A DNA stretch of 64,000 bases from Takakia lepidozioides (lineage: Eukaryota; Plantae; Bryophyta). The notes beneath the pieces were generated by a model. It was not told the origin of the DNA. It ran no database searches and was given only the letters and a program-made list of their open reading frames with translations. The translations under genes and the position numbers were made by a program. How positions within the stretch are numbered: position 1 is the stretch's first letter; each line of letters opens with the position of its first letter. This document shows positions 1 through 64,000 of this stretch, one piece after another. The DNA is taken from contig CM060731.1 of NCBI GenBank assembly GCA_030704615.1, positions 25,110,001 through 25,174,000 on the forward strand, given 5' to 3'.

Positions 1-111
1 GACACTCTACTTTGGTGAATACGTCCTCTTGATGTGTAGATATTTCGCTTAAGAGAAAAAGGGAGAGGTTGAAAAAGAGGGAGACAACCATTGGCTAACG
101 TGGGTGTGAAG

Positions 112-3100
112 GTATACCGTATGAGTACAAGGCTGTCAATATCTCCAAAGGCGAGCAATTTTCTGAAGGTACATCCAAAAAATCTAATATCATCTTCTTT
201 GAGTGCTAAATCATGTGTGCATTCGAGAAGGTAGGAAACTCCATTCAACGTTTACAGGTGTTGACGGTCAGTTTGAAGCTCTTGTGCAGGAAATGTAAAT
301 TGCACAGGACCTCCTTAAGGTCTAAGTGGACATGAAATTTGCGAATGTGCTTGCCACTTCCAGTACACAGAAGTAGACATTGAGGGGTGGTGTGGGTTGG
401 TGTAGACTTCACAAAGCTGAGCCCTTTGCAGCTTGTCCCTGTATTGGAGATTGATGGTGCAACTCTGGTGGATTCAATTGCAATTTTAGAGGTTCATTTT
501 CCCCCTCCTTGAAAACAAAACCCACATTGAGATTTTTCTGTTGAAAGTTTCATTCAGATCATGAATGAAATATTACAAATGTGCGTCCTCTGGTACCTTC
601 GGAGCATGCCAAGTTTTGGTTCTGAAGTCTCTCAAGAGTGACAAGTACTATCGGTAATTTTTGTCCTTCCCGCATTAAATTAACTAGATCCAAGAAATTT
701 GTGGTACAAGGGCAGTAGTTGCAGTGCCCATGGCCATTTTTTGCATTATCGAGAACTCTTCATTGTATTTTGTCCTTCCCGCATTAACTGTCTAAAATTA
801 ACTAGATCCAAGAAATTTGTGGTACAAGGGCAGTAGTTGCAGTGCCCATAGCCATTTTTTGCATTATTGAGAACTCTTCATTGTAATCACAGTGCTGGTG
901 TCATTGCAGTACTTGGAGGAGAAGTTTCCCGAACGGAGGCCTCTTTTGCCTGCAGACCTGACAAAACGGTCACATGTTCGCCAGGTAAATTGATCTGCAC
1001 TTACGACCTCGATTTAAGTCCTTGTTCATTGTGCCCCATTCTGGTCGTAGCTTGTGCTCACCTCCCCCTCTCCCTTCTCATTCTGCTTTCGTCTTATCCA
1101 GGTATGGGATCTTTGTGGACAATGCTATGGCAGACAATGTCTAACGAGTATCCGTGCGCTCTGCTTGTCTCTGCCTGTCCTTGTTTGCGATGTCCAGTTG
1201 GGCGCAGGGTTACTCAAGTTCATCCACCCACAGCATTGATATGTCTCTCCCTCCCTCCTCACTTTCCTTTCCTCTTGTGCCCCTCTAGCACACACACAAA
1301 AGCCAGTGCTAAAAGGATGGGGGATGTGGCAGGCAGTATTTTTGGTGGCAGCCAACATACAGCCACTTCAAAACATGGGAACTTTGGTATGTCCAAATCC
1401 AATGCCACTTTCTAAGCATTATGATGTCCCTCTCCCTGCTAATTTTTCCTGAAAGATGAGTGAAGCCCCCTAGTGTGAGCTATTCCTAATATGTATCATA
1501 AATAGTCACAAGGGAAGTGTGCCATATGTGTACTGCTTTTCAATGCACGGATGCTGTACCCTAGCATGGACTCCACAGCAAAATCCATGTGGAGGTTTTT
1601 ATAAGATCCCAGCACGTCCCCGTGGGGTTATTTTTGAAGCCATAGTAACTTTGCAGAATTTTTATTCCCAGTGCCGGAGCATGCAAAGACTCCAGCCAAA
1701 GACAGGGAGGGGTAGAGAAAGAGGGCATACTGCTTCACCATCGGTTCATTCCCATCCTTGGGAAGATTGTAGCTTTGAGGGAAACCCATGAGTATTGTTT
1801 CAGATCCCCACCCTTGAGGAGATGGCATAGTGAGTGTTCAAGGGACCATACCAAAGAAATATCTACCTTCAAGATTCTACAGGTTCATGACAACCATGGC
1901 TGATGGATGGCATCTGCAGCTCAATACCAGATTTGACCAGAACTTGCAATAGTTTATGCAAACAATGAATCATAGGATTGATCCTTGACAACTACCAAGG
2001 GTAATCACTGCGAAATAGTCAGTTTCTGTGGCCTATTTACCACCTCTAGTGTGAAGATTCGAACACAATCTTGTTTATGCCATGCAATATGGATGTCATT
2101 GCCTTGAGTCCAACTAGTCACTCACATGTGCCTTGTCTATTAGAGTCTTGTCAAGCAACAATTGAGTAGAGGTTTATGCTTGAAATTCCACTTCAGAAAA
2201 ACATAGAGGAGAAGCTGGGGAAAGAAGAGCGACTCAAGTGGGCTCAGAAGTATATCATTGCAGGTTTCACTGGTAATATCGATTTCACTATCACCAAGTT
2301 CTTAGGTTAATGAAGACAGGGTTGTGTTACTCGTTCTATGCTGCTGTCCCCTGCTGTGAGAGAGGGGATTTCACTAGATGGTTAGTCTGCCTCGTGTCTG
2401 GTTTAATATGTTAAATACGGGACCCTGGCCCTGCTGTGGAAGGGAAAAACAAAAGAACAATGCAGCTCCTTTTCTTCCTTCGGTGTTTTAAAGTCTGGTA
2501 TTTTCTACAATTTGATGGCTGAGACTATATCAGGGTTGAGTCTCCCATGTTCATACAGAAAACTGAGTACATCTGCACCCATCGGGAACTGATGAGGTCA
2601 GTGGGGATTTATAAAAACTGGTCACTGTCAAACAGGATATAGTTTATTTGCGTCATTCTGTTGAGTGTGACCCACATTTGCTGCTATATTTCTTACATTT
2701 CTTTCTATCTAACACCAAGGATTGGTGTTGTATGATTGACTTGGTTTCATTCCTCTTTTTGTCTTTTCTTCTTTTTTGTCTCCCCGGCTGGCAGCATACC
2801 TGATGAAGGATCTCTGTGATTTCTTTTGGGCTGCCTGTTGAGTGCCACACTTCTTTCTTTCGTATATCATTTTTCCTTCTGTTCCATAAGCTCTTCAAGC
2901 TTCCTGTGGATGTTACAAAGTCTCTCATTCATCTTAGATTACTGTCAAATGTGATTCACAGTCTAGTAGATTGATATATAATTTGCGTACGTCTTTTCTT
3001 GTAAGGGGCAATTTGCATCCTTTGCTTCCAAGGGGCAAGCTGGATATACGTGGAGGGTCTGAGTAACAGACGCTTCACGAAAGAAATTCTTGAAATCACC

Positions 3101-3759
3101 GCCCTTGTCACCTGTTTTGCACTGATGGGAGGATTGACTCCAGCTGGACTACACAAAGTTGTCCTTGGTAGATTGGAAAGTTTTCACTCCCATATGTTGT
3201 GCTTGTAGATCTTCTAGTGAGCATCATTCTGATTTCTGTGTGATTCTTTGTTCAGCACTGGAGAGAATTCTGGAAAAATCCGCCGGGAAGTACTCATTCG
3301 GAGATGAAGTTACTCTTGTAAGTCTTTTCCTCCCCGTTTATGCTCTAATCCAAGCAGAGTGTGTGGCTTTGAGGGCCTATCCTTGACCTCATTTTCACTT
3401 TCTTTTCTCCTTCCATTACTTTCCTTTTGTCTGTTTCCCCATGCATTGATGGCTTCAAGTGATTTGGTGTGCAGGCAGATATTGTTTTGATCCCCCAATG
3501 TAATCGCCACGAGGTGGACTTGGTATGTAGTTGACCACATATGAGGCTAGTTTCCGATTTACTTTTTCCATATCCATTTTTGAGGATTTGGCTTTTTTTG
3601 CTCGTACCTCTTTTGCTCCGTTTTGAGTGAAGCCCTTAGACACCGTTTCTGTGTTTGCAGGCACAATTTCCAACTTTGAACCGGGTGTATACAGCTTTGC
3701 TCGAGCTCCCAGAAGTCCAGGATTCTGCTCCTGCCAAGCAACCTGACTTTCCATCTTGA
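112..3759 (+). CDS. GSTZ: Glutathione S-transferase zeta (maleylacetoacetate isomerase), 5'-partial; first coding exon(s) lie before the window
   Basis: Hand-spliced GT-AG exons 112-168, 406-491, 910-984, 1333-1386, 2197-2272, 3256-3317, 3475-3522, 3661-3759 give [113 protein letters not shown] and the C-terminal QPD are typical of the zeta class. Confidence 0.93.
658..885. repeat. Tandem duplication, ~110-118 bp x2, in a GSTZ intron
   Basis: TTTTGTCCTTCCCGCATTAA...TTAACTAGATCCAAGAAATTTGTGGTACAAGGGCAGTAGTTGCAGTGCCCAT..GAGAACTCTTCATTGTA occurs twice, nearly identical, with a small indel. Confidence 0.95.
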
Positions 3760-5541
3760 AATGAAGATAGTCTCCCACTTCTTGTACAGACATGAGGTAT
3801 GAGCACTCCTGGAGTCAGGTGGGGCATCCTTGATGTGAGTTATCTAGCGGGTCTCCAAAGTAAAGTTCACGTAGCCTTTACTAAATTTGGGGTTGACACG
3901 GTGGATTGGCACAATGCACACTGTTCACTTGTCTGTGGTAGTTCAACTTTGAGCTAATGGTGTTGAAGTGGTACCCTGGAGGTACATCCTTTCTTGAATC
4001 TAGATTGTGTATACAGATCATAAGGTTGTATTCCATTTCTTCCCAATCTCTTTAAGTTGTTTGCATTTTCTACATGAGAAGAACGCTGCCAGGCTTGAAA
4101 ATCTTGCCACAGACAGGGCTTACACAGTAGAGGGGGACATTTGCATCAAAGCCTTGTCGATGGGATGCAATTCTCATTCCTGGTATTAGAATGCTTTATC
4201 TGGATCAGCCCATGGGCTGGCGGGCTTGAGAGTTGGCACTACTTGCCCAAGCGCCCACATTGTGGTCACCTGGTTAACACTAACCAGCCATAACTGGCTG
4301 TGATTAACTCTGATCTACATGGTAAACTATTATGAATTTTAATGGCTCCCACCTAGTCGAAGTAGTGCCAAAACCAGCTTGATCGTCCCCTACAAAACGT
4401 GATGAAGAAACAATGGCTGAAAGGCGAAAAAAGATGTTCTATAATTTTATGTGGTATAAGCTGACTTTGGATGAAAGTAAGATGTCCTTCTCTTTTCTTT
4501 TGAAGGGAAATACCCTGGAGTGACCGACCACAAATCAGGCCCCTTAATTATTGTGAGAGAATAAAATAACCTTTTTCATAGGAACCGTCACTATCATCCC
4601 CAAGGTATGTTTTTCTATTTTCTAGAGGGATTCTATGAAAATAATATACAGCTAACTTTCCCAATCCGGACTCTGGTGCAAGATTATTGGGCGGACTCTA
4701 GTTATCACCGGAGCTCTGCCGATACCATGTAAAACAATCTTTTAGCCATCGGCCTCTACACCGAGGTGTTCTGCGTCTCTTCTCAAGAGTGAACACGCCA
4801 TTATCCTCCTTTCTTGAAAGGAAGCCCACCCTGAAAGGAGGCAAGGAGGCTCTTATTTACAAGAACTTTGGTTGCGTGGTCTCTCTCCATCCTTGGGATT
4901 ATTTAGAAGTCCAGGAATGGAAGCGCTACCAAGACCGATGCCTGGATGTGTGCTGAATGTATAGAAATGGGAAATGAGATGATTTCTTTTTCCTTTCATC
5001 GTTTCTGTATCCTTTCTTCCCACTAGTAGCTCTGCCAACTCTGCCATGATCAATTTTGATCCATCTGAATAAACTTTACTTCAATTCACCATAGTTGTAT
5101 TTTGTGGGGAATTTGAGTTTGAATGCACATGAAAGATGATAAAAAATGAGACTAGTGAAGAAAAAGATCTTGGAGGTAAAAGATAAGGAAACAATAACAT
5201 TGTCCGAGGTGTGCATTACATAGAGAGTAATCGGCACTGTGCATTACATTTTTTTGTATTGCCCTCGTACTCTTGGCTGGCTATTTTGCTGTATAACATG
5301 TATAACGAAACAATAACAACAAGCGGCTAGTTGCGCAGCTATGGCTCCTCTTTGTGAATAGCGAGATCTACTTTCATCCATAATAAACTTTAAAATTCAT
5401 CCATTTATTCTTCGTACAGTGAAGATGTTACCTCATGGAGGTGTTACTTGGATGCACTTCATGAAGTAGTTTGCAACAAAGGAGAGGAGGTGACACCCGG
5501 GGAAGGCACAACAGGGACTTAGCAATTTTTGACACTGATGC

Positions 5542-5680
5542 GTAGTCTCCTCCTTAGAATAAAGAGGAGCCAATAACAAAACGAAGTAGTCTCCTCCTTA
5601 GAATAAAGAGGAGCCAATAACAAAACGAAACAACGACCTCCTTAGAATAAAGAGGAGCCAATAACAAAACGAAACAACGA
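5542..5680. repeat. Tandem repeat, ~44-50 bp x3, upstream of KEG
   Basis: CTCCTTAGAATAAAGAGGAGCCAATAACAAAACGAA is present three times consecutively. Confidence 0.95.
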
Positions 5681-7307
5681 AGAGATACAGCCCACAGTTG
5701 TTTCCGAAGAAAGACCCTCGACGGTGTAGGATTAGGAAGGTTGGTACGTTACGTTCCCATCCAGCGAACAGCCAGCTCAGTAGTTGACTTGAGTAATGCT
5801 GAGGACAGAAACGGCGCGGCGAGTGGACAGGCCACGTTCATTCAGCGGACGGAGAATGTGGGGACAAAAAGTCAGTCACAGCTTGACGCGCTCGGTTGCG
5901 CGCTCGGTTACACACCCGGTAATTCAGGCGCTTCTTGTGTGTGCTTCCGTGTGTTTCTCGGTTTCACACTCCATTTTTCCGCGCGGTTATGCATGTTATT
6001 AGTAGTGTTTTCGGTGAAAAATGAGCGTAAGCCAGTCTGGTGGGAAGACTAGTGTTTAGCCCGCAAGCCTAATACTCCATGGCCGATCATGCTCCTCTGA
6101 TCCAGTTGCTCACCTTCTCTCTGCCTTGAATTGACAAGGCAAAGCTGGAGGGAGAGAAGGTGAAGCTAGTGAGAGAGACGCCTTGTCCTTCCGAGGGTAT
6201 GCATTGTCAAGCTACAGTTGTAACGTGACTAGTCTACAATGAGGTTACCAAAAGCACGCAAGTTTGGCGGTGTAAAGAGATTTGCCGCCATGGCAGCACA
6301 CGATGGTGAGGAGGAAATAGGATTTTACTAGCCTCGGACCTTGTATTGATCATAGCCGTGATGGCTCTGTCAGCTCGTGAGGCTTTCGATATGCACCAAG
6401 TTTGCCGTCTCGCTGTGCATTTCTATGATTTCAACCCCTAATGTGATATTACTGAACGATGAGGATTTCTTGTTTGGAAATTGGAAGGCGATGTACTCTG
6501 ATAGTGAGGGTCAAAGGGAATGCGGTAATGCCGCCTACCCTTAGTACAGCATCTCATGTTTCTGTCTACAATCACCAGCTTTCTGCAGCTCACCAAGCAG
6601 TCCAGTACTACAACTCATATCCTAACTTGGAAGGACGCTCTCATTGGATTGAGGGATTGATAGTGAAGAATGCAGTTGGTGGTTATGGTCTGCCAATTAA
6701 GAGATGCCAGAACCTTTTCAGTAGGAGATATTAAAGAGTGTGGACATCTTCCCCCTGGACTTGGTTCCTTGTAAAGTTGAGTGAACTCCAAAGGCAAGCC
6801 ATTGTTGCAGTTGTGTACATGTTGTCAGGATTTCCGGCTTATAAGCAGAGGGAGTGTAGGCAAGTGATAAAGGTAAATGTCAGCCATGTACAGAGAAGAC
6901 TGGAAAGCAGGTGTGTAAGGGGCTCAATGAGGGAGGCACACTGTAGGGGATGTGGCCGCAGTAGCATGTAGGAGATGGCTGGCAGCACTGAATGAGGAGC
7001 GTGGTTTAGGGACTACATTGGAGTCTGTGAGCTGCCAAAACCCATTGACCAAAAGACTGAAGGCATTGGTTGAACGGCCACGGTGATCAGAAGAATCCAT
7101 CAACACCTGGTCAGTCACCATCTATTTCATCTTGCTGACTCTCGGCCCGAGCCTTTGCAGCTAGGGAGTGGGGACATTCTTGCAAGGTGTTTAGACACGC
7201 AAAATTTACTTCACCTCTCCCTGAAGTATCAGCTGATTCTGCTCCTGAATACACCACTATTCTATCATTCTTTTTTCTTGAGCAGTGCATTACCGTTGTA
7301 GGAGAAG

Positions 7308-10300
7308 ATGAAGCTTCCGGCATGTTCGGTGTGCCAAATGACGTACAATGAGGACGATCGGGTGCCAATGATGCTGCAATGTGGGCACAGTTTCTGCAAA
7401 GAATGCCTTGCTCACATGTTTGATGTGAGTACCGATCACACCCTGTTGTGCCCACGATGTCGGCAGCCTTCAAAGGTAGGCAACAGTGTGGAGGCCTTGC
7501 GCAAGAATTTTGGCATGCTCTCCCTCATTCGAAGGGCCTCGTCTGATTGCCCAGCAGAAGATGACTCAGATGATGATGATGACCTAGGAGATTGTTCGTC
7601 AAATCCATACTCTGATAGGTCACGTAGCAATACCCCACAAGCGAGTCCTGGCTGGGCACCAGGTTGTGGGGGAATTATCTTGGAACTGGGCTCCCATTCG
7701 CTGCGCCTGGTTCGTCCAGTGGCGACAAGTCCCCGCCCTGAGCAGGATGTGTGGGCGGGCCAACTGACTGGGGCAAGTGGCTGTAAGCACAAGGTGGCTG
7801 TGAAGAGGCTGGATGTTCCCATTGGCATGGATTTGGAGTGGATTCAAGGGAGAGTTGAAATGCTGCGAAGGGGGGCCATGTGGTGCCAAAATGTTTGCAC
7901 TGTGTATGGAGCGTGCGAGAAGGATGGCAAACTCTGCATTGTGATGGACAAGTACTTCACCTCTGTACAGACAATGATGCAACAGAATGAAGGCCGGCTC
8001 ACCTTAGAACAAATTTTGAGGTAATTTTAACCTCTAGACAACCAATTGTCACATAATTCAGTTTGAACATAGTCTTTGTTTCTACTGAGAGATCTTGCAG
8101 CATCTACCAGCTGTCTGCTGTGCCGATTAAGTTTGGGTCATTTCTGTATTTGGCATGCACACAAATTTGTGAACCTGGTAAGAGGTCAGGTATCCAGGCA
8201 TGTTCTTTTGTGGATCGCAGGATGAATTTAGGGTCTGCAAAATGGAAGTGGTGGATTTGGATGTTGCCACAGTGCTGTGGCTGAAACTGTGTGATAGGCT
8301 TGTCTCTGCGAAGGCTTGCTGTTTGACCACCATCATCTAGTATCTCCACTGATTTAGCTATGTGCATGGCAAGCAAATCAACTCCAGACTGGAATTACGT
8401 ATGTCTGAGGTTGATTTTGGACTGATGTAGTTGTGAGGATGGTGGGGCTCACCTGCTTTATTCCTTTGTAGTTGTTTTTGGGGCTGTTTTTGCAAGGCTG
8501 TCAACAATTTTGGACCACTACAGAGCCTTCATCAATTGTCTCTATGGATGCCCCATAAACTGCTGGCTTCCAGCAGATCTTTCTCTAGCTAAGTTTTGAG
8601 TTAGGCACAACCAGTCCTAGATTCAGAATTACCGTGTTGCACTTGCTTGAGAAGGGTGGTGTATTCTGCACCTTTTGCCTTTGTTAGGTTAGGGAATTGA
8701 ATGCAGGTTAGCCCGATAGAAGATTGGGGTGAGTTGTTTTGCAGATACTTGTTATGGTTCAAGATAAATCAGAACTCTTGTTAGGCAATTTGAAAACTTA
8801 ACTGTTGTGTAGTCGGGACCACCCACATGTAGGTTTGGTGCAGATATCTCTCGCGGTGTGGCAGAACTGCATGCAGCGGGCATTGTTTGTATGAACCTCA
8901 AACCCTCAAATCTGTTGCTGGATGTAAAAGGTCGGGCAGTAGTGTCCGACTATGGGCTCCCTGAGATTTTGAAGAAGCCACAGTGCAAGAGGGCTCGTTC
9001 TTTTTCTGGAGGTGGGGATGAGAGCACAACACAGATGCATTCATGCATTGACTGCACAATGTTGAATCCAAACTACATGGCTCCTGAGGCATGGGAACCC
9101 CTACGCAAATCATCACTCAATCTGTTCTGGGAGGATGCTGTTGGGATCTCCAGTGAGTCGGATGCTTGGAGTTTTGGATGCACTCTCGTAGAGATGTGCA
9201 CCGGGGCAATCCCGTAAGCAAATTTCCTCCCATATCCATTTGTATAGTAACGCATTATCATATTGTTAAGCATGTAAGTTTACAGCTGGAAGATACATTG
9301 CATGTCTGGACATGTAGTGTGAGTGATCAACGGCATTGATGAGCACCAGTTCAGCATTTCTGTGGGTATGCAGGGAAGATGGTAACTGCAGGAAGCACTC
9401 ACTGTGTTTAACATCGATGGATGTGACTCTTCAGTTATAGAATTGGAGCTATGGTGATAGGGATATCTACATTGCTGCAAGTGATACTTGCCACTTAATC
9501 CATCACCGACTTCACACTGACTTGGACTTCTTGTAGCCATGTGGCTTTACACCCAGTGCCCACTTTGGATGAAAGCCAGTTGTGTGTTTGAGCGAGAGAG
9601 GAAGAAAGGAAGAACTTAATTTACAGCTGTGGGACGCCTTAAAGGACCCAAGGACGCAAGTAGAACCGTGACAAATCTCAGTTGTGCTTCTTGGTGTTTG
9701 CACAGGTGGGCTGGCTGTAGTCCAGAGGAGATTTATAAGACTGTGGTAAAGGCCAGGCGACAGCCTCCTCAGTATGTTGGGGTGGTGGGTGGAGGCATAC
9801 CTAGAGAGCTCTGGAAGATGATTGGAGAATGCCTGCAGTTCAAACCATCGAAAAGACCAACATTCCATGCAATGTTGGCAATTTTTCTCCGTCATTTGCG
9901 GGAGATGCCACTGAGTCCTCCCCCAAGCCCTGACAAGTTCGTAATATCCTCTCTCTCTAGACGTTCTAAACTCTCTGTCTTTGCCTTTACGCACAACATA
10001 GGTGTTTACAGATGTTACTGTATAGTATCCATGTTGACACATATGTCGACGCCTATATGATTCTTAGCATGGATACATGCGTTGGTTTTAAGGTTGGGCT
10101 ATTGGCATGACCATGTTCATTTCTACATGGTGCAGGGTAAAGTATCTATCAAAAATGATACCAACCTTCGTTTGATTACTCTTTGCAACAGGGTTAAGGT
10201 TGCATGATAGTTTTCTATAGCAACATTCAGGTCTTTTAACATCTTAAGTGGCATATGGTTGTTTGGACAGTGACCCATCAAAGGATTCAGAATCAACTGG

Positions 10301-13300
10301 GGCGGAGCCATCACCGTCTTCCACTCTCGACTTTGGGCTTATAACCCAAACTTCTCTTCATCGCCTTGTATCTGAAGGGGACACCGAAGGAGTTCGGTAA
10401 GCCATCTGTTGTGATACATGCAGGGCGCCATTATTTGGTTTGTTGCAAGTAACCTTAGCAGCTTTCCATTTAGTATATGTGTAAAAGGAAATTCTCGCTC
10501 CCTCTTGGGTCTGGGTTGTTCTAGTTCTGTCCCTTGGCACTTTGGGCCTCCAAGCATCCAACAGATGGCCCTGTGGATAGGGCGCAATGCTGCCTTACAA
10601 ACGGTTGTGGGGTTAAAGCCACATAGGTGTATGTTGGATGTCACCCATTATGGCCAACCTAGCTATAAAAGGGGGTGGCTGGGTCAACTGGCCACCTAAT
10701 GTGGGTACCTAGGGACTTTCAAGTCCTTGGGGGAGGTTTGGGCCCGGTTATGGCCTTTAGGTGTCCACCTTCCAAATGGAAAGCAATAGCCCTTTGGGGT
10801 GAAGTGACCCCATAATTTATGCTTGCTTTGGCAGGAGTACACCTTCGTTGTTCTTCTTCCCCAAGAGGGCTTTGATGCAATGCTTTCTTATCGAGGCTTT
10901 CATTTTTAAATTTTTGCTTTTCTACCAGAAACAACCTAGAGCTACTTTGTTGAACAGAAACCAAGCCAAGAAATGCTATCTCTGGCAGGAACAGGGGGCA
11001 GAGAAGACAGCCCAAGGAGAGTGGTCAAATAGACCTTGTTACTAGAAAATACAACTCTGACAGAAGAGAAGAGGCAAAAACCAGAGACCTGTCATAACTC
11101 AAATCATGAGACGCCTACCTAGAGACTGAGACAGATAATTTCCACTCCTGCAAGCTCTTACTAAGGTGTCAGGTATAGGTTTTCACTATGGCTCGATCTC
11201 CTTGCAATGATTGTGGGGCTTGCAGGCTTCTGCAAGGTGGGGCGATATGTGCTAGATATCAGTGATGGTCAAATAGTGCAGAATCTATGAGATAATAGTT
11301 TCGACCCACCCACAAAACATTATTGGACTTTTCTTGAAGTTAGAGCTGCACACATGCAGGGACTTGCTGAGTAGAGCGGCCTCTGGCAAATCAGCAAACC
11401 CATTGGGAGTTCTGTTGGATGGTCGTAACGGGGAAGGCCAAACCGCTCTGCACATTGCAGCTATGCGTGGCTACTCAGAGATAGTTGAGGCCATTCTGGA
11501 ATATCCTGAGGCAGATGTAGAAGTTTTGGACAAAGACGGCGACACTCCAATTGTGTTTGCAGTGGCATCAGGGACGCCAGAGTGTCTTAAGGCTCTTATC
11601 AAAAAGGGAGCTGATGTGAATGCCCGGCTTAAGGATGGACTGGGCCCAGCTGTGGCGCATGTGTGTGCCTTTCACGGGCAACCTGACTGCATGCGGGTAC
11701 TACTGTCTGCACATATTTATTTCTTGTGCCATATGTTAAAGAGCTTCTACTAGTCCCTGTAATCAAGGCTTGTTGAAAAATCTATCTGTGAAGTGTGTTA
11801 CCTTGTCACAAGTGCCCTTGTCATTGTGGTGCAGTCTAGCAGGGACAGTGGCTCTAAATTCTGTTGGTTCATCAGCTGCCTCAATGTGCATGGTGATCCC
11901 GGCATGGTTGTATTTTTGAGCAAGGGAACTTGTAGCTGACTGCAGCTGTTGGCTGCAGGAGCTGCTCTTGGCCGCGGCTGATCCAAATACGGTTGACGAT
12001 GAGGGAGAAACAGTTTTGCATCGAGCGGTTGCAAAGAAGCACAGTGATTGCGCTATAGTTATACTCGAAAACGGTGGTTGCAAATCCATGGGTGTCCTTA
12101 ATGCCAAGGAACTCACGTAGGTCCTCATCCTGTTGCTCTGTTAATTACAGGGGTGTTCTTCAGCAGAGTTGAGAATGTGATCAAGCATCTTATAAAAGTG
12201 TAAAAATATTGCCTTCTGGGTTTTCGTGAGATAGACAGCTAATCACTGCTTAGCATCTCTTTTTGTCAGTCCTCCTTTTCTTTATGTCCAATGGCAAGAT
12301 ACTTCATGTCATATCTTTGTATTTCTTTTGACTGTGTCCTCCTTTGATGTAGATCATCACCATGCTGTGTCCTGGTAGGCCAGTTTCACTATAGGATCGG
12401 TTGTGCAGGCTTGTTTGTTTTCAGATTGCACAAATTGTACCTGAGTATTAGAGACATCAAGCGAATCATAGACTCGTCTATAATACAACTTGTAAGCAAG
12501 TCCCCAGTAAGTCCCTAGTCCCCTAGCAAGCAAGCCAGTCCCTTGTTGGAGTAACATGTAGCACATATCATGTATTAAGTTGTTCAATTTATGACAGGCC
12601 GTTACATTTGTGCACTGCAACTGCAAATGCGGCTGTTATGAAGAAGTGGGTGGAGATAGCAACACCTGAGGAGATTGCAGCTGCAATTGAGGTTCCCTCT
12701 TCAGTGGGGACTGCTCTTTGTATGGCCGCCGCTCTTAAAAAAGCCCACGAGGAAGGTCAGCCCCTGGGTATCCACTGTCTATGATAGAAAGCCTTACATC
12801 TATGCTCAGAGATTTTTTCTGTCTGCAACAAGAAATCTTAAGACTTGACAAATAGTCCTTATGGTGTTTTGCTGGTTACAAACCACTTGTAACACGTTGG
12901 ATGAAACCAGTCTGAACTGAAATTTTTGGTGCTTATACAATATTTCACAGAGGCAAGGGAGCTGGTGAGATTCCTATTGGCTGCTGGGGCTAATGGAACT
13001 GCGACAGACACCCAACGTGGTCAAACAGCGTTGCATGCTGCCGCCATTGCAAATGATGTGGAGATGGTGAAGGTAGGTTCTCACAATGACCAACTAAAAT
13101 TTCCAATCAGAGATACTTCTCACCTTATGAAGGAATGATAATCTTCATTAACCGAATCTGTGCAACTGTTGTGTACAGGATATATTGGATGCAGGTGTAG
13201 ACGTTGATGTCAGAGACATTCACACAACCACTCCCTTGCATGTTGCCCTGGCACGAGGCTCAAGGGATTGTGTGGGCCTGCTGTTAGAGAGGGGAGCCAA

Positions 13301-16300
13301 TTGCAATTTGCAGGTATATCAGTGTTATTCCCTATCTCAAAGAAATCCTCTGGTACTTCAAACTAGAGGTGTCAACATGCCAATTGTACCCACTGATAGA
13401 AATTCTGAAAATCTAGAAGCCCAATGGGTCTGTCTGCATAGCATACAATGAAAACAGAATCAAGTCACAGCTTGTGTTGTAATATTGTGAAATTTGCTTT
13501 TGACTGATTTGATTTCAAAATCCAAGTGAACGTCCAACTGATAGGAAGTTCTTTAATCTGTGAATGTGTTTGCTAGGACGATGAGGGAGACAATGCATTC
13601 CACATAGCTGCTGACATGGCCAAGATGGTTCGAGAAAATCTTGACTGGATTGCTGTGATGCTGCAACGCCCTAACGCTGCAATAGATGTCAAAAATCACA
13701 GGTCAGTGCTAGCAGACTGGGTGGGTATCTACGTGTTATTTGTTAGCAGCTTAAAGAGCATATGTGGCTTTATAGCTGGTGCATTGATGGAGAGCTTCCC
13801 ATCAAAGGAAATGTCACCCTCTCAGTTGCGTTAATGATGGGCTTCCCCAGCCGATGACATTTGCAAGATAATCTTCAGATGTAGCTATGGCTGAAAGTCC
13901 TACCACCAGTACCCCCACAGTTGAGCAAATTTGTTAGGAAAGGGAACCAAGAGGTACAGAAGAGTTGCCACCCAAGGTTAGCAGTACTGGCAGTTTGGAC
14001 TCGATACTACTGATTTCTTTATTGGAGTTATGCATATAATAAGCTAACTCCAGAAAGAAAGAACAAAGAAGTATGAAATTTATCACATCCACACGAGGCC
14101 CAAAGGGCCCAAGCGTCACATTAGAGATTGCTTGCAACCCTTAAAAGTGAAAGGCCTAAAAGATGGAGTGCCCGATGAGGGTAAGCAGCTAACCATCCTG
14201 ATCTACATAAATTGAAGGCTCTTGAAATGTTGAGCAGTCCCTCAGAGATAATAGAACACAGTAGAGAACAGGGGAAAAGAAAATGATATCTGTCTCCACT
14301 TCCTGCATGTTACTGAATCCTACCCTCGTATCGTCTGTTAACTTGATAGAACCAACTCTGATTGCCGAATCCCTATTGAGGACTTAAGAGCATGGCAGAC
14401 AAGTAGCTCTGACAGCTGAGAGAGAAAGAAGTACGTTTATTACTTTCCCCGGAGGCCCAAAAGGGCTAAGTGACGAAATAGAATCACAAAAGTAGACACA
14501 ACTTAAGTCTGAAACAGAGAGAGAAACAGAGAGACAGACAGATTGTGGAGGCTCAGCATGGAATACTTGTTAGCCATCAGGTTGAGGCTGTGGCTGAAGT
14601 GAGAATGGATAAATTGGAAGCAGTGGCAAAACCTTGCGGGACTTGCTGGAGGCCCTGCCCTGTGAGTGGATATCTGAAGACTTGCTCGACTCACTCTCCT
14701 CCAAGGGCATTCAACTTCCTCCAACCAAGTATGTAGTCTGCCTCTTAAACTGGCTCCCAGGTTGATCAACATGACACGTCTCTCTAGTTCTTGTTGTTTC
14801 TGAAGCTTTGTGGGCTTCTTGTGGTATGTCAGGAAGCTTTTGTTTTGTTTGTTCTTTCTTGCTTTGAGCAGTAGTTGCTTTTGGGCTGTTTTTTGGCTCT
14901 GATTTTGTTTCCTCTCTTGTGTTTTTTCCATTTTGTCCCATAAGCTCTTTGAGCTTTCTAATTCAACCTTGCAGGTTTGAGCCGGGAGATTGGGTGAAGT
15001 TTCGGAGGAGTGTGAAAGTGCCCAAGCATGGGTGGCAGGAAGCAAAGCCCCGCAGTGTGGGCTTTGTGCAAAGCATGGGTGAAAACGGCGAGCTCATCAC
15101 GTCATTCTGCACCGGGGACGCACAGGTTTTGTCTGAAGAGATTGTGAAGGTGGTTCCTCTTGACAGGGGCCAACATGTGCGATTGAAAGCTGATGTTACA
15201 GAGCCCAGGTATGCTTCAAAAAATTTCTGGTGTTTTTTCGTTTTTTGTCTTAATTTGTTGTGGTGGTAGTTACCCTGGTGGGCCAAATCCTTACGTCAGT
15301 AAATACTGGTGCATGTCACTTGTAGAACCATGTACAGAGAGTTCAGCTACATGGCTCACGTCTAACTCATTATGAGACCTTTTTGTCACCAGATTTTTTT
15401 TGTCTTCGGTCGCTGAATTACTCTTCTTGTAGTATGATTTCTGTTCCCCAAAAGAATGTAGGTTCTTATTTTGAACCATTTTTTGTGGTATGTTAATCGA
15501 ACAATAATCCTTATTGCTTGATATCTGAACATTAGCTGGAGCATGTTATGCTGGTCCAATCTCTGTTGGTATCCCTCATGGGATATCTACTGGGAGTTCT
15601 GAAGGATTCTATTGTGGTATACAATTGTTCGCTTTCTTGATCTGAAATTTTCTATCTAGAGTCTTGCTCCTTTATCCCCAGATCATCAACTACGCTTGAA
15701 ACATGTGTGATGAAATGTTGACTTCTGCTGTATGCACAAGTGGCTGTGGCGTTCCTGTTCCTCATTGAGCATTTAACATGACAACAAACTATGGAGGTCA
15801 GTCTGTGTTTGACCAAGAAATGAGAAAGATAAAGTGAGCTACAGTCTGGGTCATTGCAGGTATGGATGGCGTGGTCAGTCACGTGAGAGCATTGGCACAG
15901 TGCTCTGTATAGATGACGATGGAATTCTGAGGGTAGGCTTCCCAGGGGCTTCACGTGGCTGGAAAGCAGATCCTGCAGAGATGGAGAGAGTGGAGGAGTT
16001 CAAAATTGGGGACTGGGTGCGCATCCGCCCATCCCTCACAACAGCCAAACATGGACTGGGGCCAGTGACACCTGGTAGCATTGGAGTGGTTTACAGCATT
16101 CGACCTGATAACAGTCTGCTACTGGACTTGAGCTATCTACAGGGTCCATGGCATTGTGAACCTGAGGAAGTTGAGCCTGTGGAACCTTTTAAGGTACACC
16201 TCTACTGTTTCAAGACCTTTTCACTGTCCATGGATGGTGAACATTCTTGTCTAGGCATTTGAAGCACATCTAGGGTATACATATAGTGAGATCATGTTTC

Positions 16301-18835
16301 CATGCCACAGTTGTTGTTCATGACTTAGAACTCAGGATTATAAGCCCTACATTGGCATTGTTGTCCTCCCGATCGCAGGTTGGAGACTGTGTGTGTGTGA
16401 GGAGGTCTGTTGCTGAACCGCGATATGCATGGGGTGGCGAAACACACCATAGTGTTGGAAGGATTAGTGAAGTAAGCAGTGATGGCTTGCTTATGATCGA
16501 TATCACAGGGCGACCTATCTTATGGCAAGCTGACCCTGCAGACATGGAGAAGGTTGAAGATTTTAAGGTTTGTCTCCACCCCAACTTCTTATCTATTGGC
16601 TGAACAACTGTATCAGGTACCGTAAGAGAACACCCTACCTGGATTCTTCCTCCAGCATTATTGTTTTCAAAGGTCTTTTTGTGTGTGGGGGTAAGAAGCA
16701 CAATAATGGGTGTGCGTATTCAGAATTCTTGAGTCCTAGTTCTGAACACCCTTTTGATCTCTTCCATTTGTAGTTTTGTTGTCTTGCTTTGGTGCAGGCA
16801 GGTAGGTGGTACCTTGTTTCATGTGTGGATTTTCACTTTTTCTTCGTTCTTCATCCTTTGTCTGCGAGTCCATTAGCTTTCTGCATCTTCTCAGTGATAG
16901 ATGTGTGCCTATGTAATCACTCAATCCAATTCTTAGAACACGTTTTTAGTTTCTAAGAGTATCATCATTTGACACTACAGGTGGGCGATTGGGTTCGGGT
17001 GAAACCTTCAGTTTCCTCTCCCAAGTATGGGTGGGAAGATGCTACCCGAGGCAGCACTGGCGTTGTTTATTCTTTGGATGAAGAAGGAGATATGGGGGTG
17101 GGTTTTTGCTTCCGCAGCAAACCTTTCACGTGCTCTGTAACAGATATGGAGAAAGTCAACCCTTTTGAGGTGGGTCAAGAGATTCACATCTCACCCACTG
17201 TGACAGAGCCACGACTTGGCTGGTCAACAGAAACTTCAGCAACCACCGGAAAAATCTCGCAAATTGATATGGATGGCACTCTCAATGTGAGAATTTTGTG
17301 CTTGTTTGTCTTGAAATATGTACTGCAAAGTCTGGACAAGCACATCAAACATCTCTTTTCTGTTCAAAAGAATGTGAGGCAACTGCAGGCACAGGAGTCG
17401 GAAGTATGCACGTGAATAAGGTTAATGTGAATGGAATTCCTATTTTCCCACACTGGAAGGGAGGACTACTCCAGATCGAAACTTGATAAATAGATCACAA
17501 TCAAGTGCAATTTTCAATAGACTTGTGGAAACTGGTATGGTAGTAGTTCCTCCAAGCTGACTCTTACTGTTGTGGGGCTGGATGGACCAGGTGAAAGTTG
17601 CAAGCCGTAGTACTCCATGGAGGGTTGCACCAGGTGATGCAGAGCGGCTATCTGGCTTTGAGGTTGGTGACTGGGTGCGATTGAAGACCTCGTTAGGAAC
17701 CAAGCCCAGTTACGACTGGCATGGGGCTGGCAAAGAGAGTATAGCTGTGGTACATAGTGTTTCTGATGCTGGCTACCTAGAACTTGCAGGATGCTTTAGA
17801 ACAGGGCGGTGGATGACACATTATTCAGAAGTGGATAAAGTGCCAGTGCTTAAAATAGGGCAGCATGTGCGTTTTCAGGCAGGCATAACAGAACCTCGAT
17901 GGGGATGGAGGGGCTGTTCTTCTGCCAGTAAAGGTGTGATCATAGGGGTACATGCAGACGGGGAAGTGCGTGTTGCATTTTCTGGACTGACTGCCACATG
18001 GCGTGCGGATCCTGCCAACCTGGAGAAAGATGAGATGTTCGATGTTGGAGACTGGGTCAAAGTGAAGGAGGACATGGTTGAACCAAGGCATGGGTGGAAG
18101 GGTCTCCGTCCTGGGAGCATTGGAGTTGTTCAGGGGATGGCATATGAGAATGAGGAAGAGGTGGAAGGAACGGCTCTCCTAGTCGGCTTCTGTGGGGAGC
18201 AGGAGAGATGGCTTGGATTGCCACACGAAATAGAGAGAGTAGCACCTGTACGAATTGGGCAACAAGTTAGAGTGAAGGCGTCTTTAACGCAACCTAGGTT
18301 TGGGTGGTCTGGCCACAGCCATGGCGACCTAGGGACTGTCACTTCCGTTGATGCTGATGGAAGGTTAAGAATACATTCATCTGTTGGCTCACAAAAGACA
18401 TGGATGCTGGACCCAGCCGAGGTGGAAGTAGTGGAGGAGCAACCCATTCACATTGGGGAATGGGTAAGAGTTAGGCCTTCAATCCCCACCCCAGCCCACC
18501 AATGGGGGGAAGTTACGCACAAGAGTATTGGTGTTGTGCACCGCATCGATGATGAAGGGGACTTGTGGGTTGCCTTCTGCTTCCTAGAGAGGTTGTGGGT
18601 GTGCAAGCCAGCAGAGATGGAAAGGGTACATTCTTTCACGATAGGTGATGTCATAAGGGTAAAGCAGTCAGTGGTCACCCCTCGGTGGGGTTGGGGCATT
18701 GAAACATATGCCAGCCGTGGTGTTGTTGCAGGTGTTGATGCTGATGGAAAGTTGAGAATACGTTTTGCCAGGCGGGAGGGCCGGTTGTGGGTAGGAGATC
18801 CATCTGATGTGGAGCTTAATTCTGAGGCACTTTAG
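7308..18835 (+). CDS. KEG: E3 ubiquitin ligase KEEP ON GOING (RING - kinase - ankyrin repeats - HERC2-like repeats)
   Basis: Exons 7308-8020, 8833-9213, 9706-9936, 10271-10396, 11360-11696, 11959-12116, 12598-12755, 12951-13072, 13179-13313, 13577-13701, 14624-14728, 14975-15208, 15860-16193, 16379-16567, 16981-17286, 17591-18835. C3HC4 RING (CSVC..CGHSFCKEC..CPRC), kinase (MNLKPSNLLL, SDYG, APE), ankyrins (GQTALHIAA, TPLHVA) and repeated GDWVR..PRWGW..DPAEME units. Confidence 0.97.
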
Positions 18836-19958
18836 CATACAGCTTGACACGCACTGAACTAACATATCAAAATTTTGATCATGCCACTGTTATTTGAGTA
18901 TGAGGGTGGAATTATGGGCATCAAGTCAAACGTGCCTTCACAAGACCAACAAGAGCACTGACATCTGTTAGGTGTTCCTGTTCAGGAATTTGTGTACCAG
19001 CCTTGCAAGAGCCGTCCATCCAGAATTAGCAAGGTTAGTTGGTGGCTGCCGCGTGCATGACAGGTTGATGAAGAAAAATGAGACATGTGTGGTTGACCAT
19101 TGCACTGAACGGTACCCTGTGTTGAATTCAACAGCGGCCTACACAGGTGTCAAAGGGCAGGTGAGGGGTAAGAAGATCTCCTCAAGACCTGCGAACGTTC
19201 TTATGCCACAGTTGGCTTCCACATGGGAGCCTGGCACAGGCCAGGGTGAGCAGAAAGGGTAGGGTGGGCTGTTGGGAAATGCATCCTTGCTGCGGCTGAT
19301 TTTAGCCAGTGTGGCAGCCCTGCTATGGGAATGTTGTTTACTTCAAAGGCAATAGATGAGTTTTGTCTGGTGGGCTTGCGATTTTAACCTTGGCATTCTA
19401 GGGCGGGATATTACTTACGAAGGGTTTGCGTTCGGACTTCATGGAAGGTTTCAATCGCACTCCTACCAGGTCCGTTGCCTACTTAAGAATAGATCTAAGA
19501 TCCTGTGTGCATCATGGCCAATCCACTGTACAGGTTACTCTCACTGACAAGAGGGATTTTCTACTAATACGCGATGGACAGAGAAGGAAATACTTGGTTC
19601 TTACATTAGATAAAGCAATTATACTTCCTGTAACATTTTTAATCTTATGTGGTGATTCTATGAAGACTGGCACTTTGCAGCAGACTTGCAATATATTTGA
19701 AGTTCATTCATTGAAAACATCCGTGGAGTGTGTCGATATAGACACCCTCTCTGTATTGGCTTTTTATAGTGGGATTTGCTTGATGTCGATAAAATCCAGG
19801 CCCTTCAGAAGCATCATGCAGGGTCTTTGGGGGATTCGGTCAATCTGCAGTGATGTGACCACTGCATCTTATAAGTCTGCTATTTTTTGTGTAGCAAAAT
19901 ATGCTGCGCTGCAGATCTGGATCGGTCACTGCAGTCATCATTGATTCTTGGAGTTGAC

Positions 19959-20112
19959 TTGTTTATGAATGATGCAAATATAACGCGAACGGAGTTCATT
20001 GGGCCAACTACTCTCGACTTAACTGACCATGGACATTGTTTATGAATGATGCAAATATAACAAGAACAGAGTTCATTGCCAACCACTCGTCTAAACTGAC
20101 CCATTGACATTT
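19959..20112. repeat. Diverged tandem repeat, ~77 bp x2
   Basis: TGTTTATGAATGATGCAAATATAAC..GAAC.GAGTTCATTG..CCAAC.ACTC..AACTGACC..GACATT occurs twice. Confidence 0.85.
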
Positions 20113-20383
20113 TATTGTGCCAATTTTGCAGAAACATGGAAGATTTGTTTTACCAGGTAGTAATCACAGATACCAACAAGATACAAGTTTGAATGACTTA
20201 TTCGATAACAAATGTTCTATCATTGATAATCTTATGTTGCAAATGATGGTGGACACGTGTTCAAGAGGTTGTGTGGTTCGAATAGTCCTTGTAGAGGTAT
20301 CAAAAAATTTGTCGTGCGCATACATATCGCTACACAACTACATCGCTGTCCAAAACCACATAACACATGTGCACACCACACTC

Positions 20384-20480
20384 TAGTATACCACTAGTTC
20401 GCCACTAGTCCAACCACTAGGCTACAACTAGTCAGTCACTAGGCTGCAACTATGTTGCCCACTATGGCAGTCACTAGTCC
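20384..20480. repeat. Short imperfect repeat array (ACTAG core, ~11-12 bp period) in the 3' non-coding part of the Gypsy element
   Basis: CCACTAGTTC GCCACTAGTC CAACCACTAG GCTACAACTAG TCAGTCACTAG GCTGCAACTAT..CCACTATG..TCACTAGTCC. Confidence 0.75.
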
Positions 20481-20745
20481 ACACAATCGTTCCCCTAGCT
20501 GGTGCTTAGGTCCCTCTAAGTTCAGGTAGCCACAAGATGTGATAGTTACCATAGCCTCACTAAGTCCTCCACCACTGTCCCTATTACACTCAAACTCGAT
20601 AGATCAAGAGGCCAGGTGCAAGAGTTGCCCCATCGTTAGTCGCCGTCTTGCAACCTGTGAACTTGAATTTGACATCTCGTGTATTGACTCCTATGAGCTT
20701 GGCCTCCCATGTCTTGTTAGCTGCCTCCAGTCATGTCCACTGCCA

Positions 20746-20900
20746 CTATTCCAAGCAGTGTGGACACAACCAATCTCCGTCAGGAACCTTCTCAAGAGGT
20801 GGTGTCAAGCATCCCATATGCCAACCCCTACGATCACACACCAGCATGGTGGCTGCCCCTTTGGCAGACCCACAGAGCATGCACCTCAAACCTGCAGGTA
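20746..20900 (-). pseudogene. PHD finger at the C-terminus of the Gypsy integrase
   Basis: CMLC..MLVCDR-RGWHMGCLTPPLEKVPDGDWLCPHC is a C4HC3 pattern with the typical H-x2-C..P..VP.G.W.C-x2-C end. The fourth Cys appears lost by a small deletion, and a frameshift separates it from the upstream KDHVRNCA segment. Confidence 0.88.
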
Positions 20901-20949
20901 CCACTGCCAAGTTTGGGTCAACTCTGCCATCGACAGTGGGAAGGACATG

Positions 20950-22200
20950 ACGCACAATTACGCACATGGTCCTTCCAAGTCATGCCATCCCGACCCTCCA
21001 AGATCAGGACTCCTGAGGGTAACACCTCTCGAACCCTCAGAATAACACGTCCTGCAGTGATATCCAGGGTCGTAGGAGTAGTCTGCTGCAAATAAACATA
21101 GTCACCAGGGCTAAACCTCCGAACCCCATGACAATATCATCCACCACGTATAGTGGCATACCTCAACGTATCACGGTGTTGTGCAATGACAAGGTTCTCA
21201 AAAGCCATGGGCATGACTTTCTTGAACAAGTCTACACGCTGATCACATGCACGTACCCACACGTCCGGATCATCAAGGTTAAGGACTTGAGTTGTGTCCC
21301 TACGAATGGCTGCATGCAAATCCGGCTCTCGGCGAAAGAGAAGGAAATATGGTGAGAAAGATGCAAATGATGCTTGTTTGCTGATCCTGCAGCCCATGGC
21401 TAACCAAGGCACCTGAAGATCCCAATCTCCTAGGTGTCATTTCTGCAAGCCATACTTGCGCAAACCCCTCTTCACCGTCTGGACAACTCTCTCTACCAAG
21501 CCATCGGCCTCAGGATGATCCCGAGAAGTGGTGCGGTGGTCTATCAAGGCTTTATCACACAAAGCCTGAAACTCCCCCAAGAACTCTCTCCCTTGGTCCG
21601 TGAGTTCCTCAGCTGGAGCACCAAATCGGCTAAGCACACGATCCAAGAATGCATACGCAGCCCCCTCACTAGCCTTGTCAGGCAATGGAACCAACTCAAT
21701 CCACTTGGAGAAGTGTTCCACCATCACCAACACATATCTGTGGTGACGCATAGTCAGTGACAATGGTCTTGCGAAGTCAAGACTTCACCTGTAGCCCAAT
21801 CCCATGATTGGTAAATTATGTAACTGTGGTGTAGGGGCGTTAAATGAAGCACGCACCCTGTCACACACCATGCACCTAGCCACGAACTGTTGCACCTCTG
21901 TATGCATACCACGCCACCAATACTGCCCCTGCAGTAAACTGTGAGTGCGTCGCACTCCAAAATGCCCCAACTCCTCATAGGCATGCCGCACTAACCGTGC
22001 ACGCTGTGTGGGGTGAGGCACAATCCTCACCCGACCATCCTCCTATACTCGGAGTAGATGTATCCCCTCCCACTTGAACCTCTTGACTCATTGCAGGATC
22101 TGATCCCTCTCCTTGGCAGTCACGGTGGTTGTTATGTCTCCAGTACGGAGGTAGTCCAACACAGCCGAATCCTCATGTATATCTCTGGTACCACCTGGCT
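20950..22200 (-). pseudogene. Retroelement integrase (HHCC zinc finger + DDE core + C-terminal domain), with premature stops
   Basis: ..LGHFGVRRT..YWWRGM..CMVCDR (zinc-binding region); SLDFA (D), LTDQGREF (D), DGLVERVVQT (E); SPYFLLFRREP; FSPGDYVYL. In-frame stops at 22088, 21785, 21437, 21137. Confidence 0.92.
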
Positions 22201-22261
22201 CATCACTAGCCTCAAACACTCCGTCTACAGTCATCCCTGTTGTAGGTCCAACCTGACCTCC

Positions 22262-22500
22262 CAGAGATCTTGAGTCCTCATCTGAATCAAAGACCTCTTC
22301 ATGTCACTGTATCTATAGGGTCTCCGAAAGATTGGCGTGTCAGTGGCCAACTCAATATGGATCTCTTGACCCTTCAGTGCTCCCAAGTTCTTCAAACTGA
22401 AGGCAAAACAATTCTTGTAAGCCCTCAGGAACCGCCGTATATGTCGTCTCTCTCCTCCGGTGACAATGGGTCCAATGTCAGGCTCCCAATTGTCCTCCGT
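22262..22500 (-). pseudogene. N-terminal lead-in of the Gypsy reverse transcriptase, truncated by an internal deletion
   Basis: Manual translation: ..ERRHIRRFLRAYKNCFAFSLKNLGALKGQEIHIELATDTPIFRRPYRYSDMKRSLIQMRTQDL. The sequence then jumps to the pre-integrase linker (GGTRDIHEDSAVLDYL); no YxDD or RNase H motifs lie between. Confidence 0.8.
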
Positions 22501-22849
22501 AACTATAACCTTAAGTCCAGTGGGCTTAGAGGTAGAGGACGCATCCAGTGGTTGCTATGTTGCAACCTCTTGAGTTGTACTCCCTACTGCTCAGTCAATG
22601 ACAAGACCTCATCTTGCCCCATCATCTCATCCTCGAGGACTTCCTCAACCTGAGAAAAATCCCCAGCCTCATCCATCACCGCCACCTTGGCTGCCAACTC
22701 CTTCTGAACCTCGAGCACCTCCCACGTGTGCCATGGATGCCTGCACCCCGTGGTCCTCACATGCTCGCCCCCACTCACTGCCTGTACCGTCTCGGTAGGC
22801 AGAGAGACCATCGAGGGAAGTGTACACCGCACTCTGCGTTGCTCAGCCA

Positions 22850-23810
22850 TAGCCAAGCTGATAATCCAGGTCAAGCAATTGAGATCCATTGTTTGCCCCA
22901 ACACCTGACGACGTGATGCCTCAGAAAGAGACGACACCGCCGTGGTACCAGTGGTAAAACCCATTGCCCGCTCACGCTCGTCAGCATTAGGCTCCACTAA
23001 TTGCTGCAACTGAGCATCCCACAGGAGACCAAATCCACTATCCCGGAAAGCATGCGATCCTGGGAAACTGAGCAGTATAGGTAATGTTGCTCATGGTTGA
23101 CCCACCTTGTTGACCCCTGCCAAAGGCGAACGGTCATCGTGTCTCACACGCTGAGACTGCCTCCCTGTGCCCAGAATGCTATCCACTGTGAGATGTGCTG
23201 GCCGCTGCACCCCATCAAATGCACGCTTGAGCAGTGCGGGTGACATCAAGTTAGTCCACCAAAGCCGTGAACGATGAGCCCGTGACCCCACTGTAGCTGC
23301 ATCTAGCAACACTGCTGATCCAAACCACAACCGGACTTGATGCACACTGGCCATCACCCTGACCCGAGAATCGCCCATCAGTGGCACATTCTCCAAGATG
23401 TATGCTGGAGATACAGCTTGATGAAGCTGCAAGTGGCGCAAACCCCGCACCATCTCCCAAAACAGACCCGACCTCGAGTCTCGCAATCCATTGCCATGCC
23501 CGGCTGATGAATGCCCTTGGCAAGGCCAACCTGCCACTACCAGATCAATGGAGCCAACCCGTTCCAAATCCTGCGCCCCCAGCAACGAAATGTCTGCTAG
23601 CAATGCCTGCTGATATCCACGAACTGCAGACACCGGCAACAACTCAGGGTACCGCTTCACCAACTGAGCAACATGGCGAAGTGAAACGCGTCGTGCAATC
23701 TCATCCCTCTCCACATACAGGTAACGCCGAACTTGTACACCTGCCTGTAACACAGCAGCCAATCCGGTGCTGATCCCACCAAATAAGTCCAGAAGACAAA
23801 TGCCTTCATC
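22850..23810 (-). pseudogene. C5-cytosine DNA methyltransferase domain (DNMT3-like, unpermuted) inside the pol reading frame
   Basis: Motif I LLDLFGGIS (23775-23789), II YLYVE, III ADI, IV DLVVAGWPCQ (catalytic Cys 23520-23522), SGLFWE, VI ILENV (23385-23393), VIII AHRSRLWWTNL. Past one in-frame TGA (23091-23093) come IX ERERAMGF and X RRQVLGQTMD. Confidence 0.93.
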
Positions 23811-24134
23811 CGGATACTGCCACACAATAAGTGTGGTGTCCAATGATGACAACTGAGGTGGTCCTGGTGCAATCCCCGCACTCTCCTCCTCTCCTGACGG
23901 TACAAAAGCCTCCACCCAGGCTTGTTGCACCCGTCGATCAGCATCCCGCTGCAAATCCTTGCTCGTGCCCCACAATGGAGTCTGAGCAACTATGGTAGAC
24001 AACTCCGCCATACCATACATGCCATCCTGCTCTCCCGGAGGTGTCACATCCTCTGAATGAGCGTTGCCCTCAAGCAACTCTCCAGGCCAACTCACTGCCG
24101 CTGTGAATGCTGCTAGTGTCGGCATCTTGCCTCG

Positions 24135-24563
24135 CTAGGCAACCGCAACTCCTCCTATGAACGTCACATGGAGCTGCACACGCCGGCCCTCCCCTGACTG
24201 CCATCCAGGTCTATAAGAAGCCGACTCCTCCCAAAAATCCAGGGTGAAGCCCATGGGGTACAACGTTGCCCCACCAACCAGGACATCGTACGAGACCGCG
24301 TCTGTCACAATGGCCTTGGCTCGCATCACTGAGCCATCTGTAGGATGATCCAGCCGTAGTCTGATAGCCAACTCACGCCGTGTCATGCCCCGAGCCTGCT
24401 CCGATCCTCCCAGAGACGTCTGTATCTGGAAAGGACAAGGCTCCATATCCGCCTTCGTGAGGCCCAAGCCTGCAATAGCAGCTCTGCCCAACATCAATGG
24501 TTGAGCTCCTGAGTCCAACAAGACCCGCAATGGCCGGCACCTCTTGCTTGCCGGTCCATTCAA
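24135..24563 (-). pseudogene. Retroviral-type aspartic protease of the Gypsy element
   Basis: RVLLDSGAQPLML (DSG active site) and YDVLVGG. Same frame as the DNMT ORF, separated only by TAG at 24135-24137. Confidence 0.85.
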
Positions 24564-24749
24564 ACAGAAAATGTCATCCTAGTTGTCTAACATGACAACT
24601 CCAGGTGTCACCATGGTGCGCTCAATAGCTGGCCTAGCTGGAAGCTCCATAAACCTGGCAGCTACAGCTTGCCATGGCGCCGCCGTGGCAGTCTTGACCC
24701 TCAAATCCGAGGATCCCTCCGGCACTACACCTCCCACTATCTTCACAGA

Positions 24750-26265
24750 AGATATGTTAATGGGTTTGTGGTCGGTCTAATATGCTTATTTTGTTCCCAA
24801 CAAACATTGTTGTGTAGGAGAATTAATCCATGTGTGATCGAATTGAAAATTGTAATATGTCAAAAGTTCATTGAACATAAGATGGAAGTGATATGGTTTG
24901 TCATGAACAAATGAAGTGAGTCACATTATTGGGTTTGCGAAGATTGATATTAAAACTCCAATATAAATGATTGGATAATTTTTTGGTGTTTTATTCTACA
25001 AACTTTGTAATATGTGCAAAATGTCGTGAAGAGAAAACAAATAAGATTTATATATTGCAATTACAAATATACCTATGTTAGATGTCGCAGGGATGAATTC
25101 TGCACCACTATGTGTTACGATGTCGTAGCTTTGAAACGAGGTGGTTTCATCGTATAAAATTGTCATTCCATGTCCATCGTAACACACTAGTTTTGAGAAA
25201 CGATCATTAGCTCTATATAACAACAAATTTCGATTGTTTTGGGGGTGTAAACGAGTTTCATTTAAACATAGTATGTGATATGTTCATATGTTGTAGTGGT
25301 TCATAACGTCGTGATAGTAATTTTGCATTGAACGAATATTTAGCGATTGAATGATTATATGTGTGCGATATAGCAATTTCAAATTTGCTGTATATAGTTC
25401 TCATTTGGCAGTCAATCATTTGTCGCCTATTTATTTCTTCACGTATGTTATTGTCTAGATGGAAATTCTTCTCGTATAACGGAACTAGGAGATATAAGTT
25501 TTGTCGTACTCTTATGCGTGATAAAGTTGTGTATATTAGTCCTGCGGCGAGTTGACTTGGGAACTGAGTACGAGCTATTATGTGGTTAGAATTGTCCGTG
25601 AATTGATTTTTTTGTTTTTTTTTGCTGCAATTGGAGTCCTAGATTTGCATATATCATTGTTGCTTTAGTATACGTGTGAATAAGAAGCTCGTGTTTTTTA
25701 TCTTATTGGTTCATTAGAAAATCTATCCAAATCAGTGGGTACGACAACTGAGGTTGTGTTGAGCTCTATTTACTAAATCATCTTGGATGTTATAATTGCT
25801 TCCACATAATTCTACTAGCATGTTGGGTTACACGAGCACAAAGATATGCAAATCCGCAATTTTTTTGGCATCTAGAGAGAGTTCATGTACGCCACACCCG
25901 AGGAATGATAGAGGATTATTGCTTTGAATGAGAAAATCTGTCCTTAGGTTCGATAAAAAATGGTTTTATTGTGTGCCTAGGTATGTGCGTTTGTGAAAAA
26001 CAAGTGAGGGACTGTTGGATCCGACGACAGTGGCCTGTAGCATACATTGTTTATGTTCTTAATGTCATCAATGTAATGTCGCTCGAAATCAATTTAAAAT
26101 TTCAATAAACGTTTGATCAGTTTGTCTCATGACCTTTGTTGATGTGTAATCGCAGTTTATCATGCCAACAATTTATGTCGCATATATTCATTTGATCTTG
26201 TTTCATTTTGAATGTCCAAAGTATCTCTAATATAAGAGACCTAGTAAGAATCACTGGTTGTATGT
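24750..26265 (-). mobile_element. Highly degenerate Helentron/Helitron2-type ORF: C-terminal half of a Pif1 helicase fused to an AP endonuclease (EEP) domain
   Basis: Manual translation across frameshifts. Pif1: motif III-like SDSY*V..RD.WTF (~26235-26260), motif IV KVMRQTDQTFIEILN*FR (~26085-26135), PHLFFTN..HN, NMLVE..NYNIQDDLVN, RTQFPSQLAA, motif VI YTTLSRIR..NLYLL. EEP: IQSLNIRS, HILCLNET (~25254-25275), IAIYKS, IG(D)FNINL (~24945-24965), DHTWIN, AY*TDHKPI (24759-24776). Confidence 0.82.
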
Positions 26266-26478
26266 GTAGGGTGGAAGAGGATAAGGGGCCCATGTTTGAA
26301 GGGGGGTGTGAGGATTGGATGATGGTCCAGGAGTTCACTAGGGCCAACATGGAACGTGAAAAAGCCTGTATTAAGGCTAAGAAGAGGGCTCGGAGAGTGC
26401 TCGGAAAACTGCACACCCCATGCCAGAGACATAAATACATGGATGGTGCAGCAGTAGGACCTAGCTAGGCTTGGAGAA

Positions 26479-27280
26479 GTGTCCCGTAGCGGAGCCGCCG
26501 CCGCCACGGCTAGGGCCACCGTCATCTTCTTCTCCCCGGATGTACCAGCCACATGTCTTTTGAACGCCATTGTTTTCGAATGCATGATGAGGAATTTGAA
26601 AGCTATAGCAAGGAAGATGGGACTTGCTACGGATGAGGGGAAAGGTGAAGAAAATGGTTCGAAGCAAAGACGTGTCAAACCAAAAAGTGGAGATCAAAGT
26701 AGGAAGCCAAAGCAGGAAGCGAAAGTGAAAAATGTGCAAGCCAGTGTGACGATCGGCATTGGAGGAGGAGATATTGAGGAGGTCTGTTTGAGAAAAATGG
26801 ATCAGTTCATACATGATAGCTGTGTGGTAAGTTTGTGCGCCTTTGAAAAAGGTGACACTCTCTTGCACTTGCACATCCAGATGGTTTGTCAGGTACACAC
26901 TTCCAGCATTCAAATGCTTCACAAGCAGATTAAAAAACCATTTGGGATGGTTAGATCCACACTTGGCACTACCTGGTTTTGCATAAAAAAACCGGGTTTG
27001 TTTGTCGCATCAGAATATTTTGGAGCGTGCACAAATGTGGCAGAATCACAAGATGCGTAGACAGATTGCAACCACTCTTCCAGGTGTCCTTATGCATATG
27101 TTGCGATCTGGATAGTTTTATCCTGCTGCGGGGTGGGTTGTTCATTTAAAAAATAATGACATGGATTTCCATCGTTCGCAGTCAATTTGGAAATCAATGG
27201 TTTCGTCACATGACCTCGAGATTGTTGATATAGCACGCTTTTTCTACGAGGCATCTTCCCATATTTCAAGGCTTCAATGA
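26479..27280 (+). mobile_element. Degenerate Replitron-like HUH (Y1) transposase
   Basis: ASVTIGIGGGDI..MDQFI..LCAFEKGDTLLHLHIQMV (HUH at 26866-26874), then after frameshifts HLGW and KNRVCLSHQNILERAQMW..TTLPGVLMHMLRSG*FYPAAGWV..IWKSMV..DIARFF. This resembles the Replitron Rep and C-terminal domains as I recall them. No helicase is fused, and the catalytic-Tyr segment appears deleted at ~26980. Confidence 0.75.
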
Positions 27281-27665
27281 TCGGTGGACTAACGTTTTTT
27301 CACATTCCAAACCTTCTGAAGCTTCACATGAAGAACACCAGTACACAAGGCCCCAAGTTTGTGTGAGTGAGAAGAGTGGACGAATCTGAGGTTCCGCATG
27401 CACACAACGGTCCGCAACCCGAATACATTCTTGTTTGTGTGCAATGTTCGCTTAATGATCATGTATTCTGATTTCAATGTCTTCACTTTGTAGTTTGGCT
27501 TTCATGGCGTTAGCTTTCATGGCGTTCGCTTTGTCACATTTCAATGTCTTCACGCAGCGTAGGCACGTTCATAACAACAGCGTACGCCACCTTTTTGACT
27601 TTATTGCATACATTTAATAAAGTGGCAACATTTAATACAACATGAGTATACCATGCCATAGTAAA

Positions 27666-28290
27666 TTAATAACAGAACAAGCGATGATGAATAAGGAGTA
27701 AAAAATCGCGGACGTGGATGATTGCCTTTATGAGATTGAGATCTGGATGGTGTATTTGTGACATGTTTGGTTTATGAAAATGTAGAGGGATTCGTGAAGA
27801 TACAGTAAGTTGCTTGGGTTTGGTGTGGGAGGGATTTAAGGCATGGCGGATAGCCATGAGTTCTGCGCGTAGGATGTTTTGGCGGCCAAGGAGACAGTTA
27901 GATGTTCCTGTATTAATGTTGACGATATAGGTTCTATAGCCTACATGTGCATCTCTCACGGATCCGTTTGTACAGATGCACTTTGAAGGTTTAAGGCGAG
28001 AAATGGCCATACTCTTGGATTGATAGAACATATGGTGGGTGTGATGAGTGCCATTCCTCACGACTTGTCTGGGTTGATTTGGGGGTATGGGAGAACGAGG
28101 GTGGATGTATAAACTTTGACCGTGAGTCCAAACAGACGTTTGAGTAGATCACTGAGCTCCAGGAAGAAGGTGGTGGATATAAGTTATGTGGGTTACAGTT
28201 TGAATAGTGGATGCAATTGAATTTGGCTAGTGAGGGTTCAGGGTGCTGTATAATCTTCTTCCCCATTGTATTGGGTGGTATCCCATGACG
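27666..28290 (-). mobile_element. Degenerate RNase H domain, probably from a LINE
   Basis: ICTNGS (YTDGS-like)..VG..ILRAELMAIRHAL (RAEL.AI..AL motif)..HPDLNLIKAII. Confidence 0.65.
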
Positions 28291-29019
28291 TTGTGCTCGG
28301 CCCCTCCCTGAGGCAAAGGTTAAGTTATTTTCTATTAACTTAAGGGGCCTGATTTGTGATTGGTCAGTGCTCTGCCAGGGTGTTTCCCTTATTTAGGGAA
28401 AAAAAAACAAAAGTTCTATTGCCATGCTAATTACATCTCTCTATTCATAAACCTGGCACTGTATATCCATAGCCTTCAGACATTGTATTTGGTAGCAACA
28501 CATGCAAGTATTGTAGACACGATATCCCCAAAGATCAGGTTGAAATCCAGGGCGGCTGCCCTATTTTATTGTGGACCTCCACCTGGAGACGTTCCACAGT
28601 TTCACAGTCTATGATACTGTTTTCATTCCTGTTCACCGAAGGAAAAGCGTTGAGAGAGCCGCCTCACTTGGATTCCGAGGCTGTGGATGGACCCAGGCTC
28701 CTTCCTTTGACTAGGTGGGCGCACCCAATTGCGGAATGCCAACAGGCAATGTTGCTACACTGATTGGATCTTTGAAGAAGACTTTGCTGACTGTGATGGT
28801 GGATGCTGTCAGTCAGTGAAAGCGCAAAGTCAGTCGGTGATCAGTTCTGCAGTTCCTTCAAGACTTCATCTCAAAGTTAGTTTTCATCTGAGGATTTCCT
28901 TGAGGATTGATGACCGGGTAGCACCGGTGGATCCACCGGGGAATCCCCACTCCTTTGGAATCGGGATTCAGCCATGGAAAGAAGGTCGAGAGGAGAGAGA
29001 GCGAGGTGAGCAAGGGGGG

Positions 29020-32000
29020 ATGGCTACAGGGGCTGGAGAAGGCGACGGAGGAGGTGGGCAGGACCACAGCAGACATGCATTTCAGAAACTCATTGTGGGA
29101 GTCTGCGTAATGGAGAAGAAGGTGGGAGCTTCGTCTTGCTGTCTTGCTGACTGTGGTAATCTGCATAGAGGGAATTTAAGGTGCTCGTAGAGTGTTGGTG
29201 GGCTTTGGGGTGTTTAAAGCTGCTCATTTAATATGTGAGTGTCACATTTTGACGAGTTTTACAGAACCTCAAGCGAATTAGTATAGCCCAGAATCAGCGT
29301 TACAATGCATTTCCATTTAGTTTTGGGTTACTTTCTTCCACTGGGTTAAGACACCTCTCGCTTCCATTTTATCTCTTGTGTTAGCTGTCTTCTTCCTCGA
29401 GCCTCTATTGCAAAAATTCTTTCAGTGGAGGGTCCAGACAGATGCATCAGAGATTCCCCGTTTTAGAGCAACGAGGTACCCACGCACAATTGATCTACTT
29501 TGAATAGACTCCAACGATCAAGGAAGTGACATGATCGGATGGCTATGAAGATACTGCCAATGCCATGCAATATTTGTTAACTTCGTTTTTTCTTTTGACT
29601 CTTTTCAGTCAAAGACAAACTCAGAAGTAGACAGTGAACTGGAGAAAGCTAATGACACTGAAGTTGTTACTGCTAGAGCTTCAGGCTTGACCCCACGCTT
29701 GCACCCTGTAAAACTACAGTGTAGAGTGAAGAGAGAATGCAAAATTCTCCATAGAGCATGGCAGGTGTGCTCCTTAATAGATTTCCTAGCTTCTAGTTAT
29801 TGGCCTCAGAATGTTTTGACCTGTAGGACTCAAAAGTGTCCTTCGTATACTCTGTCAACTGCATTGTGAAGCCAGAGCTGAAGTTGCTCACCATCGTAGG
29901 TTCACATCCCATTGTATGAAGAGGTCTTCAACCTCGATATACAGTTTAACTCAACCTTCTAGCAGTCCTTCAGGGCCGTGTTTGAGACATATGGCTAGAT
30001 TTACTCAACTGGGCAGCTTGCTTGCACTTTCCTGTAATAGTTTGAATATATCTCAAGTTCAATTTTCACATAGAACCTGGCGTGTAGACTTTGGGGTTAT
30101 GCTGGGACACTCAATTCTGAGGTCCCATCTGGAAGCTCTGGTCAGGATCAGATGTTGATGAGACCAATGCTGGTGATCTGTTTGTTATGGTTCACTGTGA
30201 AATCTTGCAATGAGGAAAAATTTCACTGTGCCTTAAAAGTAAGGGAAGACGTGGGAAAAGAAAGCACATCTCAATTGCCAAGTTTAAGGTCCTTTCTGCC
30301 GTCGGGAAAGTTGTTAGGGTGCACAAATCTGCAAACAGTGCTTTGTTTGGGCTCCCCTAGTTGGATCTTATTGATTCAATTTGGCCAATTGGCAGCACTA
30401 GTGTCTGCCCAAAAAGGTGAAGAAGAACTTACCTCGATGCACACCTCAGAGCATTCTATTTTTACGACATTGTCGGAAGTGTAAAATTGCAGGTATTGAT
30501 ATGCACATGATTATATTCCTTCATCAATGTTGTGCAAGAAAGGTTGATGACCCCAACATGGAGGTGCACTTTAGCTCTGCTTCTCTACTTTAGCCATGCC
30601 AGTTCGAGTTCCAGCATGGCATGTGGTGGACAAGCTCTACTAGTTAACTCACTAGTGAATGACATAGTTCTCTGTGTACCCTATGAGGGGTGGAGAGGCC
30701 TCACTAAAAGTAGTCCTGTATGAGACAGCAAATTCAGGTCAAGGGCCAATATGTGAGTCCATATGGAATTGGAACAGAGGAGGCCATGCTTGGGTGCAGA
30801 GATTAGGGAATGGATATTCCTCCATGCTGCAAGCACCAGGAGCAACTTGATTCATTCTTGCAGTATATGGGTTTTTGATTATTCAACTTATCAGTGATGG
30901 GTGCAATATGGGGTGGGTTTGCAGGCACACTCGCAGCCTATGACTGAAATTCTCAACAGACTTAGCCGGTTTGGCGAGTTTGAGGTTGCCTCTCTTTTTT
31001 TCTCTCTCTTTATTCCTTTGTGCAATGCCTGAACTGTTAGTTTGTTTTTGATATATTTGTCGTTTTCCTGCATGGTTAGGAGTTGTCTTGCTTCTGTCTT
31101 TCATTGCTCTCAATGTGCGCTTTTCTTGTTGTTCCCCCTTAGGGGGCCCCCATGGACGTCAGAAAGTTTAGTACTCTGTTTCTTTTTCTTCTGCTTGTTA
31201 TGTGTTCTTATCCTAAGATTTCTTTGAATTTTCCGACATCATCAAGGTCCTTTCTTCTTTATTGTCAGTTAAGCAGAGTCCAATGCTGTAGCTCTTGCTA
31301 TTGCAGGCCTTTTCTTTGTCGCTCCTTTTCGTCTTGCCACAGTCATGCAGCCATACATCTCTCTAATCAGACCACATTTATCAAATTATGTGCCAAACTT
31401 GGCTGAGCAAGCCTGTGGTCAGACAACTGAGGGTGGAGGGAGGGGGGCGTTGACTGAGTGTGAACATTTCTCCCATGTCTCCGGGCATGCAAATGTGGTT
31501 GGCAGCTGCACACTTAGTTTTGCAGACCTGCTACACAGTTTTGTCCCCAGATATGAAGTAGGGCTGCCATTCTAGCTTTGGCTTATGGTATTTAGAGATG
31601 GGTGGCTGGTTTTTTGTCTTGTAAGACCAGTCTTGTGGATCCTGATGCTAATGCTTTCTGTTTGAATACAGATAATTATTTTTGGAGACACAGCTATTCT
31701 TAACGACCCTGTTGAAATGTAAGCTGTTGTAGCTTTTGATCTTATAACCAATTTTCCAGCACACGCCTGAATAGCATGTGTCTTATCGCTTAAAAGGTGC
31801 TGGAGTTATGATGTTTTGGTATGCGATTGTTCACAATACATTTGGTGATATGATACTCTTGCTGGAGTTGTGCTGCAGGTGGCCCATTTGTGACTGTCTC
31901 ATTGCATTTTATTCGTCGGGCTACCCTCTGGAAAAGGCTGAAGCTTATGTAGCTCTGCGGAGGTCAATCTTTCTCCCTTTTTTTGCTCCTTCTTTTTGCC

Positions 32001-34499
32001 CTTTTCTCTGGCTGGGAATTTGGATATGAGGTGGCAATCCCACAATCGGCTCTTGGATGGTTGATATCCCACGGGACTATTTTCTCAAGCTATATCATAG
32101 CCAAAGTTTGCATGGAACAGTCAAAAAGTACTGTTCTGTTCTGAGATAATACCTGTCTGTCTGCAACTCTAAGGGCATTGGGAAGGTTTAGGGTGGGCTC
32201 TCGCAGTCTGCGGATAGAGACTGGTAGGTGGGACAACCTACTCAAGATAGCCAACCCCTTACAGGTGTTCCACTACAAGGATCAATGTCTGTCTTTAACC
32301 CATATTTGTCTGAATTGATCTCATTTCTTTGTTCCAAATGTCAAGTTCAGTCTAAGAATGCTTGGCAGCATATCTGCATCTTAGACAATCCCTTGTTCAG
32401 TAGTTGTTTGTGGGCTGCTTGTTGAGGGCCCTACTCTCTTGTTTCCTGCTTTCTCATCCCATAAGCTCTTTGAACTTTCTGCAGATGTTATAAAGTGTCA
32501 TTTCATTGCATTTCATGTCTTTCTTCGTAAGTCTATGGCAGCAGTCTTGAGGACATACTTTGTGTCCTTCATATTGTTGTTTCCAAGTTTGTTGAAAATT
32601 TTATTTTGTCAACAAATTTGGACAAGCCTTGTGAGAGGGCCCGGATGTCATTTCTCATGGAGCTCCACAGCTATGCCATACTAGAAGCCGGACAGGTAGG
32701 CAATTGATAGATAGGTGTGGTGCCCTTCGTTGGTGGGTACCAGAATGAATTGGCAAATAGAATCGTAGCATTTTTGTGAAAATTGAATGCTTGTATAATG
32801 GAAATAAAGTTGACCTGGCCATCAGGCAACCATTCGTGTTCTGTTCTTGTCCAGCTGCAATGATGTTATCATTTCCTTGAGCAAATGCAAGGGTTTGCCT
32901 TATAGTTTGCTGTCTTCGTTAGAGGTGTGAGTAGCATGGACTTTTTCATCGATTCGGGACAGAAAGCTCAATTATTGTATCGGTGGTTTTGTATCAGTCC
33001 ATATCTGGTGAACGATTTGAAAGCACAACGCCTTCTTCAGGATCGCCGCAAAGTTTATGCTGTGCGTATCTTCTGATGTCCCATTTTCCGTTAAGATGCT
33101 GAACCCAACGTATGATCACTTGACTTTTTCATGGTCCAAATATAGACAGGAGTCACCTAAAGAAAATAAAATTGGATTTTGCAGACCTCTATTTAGCACA
33201 TTGACAGGTTAACCAGCAGGTATATAGTGCAGTGTACCGAGTCTGTACTGAGGGAAATGATCTTGTAGTCACAAGTGTAATGCTTGTCGATTACCCTGAC
33301 GTTGTAGTCTTATAGCCATTTACCTTTGGGGATAGTCTCTTCTATGGGCAAAAGCTAGGGTTGTACTTGCCAAGGCTTGCCCACTGCGATTTGCACCATG
33401 GCATGGATGAATTGCTTGACCTTAGAGTCTGTATCTTTCACCGTAAACAGTTGAAGGAGAGAATATGGGCACATTGTATGCAGGTTTTAATTGGAGTATT
33501 GTATTGAACCTAGAAACAAAGAAAGTGTTGTAGGGCTTATATTCTTGTCCTTCTTGCAGCGGCTGGAAGAGTACGGTATTCCTGTTCCAACCTATGCACT
33601 AGTAAACCGAGATTCTCCCGACCAAGATGTTGCATATTTTGGGGAGGAAGAAGACTATGTTGAAGTAAATGGCATGCGCATCATGAAACCCTTTGTGGAG
33701 AAGCCTGTGGATGGTAAGATTTTATCCCTTGAATCTGCTAACCTGTTGGATGCTTGGTCGCAACCAACGGTGGAGGACCTGTGTATTTGTAACTCTAAAC
33801 TTCAAAAGTGCAGAATTTGCTCCTTGTTTACAAATGGTTTATGGAACCAATTCCCTTGGATGCAATAGGTTTCTTCTCCTCTTCTAATCTTTCAGACCAG
33901 TCTTTGTGAGCATCTTGGTCTCAGAGCCATTCTCTCTTGTTGGCAAGCCAACAACGCCGCCTAACCCGTAGACACCTCCAGAATTCAGATAAATGGATAT
34001 GCAGGTAAATGACTCCTGATATCCATGTTGAGCTGAAGAAACATATTTGCTTTGAGGTTCAGATTGAAGTGGTTAGTTTAACTTTTATTATTGATCAGAC
34101 TTGAAAGTGGTGGACTATGATGAGTTGCTCATGATACTCAGTGTTTGGTCCCTGCCAATGTATCCTATTGCATTTCCAGGGATCTTAGGGCTCGAGTCCA
34201 CGATTCCTGATGTTTTTTCAACCTCTCGTGAGCAGGGGATAACCATGGTGTGATGATATACTATCCAAGTTCTGCTGGTAGTGGTATGAAAGAGCTTTTT
34301 CGGAAGGTAAGAGGGTGACACAGACATCGAAACTTTTCTTTTTCTATTTTTGAGAAATGAAATGTTACTTTATAACATCCACGGAAAGCTCAAAGAGCTT
34401 ATGGGACAAGAGAAGGGAAGGAAGTGAATCAAACAAATGTTTAACAGTTGAGAGGGACACAGGCACAGAAATGAAATGAAATGGTGCTTTATTATGTCC

Positions 34500-34549
<50 letters not shown>

Positions 34550-37500
34550 CTCATAAGACGTTGTTTGCCGTAGCCTTGTGGCCATTGACCCCGCGCCCAG
34601 TTTGAGCGGGAACAAAAGGAACAGAACCTACCTCTGTCAGGGGCTGACGTTGGTAGTAAGACCTGAAGACATTTACGAAGTCCGGGATATTCTCATCAGA
34701 GAGTGACCCTCTTCAGGATCATCAAGAACATAGTCCCTGCACCTCTGTTCACCAATGGCCCTGTTGGGGTGTAATTGCTGGGCAGCCTTTACACAGCGGA
34801 TTGGTGCTTGTGTGAACGAATTTCTAGAGGAAATCTAGAAATCCCAAACTGATTTTTTATACCAAGGTAAGTTCCAATACTGGAGTGAGCCCCTCACAAA
34901 TGTAGTGTCTGTTCCCTGTTGTTCCGCCCAAACTGGGTGTGGGGTCTATTGCCACAAGGCTACACAAACATCCAAAAATCGTGGGGACATAAAGTGGTCC
35001 CCTAGTCCAGCCATTGTTGAGTGTTTCAACTCTCCTTCACCATGACTTGCAGCAGGCAACTGGAGGTTTTTCTGCTGGCTTTTGCTGCACTTGACTGTGT
35101 GCATGGATGTCCGATCTGCCATCCTCAGACCCTGCTGATGGTAGCCCTGTCATCATTGGCATCATACCCAAGTTCTGGACATGGCAGACTAGTAGACCGA
35201 AATGGCATGATACTCTATAACATCCCTGCTGAAAGAAATGAAATGACATGATACTTTAGCGCGAAAGAAATGAAATGAGATGAAATGGTGCTTTATAATG
35301 TCCGCGGAAGCTCATAGAGCTTATGGGACAAAATGGAAGAAAACATGAGAGAGGAAACAAAACCAGAGCCAAAAATATAAACTACTGCTCGAGTGATTGT
35401 CTAAGAAAGAAAGAAAGAAAAGAAAAGAAACTTCATAACCTCCATAGGGGCCAGAGGACCTATGGAAATGAAATGCAATCAGGCCTATCACCCCTAGAGC
35501 AAAGGAAAATGTATTTGTTTCCAAATGTGGAGGATGAGTTGAAAAGTCTGACAATTGGGTCCTTGCATTGGTGTTATGTAGGTGGGGAATAGGTCCAGTG
35601 AATTCCATCCGAATGTAAGGAGAGTGCGAAGAGAAGAATCATACATTTATGAGGAGTTCATACCCACTGGAGGAACTGATGTCAAGGTTTAGCATTGTTA
35701 GATTATACCTAGACATACCTATTTGCTGTACTGTTCTACAGGGCCAATTGTACTTAACTTAGCAGCCAGTGAAGTTTGTGTCCAGAAAGATGAAATCAAC
35801 AGTAAATGACAAACGACCATGACACCACATCAGTTGCTCACCAAATATCTTGAGGAGATGTGATGTATGTTCTGATTGCGAGTGATTCTCTTTAAGCTTT
35901 TTTACCAGACTCTAAATTGTTTGCGCCTGCACTGCAGGTTTACACGGTAGGGCCTGAATATGCTCATGCAGAGGCACGCAAGTCCCCTGTTCTTGACGGC
36001 GTCGTTATGAGAAGTGCTGATGGCAAAGAGGTACTAGCTGGAGTGTGTATGGATGTCTGGGAGGTATTGTAGTCTTTACAGGCTAATGTCAGTATTGTAT
36101 AGAGACTTCGGACACAAAAGGAAGGGAAACACTGGGTCTTAAGAGGGCTAGGCAAACATCACCTTTCGACATGGCTCATGTTCTTTCTTGGCAAGTGACT
36201 TCATGGCACAGGATGAACATGCTGTCAGCACCACTCCCACAAAAAGAAGGGGAGGGCCTCCATCTCCATTAAGATGCCCTGAGCAAGAGGGACAAGTGCA
36301 GCTGCATTACCACCATAGTTGCCCTTAGCAAGTGAAATTATCAATCCATATGTGTTTGTGATCATCTGGGTTGGGCATTTGTAACCAAAGCAATGCCAAA
36401 GCAGTCTCACTTGTGCCATACTGGTCTTGACTTGTGGACCATGCTTGCTGTTTGGAACCTAAGACCAAGTCACCCAAGTAACTAGCAAGTGCAAAGTTTG
36501 TTGATTTTATGCCAAAAGTAAAATATTTAGCTTGTTGAATGTATCAGGTACGGTATCCGGTCTTATTGACACCAGCAGAGAAGCAATTGGCACGAGAAAT
36601 CAGTGTGGCCTTTGGCCAAGCGGTAAGCCAATGAGATGAAAGAAATGAAATGGTACTTTATAACGTATAAAGAAGAAAGAAAATAAGGGAAAGAAGAAGG
36701 GAACTTTACACAGGGGGCATGTGGACCCATGGGACAGTATAACAATCCAAGGACTGCTTTTCGAATGCTGTCACCTGAAGATGACGTGCCTTAAAGTATG
36801 TACGTGACAACGAATGTTCTCAGGAAGCGTCAAGAGCCCATGGGACTGAATAAAGTAAGAAGATAGTGATATTTATCACACTCAGCTCATAGAGATGGAG
36901 TGCTTAATGCAGATAACACTTCGGGTTCTCATGCTGGAGGCCTGTGCCAAGACAGCCAATCTCGAAGAATACAGTAGTATTTCGTATGCAGAGCCAAAGA
37001 ATAAGAAATATGTTGTGTCTCCACTTGTGGGTGATATTTAGACAACTTCTACATCAGCTGTGGCATTCCATTTTCTTCCCCCAATCTGAGAGACTTCTTT
37101 TTCTTATGGACTCTTTGGGCTTTATGACGACACCCCTCCCAGCCAAGTTGCAGTTCTAAGTCCTCCTCAAGGATAAATCTTACAGCCCAATTATTTGTTT
37201 GTGGCTCTTTCCATCTCTTCGATGCATTGGGATGATTCAGGGTCCACATGATCTGAGGATTAAGACTGGGAGATGGGGTAAGCTGCAGCTTGTATACTTG
37301 TGCCATACAGAACAGGCAGGAGATTGAGACTGAGAACACTTATTTCACTGTCCGTTCTTCTACAAAATCTGGGGCTGCTATTTTTTCCTATTTAAAGACA
37401 GCCAATCCCTTATAGAGGCGTTCAAATGTGAGGATCAGAGATACCGTGGAGCATATCCATATGGGCTCTCAACCTTAGAGAATCTGGTTTTGGTGGCTGG

Positions 37501-40500
37501 TTGGCGGTCAACTTTTCTTGTTTTCTGCTTTCCTTTGTCTCATAAGCTCTTACTTTCTTTCCCCCATCCATATCTGCATAGACATTACATCTTATCCAAT
37601 CCCTTCATCAATAGTGGTTGTTTTTGGGCTGCTTGTTGTGGACCTGACCCTCTCTTGTTTCTTGTTTCCCACTTTCTCTTGTCTCATAAAATCTTCGAGC
37701 TTTCCACGGATGTTATAAAGTGTCTTTTCATTTCATTCCTTCTATTTATATCCCAATGCCTTTGTAAAGATGGTTCCGGACGGAAGATTGAGTCAGAATC
37801 TATTTTATCTATCTGTGTAATGAAATGACCAATGATCTAGCCCCAGTTCTTGCATTTATCATCTTCACTCCCTCCTGTGTGTGTTTTCTACAGTTTCCTG
37901 CCTACTGCCTGCATGGTGCTATGGCCATGAGGCTATGGAAAGCAGAGCTTATTGGGATCTTCGTTTTTGGTTCTCTGTGGCTCATTTTGGGGGTGGACAG
38001 GTGTGTGGATTTGATCTACTGCGGTCGCAAGGTCGATCCTATGTTTGTGATGTCAATGGATGGAGTTTTGTCAAAAACTCCTACAAGTATGTATACACCT
38101 TGACTTTCTAGTGCCTCATACCCAGCTTTAAATTTCTGAGCAGGATCATGCCTAGGCACTTAGATGGCAAATGCAGAAGAAATGAAAGGAAATGAAATGG
38201 TACTTTATAACGTCTGCGGAAAGCACTTATGGTCAATGCCTCGTGCAGGTAAGCTGCCAAGCATTTCTCCTCAATTGCATCTCCCACAGATTTCATAGTA
38301 GAAAGGACAGTGAAAACTTTCGGTTTCCCTGTTGCTCCCAGTGCAAGTGGGCCTCAAATTGCAGTTTTTCCCACCTACCAGTCTATCTGGGCCGGGAGCC
38401 CACCATGAACATCCCCAATGCCCTCAGAAGAGAGGGAGATAGAGCTGCAGACAGGTAATTCAAAGAGATGAAATGAATGAAATGGGACTTTATAACGTCA
38501 CAGAAAGCTCAAAGAGCTTATGGGACAAAAGGAAAGCAAGAAACAAGAAAGAATAAAAGACAGAGTGAAGCCAGAAGCAGCCCAAAAGCAACTACTAAAG
38601 TATGACGCCTCCCGAAGGAAGCGTAAATTATGGTGTCTGGAAGGCTGGAAGGTGGACACCAATCGGTGGATTGAGCCCACAACCACTTCCGATGGTATGT
38701 GCCCATTACCACTGGGCTACAACTTGGTGTCCTGGGAAGTTTAGAGGTAACCACATGCACAGACTAGTTTTGGTGAGGAAATGGGACAGACCAGCAAGTA
38801 GTAGTTTGTGGAGATTTCCGTCGACGTGGCACGTTCTAGTAAAGCCACAATGGGAAATCGTTCTTGGTCTGAAACAGGCAGAAAACCATGGTTGTTCTCT
38901 TGCTTCATGTTATCTGGTATCCTTAAACCAGAATTGCAGTAATTCAGAATTATCTTTCTAGTGGGGAAAAGTAAGGTCCATATCATGTACAGGAGATAGG
39001 GCAAAGGCCCTAATGGAGGACTGGCTTAATTTCAGGTACTATGATGATGCAGCAAATGTTTTGAGGACCTTGTTTTTGGAGGCTAAAGCACCCCATCTTG
39101 CTTCAATGCAACAGCCCCCCCAACCCTGGAGCCGGTGTGACCCCAAACAGGTGACGGGCATATCCAGGCAGGGCAGCACTGTGCGAAGCAGCGCATTTGG
39201 GCAGTCCGAAGAGCTTCGCTGTGTGATTGCTGTGTTGCGTCAGTAAGCCGTTCATGACCCTTTGTTCTTTATTGTAAGTCTTTTTCAATTTTTTGTACAT
39301 TCCGACCCTCAACACACACTCATGCTCTGCATTACCTCGTGACATACTTGTGTCATTATGCAGTGCTGACAGGACGCCAAAGCAGAAAATGAAAATGAAA
39401 GTGACAGAAGGGAGGCTGCTGAATCTGATGCTAAAATACAATGGTGGCCGGGCTCAGGCTGAGGTTCTCTTTCTCTGTGGATGTTATACAGTATAAAATG
39501 AAATGAAATGAAATGAAATGGTGCTTTATAACGTCCACGGAAAGCTCATAGAGCTTATGGGACAAAATGGAAGAAAACATGAGAGAGGAACAAACCCAGA
39601 AACCAAGAATAACAATTAATGTTCTAGCGATTGTCTAAGGGTGAAGGCCTCGTGCAGGTAGGCTGCCAGGCATTTTTTATCCTCATAGTGGAAGACATCA
39701 GTGAGAGTTTGGGTTCCACTGAATAAACAGTATAAAAGAAAATCAATCATTTTCATTTGTTTTATCCTGCTTTCTCTTGTCCCGCAAATTCTCTGAGCCT
39801 TCCGTGGACATTATAAATGATCATTTTGTGTCTTTCTTTCTCATACTCTCACATGCACAGCTGGATTTACAGTTGTAATATCCTCTTGGACTATGTCCTC
39901 CAGGTTACAGCGTAGCGCAGGTTTGCAGGGTGTGGTTGATGAGTACAGTCTTTCTCAGGTGCAGCTGGCTACTTAATAGTAGTTGTGGAATACTGAGTCA
40001 CAGGCCGTGTCACCTTCAATTTGAAACTTACGTGTAGTGTGTGCATGATGTCACAGGCAACACTTAAAAGTCCAGAAGAACTGCAAGATCTTCTTGATGC
40101 TATACGTTTGCTGCTACCTTCCCCCAGGTTGGTCTGACTCAACGCAATGTGATCAGTTAAAAATCTGAAAAGAAAGAGGCTGATGCTGGACTCTAAACCT
40201 GGGGTTTGTTATACCAGCTGTGTGGCTGAATGAAATACTGACACATTGTTTCCTATGAATGAGTTCAATGAACTTACCTGGGTGTAGGTTTCCATGCATT
40301 TACAATGTGGACATCATCTAGTGGTGTCTGGATGTGCCTCCAGGTCAGGCAAACAGTGTGACAGTGGGACAGAAGACTGTGAGCAGGCAAAGAAACTACA
40401 CCATGTTAAAGCTGTGTTGGAAGAGGTAAGGTTCTCTTTCATCTCCCATTTGCTTAAATATCCACCTCTATTTAAACCATGGAGCTTTGGTCCCCAAGAA

Positions 40501-43500
40501 TGTGGATGGTTCCATCTTTTTATAAGGGGCACAGCCAGGCATGTTTAACAGCTTTTGTCTGTTGGTCAGCCATTTGAAGACCATATGCCAGATGTACTTA
40601 GCATGCCAAGGCAATATTCAGTCCTCGATAGTCTATTTGATTACTCATCTGGCAAGAAATAAACAGAATGTGTCTCCTTACTAACAAGTCCTACTTCTCA
40701 GCAAGTGGGTGGATGCACCTCCTTTGAGGCAGCTTGTTGAGATTGTCAGTTTGCTTACTATGGGCATGGTCAGAGACATATGTATGGATAACACTATACA
40801 CCTGAGAAACCATCTGGGTGGTGTGAGTAGGGTGGCCACTTCTCAGGGATCTATCGAAAAGTGCAACTGAAGCCCCGAAATTGGGTAAAGCTATTAAAGG
40901 AAGGCAATGAAACAGAAGAAGAGTGCCCTACAGAGGCCTTGATGGTGTTGAAGTATGGGGGTGTTCTTACCCACGCAGGGCTAAAGCAGGTGATAATTCT
41001 CTGAAAGATTTACTGTCAGCATAAAAGGCAGGCTCATGAGATATGCACAGTTTTATATCAAAACATGAAGAATTTGGACTTTATGGAGGCCAACTAAGAA
41101 ATTGGACAAAAGAGGTTGTAAAGGTTAGGTAGACATGAAATTTGGGGTTGAGCTTTGGTTCCCAAAGATGGCAGGGCCTCCATTTACCATCTTGCCAATC
41201 TTTGTTACAGAATGGAACAGTCATGTTGTGCAGGCGGAAGAGTTGGGGCGCACTTTCAGATGCAATATGTATCCAGGTATATATATCCCTGTTCCTCCTT
41301 TTGCAAATGATAGGGAAAGGGGGATGCTGTTGGCTTTGATGTGGACATCTGACTAATATGCTTTGGAAGTAGGGGATGGCACGGGGTTGCTTCGTCTTCA
41401 CAGTACATACCGGCACGACTTGAAGATCTACAGCTCTGACGAGGGCCGCGTCCAGGTATACTTCTGCATCTTACAAATAATACCTACTAGTTCACACACT
41501 ACTCACTGGTTACCTCAATACAATTTTCCCAAGCTATTTTTAAAAGCATAGGGAAGTTTGGCTACTAAGTCGGTAGGTTTTGTTTTAGCATCAGCAGAGC
41601 CTTTGAGGACACTGCACAAGTATGGGGTGAAGCCTCCTAGGATTAATGTCCCCAGATTCAGAAAATTACTAGGTGTTTTGGAGCCATGACGGAGGAAGTT
41701 AAGGCATTTGTCGTTAGATGATTGAACCACTGAAATCAGAGCCTAGTACTGACAGACATTAGTATTGATAGACATCAGACCTATTCCATATAAAGTCATC
41801 TTGAACTGGGTGGTGTGATCTATCATGATTTGCAGATGTCAGCTGCTGCCTTTGCAAAGGGTCTGCTTGACTTGGAAGGGCCATTAACCCCTATCTTGGT
41901 AAGAATTATTTTTTGTGCATTTATTACTCAAATACTTTGATAGGTTCTTATGCTTCCTGCGTGGCTTTTGAACATTTTTATCGAATTGGAGTAAGGTTTT
42001 TATAACACAAGTCACTGCAGGTATCATTGGTGAGCAAAGACTCGCCCATGCTGGATGGACTGGACACTGCCTGTATTGACATGGAGGAAGCCAAGGTAAT
42101 TCTGTGGATTGGGTTGTCACTGCACAGTCACTTCCATCTATTCCTTCGACTAGCTTTATTTCCCAAAGGTATCTCCCTCACTAGTGTTGCAGTGCAAGCT
42201 AGAATGTATCAAGGTTGTTGGTATTACTGACTGTATTTGCTGGTCAATAATAAGGTTTGAGACTTTTAAGCTGAAGCCTCCCTTGGGCCTCAACTCACTA
42301 GGGGGGTGTCATGTGTGTGGCTGTAAACTGCATGAGACACTCTCCATGTGGTGTTTGGAGTCTGTTGATTTGATTTTTCTTGTCGTCCTACTTTGCCCCA
42401 TGAGCCCTCAGGGCCCCCATGGATGTGATAAAATTCGTTTGCTTGTTTTTGTTTCTTTTGTTTACCAAACTTGGCAGTTATTCAGTGACTAATCATTGGT
42501 TATGACTCACCTTTCATGGAATTATGGGTAGGACATGGAAATGGAGTACATACTTTTGCTGACAGAACCCATCGGTTATGTGAATTTGTGCAGGCTAAGT
42601 TGTATGAGGAGATGAAGTTATCAGAAACACAAGTGCCTCCCATCTCGTCAACGCCTGAGATACCATGCATCGTTGACAGGGCTGGCATGCCCACCAATTC
42701 ATTGGATTTGATGAAGCAACTGGTCCTCTCTTTACTTCCATCTTTCCCTCTCTACTCCAAGCATGCAAATAGGCAACTTGTTACTGAATGTGGTCATTTG
42801 GTAACTTCACTATTGAACTATCATTGCTCTCTCCCACCTGGCTCCAAGCTGCTTGTGATCACTGTATATAGTCCATGTGAGTAGGACCTAGAGTCAACTA
42901 ATCCCAATTGCTATGAGGAGTCGGCTTGTTGCTTTTGTACTAGAAAGCGAACTCTTATTGACTATCATTGTAATGATTAACCCAGTGCATGCAAATACCA
43001 CATCACTAGAGGATTATGTCAGTGGCATAAAGGTTGGTTGTCTTTCAGGTTCACCTCACAAGGAAAGTGACAGTGCAAGTGAGAGTGCTGTGTACAGCTG
43101 AAAAGAAGCGTCTAACTGCAATGACCCTACATCACGAGCTCCCATCGTATGATCAGGCCTGTACCCTTGGCAACTGTAATATGGATGTGGACCGAATTGC
43201 TGCAGGGCTACCTTGTGGCAGTGAGGGATTCCCTCTCATGCTGGCCCGCTGGGAGAAGCTTGAGGGGGACATTTACAATAAACGGAAAAAGTGAGTGTTT
43301 GGTCTATTTCGGGTGTGGATGGGGAGAGGCTAGAAAAAGATGGAGGAAGATGGAGCAAGACTGATCGTAATTGGGGTGTTATTGTGCACCATACATGTTA
43401 ATGACAGGAAAGATGAAGAAGGGTTCCCACAAAGAGGAAGAGATAGAAAAGCTTGAGGAGGCACCAAAGTTAACATTGAGCTGTAGACAGTGGCAGATGT

Positions 43501-46500
43501 ACTCTTGACTTCTTGTGTTTAGATGCAGTGATTGGCATGTCTATAAAGGTAGTTCCTGCAGAATGTCAATTCCTCCTGGAAGCACTCCTGCGGGGTTTTA
43601 TCCACCAGTAGAAAGTGGCTAGAGTGCTCGTACACAGCCATCAACATTTGCTTAAAGGGGAGTGGGTGGTGATTGAAATATAGAGAAGATGTTGTTGTTC
43701 CAGCTTCTCTCTATGTAAGGCAGATGCTATGACAGGGTGAGAAGTAAGATTGAAGAAAGAAATGAAATGACATTTCATAATAATATCTGCGGAAAGCTCA
43801 AAGAAAAGCAGGATGCTAGAAAGAGATCTGGCCCCACCAAGCAGCCCAAAAACTATGCTTCACCTTCAAGAGATGTGGAGAGCCTCAATTTGAGAGAAAC
43901 GAAGGACTTCAACTGTCAAGAGACATAACCAACAGACCTGGTGAGAATTGAAAAGATGGAAATAGAGACTGGATAGTCAAGCTTGTGAATGTTCTTGGGA
44001 GCTGGAACACATGTGGATGGACTGACAAGTTGATGATGATGGGGATACAATGCAGTCATTATGATATAAGCAAGGTGCCCGACGTCTACGACTCTGCCAA
44101 GTATGTATTTCCTGACACCCTTAGCTTTTCATTCACTTTGCTTTTGCATCTCGGTTGGCAAATTTTTGGGACTATAGTCTTAAGGAGTTCAAATGAACCT
44201 TGGCTCATTGGTTGGTAGGCACTCTACAAGGCTTAGAACAATCTCTCAAACATGAAAAGTAGGGTCTAGTTCATATCTATGTTGTCCTAAAACACACTTT
44301 CTCAATGTTCCTTCTTGTTTGAGGTTCTCTAGCTTGTCATTTCTGTGGAGGTGTGGTTCACTGCTAGCGGAGGGATGCCAATAAGGATAACCCATGTAGT
44401 TTCCTTCCTTTGCTTACTGCAGTAGTCCTCTTGACTCTTACACCATAGGAGCAAGAGTCAAGGAGGCATGAAGATGACGATGTACCCATCCTTCTATGCT
44501 TCCAGTAGCCTTGTGAACATAGACTCCACTCCCAGTTTGGTTGGAGCAGAGGCAATAGGGACAAGAAGAGAGTCGGGCAGACAGAATGATGAATTTCATA
44601 GGGGGTTGGTCAGAAAGACATTCTTTTGAGCTCTGATTTGAAATGAATAATTCTCGCATGCCTTTGCAGGTGATTCCTTACGAAATTCCAACTTTTCTGC
44701 TCAGTGACCCATATCTCCATCTCTTGTATTTGCAGGTATGATCTTCTACACAATGCACATTTGAAACTTGAGGGTGTCGATGAGCTCTACAGAGTGGCCA
44801 AGGTGCATCATTTATTCCATCCAATTCATTTTTTGAGCTGATTAGGAATTAACATTTAGACCCATCTGAATGTGAGGTTGAAAATGTATGCGCTGCATTA
44901 AGCTCTTGTGAAAAGGCAGAGACTTTCTTTTTGTCCATAGCAGAAAAGTGAGTGTATTTGTAATCCATAAAACACTATGTTTGGAGAAGACATGTGGTTA
45001 AATGACTGTATACCCAACCATATTGTTGCCTGATTAGTGGAATTTGGAGACATACTGTACAGTCCTTGATAACAGTCGTGAGAAAGTTGTCCAATGTTTT
45101 GTTGGTGGTGGTATGGCTCCTCCATTGCTGATTGAGTTCGTTGGCAGAGACTAGCTGATGGATTTATCCCAAATGAGTATGGTGTCAATCCCAAACACAA
45201 GCTTATCATTGGAGCCAAGGTACTCACGCTTTATCCTCTTTTACTTTGAGGCTCAATTGAAGTAGAGTGGTTTACTGGATGGTCCGATAAAATTCTCCAC
45301 TCCATCTCAAGCATGGAAAAGAACGTGCCAATCAGTGTCATGTCTAAGGAAAATGCTTTCCTGTCTGTTGTCCAGATTGCACGCCGGTTGATGGGAAAGA
45401 TTCTGATAGATCTCCGAAACACAAGAGAGGAGGCTGTGAGTGCAGCAGAGATGAAGCAGAAGACAGCCAAGGCTCGTGCCTCTCCACTGATTCCACTGCT
45501 TTCAGAACAAGCTAGCAATCCCAGTGGGATTTTCCATGTCAACAGGGATGGTACAGGCCAGACCTCTGCCACAGAGAACTCCTATGAGCTGGAGGATGAT
45601 GACGACAAGGAGACTCAGTATCGGTTGGATCCCAAGTAGGTCAATGTAATCTTGTACCAACACACAATATATGGATCTGTTCGAAATGCATGGGATGGAT
45701 TTTTCACACTACGCTTGATGTCTTCATGGCAAGGTGTTTCTAGTAATGTTTCGCTAGGTGGAGATGTCTTCATAAAGGTTCAGGAGCTGTTGTTGCTGAA
45801 GCTAGTTTTAATCTGGCACATGCAGTGTGCACTCCAAAGCCTCCTACTCATTTCTGGAAAAAGCAGCATGATGGTAAGGTTGTACATTTGTCCAAAAAAA
45901 AGTCTGAGATGTCACAGGTGAGTTAGAGTTGAAGGCCATCAACCAATGTCTTCTTTCTCCGATACAGACATTCCATGTATTTCATATACATAGGAGACAC
46001 TTATGAGAGGACTTTTGTGACTGCTATCTGTGTGGACTCCACAGGTATGCAAACGTAAGGACTCCAGAGAGGCATGTCCGCACCAGACTTTACTTCACAT
46101 CGGTGAGATCCACTTTAATCACAAAGAGCAGTGGTTGCCATGAAAGCTTCCTAGCTAACTTTCCTCTTCTGCCACTGTTTGCTCCATCCATTTGTACTGG
46201 TACCTGTTAGTCCTATCTGTGTCGTGTGAGGGACTGCCTCAATGGCAAACATGAACGCATCTGGAAAGTTGTCACTGAAGGGCTCATCGCCTACCTCCTC
46301 AGACTATGACTCTTAGTTGAGCTGTAGTTATTTTTGGGCTGCTTGAGGCCCCTCTCTCTTTCTTGTTTCTTTCTATGTGTTGAATTCCCATGCATCCCAC
46401 TTCAAGCAAGGCCATCTTCTTTCTTACAAGGTTACAAGCCCTTCCACAGCCCTTTCACAGCCCAGGCCCTCACAACATCTATCAGGCTCAAACCACCGGT

Positions 46501-49500
46501 TCCAAGCACTATTGGTATGCTTGATGTCCAACTTTTTTGAGCGCAATAGACTCTCTCTTGATTCCCTACTGCCACAAAATACGGGCAGGGTGGAAATTGC
46601 ATCCAAACAAGACTGCATTAGATGCATTAGAAGAGAACTTATGGAATTGCATGTCCGGCGGACATGGAAACCCGGCCACTCTAACAACAAAACTGCACTT
46701 CTATGGGGAGATGTTCTTGGTTCTCCATGATGATAGGATCTTATGGCCTAATTATCTGTCTGCAGCTCTATCTCCCACTCTTCTGTGGGTATTGAAGAGG
46801 TTCAGGGTGGGCGCCCGGGCTCAGTTTGAGCGGAACACAGAAACTACCTTTGTCAGGGGCTGACGCCGGTAGTATGACTTACCTTGGAACAGACAACTAA
46901 GCCAAGTTTTCCAGATATCCTCTAGAAATCCCTTCACACAAGCATCAATCTGCTGTGTGTGGTTTGCCCAATAACTAGGCCCCAAAAGGTACTGGGCTTT
47001 TGCCTCAGTCTCGAGACTTTCAAAGTTGGTAAACAGAGGTTCAATTCCAGGCAATTGCAATCCCTCTTTGCTCTCTGCATCTGTTTGCTGTCAAAGGTAG
47101 GCTTCACAGCCTCAGTTTAAATTTCAGTCTAGTGCCGAGGGTGGGTAAACCCTTGAGGTCATCCATGGTGGAGGAAAGTTTTCTGCGGAACTTCATTTCC
47201 ATCAGACAATTTCCTGGCAACAGACATGGCTTTGGACACTACAGCCTCTAAGTCAATTTCAGCAGGGTCAAGACTTGCGGGCTTAGATTCAGATCCTTGA
47301 GAATCTCTTCTACTCTCTTCTGCCAGGACTTGGCCTGTTTGACAGGGCAATCCTGCTTCCAAGATATTGAGTCGATTAACTTAGGATATCTGATTTTAGA
47401 CATATGTTGCAGCTGACCCCACCATCTGACCTTGAATTCGTCTTATTGGGTGACTTCAATGCCCGGGTGGGCAAAGGTCTTCACCAGGATGATACCACTC
47501 GGCCTTTTGTGTGGACGAGCTGCATTCTAATGGAAGACAGTTAATAAACTGTCTGGAAGAACTTCAGCTTTTGACCTTGAATAATAGGTCAAAAGGGTAT
47601 TTTTAGAGCATGGGGCACTGATCAAGTGCAGTGGACTCGTGAAAAGCCCAAACTGGGGAACGATCCATTGTGGATTATGTCATAGTGGACAAGAATTTGT
47701 TTCCCCAGTGTGCCAATGTGTTGATCGACAGAACTGATGTGGGTAACTCTGTAGATTTTGCTCATCTTGTGTAAACTTGAAGGATTGGCAAGCCATGCAG
47801 AGTACCATACCCTTCAGTCACACGACGCTCAGGCTCAGCCCACTTAGGGTCAGCTAGTCTGTCTGGCTGCTTTGTGTCAACCTCATCCAAGGCATCAAAC
47901 CAGTTAGAAACTTTCAAGTTGAAGACCTCGTCCTTGGTTGTCTTCCTAGAGCGCCTCATTGAATCATCAATGTCTAAGACCCCTCTCCAGCTCATCAAGG
48001 GATGAACCTCTTTGAAGTTAATATGATGTGAGACTCTATTTGTAGCATTTTTAGACATTGAGACCTTCAAGTACCTCTGTTATCAAGTCTCGAGTGGAGC
48101 CATTAGCCACATAATCCAAGCTGGAGTATGTAGTTTTAAAGGACACATAGTCGATCCTGGGATTCACCCCAAAAACTACACATGACCGAGGAATCACCCT
48201 GGGGAGTGTTGTTATCAACAAGGGATAATATATTGTTTGATTTCGCAGGCTATAAATATAAGCACAAGGGCAAATGCTAGCCCAAGTGCCGAGTATGCTA
48301 GACAGAGCATACAACTGCCCATGTTGGGCAGAGGGGTTCCCCAAGCGGTAGGGGTCCGCTTGTTACCATTCAGAGATCACACTCCAGGGTGCTGCAGGGA
48401 ATGGCCCATGTAGGCATATTCTAAAGAGGGAGAGGCCCCAAACTCTCCAACTAAATCAATGCACTACCTTACCTGAAGCAAAGCGCTTCAGGTCAAAACA
48501 AACAAAGACACAAGGTCACAAGGCCGACATTTAGTCACAGAGACATTCATCTACTCCCATATCAAGTCCACCCAATGGCAATAGTAGAGGAGCGGGAGAA
48601 CAGTCTTAAGATAGAGACTGGAAGGTGGGAAAATATGTGATGTGACAACCACCGATGCCCTGCTGGGAACTACAGGGAAATGGAAAGTGAAGAACATTTC
48701 TTCTTTCACTACCTTTATACTATGTGATCTGCGGGAGATTCAACTGTCTTTTCCGGGATACCCAATCTCTCGCGGAGGTCTTCCATTATGAGGATCAGAA
48801 ATGATTAGCAGCTTACCTGCATGAAGCATTGATTCTACAATCTGTTGAGCTACAGTTACTTTTGGGCTGCTTGTCTCTTTCTTGTTTCTTTCTTCCACTG
48901 ATGATCAAAAATGCTTGGCAGCCTACCTGCACGATGCCTTCACCCTTAGACAATCGCTAGAACATTAGTTCTTATTCTTGGGTTCTGGATTTGTTCCTCT
49001 CTCATGTTTTCTTCCATTTTGTCCCATAAGCTCTATGAGCTTTCCGCGGACATTATAAAGCACTATTTCATTTCATTTCATTTCTCTTTACAATTTTCCT
49101 GCATAGGTTACAAGCCCTTCCTCCCAAGGGGCTGGTGGCCAGGGCCCTTGCGACATCTATTAGACTCAAAAAAGCAGGTTTCAAACAATCCTGGTATGCT
49201 CGGGTGGATACCTTTTTTGAACGCCATGGACTCTCTATTGCTTCACTACTGCCAGTGAACCCAGAAGAGGTGGACATCACATCCAAGCTTGACCGCAACC
49301 AACTCATTAGAAAGGAGCTCATGGAGCTACATGTCAGGAGAACTTGGAAGCTACCCAACCTCACGACAAAGCTCCATTTCTATCGAGAAACATTCTTGGT
49401 TCTCCGAGATGACAGAATCTTGCGGCCCAATTACCTTTCGGCCTCTTTATCTCCTTCTCTCCTGAGGGCTTTGGGGCGGTTCAGGGTGGGCTCCCACAAC

Positions 49501-51286
49501 CTACGTATAGAGACTGGCAGATGGGAAAACCTGCAGCGGGAGGACCGCCTCTGTCCAGCTTGCACAGGGCGCAACCAGGAAATTGAAACTGAAGAACACT
49601 TCCTTCTTCTATTGCCCTCTATACTATGAGAGCCGTGGGAGATTCCATTGTCTATTCCGTGGAACCCAATCTCTCACTGAGGTCTTTCACTATGAGGATC
49701 AGAAATGCTTGGCAGCCTATCTGCACGAGGCATTCACCCTTAGACAATCACTCGAACAATAGTTCTTATCTTTGACTCTGGTTTCCTGTTTTCTCTCACT
49801 CACAAAGCCAGTGACAGGGTTTCCATCCGCCAGGTTGGACTGGACTGAAAGGAAACTTTCTAATGTCCCAAGGAAATCCCTCACAGTAGGACCTCTATAT
49901 CCTACAAAGACCAAGCCCTAGTTGATGACCCTTTCAGCATGACTTGATTGAGAAATGAAATGAAATGTGCTTTATAACCCCCGTGGAAAGCTCAAAGAGC
50001 TTATGAACAAAAGAAAAGAAAAGAAAAGAAATGCTACTTTACAACGTCTGCGGCAAGCTCAAAGAGCTTATGGAACAGAAAGAAACAGAAAGAGAAATGT
50101 GCTCAAGTATAAGTCCAGTCCAAAACTCATGAGATGTTAAAAAATTACATCCTCCCTCTCACCCACTGTTTCACTGCTTCCCCCAAGCTGTTTGTCCTTC
50201 TGACATTTGCAAAGCCTATGCAGGAGTCACACATACACTCGTTGCTCAATATACTTTGGTATTGCCATTTGGATGACTCCTCAGAAGGGGAACCTGCCCT
50301 GGTTTCCAACGAAGGTCTGCAACGTATTTTGAAAATCCAGGAGCTTGATTACTTGACTCACGTTGTCTTGCGAATGTATGAGAACACCACGGTAATTAAT
50401 GGCTCTTTCTGGCTCACCATTGTTTTTTAAAATTCCATTGTAAATGTGGGTACTACGTTGCAAGTCATGTGAACCTGGTCATTAGCGCTGGTAAATGTGA
50501 TGGCGATGGCAGTGATCTCAAGTTTTGCTGATAGTCCTAGGAGCCTGCTGCTAGGTCATTATACTATGTTGATGAGTGGTGATCTCCACTCTCTGGTACT
50601 TTGTGGTGAAAGTTTGACCATGTGCCTTTGTGTAGGGCTTGAAGTGGGATAACTTGACTGACTCCAAGTCTTGTAACTCTTAATGCTGGGTGTCTCTGCA
50701 GGTCCCCTTGGAAGATTCAAGAAGATTCCGGATTGAGTTGATGTTCAGTAGTGGAGCAGCCCACAGTCCCCTTGAGGTAGTAAAGACTACTCTCCTGTTC
50801 TTGGAAAAAGCTGACAGTGAATTGCTGATAACCTTGAATGCAAAACCATACAGCAATAATACCAAACTCACACTGCGAGCCTGAATGTTTCAGTTCCATT
50901 ATTGCTTGTGTGGAGAGTATTATCAGCTATCCCACAGTTTTTGAAGTGTTTTTTGGTTACCGTGATGGTGTCAGGCTACGCCTTGCAACCAAGACCATAC
51001 TCTTCCAGTTTTGCCACCAGAGACATTGCAAGACGAGGGTGGCTATGTGACCCTTGATCGACTGGAGAAGTTGGTTCGTCCATTTGCCATGCCAGCAGAG
51101 GACTTCCCTCCTGCCACGCCTCTGCAGAGACTTTCTGCCTTATTTATGAAAGGTGAAGCAGCTTTGGAACTCCTTGTCACTCTTTGGCCTTTCCTTGTCA
51201 TGTCAGTTCCTAATGAATTTGTGAGAACTACAAATGGATGGATTTTATCAACTGGTTCAGATGTTTGGCAATACCTCCTGTTCTAA
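29020..51286 (+). CDS. VIH: Inositol hexakisphosphate/diphosphoinositol-pentakisphosphate kinase-phosphatase (VIH/VIP, PPIP5K family)
   Basis: 30 exons: 29020-29121, 30925-30984, 31672-31718, 31879-31962, 32998-33061, 33560-33713, 34236-34306, 35582-35686, 35938-36030, 36548-36622, 38001-38086, 39036-39242, 39364-39463, 40057-40127, 40344-40425, 40831-40989, 41234-41276, 41373-41455, 41836-41898, 42021-42095, 42594-42722, 43049-43290, 44056-44100, 44736-44802, 45148-45219, 45376-45635, 46045-46102, 50224-50391, 50702-50776, 50975-51286. Motifs include [63 protein letters not shown] and [15 protein letters not shown]. Confidence 0.96.
34504..34544. repeat. (AG)~20 microsatellite at the junction of two LINE 3'-end copies
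   Basis: Direct reading of the AG run. Confidence 0.97.
34545..34970. mobile_element. Two inverted copies of a dispersed repeat (family B, probable LINE 3' end); further copies at ~46820-47000 and ~51695-51940
   Basis: TGTTTGCCGTAGCCTTGTGGC..GACCCC..CCCAGTTT..GGAACA..GGAACAGA..CTAC..GGGGCT at 34562, its reverse complement ending at 34970, and the same text at 51710. Residual coding is shared ([18 protein letters not shown] in ORFs 46821-47060 and 51776-52000). Confidence 0.8.
35230..35420 (-). mobile_element. 5'-truncated LINE 3' end (family A) with (CATTT)n tail; representative of more than 15 intronic/intergenic copies
   Basis: Consensus (GAAAT)nGGTGCTTTATAACGTCCGCGGAAAGCTCATAGAGCTTATGGGACAAAATGGAAG. 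Copies near 2790-2935, 14865-14960, 32355-32520, 34355-34505, 36630-36680, 37520-37745, 38170-38600, 39495-39830, 43755-43860, 48690-49084, 49950-50095 and 56005-56075. Confidence 0.85.
39495..39685 (-). mobile_element. Family A LINE 3' end, young copy
   Basis: (AAATG)5 tail followed by a near-exact reverse complement of 48900-49084. Confidence 0.88.
46400..46815 (+). mobile_element. Family A LINE ORF2 fragment
   Basis: [53 protein letters not shown], homologous to ORF 49135-49629. Confidence 0.85.
47420..47720 (+). mobile_element. LINE AP-endonuclease fragment
   Basis: Manual translation [46 protein letters not shown], with frameshifts. Confidence 0.8.
48690..49797 (+). mobile_element. Three head-to-tail family A LINE 3' fragments; the last retains the ORF2 C-terminal zinc-knuckle region
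   Basis: [39 protein letters not shown] (49135-49629) followed by the family A 3' UTR; (CATTT)n tail at ~49065-49084. Confidence 0.88.
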
Positions 51287-51434
51287 ATGCAGGCGATCAC
51301 TCACTGCTAAGTCCAGGACCAAGGTCCGTAGTCTTCCATATGCATTCATCACGTATTTCTAAATGCAGGCGATCACTCATTGCTAAGTCCAGGACCAAGG
51401 TCCGTAGTCTTCCATATGCATTCATCACGTATTT
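51281..51434. repeat. 76 bp tandem duplication spanning the VIH stop codon and proximal 3' UTR
   Basis: TTCTAAATGCAGGCGATCACTCA(C/T)TGCTAAGTCCAGGACCAAGGTCCGTAGTCTTCCATATGCATTCATCACGTAT x2, one mismatch. Confidence 0.95.
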
Positions 51435-53895
51435 ACCCTGTGACTTTTCTGTGATGATGTGATGGTTCCGCATTGAACCCTCACTTGCCACAGTCTTGTG
51501 GTCATAAATCCTATGCTGACGTGTACAGTAGAAGGGATCGCAGGATACACTTGGCGATGGAACAAAACTGGAGATGACAGAAGGGGGTTGATTTCCAGCA
51601 TTAAAGACTCTGCCAATTAAAGAAACTTGCACGTGACTGTGATCGAATGTGAATGAATTGAATGCCCCATGTCAGAAGGGACTTGCTACGAAATGTACTC
51701 ATAATACGTTGTTTGCCGTAGCCTTGTGGCGATAGACCCCATGCCCAGTTTTGGCGGAACAAAAGGGAACAGACACTACCTTTGTGAGGGGCTCATTCCA
51801 GTAGTGTGACTTACCTTGATAAAAGAAGTAGTTTGGGTTTTCCAGATATCCTCTAGAAAGCCCTTCACACAAGCATCAACCTGCTGTGTGTGAGCTGCCG
51901 CAATTAGACCCCAACAGGGCCAGGGCTTTAGGCTCAGCCTCAAGAAGGGACTTGCCAAGAGACAGACTGGAAGACTGTCAGGAGAGAAGTGCAAGGTCAC
52001 CGATTTGATCTACCTTTAAGCTCAAGTTAGATGCCTTGAGTTTTCAATTCATGATGGTATCTTCCATTCAACTGTTCACTATTGTCGGTATGTCAGTCAT
52101 TACTGGGGTACTCCTGTCAAATTTAAGTGACCAAGCTCTAGACCACATTAAAGAGCCTTGAGAGCATCTGTTGTATGATAATCACTTGCCCATGTCCTGT
52201 CACTCCCGAACTGAGCACCACAGTGCTTTGTGTTCCATTTAAGGACCTCTGTGGACATGTTGGCCAGGCCAACATTGATCATCTGTCCATTTCACTGGCA
52301 GTATTTCTTTTCCATGGGTTTGAATGACGGCGGAAGGGATAGAGGGACAGAACTGGGGATGGTGGCCAGGCCAAGAGAGAGGGTGCTGATGATGAGGATG
52401 TGGTCAGTTTTATCTGTGGGCTGTTTAGAATGGTTCGTTGGTGTCAATGTCAGAGGTGATATGCAGGCACATCTTATGCAAGTGGATAATGGTGCTGCAC
52501 TTTGCAATTCACAATCATGTGCTCTTGGGCCAGTGGATGTACAATGAAGAGAAGTCGCCGGGCATTGAATCTAATCTCTCAACTCTTCCTCTCCGCATGG
52601 TAGCATAAATTTCAAATGTATTAGCGTGTGCGTTGTTAAGGGAACCCAGCATGATGTGTATAATTGGGTTCAGAACCACAAATTTATGGGGAATAGTCGT
52701 TAGTAGCATATAACTTTTCATTAGCCTCTTACAGTGACAGAGCTTTTTAACAGCCAATTTTCCAAATTGAGATATTCTCTTCAATTCTTGTGCTGTTGGC
52801 TGCACATCTATTCAGTTCTACAACTCTGTGCTGCCCATTTGGAAGACCCATCAGTAGGAGGTTTGAGGGAGCTTTGATGGTCTGAATTACAGCGCCCATC
52901 TTCAACAACAACAACCTTCATGTAATAACTCCTGCACCAATACTAGGAGTGATGTTCATCAATTTACACACCGTCTTTTTGCTGCTCATTTCAAGTGATT
53001 CTACAACATGTGCAAAGTGATGCTGCTAATCCTACTGTCTGCAAGTGTGAAAGCTGATGAACAGTAATTTACATCCCGCATGGAAAGTGAGGCAGATTTG
53101 TGTTTGGGAGAAGGCAGTCAGAAATTTCAGAGAAAGATGAAAAGCTTCAGTGCACCAACATTATATCCACTGGAGTGTAGCGTTACACCTGAAGTGTCTG
53201 GGATGTAGTTGATGAGCTATACTTCAACCCTGGAGTAGAAGACCTGAGGATGGAAGTAGTACTCAGTTCAGTACATCAGAAGGCTTACCAGAATCCTAGG
53301 GCTCTTCATATTGCCAATTTGGGAAGGTTCGTGGGTCTTTGAGATAGCCTGCACCATTTCTAACCTGGGTAATAGTCATTTCAAGTAGGGAGTCCAAGTA
53401 AACTTGGAATATCACTGAGTTCCACCAGTAAGCTTCCATCCCATGGTTCATAACAATGGCAAGTATATTTTTGAGAGCATGTAAACCCGAATTCTAGAGT
53501 CCTTCCTTAACTTTAACTTCAACTTTAGAACAGTAACTCAAAACTGCACGATCATCTGCTAGCATTTATATACTTCCAAAAGCTTTTATTTTATTCTTGA
53601 AAAGAGAAACACCCAGAGGCAACCGCTCACAAATTGAGCCCTTTAATTACAGTAAGAGGCTAAACCGATGTCTTTCCACGTTAAGTCTCATGAGGCACCC
53701 AGATGAGCACTGCCCAGGGAAAGGGGAAATATAATACCCTACAACAAGGTAGTAGGATTTGAGCCCAGAATCGCGTTGGGGCATAGTAGTGGTAAATCTT
53801 CTAACATTCAATAAATACAACTAAGTAGGCAAAAAACACACTGTCGCTCCACTTCTCTTTCGCTCGCTCCTCCTTGTCATAGCTTGTGCTTGGCC

Positions 53896-55415
53896 ATGGG
53901 CAGGCCCTTGGAACACGAGAGTGAGGAGGAGGATGATGGCACTGAGTCGAAATCACGGTCGGAAATTGTTGCAGCAGGAACTGTGGCTTCAGCAGAGGGC
54001 GATGATACAGAGGTTCGTAGCTTAGCCTTCTCCCAATAAGTAAGTGCTGCTTATTTATCATGTGTTCACATCTGCCTGCTTTTGTCAACTACAGGGAAAT
54101 TTTCGACTTGGGGTTGAATGAAGTCACTGCATAGCATGTTGGGCACTTCAATTCCATCAAGGTCTTGTCTCCCACATTTCTCTTTTGGCCTCAAGCAAGC
54201 CTCCTCATCTGATCTCACTGAGACACTGGTGGGCGATGCTTGTTTCTCACAGTAATCATGGGTTCAGGCGGAAATGTAAAAATGTGGATGTTATTCAGGG
54301 GATAGCCCAATGGCACGGTCAGGTGAAATTGGGCATTGCTCCTTATCTACAGGACCAGTTTCAGTCTAGCAATTCACCGCAGTATTTGAGCAGATGTGCA
54401 ATCAAAGAGTCCTGTCAAATTGCCTAAGCTGAAAGGTTAGATTTTACTTTCCAAAAGAGGTCGGTGGTTTAAAAAAGTAGTTTCTGCAATCAGTTTATTT
54501 TGTATGAAAGTGGTCAAAGAGAGCAGCTCAGTTTAGGGTAGTTGTGTTGATTAGACCCACTACCAGGTAAATATTGGGTCTGTCTGTTATAAGATGATTC
54601 AGTACTAATGCTAATTCATGTGAACTACATAGCCTACTTTGAGATTCAATGGGCTGTTCTGTTGTTCAGTTATAGTGATATCTTGTGGTTCTGTGCGCAG
54701 CTATCACTTGAGGGTAAGGCAGAGAGAGCTTTGGAGTGCGAGTGTGTGGCGGAGCTTCGTAATGGACCATGCGGGTCACAATTTCGTGAAGCCTTTCTTT
54801 GTTTCCTGAAAAGTACTGCTGAAGAGCAGGCAAGCTAACAAGCTGTCTTTCCTGTACCAAACCCTCATTGCTCACTTACATATAAGTAAATCCATATGTC
54901 CTGAGTTCTCCACAGTGAGTGCTCCCCAGAGCCATGTGCACCAACTTTTGAGGGCTGCACTATCACTGCAAGGTATCAACATAATTCTTTGTAGAGTGAC
55001 AGCTCTTAAGGCAACACGCAATTTCTATTGCCCTATTATTGCTCACTGTTCTTGCCACAATGACAGTTTGGATCTGACCCTCATACCCTGGAGAGCTCAA
55101 GCCCCAGGAGCTGCACGTGGCCAATGTGCACGGGACTATCTATTTCTGTCTCCTTCCTCTCTCTCTCTCTGGCACATGGCATTAATTGGCTCAACTTTTG
55201 TCTATAATTTCTGGCAGGGATCAGACTGTGTAAAGCCCTTCATGGCCATGCAAACTTGCATGGCTTCCTACCCCGATTCCTTTGTCAAATACACAGGCGA
55301 CGAAGAGAGCAAGAAAGGGGAAGGGAAGGAGGATGAGCTGGAAGAGAAGTCAACACCACCAGAACGTCCCCCTGCCACTCCACCCGAAGGGGCACTTCGG
55401 ATGCCCGAAAGTTAG
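53896..55415 (+). CDS. MIA40: Mitochondrial intermembrane space import and assembly protein 40
   Basis: Exons 53896-54012, 54701-54829 (GC donor) and 55218-55415: MGRPLE..KAERALECECVAELRNGPCGSQFREAFLCFLKSTAEEQGSDCVKPFMAMQTCMASYPDSF. It has a twin CX9C motif preceded by CxC. Confidence 0.9.
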
Positions 55416-55489
55416 CCACGGATATTCAAATCACTTTTCAGAATTCAGAGTAGATCTATTCACTTGATCTATTCGATCCGGCGGAATGG

Positions 55490-56005
55490 AACTGGATGTC
55501 TGCAGATCACCAGCCCTTCTTCGGTTACACTGTGAAGCTCGGATATTCTCTCTTGAGACCTCCTGTGCTTTTCAGAGACAAATGGAACTCAAAATGGAGA
55601 CCGAGACCCCATCTAATTGGCAGCCCATTTGGAAAGACGTTTGGAGGAAAGATAGGGCGGCTAAGATTAGTGGCCTCTGGAAGCTGGTCAATTGTATCAC
55701 CTATGGCCACCTTCATCTCAGACTGAGCTTCGATCTGTTCCGTATGTAACCTGGGAGCTGCTGAGACGATTGAGCACTGGTTACACCTTTGCCCTTTTTG
55801 CTTCCTTCATTTGCTTCTTGGTGTTCGGATTTCTCCTTTCAAACCTCTGTTTTGCTTCTCAATATGGAAGGGGGTGCTGTTTGGAGTAATTGTCCGGTGT
55901 GGGCAGCTCTTAGAGCCCACACCCTCTGGAACATTTGGAAGAGTAGATGCTCTCTGGTTTATGCGGACTTGAGACCTTATGTGCAGTTGCTGCTAGATGC
56001 TCACA
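55490..56005 (+). mobile_element. Degenerate L1-type LINE ORF2 C-terminal fragment (zf-RVT region), interrupted at ~56005 by a family A copy
   Basis: WQPIWKDVWRKDRAAKISG-LWKLVN and WAALRAHTLWNIWKSRC (LW.IWK.R motif). Confidence 0.65.
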
Positions 56006-56830
56006 AGGAAATGAAATGAAATGGTGCTTTATAACGTCCGCGGAAAGCTCATAGAGCTTATGGGACAAAATGGAAGGAAGCTCACAAGGAAAGAGACTGC
56101 AGCTATTCGCTAGCTTTGATAACTCCTGGGGAAAGGGAGGCCACTGAATCAAAGGTTGTCTGGAACGACAGCCTCCCGACATGTTGGCAGCTCTCTCAAT
56201 GACCGCCACTCGGAGAATCCAGAAGACTCTGATGTTAACTGGCGCCACAAGCACACGACTAGAAAGCGCAAATCTGAGGCCCATCTCTCATTTGATTCCT
56301 CTAGGCTGTTGTTCTTCCTCCCCCTCTAGTTCCCTGCAGACCTCCTCATCCATAGCTTCTGCAGGCACCTGGTTTTTTGGTTAGGGGGCCATGGATTTTC
56401 TTGAGGGGTTATTTTTTCCTTGGTTGTAATTCTCTGCTTTATTTGATAAATTTTCAGGGCCACTGGCCCCTGTTCTGTAAAAGTTTTTTTTTAAAAAACC
56501 GTGGTCTCCTCTATGTAGCAAGTCCCTGTCAAATCTTCCCCACCTTGTTGCCGATTCACTATTAAGTACTTTAGAATGCAGGGACAATGATGAGTAATGG
56601 AGGCGATGAGGTGGAAGGTTTGAGATGGGTGGTAATGCTCTCTATGGTTGGTGTCTGTGCATTGGCATCTAGGTTAGGTGCAACTTGTAAACTTGAAGTA
56701 AACAAGAAGGATAAGAAACTCAGTTCTACATTGCCTTATATGCACTTGCAACCACCCCGTTACAATTCCCATGCCAGTGCAGATCCCCATAAGTAGAGTA
56801 TCAGGATGGTTGGAAGTCTGGACAAAGGAA

Positions 56831-58657
56831 CTATCTTGTTGAGTCATGGCCCTTTGCGCCGTAATATTGAAACGTTGTCTCCTTGGAGAACTCTGCAAAA
56901 GTACAACCTTCCCTCCATCGTGCTCTCAAAGGAGGTATTTGTTTCTCTAAACTTTTTGGGAGAACCCCTGCCTCTAGCACTGTCGACCTTTCTCTCTCCT
57001 CCAAGGGAAGAACCAGAGGCCTATCCCATGCCGGTTGTAAAAACACAGCCATAGTCTCCCTACTGACGTTTCCAGCCCCTGGTGGTCGTGAAACACAGTG
57101 TGCTCTGGCAACCAGCTTTCCTCCCGATAGGACTTGAGCCACCTCTCCAGCTTGCACTATCAGACAGTCCGGAGGGATAGCCACAGAACTGCTCTTTCCC
57201 CTGGCAGTATCCATGACTAATAACCCTGAGTGGCCAGTTGGGGGAGGGCACTCGCAGGCACGACAACTATGCTGCAACAGATTCTTGGAAGATAATATTG
57301 TCTCTTCCGCTTCCTGAACTTTATCACCGTAAACAGTTTTCCTGCTCAAGTGGCCATGACCCTCACCCACACACTGATTTTGTCCTAAAACGCTAATCGT
57401 GGGGCACGGGTAGCACCCTCCCTTTTCTATTGGGGAGTGCCGGGAAATACCCCCCTTCCTATTGATTTCAATGTGAGTAGTTGTTGGCACAGCGAGTTTG
57501 GAGACCTGTAGTGTCAGGTCCATTGCCGTAGAGAGCATGCTTGCGGAGATATCCATTGCATTCACCTGAGACCCACGATCTGAAAAGGAGTAATTGCATT
57601 CAGAGAGACTTTCCTTGGAAGAATGTTTCCATGTCGCAGATGAACCTTCCATTTGAATGAGAAGGTCCTCAGAGAGCTGGCTTGGTGCAGATGCGAGAAA
57701 GAGAGGCGCTGTTAAAACAGTCAGTATTCCGTAATCATAGTGCCACTGCTGCCATAAATTGGATGGCAGACTAGACAGTTGAGTGTCATGCTGACACAGT
57801 TGCATCTCCCAATCTCTGGTCTCCCCATGTTTCTTTGTTGTTGCGTTTTTCTTCTGCTTAGACTTTCCTGTGGCCCCTAGAGTTGAGCCTAAAAGACTGT
57901 GTTCCTGAAAGGAATGATAGTGAATCAGACGTCCCTTTGCAGTGCCCGACTCTCGGATTGCATGTTCTAGCCCTGCATTGCAGACATTGATATCGGATGG
58001 CATCCTGCAATCGCTGCTGCTTCGAGAAACACCAAAATCACAGAGGCGAGCAACCCCTAGCCCAACCTCAACCATGGAAGCTCCCAGCTGACGAAACAAA
58101 CTTCCAAGCTCTCTCAGACTGGTGTCTTCTCCCCCTTCCACATTAGGTTGTGATACTATCTTGTTGCAATCACCACTAGCTGCCGCAGAGGGACTGGCCA
58201 ATCCAAATTGAAGTTGAGCGGCAAACGATGACACCGGTCGATCAGGAGCCTTCAAAGGCACATCTGTGCCAAGGCCATGTTCCTTAAGCACACAAGAGCG
58301 TTGGGAACTGGACATCAGGGCTAATCTCTTGGCAAGCGGCAGCAGCTGGCGCCTCAAAACTTCGTAACCTGGGATGCCTCTCACAGCTACAAACCCCTGG
58401 CCACTGGGTCCCATCGCTTCCATGATTGCTGCCACCATATCCAGCCCCTCGTACTCCCCATGCTTGATCCTATCCCTAACCACACTGCAATCTGCTCCAC
58501 TTTCATAGGTTCCCAAGAAACCCACCTGCTTATCTGCTCCTTCATCAACACAAGTGCATGCATCGGCACCAATGTCTGCTCCATCTTCCTTCTCACCACC
58601 TCTCGCCCCACATTCCAAGGATGTGGCCAACAGGCTTGGGTAGTCCAGCACCAACAT
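56831..58657 (-). CDS. 2-oxoglutarate/Fe(II)-dependent oxygenase superfamily protein (608 aa, single exon)
   Basis: Long ATG-initiated ORF with IMEAMGPSGQGFVAVRGIP, LKEHGLGTDVPLK, AKGRLIHY, WHYDYGILTVL (HxD), IVQAGE..LS.GKL..RAHCV.RP (distal His) and SRETMAVFLQP. Confidence 0.88.
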   Translation of the reverse strand: MLVLDYPSLLATSLECGARGGEKEDGADIGADACTCVDEGADKQVGFLGTYESGADCSVVRDRIKHGEYEGLDMVAAIMEAMGPSGQGFVAVRGIPGYEVLRRQLLPLAKRLALMSSSQRSCVLKEHGLGTDVPLKAPDRPVSSFAAQLQFGLASPSAAASGDCNKIVSQPNVEGGEDTSLRELGSLFRQLGASMVEVGLGVARLCDFGVSRSSSDCRMPSDINVCNAGLEHAIRESGTAKGRLIHYHSFQEHSLLGSTLGATGKSKQKKNATTKKHGETRDWEMQLCQHDTQLSSLPSNLWQQWHYDYGILTVLTAPLFLASAPSQLSEDLLIQMEGSSATWKHSSKESLSECNYSFSDRGSQVNAMDISASMLSTAMDLTLQVSKLAVPTTTHIEINRKGGISRHSPIEKGGCYPCPTISVLGQNQCVGEGHGHLSRKTVYGDKVQEAEETILSSKNLLQHSCRACECPPPTGHSGLLVMDTARGKSSSVAIPPDCLIVQAGEVAQVLSGGKLVARAHCVSRPPGAGNVSRETMAVFLQPAWDRPLVLPLEERERSTVLEAGVLPKSLEKQIPPLRARWREGCTFAEFSKETTFQYYGAKGHDSTR

Positions 58658-59558
58658 CTCCCGCCCTCGGCACCATGTAGGTGCTTGCTATTGTGTAGGC
58701 AGAGAAAAGTGCTGAAATGAGCTCTTCAAGAAAGATCCATACTACTTAGCTTTAACCCTAAACGCCCATCCCCTTCTCAATGTAAGTAGTCAAACTTCGA
58801 TCTGTAGCTCAATTTCCCGTCTTGAATTTGAGAAAAAACAAATTTAATATTTTTCAGAGATGAACCTATATGTTTACTATAAATCTTGAATTTTTCAGAA
58901 TTGTCTCATAAAAAGTGAAATATTATGATTTTCTTAAGCTTAATGTCTTGAAAAACTCATATCAATTACAATAAGTATCCAAAATTTATGAAAATTTTAC
59001 CTTTTTAAATCACACTTTAGTATATTTAAAAGTCAAAGAAAAATTTTAAGTTGAAAAATTCGATAGAAAAACTATGCTGAAGAACGAATTGGCTCTTGAC
59101 CCATTGAATTGGTAATTGCTATAAGAGATTCAATAATTGGAATTTTGATGAATCGTAAAGTGGAATAGAAACTAGACTTGATTATCTTTACTTTGTTAGT
59201 TCAACTCAAATGCAAAAAAGATTTTTTTCAAAGTGAAAACTAAGTTTTGACCAGAGAGGAGCCACTGTAGGCGTTTAGGCAAAGTTATTTCAGGAGAAAG
59301 TTACATCGACCGACAGGGTTTTTACTAACTGATCGTCGCAGGCTGCAGCGCATCATTTCTAAATGGCCTTCGAAGAGCATGCCATGGATGTGATTATTCA
59401 CAATAATAATAACACTAATAGGTAATAGACGATCGCTCTATGGCACCCTCCAGGGGTTATTTTTTCCTCTTTTACCTTGCTGACGTTTTTGTCCCCTCTT
59501 TTTATAAGAGTTTAAGAGCCTTTCCATTATTTTAAGGAAAAAAACAGAAAACAATATA

Positions 59559-59622
59559 TGTGGCTGCTGGGATTCGAACCCAGATCAGTTGCATTAAGCG
59601 CTTTTCATTGAGCTACAGCCAC
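59559..59622 (-). ncRNA. tRNA-like Pol III unit or tRNA pseudogene lacking a normal anticodon arm
   Basis: Minus strand GTGGCTG-TA-GCTCAATGAAAAGC-GCTTAATGCAACTGAT-CTGGGTTCGAATCCCAG-CAGCCAC-A: perfect 7-bp acceptor stem and T arm, A and B boxes, and a downstream oligo-T. Confidence 0.7.
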
Positions 59623-60752
59623 TTCCATGCTACTGATGAACACTAATTTAAATTTATACAGAAAACAAGTGTATTATTAAATAGTAGATGGTCCTATGGA
59701 CAAAAATAAACAGTGGTACAGTATCTACTAAGGTAGAAACTTACAGGCTGAGCCTTTGCCCTTTGCCCTTCTCCCTGATCCCGGCACACATTCCTGTCTT
59801 GACATCTTTTGAAACTCTCTCTTATGCAATTCTGGACTTAGGCCACCTTCCACATTCACTTCCTCTGGACATAGGCAAAACCATACCATTGCGCAAACCA
59901 GCCAATGGTGGGTCCAAATTGGCCATGAACAGTGTACTGTGAGTGCGTCTTGTTCGGTTGCAACAGCAGGTTTCTGCACGGAGGATGCCTCAACTATGAC
60001 GTCGATCAAGTCAAGTGCTGTAAATCCGCGCCTCCATATTGGGCTTAAATTGCCTTGCAACAACTCCTACTGGTGACTGAGAGAAAGAAAGAAATCTATT
60101 ACGTCCAGTGGAACAGAAGGGAGGAACACGAACCACGGAAAAACAAGACAGCCTGGCATGAACCATACTGCCTTATGCAGGTAAGACTGCTAGGTACTTC
60201 AGCTCCTCATTTAAGCACCTTGAACAGCAATTGTGACCAATGGATTCTAGTGGGCACAACAATTATCCCTCAATCTAGTGTGCGTTAAAGACCCCATGCA
60301 CAGCTAGTAGAGACTATTACTACTCGCAGGTAGTCCCCCAAGTACAAGGTCTATAACTCTCAACAACTAACCCCTTGGCAACCATTTTTCCTCTCTAGCA
60401 TCAAGCCAAGCCTTGTGCTGTATGTATCACATCTACTAGGACAATTAAGCCGTGGACTTGTTTTCCTCTATCAGATACATTCAGGAATCAACAAGAACTG
60501 AGGCAAGTCAGCTGAGCATAAATGAAGAAAGGAATAGCAAAGGCAGAATTCACAGGGCTTGCCTGCCTGAATACAATTTCATGTACCAGATTAATAGAAC
60601 TAAAAGGGGTGCATATGCAAGTGAATGTACTTCTTCACCCATGCATAGAAACCTCCACCAAACTCACGACTGTTGGTAAACCAGGGCAACGAGTCGACGG
60701 GTCATCAACGACCAAAACAAATGAAGCCATCCTACTGGAAGATAATTCAGTT

Positions 60753-63700
60753 TTAGGTTGTATTTGAGTTGAGAGTTAGTTCAACACCAGAGGCAAAGTT
60801 CTTCATAGAGATCCCCACTTTGGAGACAAGGTTGGTGATGTCCATGGAGATGTCAGCTGGGCTCGCCACTCCACGGTTCACCTACACAGAGACTCCCACA
60901 AACTACTAAGGACTCCCATAGAATCCCATCTTAGAAATTAGAGACTGCCCTCAACTTTATTTAGCCAGAAGACTTCCAAGTTCAAGGCAAAAACTGGTGA
61001 GTTGGTCACCACCATCTTGGGTACAAGGCATCTATAGCAGCAATCAGGACATTGTGCAAAGACGTTTAGGGTTTAGGGTCACAGACAGAGGGTAGCCATG
61101 AAAACTGACTACAACGTGATTCCTTGTTGAAGTCCAGCAGTGATATGGACATTTGGCCAGGTTTGAGGCATTCAAAGAAATGCAGAGTCAGTTTTCTGAG
61201 ATTATCTGTGTTAGAGACGTACCGAAAGTGCAGAAACACGTTTTATAAGACCCTGACCATAACCCCTCACTTGAGCCACCACATCTGCCATGTCGGCACG
61301 GGAAACTCGATCTGGACCCCCAACGTTCAGCAGCAGCTGCATGTCTACTCCACCTGCAGCAATTTACTCAATATGAGGTTTGATCACTTACAGTAGAACA
61401 CGTGGCTATTCCAAGAATGTTGGCAATTTGAGATAAAATCATGGAGAAGATGGGATGAAGCAGGATAGGGGAAGACGGGGAAGGTGGAATAGAAGAGAAT
61501 ACAATCGGACGCAATACAACCAGTGAAGGCTCACACACTAGTGGGCCGACTCCTTCAAGTTTTGCCCTCCACTACTCTCTCTGGAGGCTCCTTATGATAG
61601 CATCCCTTGCATTTTTAAAAGTGAAATGAAATGAAATGTCTTTGCAAGAGAGAAAGAAAAAGTGAGTATATTACTTCCATGGATGGGGGGGCCCAAAGGG
61701 CCCAAGGACAGAGAACAGAAACAGAAGCCAAGTACTGAGAGAGACAGAGAGTTGCCTGCAGCTGACTTGGCCATCAAAAGTTCTATCACATTCACCACGT
61801 CCTTCACAAACACAGGGCACCTGTACTCATCATAGAAAAACTCGCCTTCTTTCCCAGATGAAAGCACACCATCTATCCACTGCGCAGTTTTTAAGTGGGC
61901 AAACCAGGTTACTCATGTGCAATAGTCTGAGCAGAAGATATTGTCATAATCAAATCCTATTACCATCTACAACCCTGGGATACCCAAGCTTTGTAGACAA
62001 TTGACTCGGAAAATTCCCTTATTGAACAGGCACCCAAAAACTAGAAGAGTGAAAACTCCAGTAGTACCTGAAGGGGAAGGGTTTTGGGCAATGGAATGAG
62101 GGGTTGGGGCCCATAAATGATGCTACTTCTGAGGATGACATAGTTCAACCAATTTGCTTGCACGACACTCTCAGCAGCCACCTTTGAATGGCCGTAAACA
62201 TTCACGGGTTTGGTCTCATCTTCCTCCTTGTAGAAGGATTTGAGTCCTTCATACACTGCCATCCAAATGTCCATGACAGTCTTGTTAGGTGTACTTTTTA
62301 ACTTTAACCCCAAAGCCTCATGGTCATTGGTCTTGATCCATGTTTACATGCAGCAGAAAATGGGACAAGGGGGAGGTGCATAGAAGGAGAGCAGAAGGGG
62401 GTCCACCACTGGCAAGCTCTGGCATCTGTGCATTATCTTGATGCTTGCCTACAGATATATCGAAAGGGGCGCAGCAGAGCTTAATGGCCTTCACACCAGG
62501 GCAGAAGGATGGCTCCAGTGACAGGCCTTACATCTGTACAGCGAATTCATTCTGGCCTCCCAGGTGCTGTGACCTTGATGTACATGAATCATTCAAGTAG
62601 GACCAAGCATGTTGCCATGGTCTATACTAACAAGATTGAGGAGCTACTCCCTTCCTTGCTCACATGCCCCCGGCCCCGCTCCTCAGAGACTAATCACAGC
62701 TACACATTTGTTTCAGAAGAGGGCCACAGTAGCAATGTTGGCAGCGCATTATGCTGTCCTATCATGTCAATGCCTCCTCAATCCAAAATTAATTCCAAAA
62801 CTTGCTTCCCTGTAACCAGATTTTTGTTGGTTGTACACAAGTCTATGGCAATGTTCTCCTATTCTGACTGGGTTTGGGATCCTACAAAAACTACATCCTC
62901 CAATCAACTCCAGGGCCAAATCCACCTCTACACTGATCGTTTCTCGTGCTCCAACCCAATTATAGCTGAAGACAATGGATCCCTGGACAAAACTGTGGAA
63001 AACAAGTGTCAAGACTTTCCACCCTTTTCCACATTATGTGCTGTGCACGATATCATACATACCTTGATCAGTCGAGAGATGAATGAGAAGCGGAGCAACA
63101 GGGGCGTTGATGGATGCCAGCCATTTGAGCAGAGCACTGGGCACGTTGGTGGTCATAGTTGCTTCAGGGTTGGCCTCGCATGCTCGGGGGACAGACAAGG
63201 CAGCACAGTTTACAACCACGCGTGGCTGCGACCCTCCAACCCCCCGCCCCTGCCTTCAGTCTGCATTTACCCATGGATTTTGATTACTACTCTTAATTAA
63301 CCATGCATCTAGGAATAGAAGGACGTAAGGACATTCGAAGAGCAGAAAATGGCAGAGAAAAGGCAGCACTTTGCTGGATGTGCGAGGTGGAACCCTCAAT
63401 CGTGATGCCTACCGAGCACCACACAGTGAAAATCACAGCTGATCCTTGGTGAAATGATTTCATGTTATAGTTGCCTCTAATGACTTCCAATATATATCAG
63501 GATACGACAGTAATTTGATTATCCGACTCCCTGATTGCAATGGCGAAAAAATGTAGCCTTCTCACACTTTGCTCACCGATAGTGCAACAATGGTTTGTTG
63601 GCATGTCAGAACATCCGTAAAGCGAAAGAGAGAACACTCACAGGGCCCAATGCTGAAGATATGGCATCCAGTCCTGTGCCCGTGCACACATCCACTTGGA

Positions 63701-63878
63701 AGGCCTGCACATTGGGCAGCTTCCTTTGCAATTCTAGCGATGGCGGGTGAGACTTGTAAGTGAATGCTACCCTGCGGAGCACGGAAGGCTGACTAACCAG
63801 TGCTTCCAGCAAATGCATTCCCAGGTACCCAGACCCCCCAACAACAACCACTAGATCTCCAGTGCTTCCATTCTCCAT
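60753..63878 (-). CDS. RmlD-like / methionine adenosyltransferase 2 beta-like NAD(P)-binding Rossmann-fold protein
   Basis: Exons 63878-63642, 63225-63063, 62255-62068, 61879-61756 (GC donor), 61353-61223, 60881-60753: VVGGSGYLG, VVVNCAALSVPRACE, LIHLSTDQVYEG, PVNVYGHSK (YxxxK), ILRSSIIYG, FFYDEYRCPVFVKD, LLNVGGPDRVSR and SPADISMD. Confidence 0.92.
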
Positions 63879-64000
63879 TGCACCACTTCACAGCTCAAAG
63901 AGAAAACCGCAGTGGAGGACCCACAAGAGCAGAGAGTGATGTTTGTCCCAGATCAGTGATTGCAAGCTCGTTAGTGCAGAGTGATGCATGTTCACTGCAC

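Follow-up and report, generated by a model that had tools for sequence, protein, structure and literature searches.

A Takakia member of the KnitGypsy-Dnmt3 retrotransposon lineage with a stop codon between methyltransferase and reverse transcriptase

The stretch of Takakia lepidozioides DNA analysed here (64,000 nucleotides, hereafter the window) contains on its minus strand a dead retrotransposon copy, decayed and cut short at its 5' end, which is of Ty3/Gypsy type and belongs to the KnitGypsy-Dnmt3 lineage. The clade of this copy is a variant of that lineage, distinguished by a stop codon between a DNMT3-like cytosine methyltransferase (DNMT) and the reverse transcriptase (RT). From sequence comparison we think it fairly probable that such elements translate Gag, protease and DNMT up to an amber stop, that likely readthrough extends this product into RT, RNase H, integrase and a PHD finger, and that the DNMT, packaged in bulk, likely places methyl groups on the newly made cDNA of the element.

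It has been a puzzle since 2018 that transposons should encode the class of enzyme that silences them, and the known cases are in organisms with poor genetics. The lineage described here extends to Sphagnum, Calypogeia and Marchantia polymorpha, and intact gene models exist for Marchantia, which makes the question testable. A literature search found no land-plant report of this DNMT-bearing Gypsy architecture. Iyer 2011, which de Mendoza (PMC5890265) cites for RT-linked DNMTs, may already list algal cases.

Results

The copy in the window. As originally predicted, a protease, a DNMT3-like C5-methyltransferase, an RT lead-in, a DDE integrase and a PHD finger follow each other in this order on the minus strand, each at its predicted place (Table 1). 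Pfam profiles recover DNA_methylase (E 8e-12), Integrase_H2C2 (4e-15), rve (7e-11) and PHD (4e-8). The protease matches Asp_protease_2 below the cut-off (E 0.026), and its LLDSG motif is directly visible. Protease and DNMT do share a single frame, whose only interruptions are three point stops (24581, 24137 and 23093); the whole copy has eight decay stops. The DNMT is 72–74% identical to its closest relatives. Between 22249 and 22213 the window skips ~1.3–1.4 kb that is present in the relatives L017, L026 and L002, so that the core of RT and the entire RNase H are missing. The PHD finger is present as predicted, but a two-residue gap takes out its fourth cysteine. No similarity to gag was found anywhere in the window by tblastn with the relatives, nor was an LTR pair or other repeat found to bound the copy. 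The copy is heavily rearranged and adjoins other transposon debris. A tree of KEG sequences, which had no named moss or hornwort among its members, places the host among land plants outside the euphyllophytes, and a bryophyte is likely.

Table 1. Features of the retrotransposon copy, in positions of the window
Feature	Position	Strand	Basis or remark
Gag-protease linker remnant, 5' break of the element	24534..24776	-	tblastn of relatives starts at 24773-24761; gag and 5' repeat missing
Aspartic protease (LLDSG)	24156..24533	-	motif, Pfam and comparison with relatives
DNMT3-like C5 cytosine methyltransferase domain	22872..23807	-	one premature stop (23093), within the domain ahead of motifs IX and X
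Post-DNMT linker	22558..22871	-	one decay frameshift
Conserved amber stop with CAR-YYA hexamer (TAG CAA CCA), predicted ORF1/ORF2 readthrough site	22549..22557	-	
RT lead-in, N-terminal part only	22234..22548	-	comparison with relatives
Internal deletion junction, ~1.35 kb with RT core and RNase H lost	22213..22249	-	comparison with relatives
Integrase: H2C2 finger, D-D35-E core, five in-frame stops	20945..22213	-	
C-terminal PHD finger, frame differs from integrase	20746..20943	-	stop at 20748-20746
Polypurine tract	20490..20499	-	position and context match L042, L026, L006 and L017
Terminal repeat segment B, ends CACGACA, 3' end of the element	20310..20489	-	no A repeat follows

Relatives of the element. 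A search for long homologues gave 37 sequences, many of them Marchantia gene models at ~70% identity, along with Calypogeia and Sphagnum sequences; in metagenomes, 352 of 450 pattern matches are relatives. Members were found in Marchantia, Calypogeia, Riccia (RT/integrase side only), Sphagnum and Closterium, and Marchantia has intact Gag-protease-DNMT gene models; the model Mp4g09160 (P0006) carries an intact DNMT domain. The intact relative L031 consists of ORF1 (976-5082, 1369 aa; gag-CCHC-PR-DNMT) and ORF2 (5086-8226, 1047 aa; RT-RH-IN-PHD), which keeps the frame of ORF1 with one stop between the two. The order gag-PR-RT-RH-IN recurs in the intact relatives L031, L033, L017 and L026; the window retains PR, the RT lead-in and IN. 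This order, together with the DDE integrase, points to an element of Ty3/Gypsy type, an assignment by architecture; the RT tree comprises family members only.

The same domain order is repeated in dozens of loci and in named algae, liverworts and mosses, and in a chlorophyte sister group the DNMT sits between RNase H and integrase (RH-DNMT-IN type). DNMT and RT trees are concordant: in each of them the stop-bearing families group into a single clade (DNMT, 21 rows, SH-aLRT 92; RT, 17 rows, SH-aLRT 99). The Klebsormidium nitens protein GAQ93235 (P0160), which its architecture suggests is a copy from the KnitGypsy-Dnmt3 paper, falls inside the 35-row PR-DNMT-RT side of the DNMT tree (SH-aLRT 89, an unstarred node), and the K. 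nitens RT proteins P0403 and P0422 fall on the PR-DNMT-RT side of the RT tree (100). The proposed kinship to Klebsormidium elements therefore holds, and the recurrent order and the agreement of the trees support the view that the DNMT belongs to the Gypsy-type element itself and is shared across the family. These statements apply to loci that were all fetched through their DNMT; DNMT-less sister elements lie outside this sample. P0211, a protein of uncertain label without RT/RH, is on the other side of the DNMT tree. Among the viral contigs scanned, the matches were confined to phage methyltransferases and were weak, the best having E 2e-14 and spanning motifs I-VI.

The methyltransferase. The prediction of a DNMT3-like rather than a DRM enzyme agrees with the motifs in the window, which follow a linear and not the permuted order of DRM and include an intact PC and ENV. 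Profile searches gave E 1e-28 for DNMT3A, 1e-16 for DRM (in two stretches) and 1e-9 for HhaI. The predicted structure of the L031 domain (pLDDT 96) has its best fold matches in DNMT3A/3B (Z 29, rmsd 2.5 over 269 residues), with HhaI at Z 24. The closest solved relatives thus suggest membership of the DNMT3 family, and branching with host DNMT3 rests on the Figure 4 text of PMC5890265. The catalytic Cys, the motif VI Glu and the motif IX Glu are invariant in 36/36 PR-DNMT-RT-type rows. Values of dN/dS are 0.12 for L031-L032 (dS 0.26), 0.10-0.12 among L031, L032 and L033, 0.30 for L049-L058 and 0.75 for the decayed pair L005-L006; dS across families is saturated. These ratios indicate that the family DNMT is under purifying selection. 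The domain is without introns and without DUF3444, and Pfam detects no DNMT-targeting domain of its own in ORF1. CpG depletion in the elements (0.28-0.70) is not stronger than in the KEG exon (0.42) and is hence uninformative.

A conserved stop after the DNMT. The original prediction placed all domains in one pol polyprotein. This is not the case in the window's clade, where a conserved stop parts the Gag-protease-DNMT frame from the RT-integrase-PHD frame; fusion is found in other branches only. Every one of the 38 loci matched by a junction probe has a stop at this junction (28 TAG, 10 TAA), directly followed by CAACCC in 35; a duplicate check of 35 of the 38 loci left 29 distinct copies. 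In the window the stop lies 314 nt past the end of the DNMT, as compared to 105 codons in L002. Divergent families read TAG CAACCA (window, L002), TAG CAGTTA (L031, L032) and TAG CAATCA (L033), so that UAG plus CAR-YYA with an in-frame downstream ORF is exact in these five copies. The hexamer of the large Sphagnum-type family, CAACCC, is one base away from CAR-YYA, and L040 (TAG TAG CCA) is an ambiguous case. CARYYA follows 0/741 decay stops and accounts for 19/6350 in-frame hexamers. CAR-YYA is the signal by which tobacco mosaic virus (TMV) reads through in plants (PMC2754532). We found no conserved RNA structure 3' of the stop (z -0.4 to -2.9). We discarded the idea of a programmed frameshift at the DNMT-RT boundary: the intact relatives are in frame, and the shift in the window is decay.

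Since the DNMT closes the Gag-protease frame ahead of a leaky-type stop, it would be made at Gag levels, and RT, integrase and PHD by readthrough. Conservation of such a stop implies selection for much DNMT in one clade. Fused frames without a stop occur in a second clade (L049, L057, L058, L059), in P0028, P0092, P0250, P0380 and P0396, and in Closterium models; bulk DNMT is therefore not required across the lineage. DNMT, RT and RNase H share one ORF in P0028, P0092, P0396 and L049, which is not so in the window's clade.

The PHD finger. An analogy to the ADD-plus-catalytic design of DNMT3 had been drawn and appears weak, because the PHD finger is a C-terminal appendage of the integrase and not a neighbour of the DNMT: the two are ~600 residues apart in the window and ~1,100 in intact copies. 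The finger occupies the slot in which chromoviruses place their chromodomain. Its top PDB matches are CHD4, KDM5 PHD1, ATXR5, PHF21A and BAZ2A, all of which we take to be readers of the H3 tail. An acidic residue ahead of the first Cys is found in algal-type rows and is absent from the bryophyte clade.

Termini and integration. Complete relatives carry repeats in the arrangement A…B-A-B or A…B, not two identical complete LTRs at both ends, which makes them non-canonical among Ty3/Gypsy-type elements, as is KnitGypsy-Dnmt3; the DIRS-like form A…B-A-B was seen in L042, L026, L049, L054, L058 and L067. Their ends read TGTCATG…CACGACA, with a G-rich polypurine tract (PPT) and a palindromic CA-NN-TG junction; the window keeps the PPT and the 3' end only. 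An exact 4-bp target site duplication (TSD) flanks 7/9 complete copies, L054 having none and L067 one mismatch. Base pairing is possible between the sequence following repeat A and the part of A near position 164; such a self-complementary primer site was recognised in 12/23 5' ends, the other 11/23 failing the self-priming criterion. Taken together, repeats, ends, TSDs and primer site suggest a circular cDNA that may be opened by the integrase. From a circle with two LTRs one would expect opening at both junctions, though A-B-A was found at the 5' end in 0/23 cases, which counts against this scheme. An element of the DIRS/PAT type with tyrosine recombinase can be eliminated by the rve integrase of all complete relatives and the 4-bp TSD; Pfam scans of the window and relatives gave no recombinase family. 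Troyka (CG…CG ends, 3-bp TSD, animals only; PMC12440569) is ruled out by the TG…CA ends and the 4-bp TSD.

Discussion

A replication cycle consistent with these features might run as follows. Most ribosomes would halt after the DNMT and provide roughly one DNMT per Gag, with a minority reading through, and the protease would free the DNMT inside the particle. Reverse transcription could prime itself through the pairing of repeat A with the sequence that follows it. The resulting cDNA, with an LTR equal to B+A, would be circularised, and the integrase would cut the circle at the palindromic CA-NN-TG site within the LTR to give A…BAB or A…B inserts, with its PHD finger binding the N-terminal tail of H3 and so biasing the insertion site. 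CG/CH methylation added to the cDNA by the DNMT would let the new copy arrive pre-marked. The hypothesis that cDNA is methylated is already found in de Mendoza 2018, where it concerns the DIRS-borne DNMT3 (PMC5890265). More tentatively, one may picture an uncatalogued, Viridiplantae-wide Gypsy-like group in which a captured DNMT3 became a bulk particle protein by way of a TMV-type leaky stop and methylates the self-primed cDNA, including a CG-containing LTR palindrome at which the PHD-guided DDE integrase opens the circle to insert a pre-methylated copy. If true, this replication cycle would be intermediate between those of DIRS and LTR elements, and dissectable in Marchantia.

An abundant DNMT on the Gag side could instead act on chromatin, be it the insertion site, host loci, rival elements, or the element itself in a self-damping that spares the host. 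We consider this unlikely. A bulk ORF1 product need not be wholly packaged, the PHD finger resembles H3-tail readers, and host benefit and insertion-site effects are among the options that de Mendoza 2018 names (PMC5890265). Against this, host DNMT3s have DUF3444 (PMC6453930) and ORF1 has no comparable targeting domain, and a place behind the protease in a Gag fusion would favour the particle. Another possibility is that the element keeps the DNMT domain for a non-catalytic role, structural or in binding DNA/RNA, or for methylating RNA, and it is true that the Klebsormidium enzyme produced no methylation in yeast, a result its authors call inconclusive (PMC5890265), and that the proline of PC is replaced by Glu in 12/36 PR-DNMT-RT-type and 37/72 RH-DNMT-IN-type rows. 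The catalytic Cys and the motif VI Glu are nonetheless kept in 108/108 rows and the second Arg of motif VIII in 107/108, and the fold is nearest to DNMT3-DNA complexes, with DNMT2 far lower (E 1e-4 vs 1e-28), which makes such a role improbable.

Splicing, a subgenomic RNA or reinitiation could supply ORF2 without readthrough, the stop context being an inherited coincidence. The in-frame stop of Tca2 is not bypassed through its flanks (PMC2194720), REXdb reports plant groups with GAG or GAG-PROT as first ORF (PMC6317226), and here the Sphagnum-type hexamer is imperfect and a shared 3' RNA structure is missing. This route is nevertheless quite unlikely, given that the hexamer is kept in nucleotides although its second codon stands for Pro, Leu or Ser and although the sequence upstream is not the same, and that ORF2 is exactly in frame with its first Met past the stop at codon 3, 5, 14, 48, 85 or >100. 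The rearranged state of the window copy and the debris beside it might suggest that an ordinary Gypsy copy once picked up a piece of a host DNMT3, or that separate elements became nested by chance; recurrence in dozens of loci, agreeing trees and the lack of introns and of DUF3444 refute this idea, which is hardly credible. Readthrough with packaging and cDNA methylation is thus the reading we prefer.

Split repeats point to integration by a DDE integrase from a circular intermediate, and they mean that LTR-finding pipelines which demand paired TG…CA LTRs (as for REXdb, PMC6317226) would miss the group. Moreover, the DNMT3-like sequences without introns that are numerous in bryophyte genomes have to be counted as element-borne in inventories of DNMTs.

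Among known systems, host PpDNMT3a/b share the linear DNMT3-type catalytic domain, and the moss DNMT3 enzyme has demonstrated de novo CG and CHH activity; the host gene is multi-domain with DUF3444, which the element's domain lacks (PMC6453930). Chromoviruses (Tcn1/Tf1-Sushi, Chlamyvir) likewise carry a histone reader at the integrase C-terminus, and Tcn1 self-primes, but according to PMC6317226 this reader is a chromodomain and not a PHD finger, the LTRs are ordinary pairs and there is no methyltransferase; neither 'phd' nor 'marchantia' has a match in that paper. In TMV, SIRE1 and MuLV a single in-frame stop separates ORFs, with the CAR-YYA signal (PMC2754532, PMC2194720); those stops are at gag/pol or pol/env, whereas here the stop comes after protease plus enzyme and leaves the DNMT on the abundant side.

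The available text on EpiLTRs (bioRxiv 10.64898/2026.05.21.726589) describes LTR retrotransposons in which a chromatin reader and a DNA methyltransferase occur together, a precedent for the writer-plus-reader idea. They combine DAM, a DNMT4-sister DNMT and a chromodomain in Cymbomonas and Euglena, with no PHD and no land plants in that text, and their authors set them apart from streptophyte Gypsy-DNMT3. SymbioDIRS-Dnmt3 of dinoflagellates has a DNMT3-type domain in Pol and split repeats, and its enzyme methylates CG de novo in yeast (PMC5890265), but it is an independent capture by a tyrosine-recombinase element, in contrast to the DDE integrase and 4-bp TSD found here. The closest counterpart is KnitGypsy-Dnmt3 of Klebsormidium nitens, a Gypsy element whose Dnmt3-related domain is unpermuted, lacks introns and is under purifying selection, and whose Gypsy domains are combined with DIRS-like repeats (PMC5890265). 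The main text of that paper has no mention of PHD ('phd' 0), readthrough, TSD or priming for this element in the part available. KnitGypsy-Dnmt3 was described from one alga with the DNMT in the Pol ORF together with RT, whereas the elements described here are from land plants and, in the window's clade, a conserved TAG-CAR-YYA splits DNMT from RT.

Domain Architecture and Decay

Translation of the minus strand together with Pfam matches to DNA_methylase (8e-12), Integrase_H2C2, rve and PHD confirmed the predicted domain architecture, with the protease match under cut-off and the methyltransferase (DNMT) motifs in linear order as claimed. The window copy itself is a dead element. Three decay stops interrupt the protease-DNMT frame, one of them within the DNMT, and five interrupt the integrase. 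Frameshifts lie 3' of the DNMT and 5' of the PHD, a deletion of ~1.35 kb removed the reverse transcriptase (RT) core and RNase H (RH), and the PHD lacks its fourth Cys. A search of the window for gag found none.

Features of the window
Feature	Position	Strand	Remark
Protease, C5-methyltransferase (linear motifs), RT lead-in, integrase, PHD	24776-20746	-	translation
Polypurine tract and repeat segment (surviving 3' end of element)	ends at 20310	-	
TAG CAACCA junction	22557-22549	-	also in locus L002
KEEP ON GOING (KEG) E3 ligase gene, multi-exon	7302-18835	+	
AT-rich decayed frames	24780-26160	-	directly adjoin 5' break of element
Degenerate ORF, weak Replitron HUH endonuclease match	26458-27060	+	E 0.0067, under cut-off
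Exons with long repeat-filled introns	33491-45639	+	
Dispersed repeats D1, D2, I1, ~75-190 bp, GAAAT-rich ends	32400-56080	both	
Intronless 618-codon frame	56831-58687	-	weak 2OG-Fe(II) oxygenase match, E 0.0018

Range and Layouts of the Family

With the DNMT as query, a protein search gave 37 long hits. Many are Marchantia polymorpha models at ~70% identity, and Calypogeia fissa, Sphagnum fallax and S. troendelagicum are also represented; an RT-side query added Riccia sorocarpa, Closterium and Klebsormidium. A representative protein library contained 218 clusters with E < 1e-30, and 352 of 450 pattern matches in a metagenome scan were relatives. Among the best 80 of these 352, all picked via their DNMT and thus a sample of DNMT-bearing elements only, the order gag-CCHC-protease (PR)-DNMT-RT-RH-integrase (IN)-PHD recurs. 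Locus L006 is 100% identical to S. fallax model P0034 over 141 residues.

The DNMT lies between PR and RT in Klebsormidium (P0160), Closterium and bryophytes, and between RH and IN in Scenedesmus (P0105, P0234) and Haematococcus (P0486, partial). A redundancy filter at 92% left 108 of 145 rows for the DNMT tree, which splits these layouts with the sole exception of P0211 and puts the window copy in a 12-row group (SH-aLRT 99) alongside Sphagnum-type, Marchantia and Calypogeia sequences. An RT tree built from 93 of 117 rows sets the RH-DNMT-IN type apart with support 100; both are quick trees with no outgroup. This sister group, with the same DNMT and a C-terminal PHD in a single ORF, is large (P0105, P0234, P0030, P0033 and ~70 more proteins), and no description of it was found in the literature searched. 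Loci L049, L058 and L059 form a second DNMT-bearing family at ~40% identity, stop-free after the DNMT and with the same termini; Calypogeia RT protein P0440 is ~80% identical to it. One RT-integrase-PHD member of the wider family, P0491 (cluster of P0376), is annotated as uncultured cyanobacterium, likely through eukaryotic contamination of the bin.

Methyltransferase and PHD Finger

The DNMT, a putative methyltransferase, is DNMT3-like, as predicted: its closest solved relatives are DNMT3A, then DNMT3B, DRM and HhaI, and the intact L031 domain, modelled with pLDDT 96, matches DNMT3A/B-DNA complexes (TM 0.73; Z 29, rmsd 2.5, 269 residues). The catalytic Cys and the motif VI Glu are invariant in all 108 aligned rows. 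DNMT dN/dS is 0.10-0.12 among L031, L032 and L033 and 0.30 for L049-L058; for a pair of decayed Sphagnum-type copies it is 0.75. In the motif IV PC dipeptide, Pro is replaced by Glu in 49 of 108 rows, with Cys unchanged. In yeast, the DNMT of the Klebsormidium relative gave no methylation, a result that its authors regard as inconclusive (PMC5890265).

In both layouts the PHD forms the C-terminal end of the integrase. The PDB entries that it matches best are CHD4, KDM5B/KDM5A PHD1, ATXR5, PHF21A and BAZ2A, readers of the H3 N-terminus with K4 free of trimethylation. The original prediction likened DNMT plus PHD to the ADD-plus-catalytic design of DNMT3. The PHD is indeed present, but its position is closer to that of the chromovirus chromodomain than to that of the ADD domain.

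A Stop Codon between DNMT and RT

The claim of one pol polyprotein holds for L049/L058, P0028, P0092, P0250, P0380 and P0396, where DNMT and RT are fused, but not for the clade of the window copy, where a stop follows the DNMT. Stop-bearing families form a common clade in both trees. In intact L031, one stop separates ORF1 (gag to DNMT, 1369 aa) from in-frame ORF2 (RT to PHD, 1047 aa); L033 and L002 share this stop. A Sphagnum-type junction probe matched 38 of 81 sequences searched, all with a stop (28 TAG, 10 TAA), directly followed in 35 by CAACCC; 35 of the 38 loci were compared for duplicates and represent 29 distinct copies. In other families the junction reads TAG CAACCA (window copy, L002), TAG CAGTTA (L031, L032) and TAG CAATCA (L033); that of L040 departs from a clean stop-hexamer reading. 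Among 741 decay stops, none is followed by CARYYA and 12 by CARYYN. CAR-YYA is the TMV readthrough signal, which works in plants (PMC2754532).

ORF1 proteins from Marchantia, the Calypogeia cluster and others mostly end 57-187 residues past the DNMT. From these sequences we infer that the stop-bearing clade would make as much DNMT as Gag, and RT-integrase-PHD in the smaller amounts that readthrough allows; the usual Gag:Pol ratio of retroelements is ~20:1 (PMC2194720). ORF2 may instead be expressed by splicing or reinitiation, although a conserved Met is absent after the stop.

Element Ends and Integration

In six long loci, terminal repeat segment A (~290-340 bp) forms the 5' end, with B-A-B beyond the polypurine tract. 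The relatives start with TGTCATG and finish with CACGACA; their internal B/A junction is CACGACA-NN-TGTCA, L031 included (L033: CACGACA-NN-TG). Of nine complete copies, seven are flanked by exact 4-bp target duplications; in L067 the duplication has a single mismatch, and L054 lacks it. L018 and L028 contain A...B only, with target duplications, and resemble the 3' end of the window copy. The A/B joint varies from -3 to +16 nt within one clade, and in L036 it includes sequence found immediately internal to the 5' end. Of 23 5' ends, 12, drawn from both clades, have bases 3' of A that pair with a site around position 164 of A; folds of this region gave z of -3.5 and -4.9 in windows picked after the pairing was seen.

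These patterns suggest that reverse transcription would self-prime through this pairing, that the LTR would equal B+A, and that the cDNA ends would join into a circle which integrase would cut at the palindrome. Foamy virus integrase cuts palindromes at circle junctions (PMC1180852). Counting against a circle, none of the 23 5' ends is A-B-A; a speculative reason would be that one of the two sites is methylated.

Genomic Neighborhood

The element ends ~1.5 kb downstream of the last long KEG exon. Marchantia and Calypogeia match this exon at 79% and 78% identity, a conifer, a fern and lycophytes at 70-74%, and Chara at 65%; a 15-row tree places it outside the euphyllophyte clade, with finer placement not supported. 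The host is accordingly a land plant, probably a bryophyte. From their motifs, the AT-rich frames are presumably PIF1 helicase and AP-endonuclease of a Helitron/Helentron-like element, and we take the repeat-interrupted exons to resemble VIP/PPIP5K inositol pyrophosphate kinase; Pfam gave no match for the former or for two exons of the latter. The dispersed repeats are probably truncated LINE 3' ends, since one copy adjoins an ORF (49039-49629) that we assume to be LINE-like. The 608-aa protein of the intronless frame had no exact-sequence match in the protein collection.

Relation to Known Elements

Our literature search, with supplementary trees, Repbase and subscription journals beyond reach, found no report of the element in land plants, nor of its PHD or readthrough site. 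Given these bounds, and since two later papers give "streptophytes" for Gypsy-DNMT3 (including bioRxiv 2026.05.21.726589), land-plant copies may already be on record elsewhere. Overall, the original interpretation is partly supported. The element is a variant of the KnitGypsy-Dnmt3 kind, to which Klebsormidium protein P0160, with the DNMT position of the bryophyte elements, presumably belongs; new relative to that kind are the land-plant range, the predicted readthrough, by which the DNMT would be grouped with Gag, and the permuted-LTR integration pattern.
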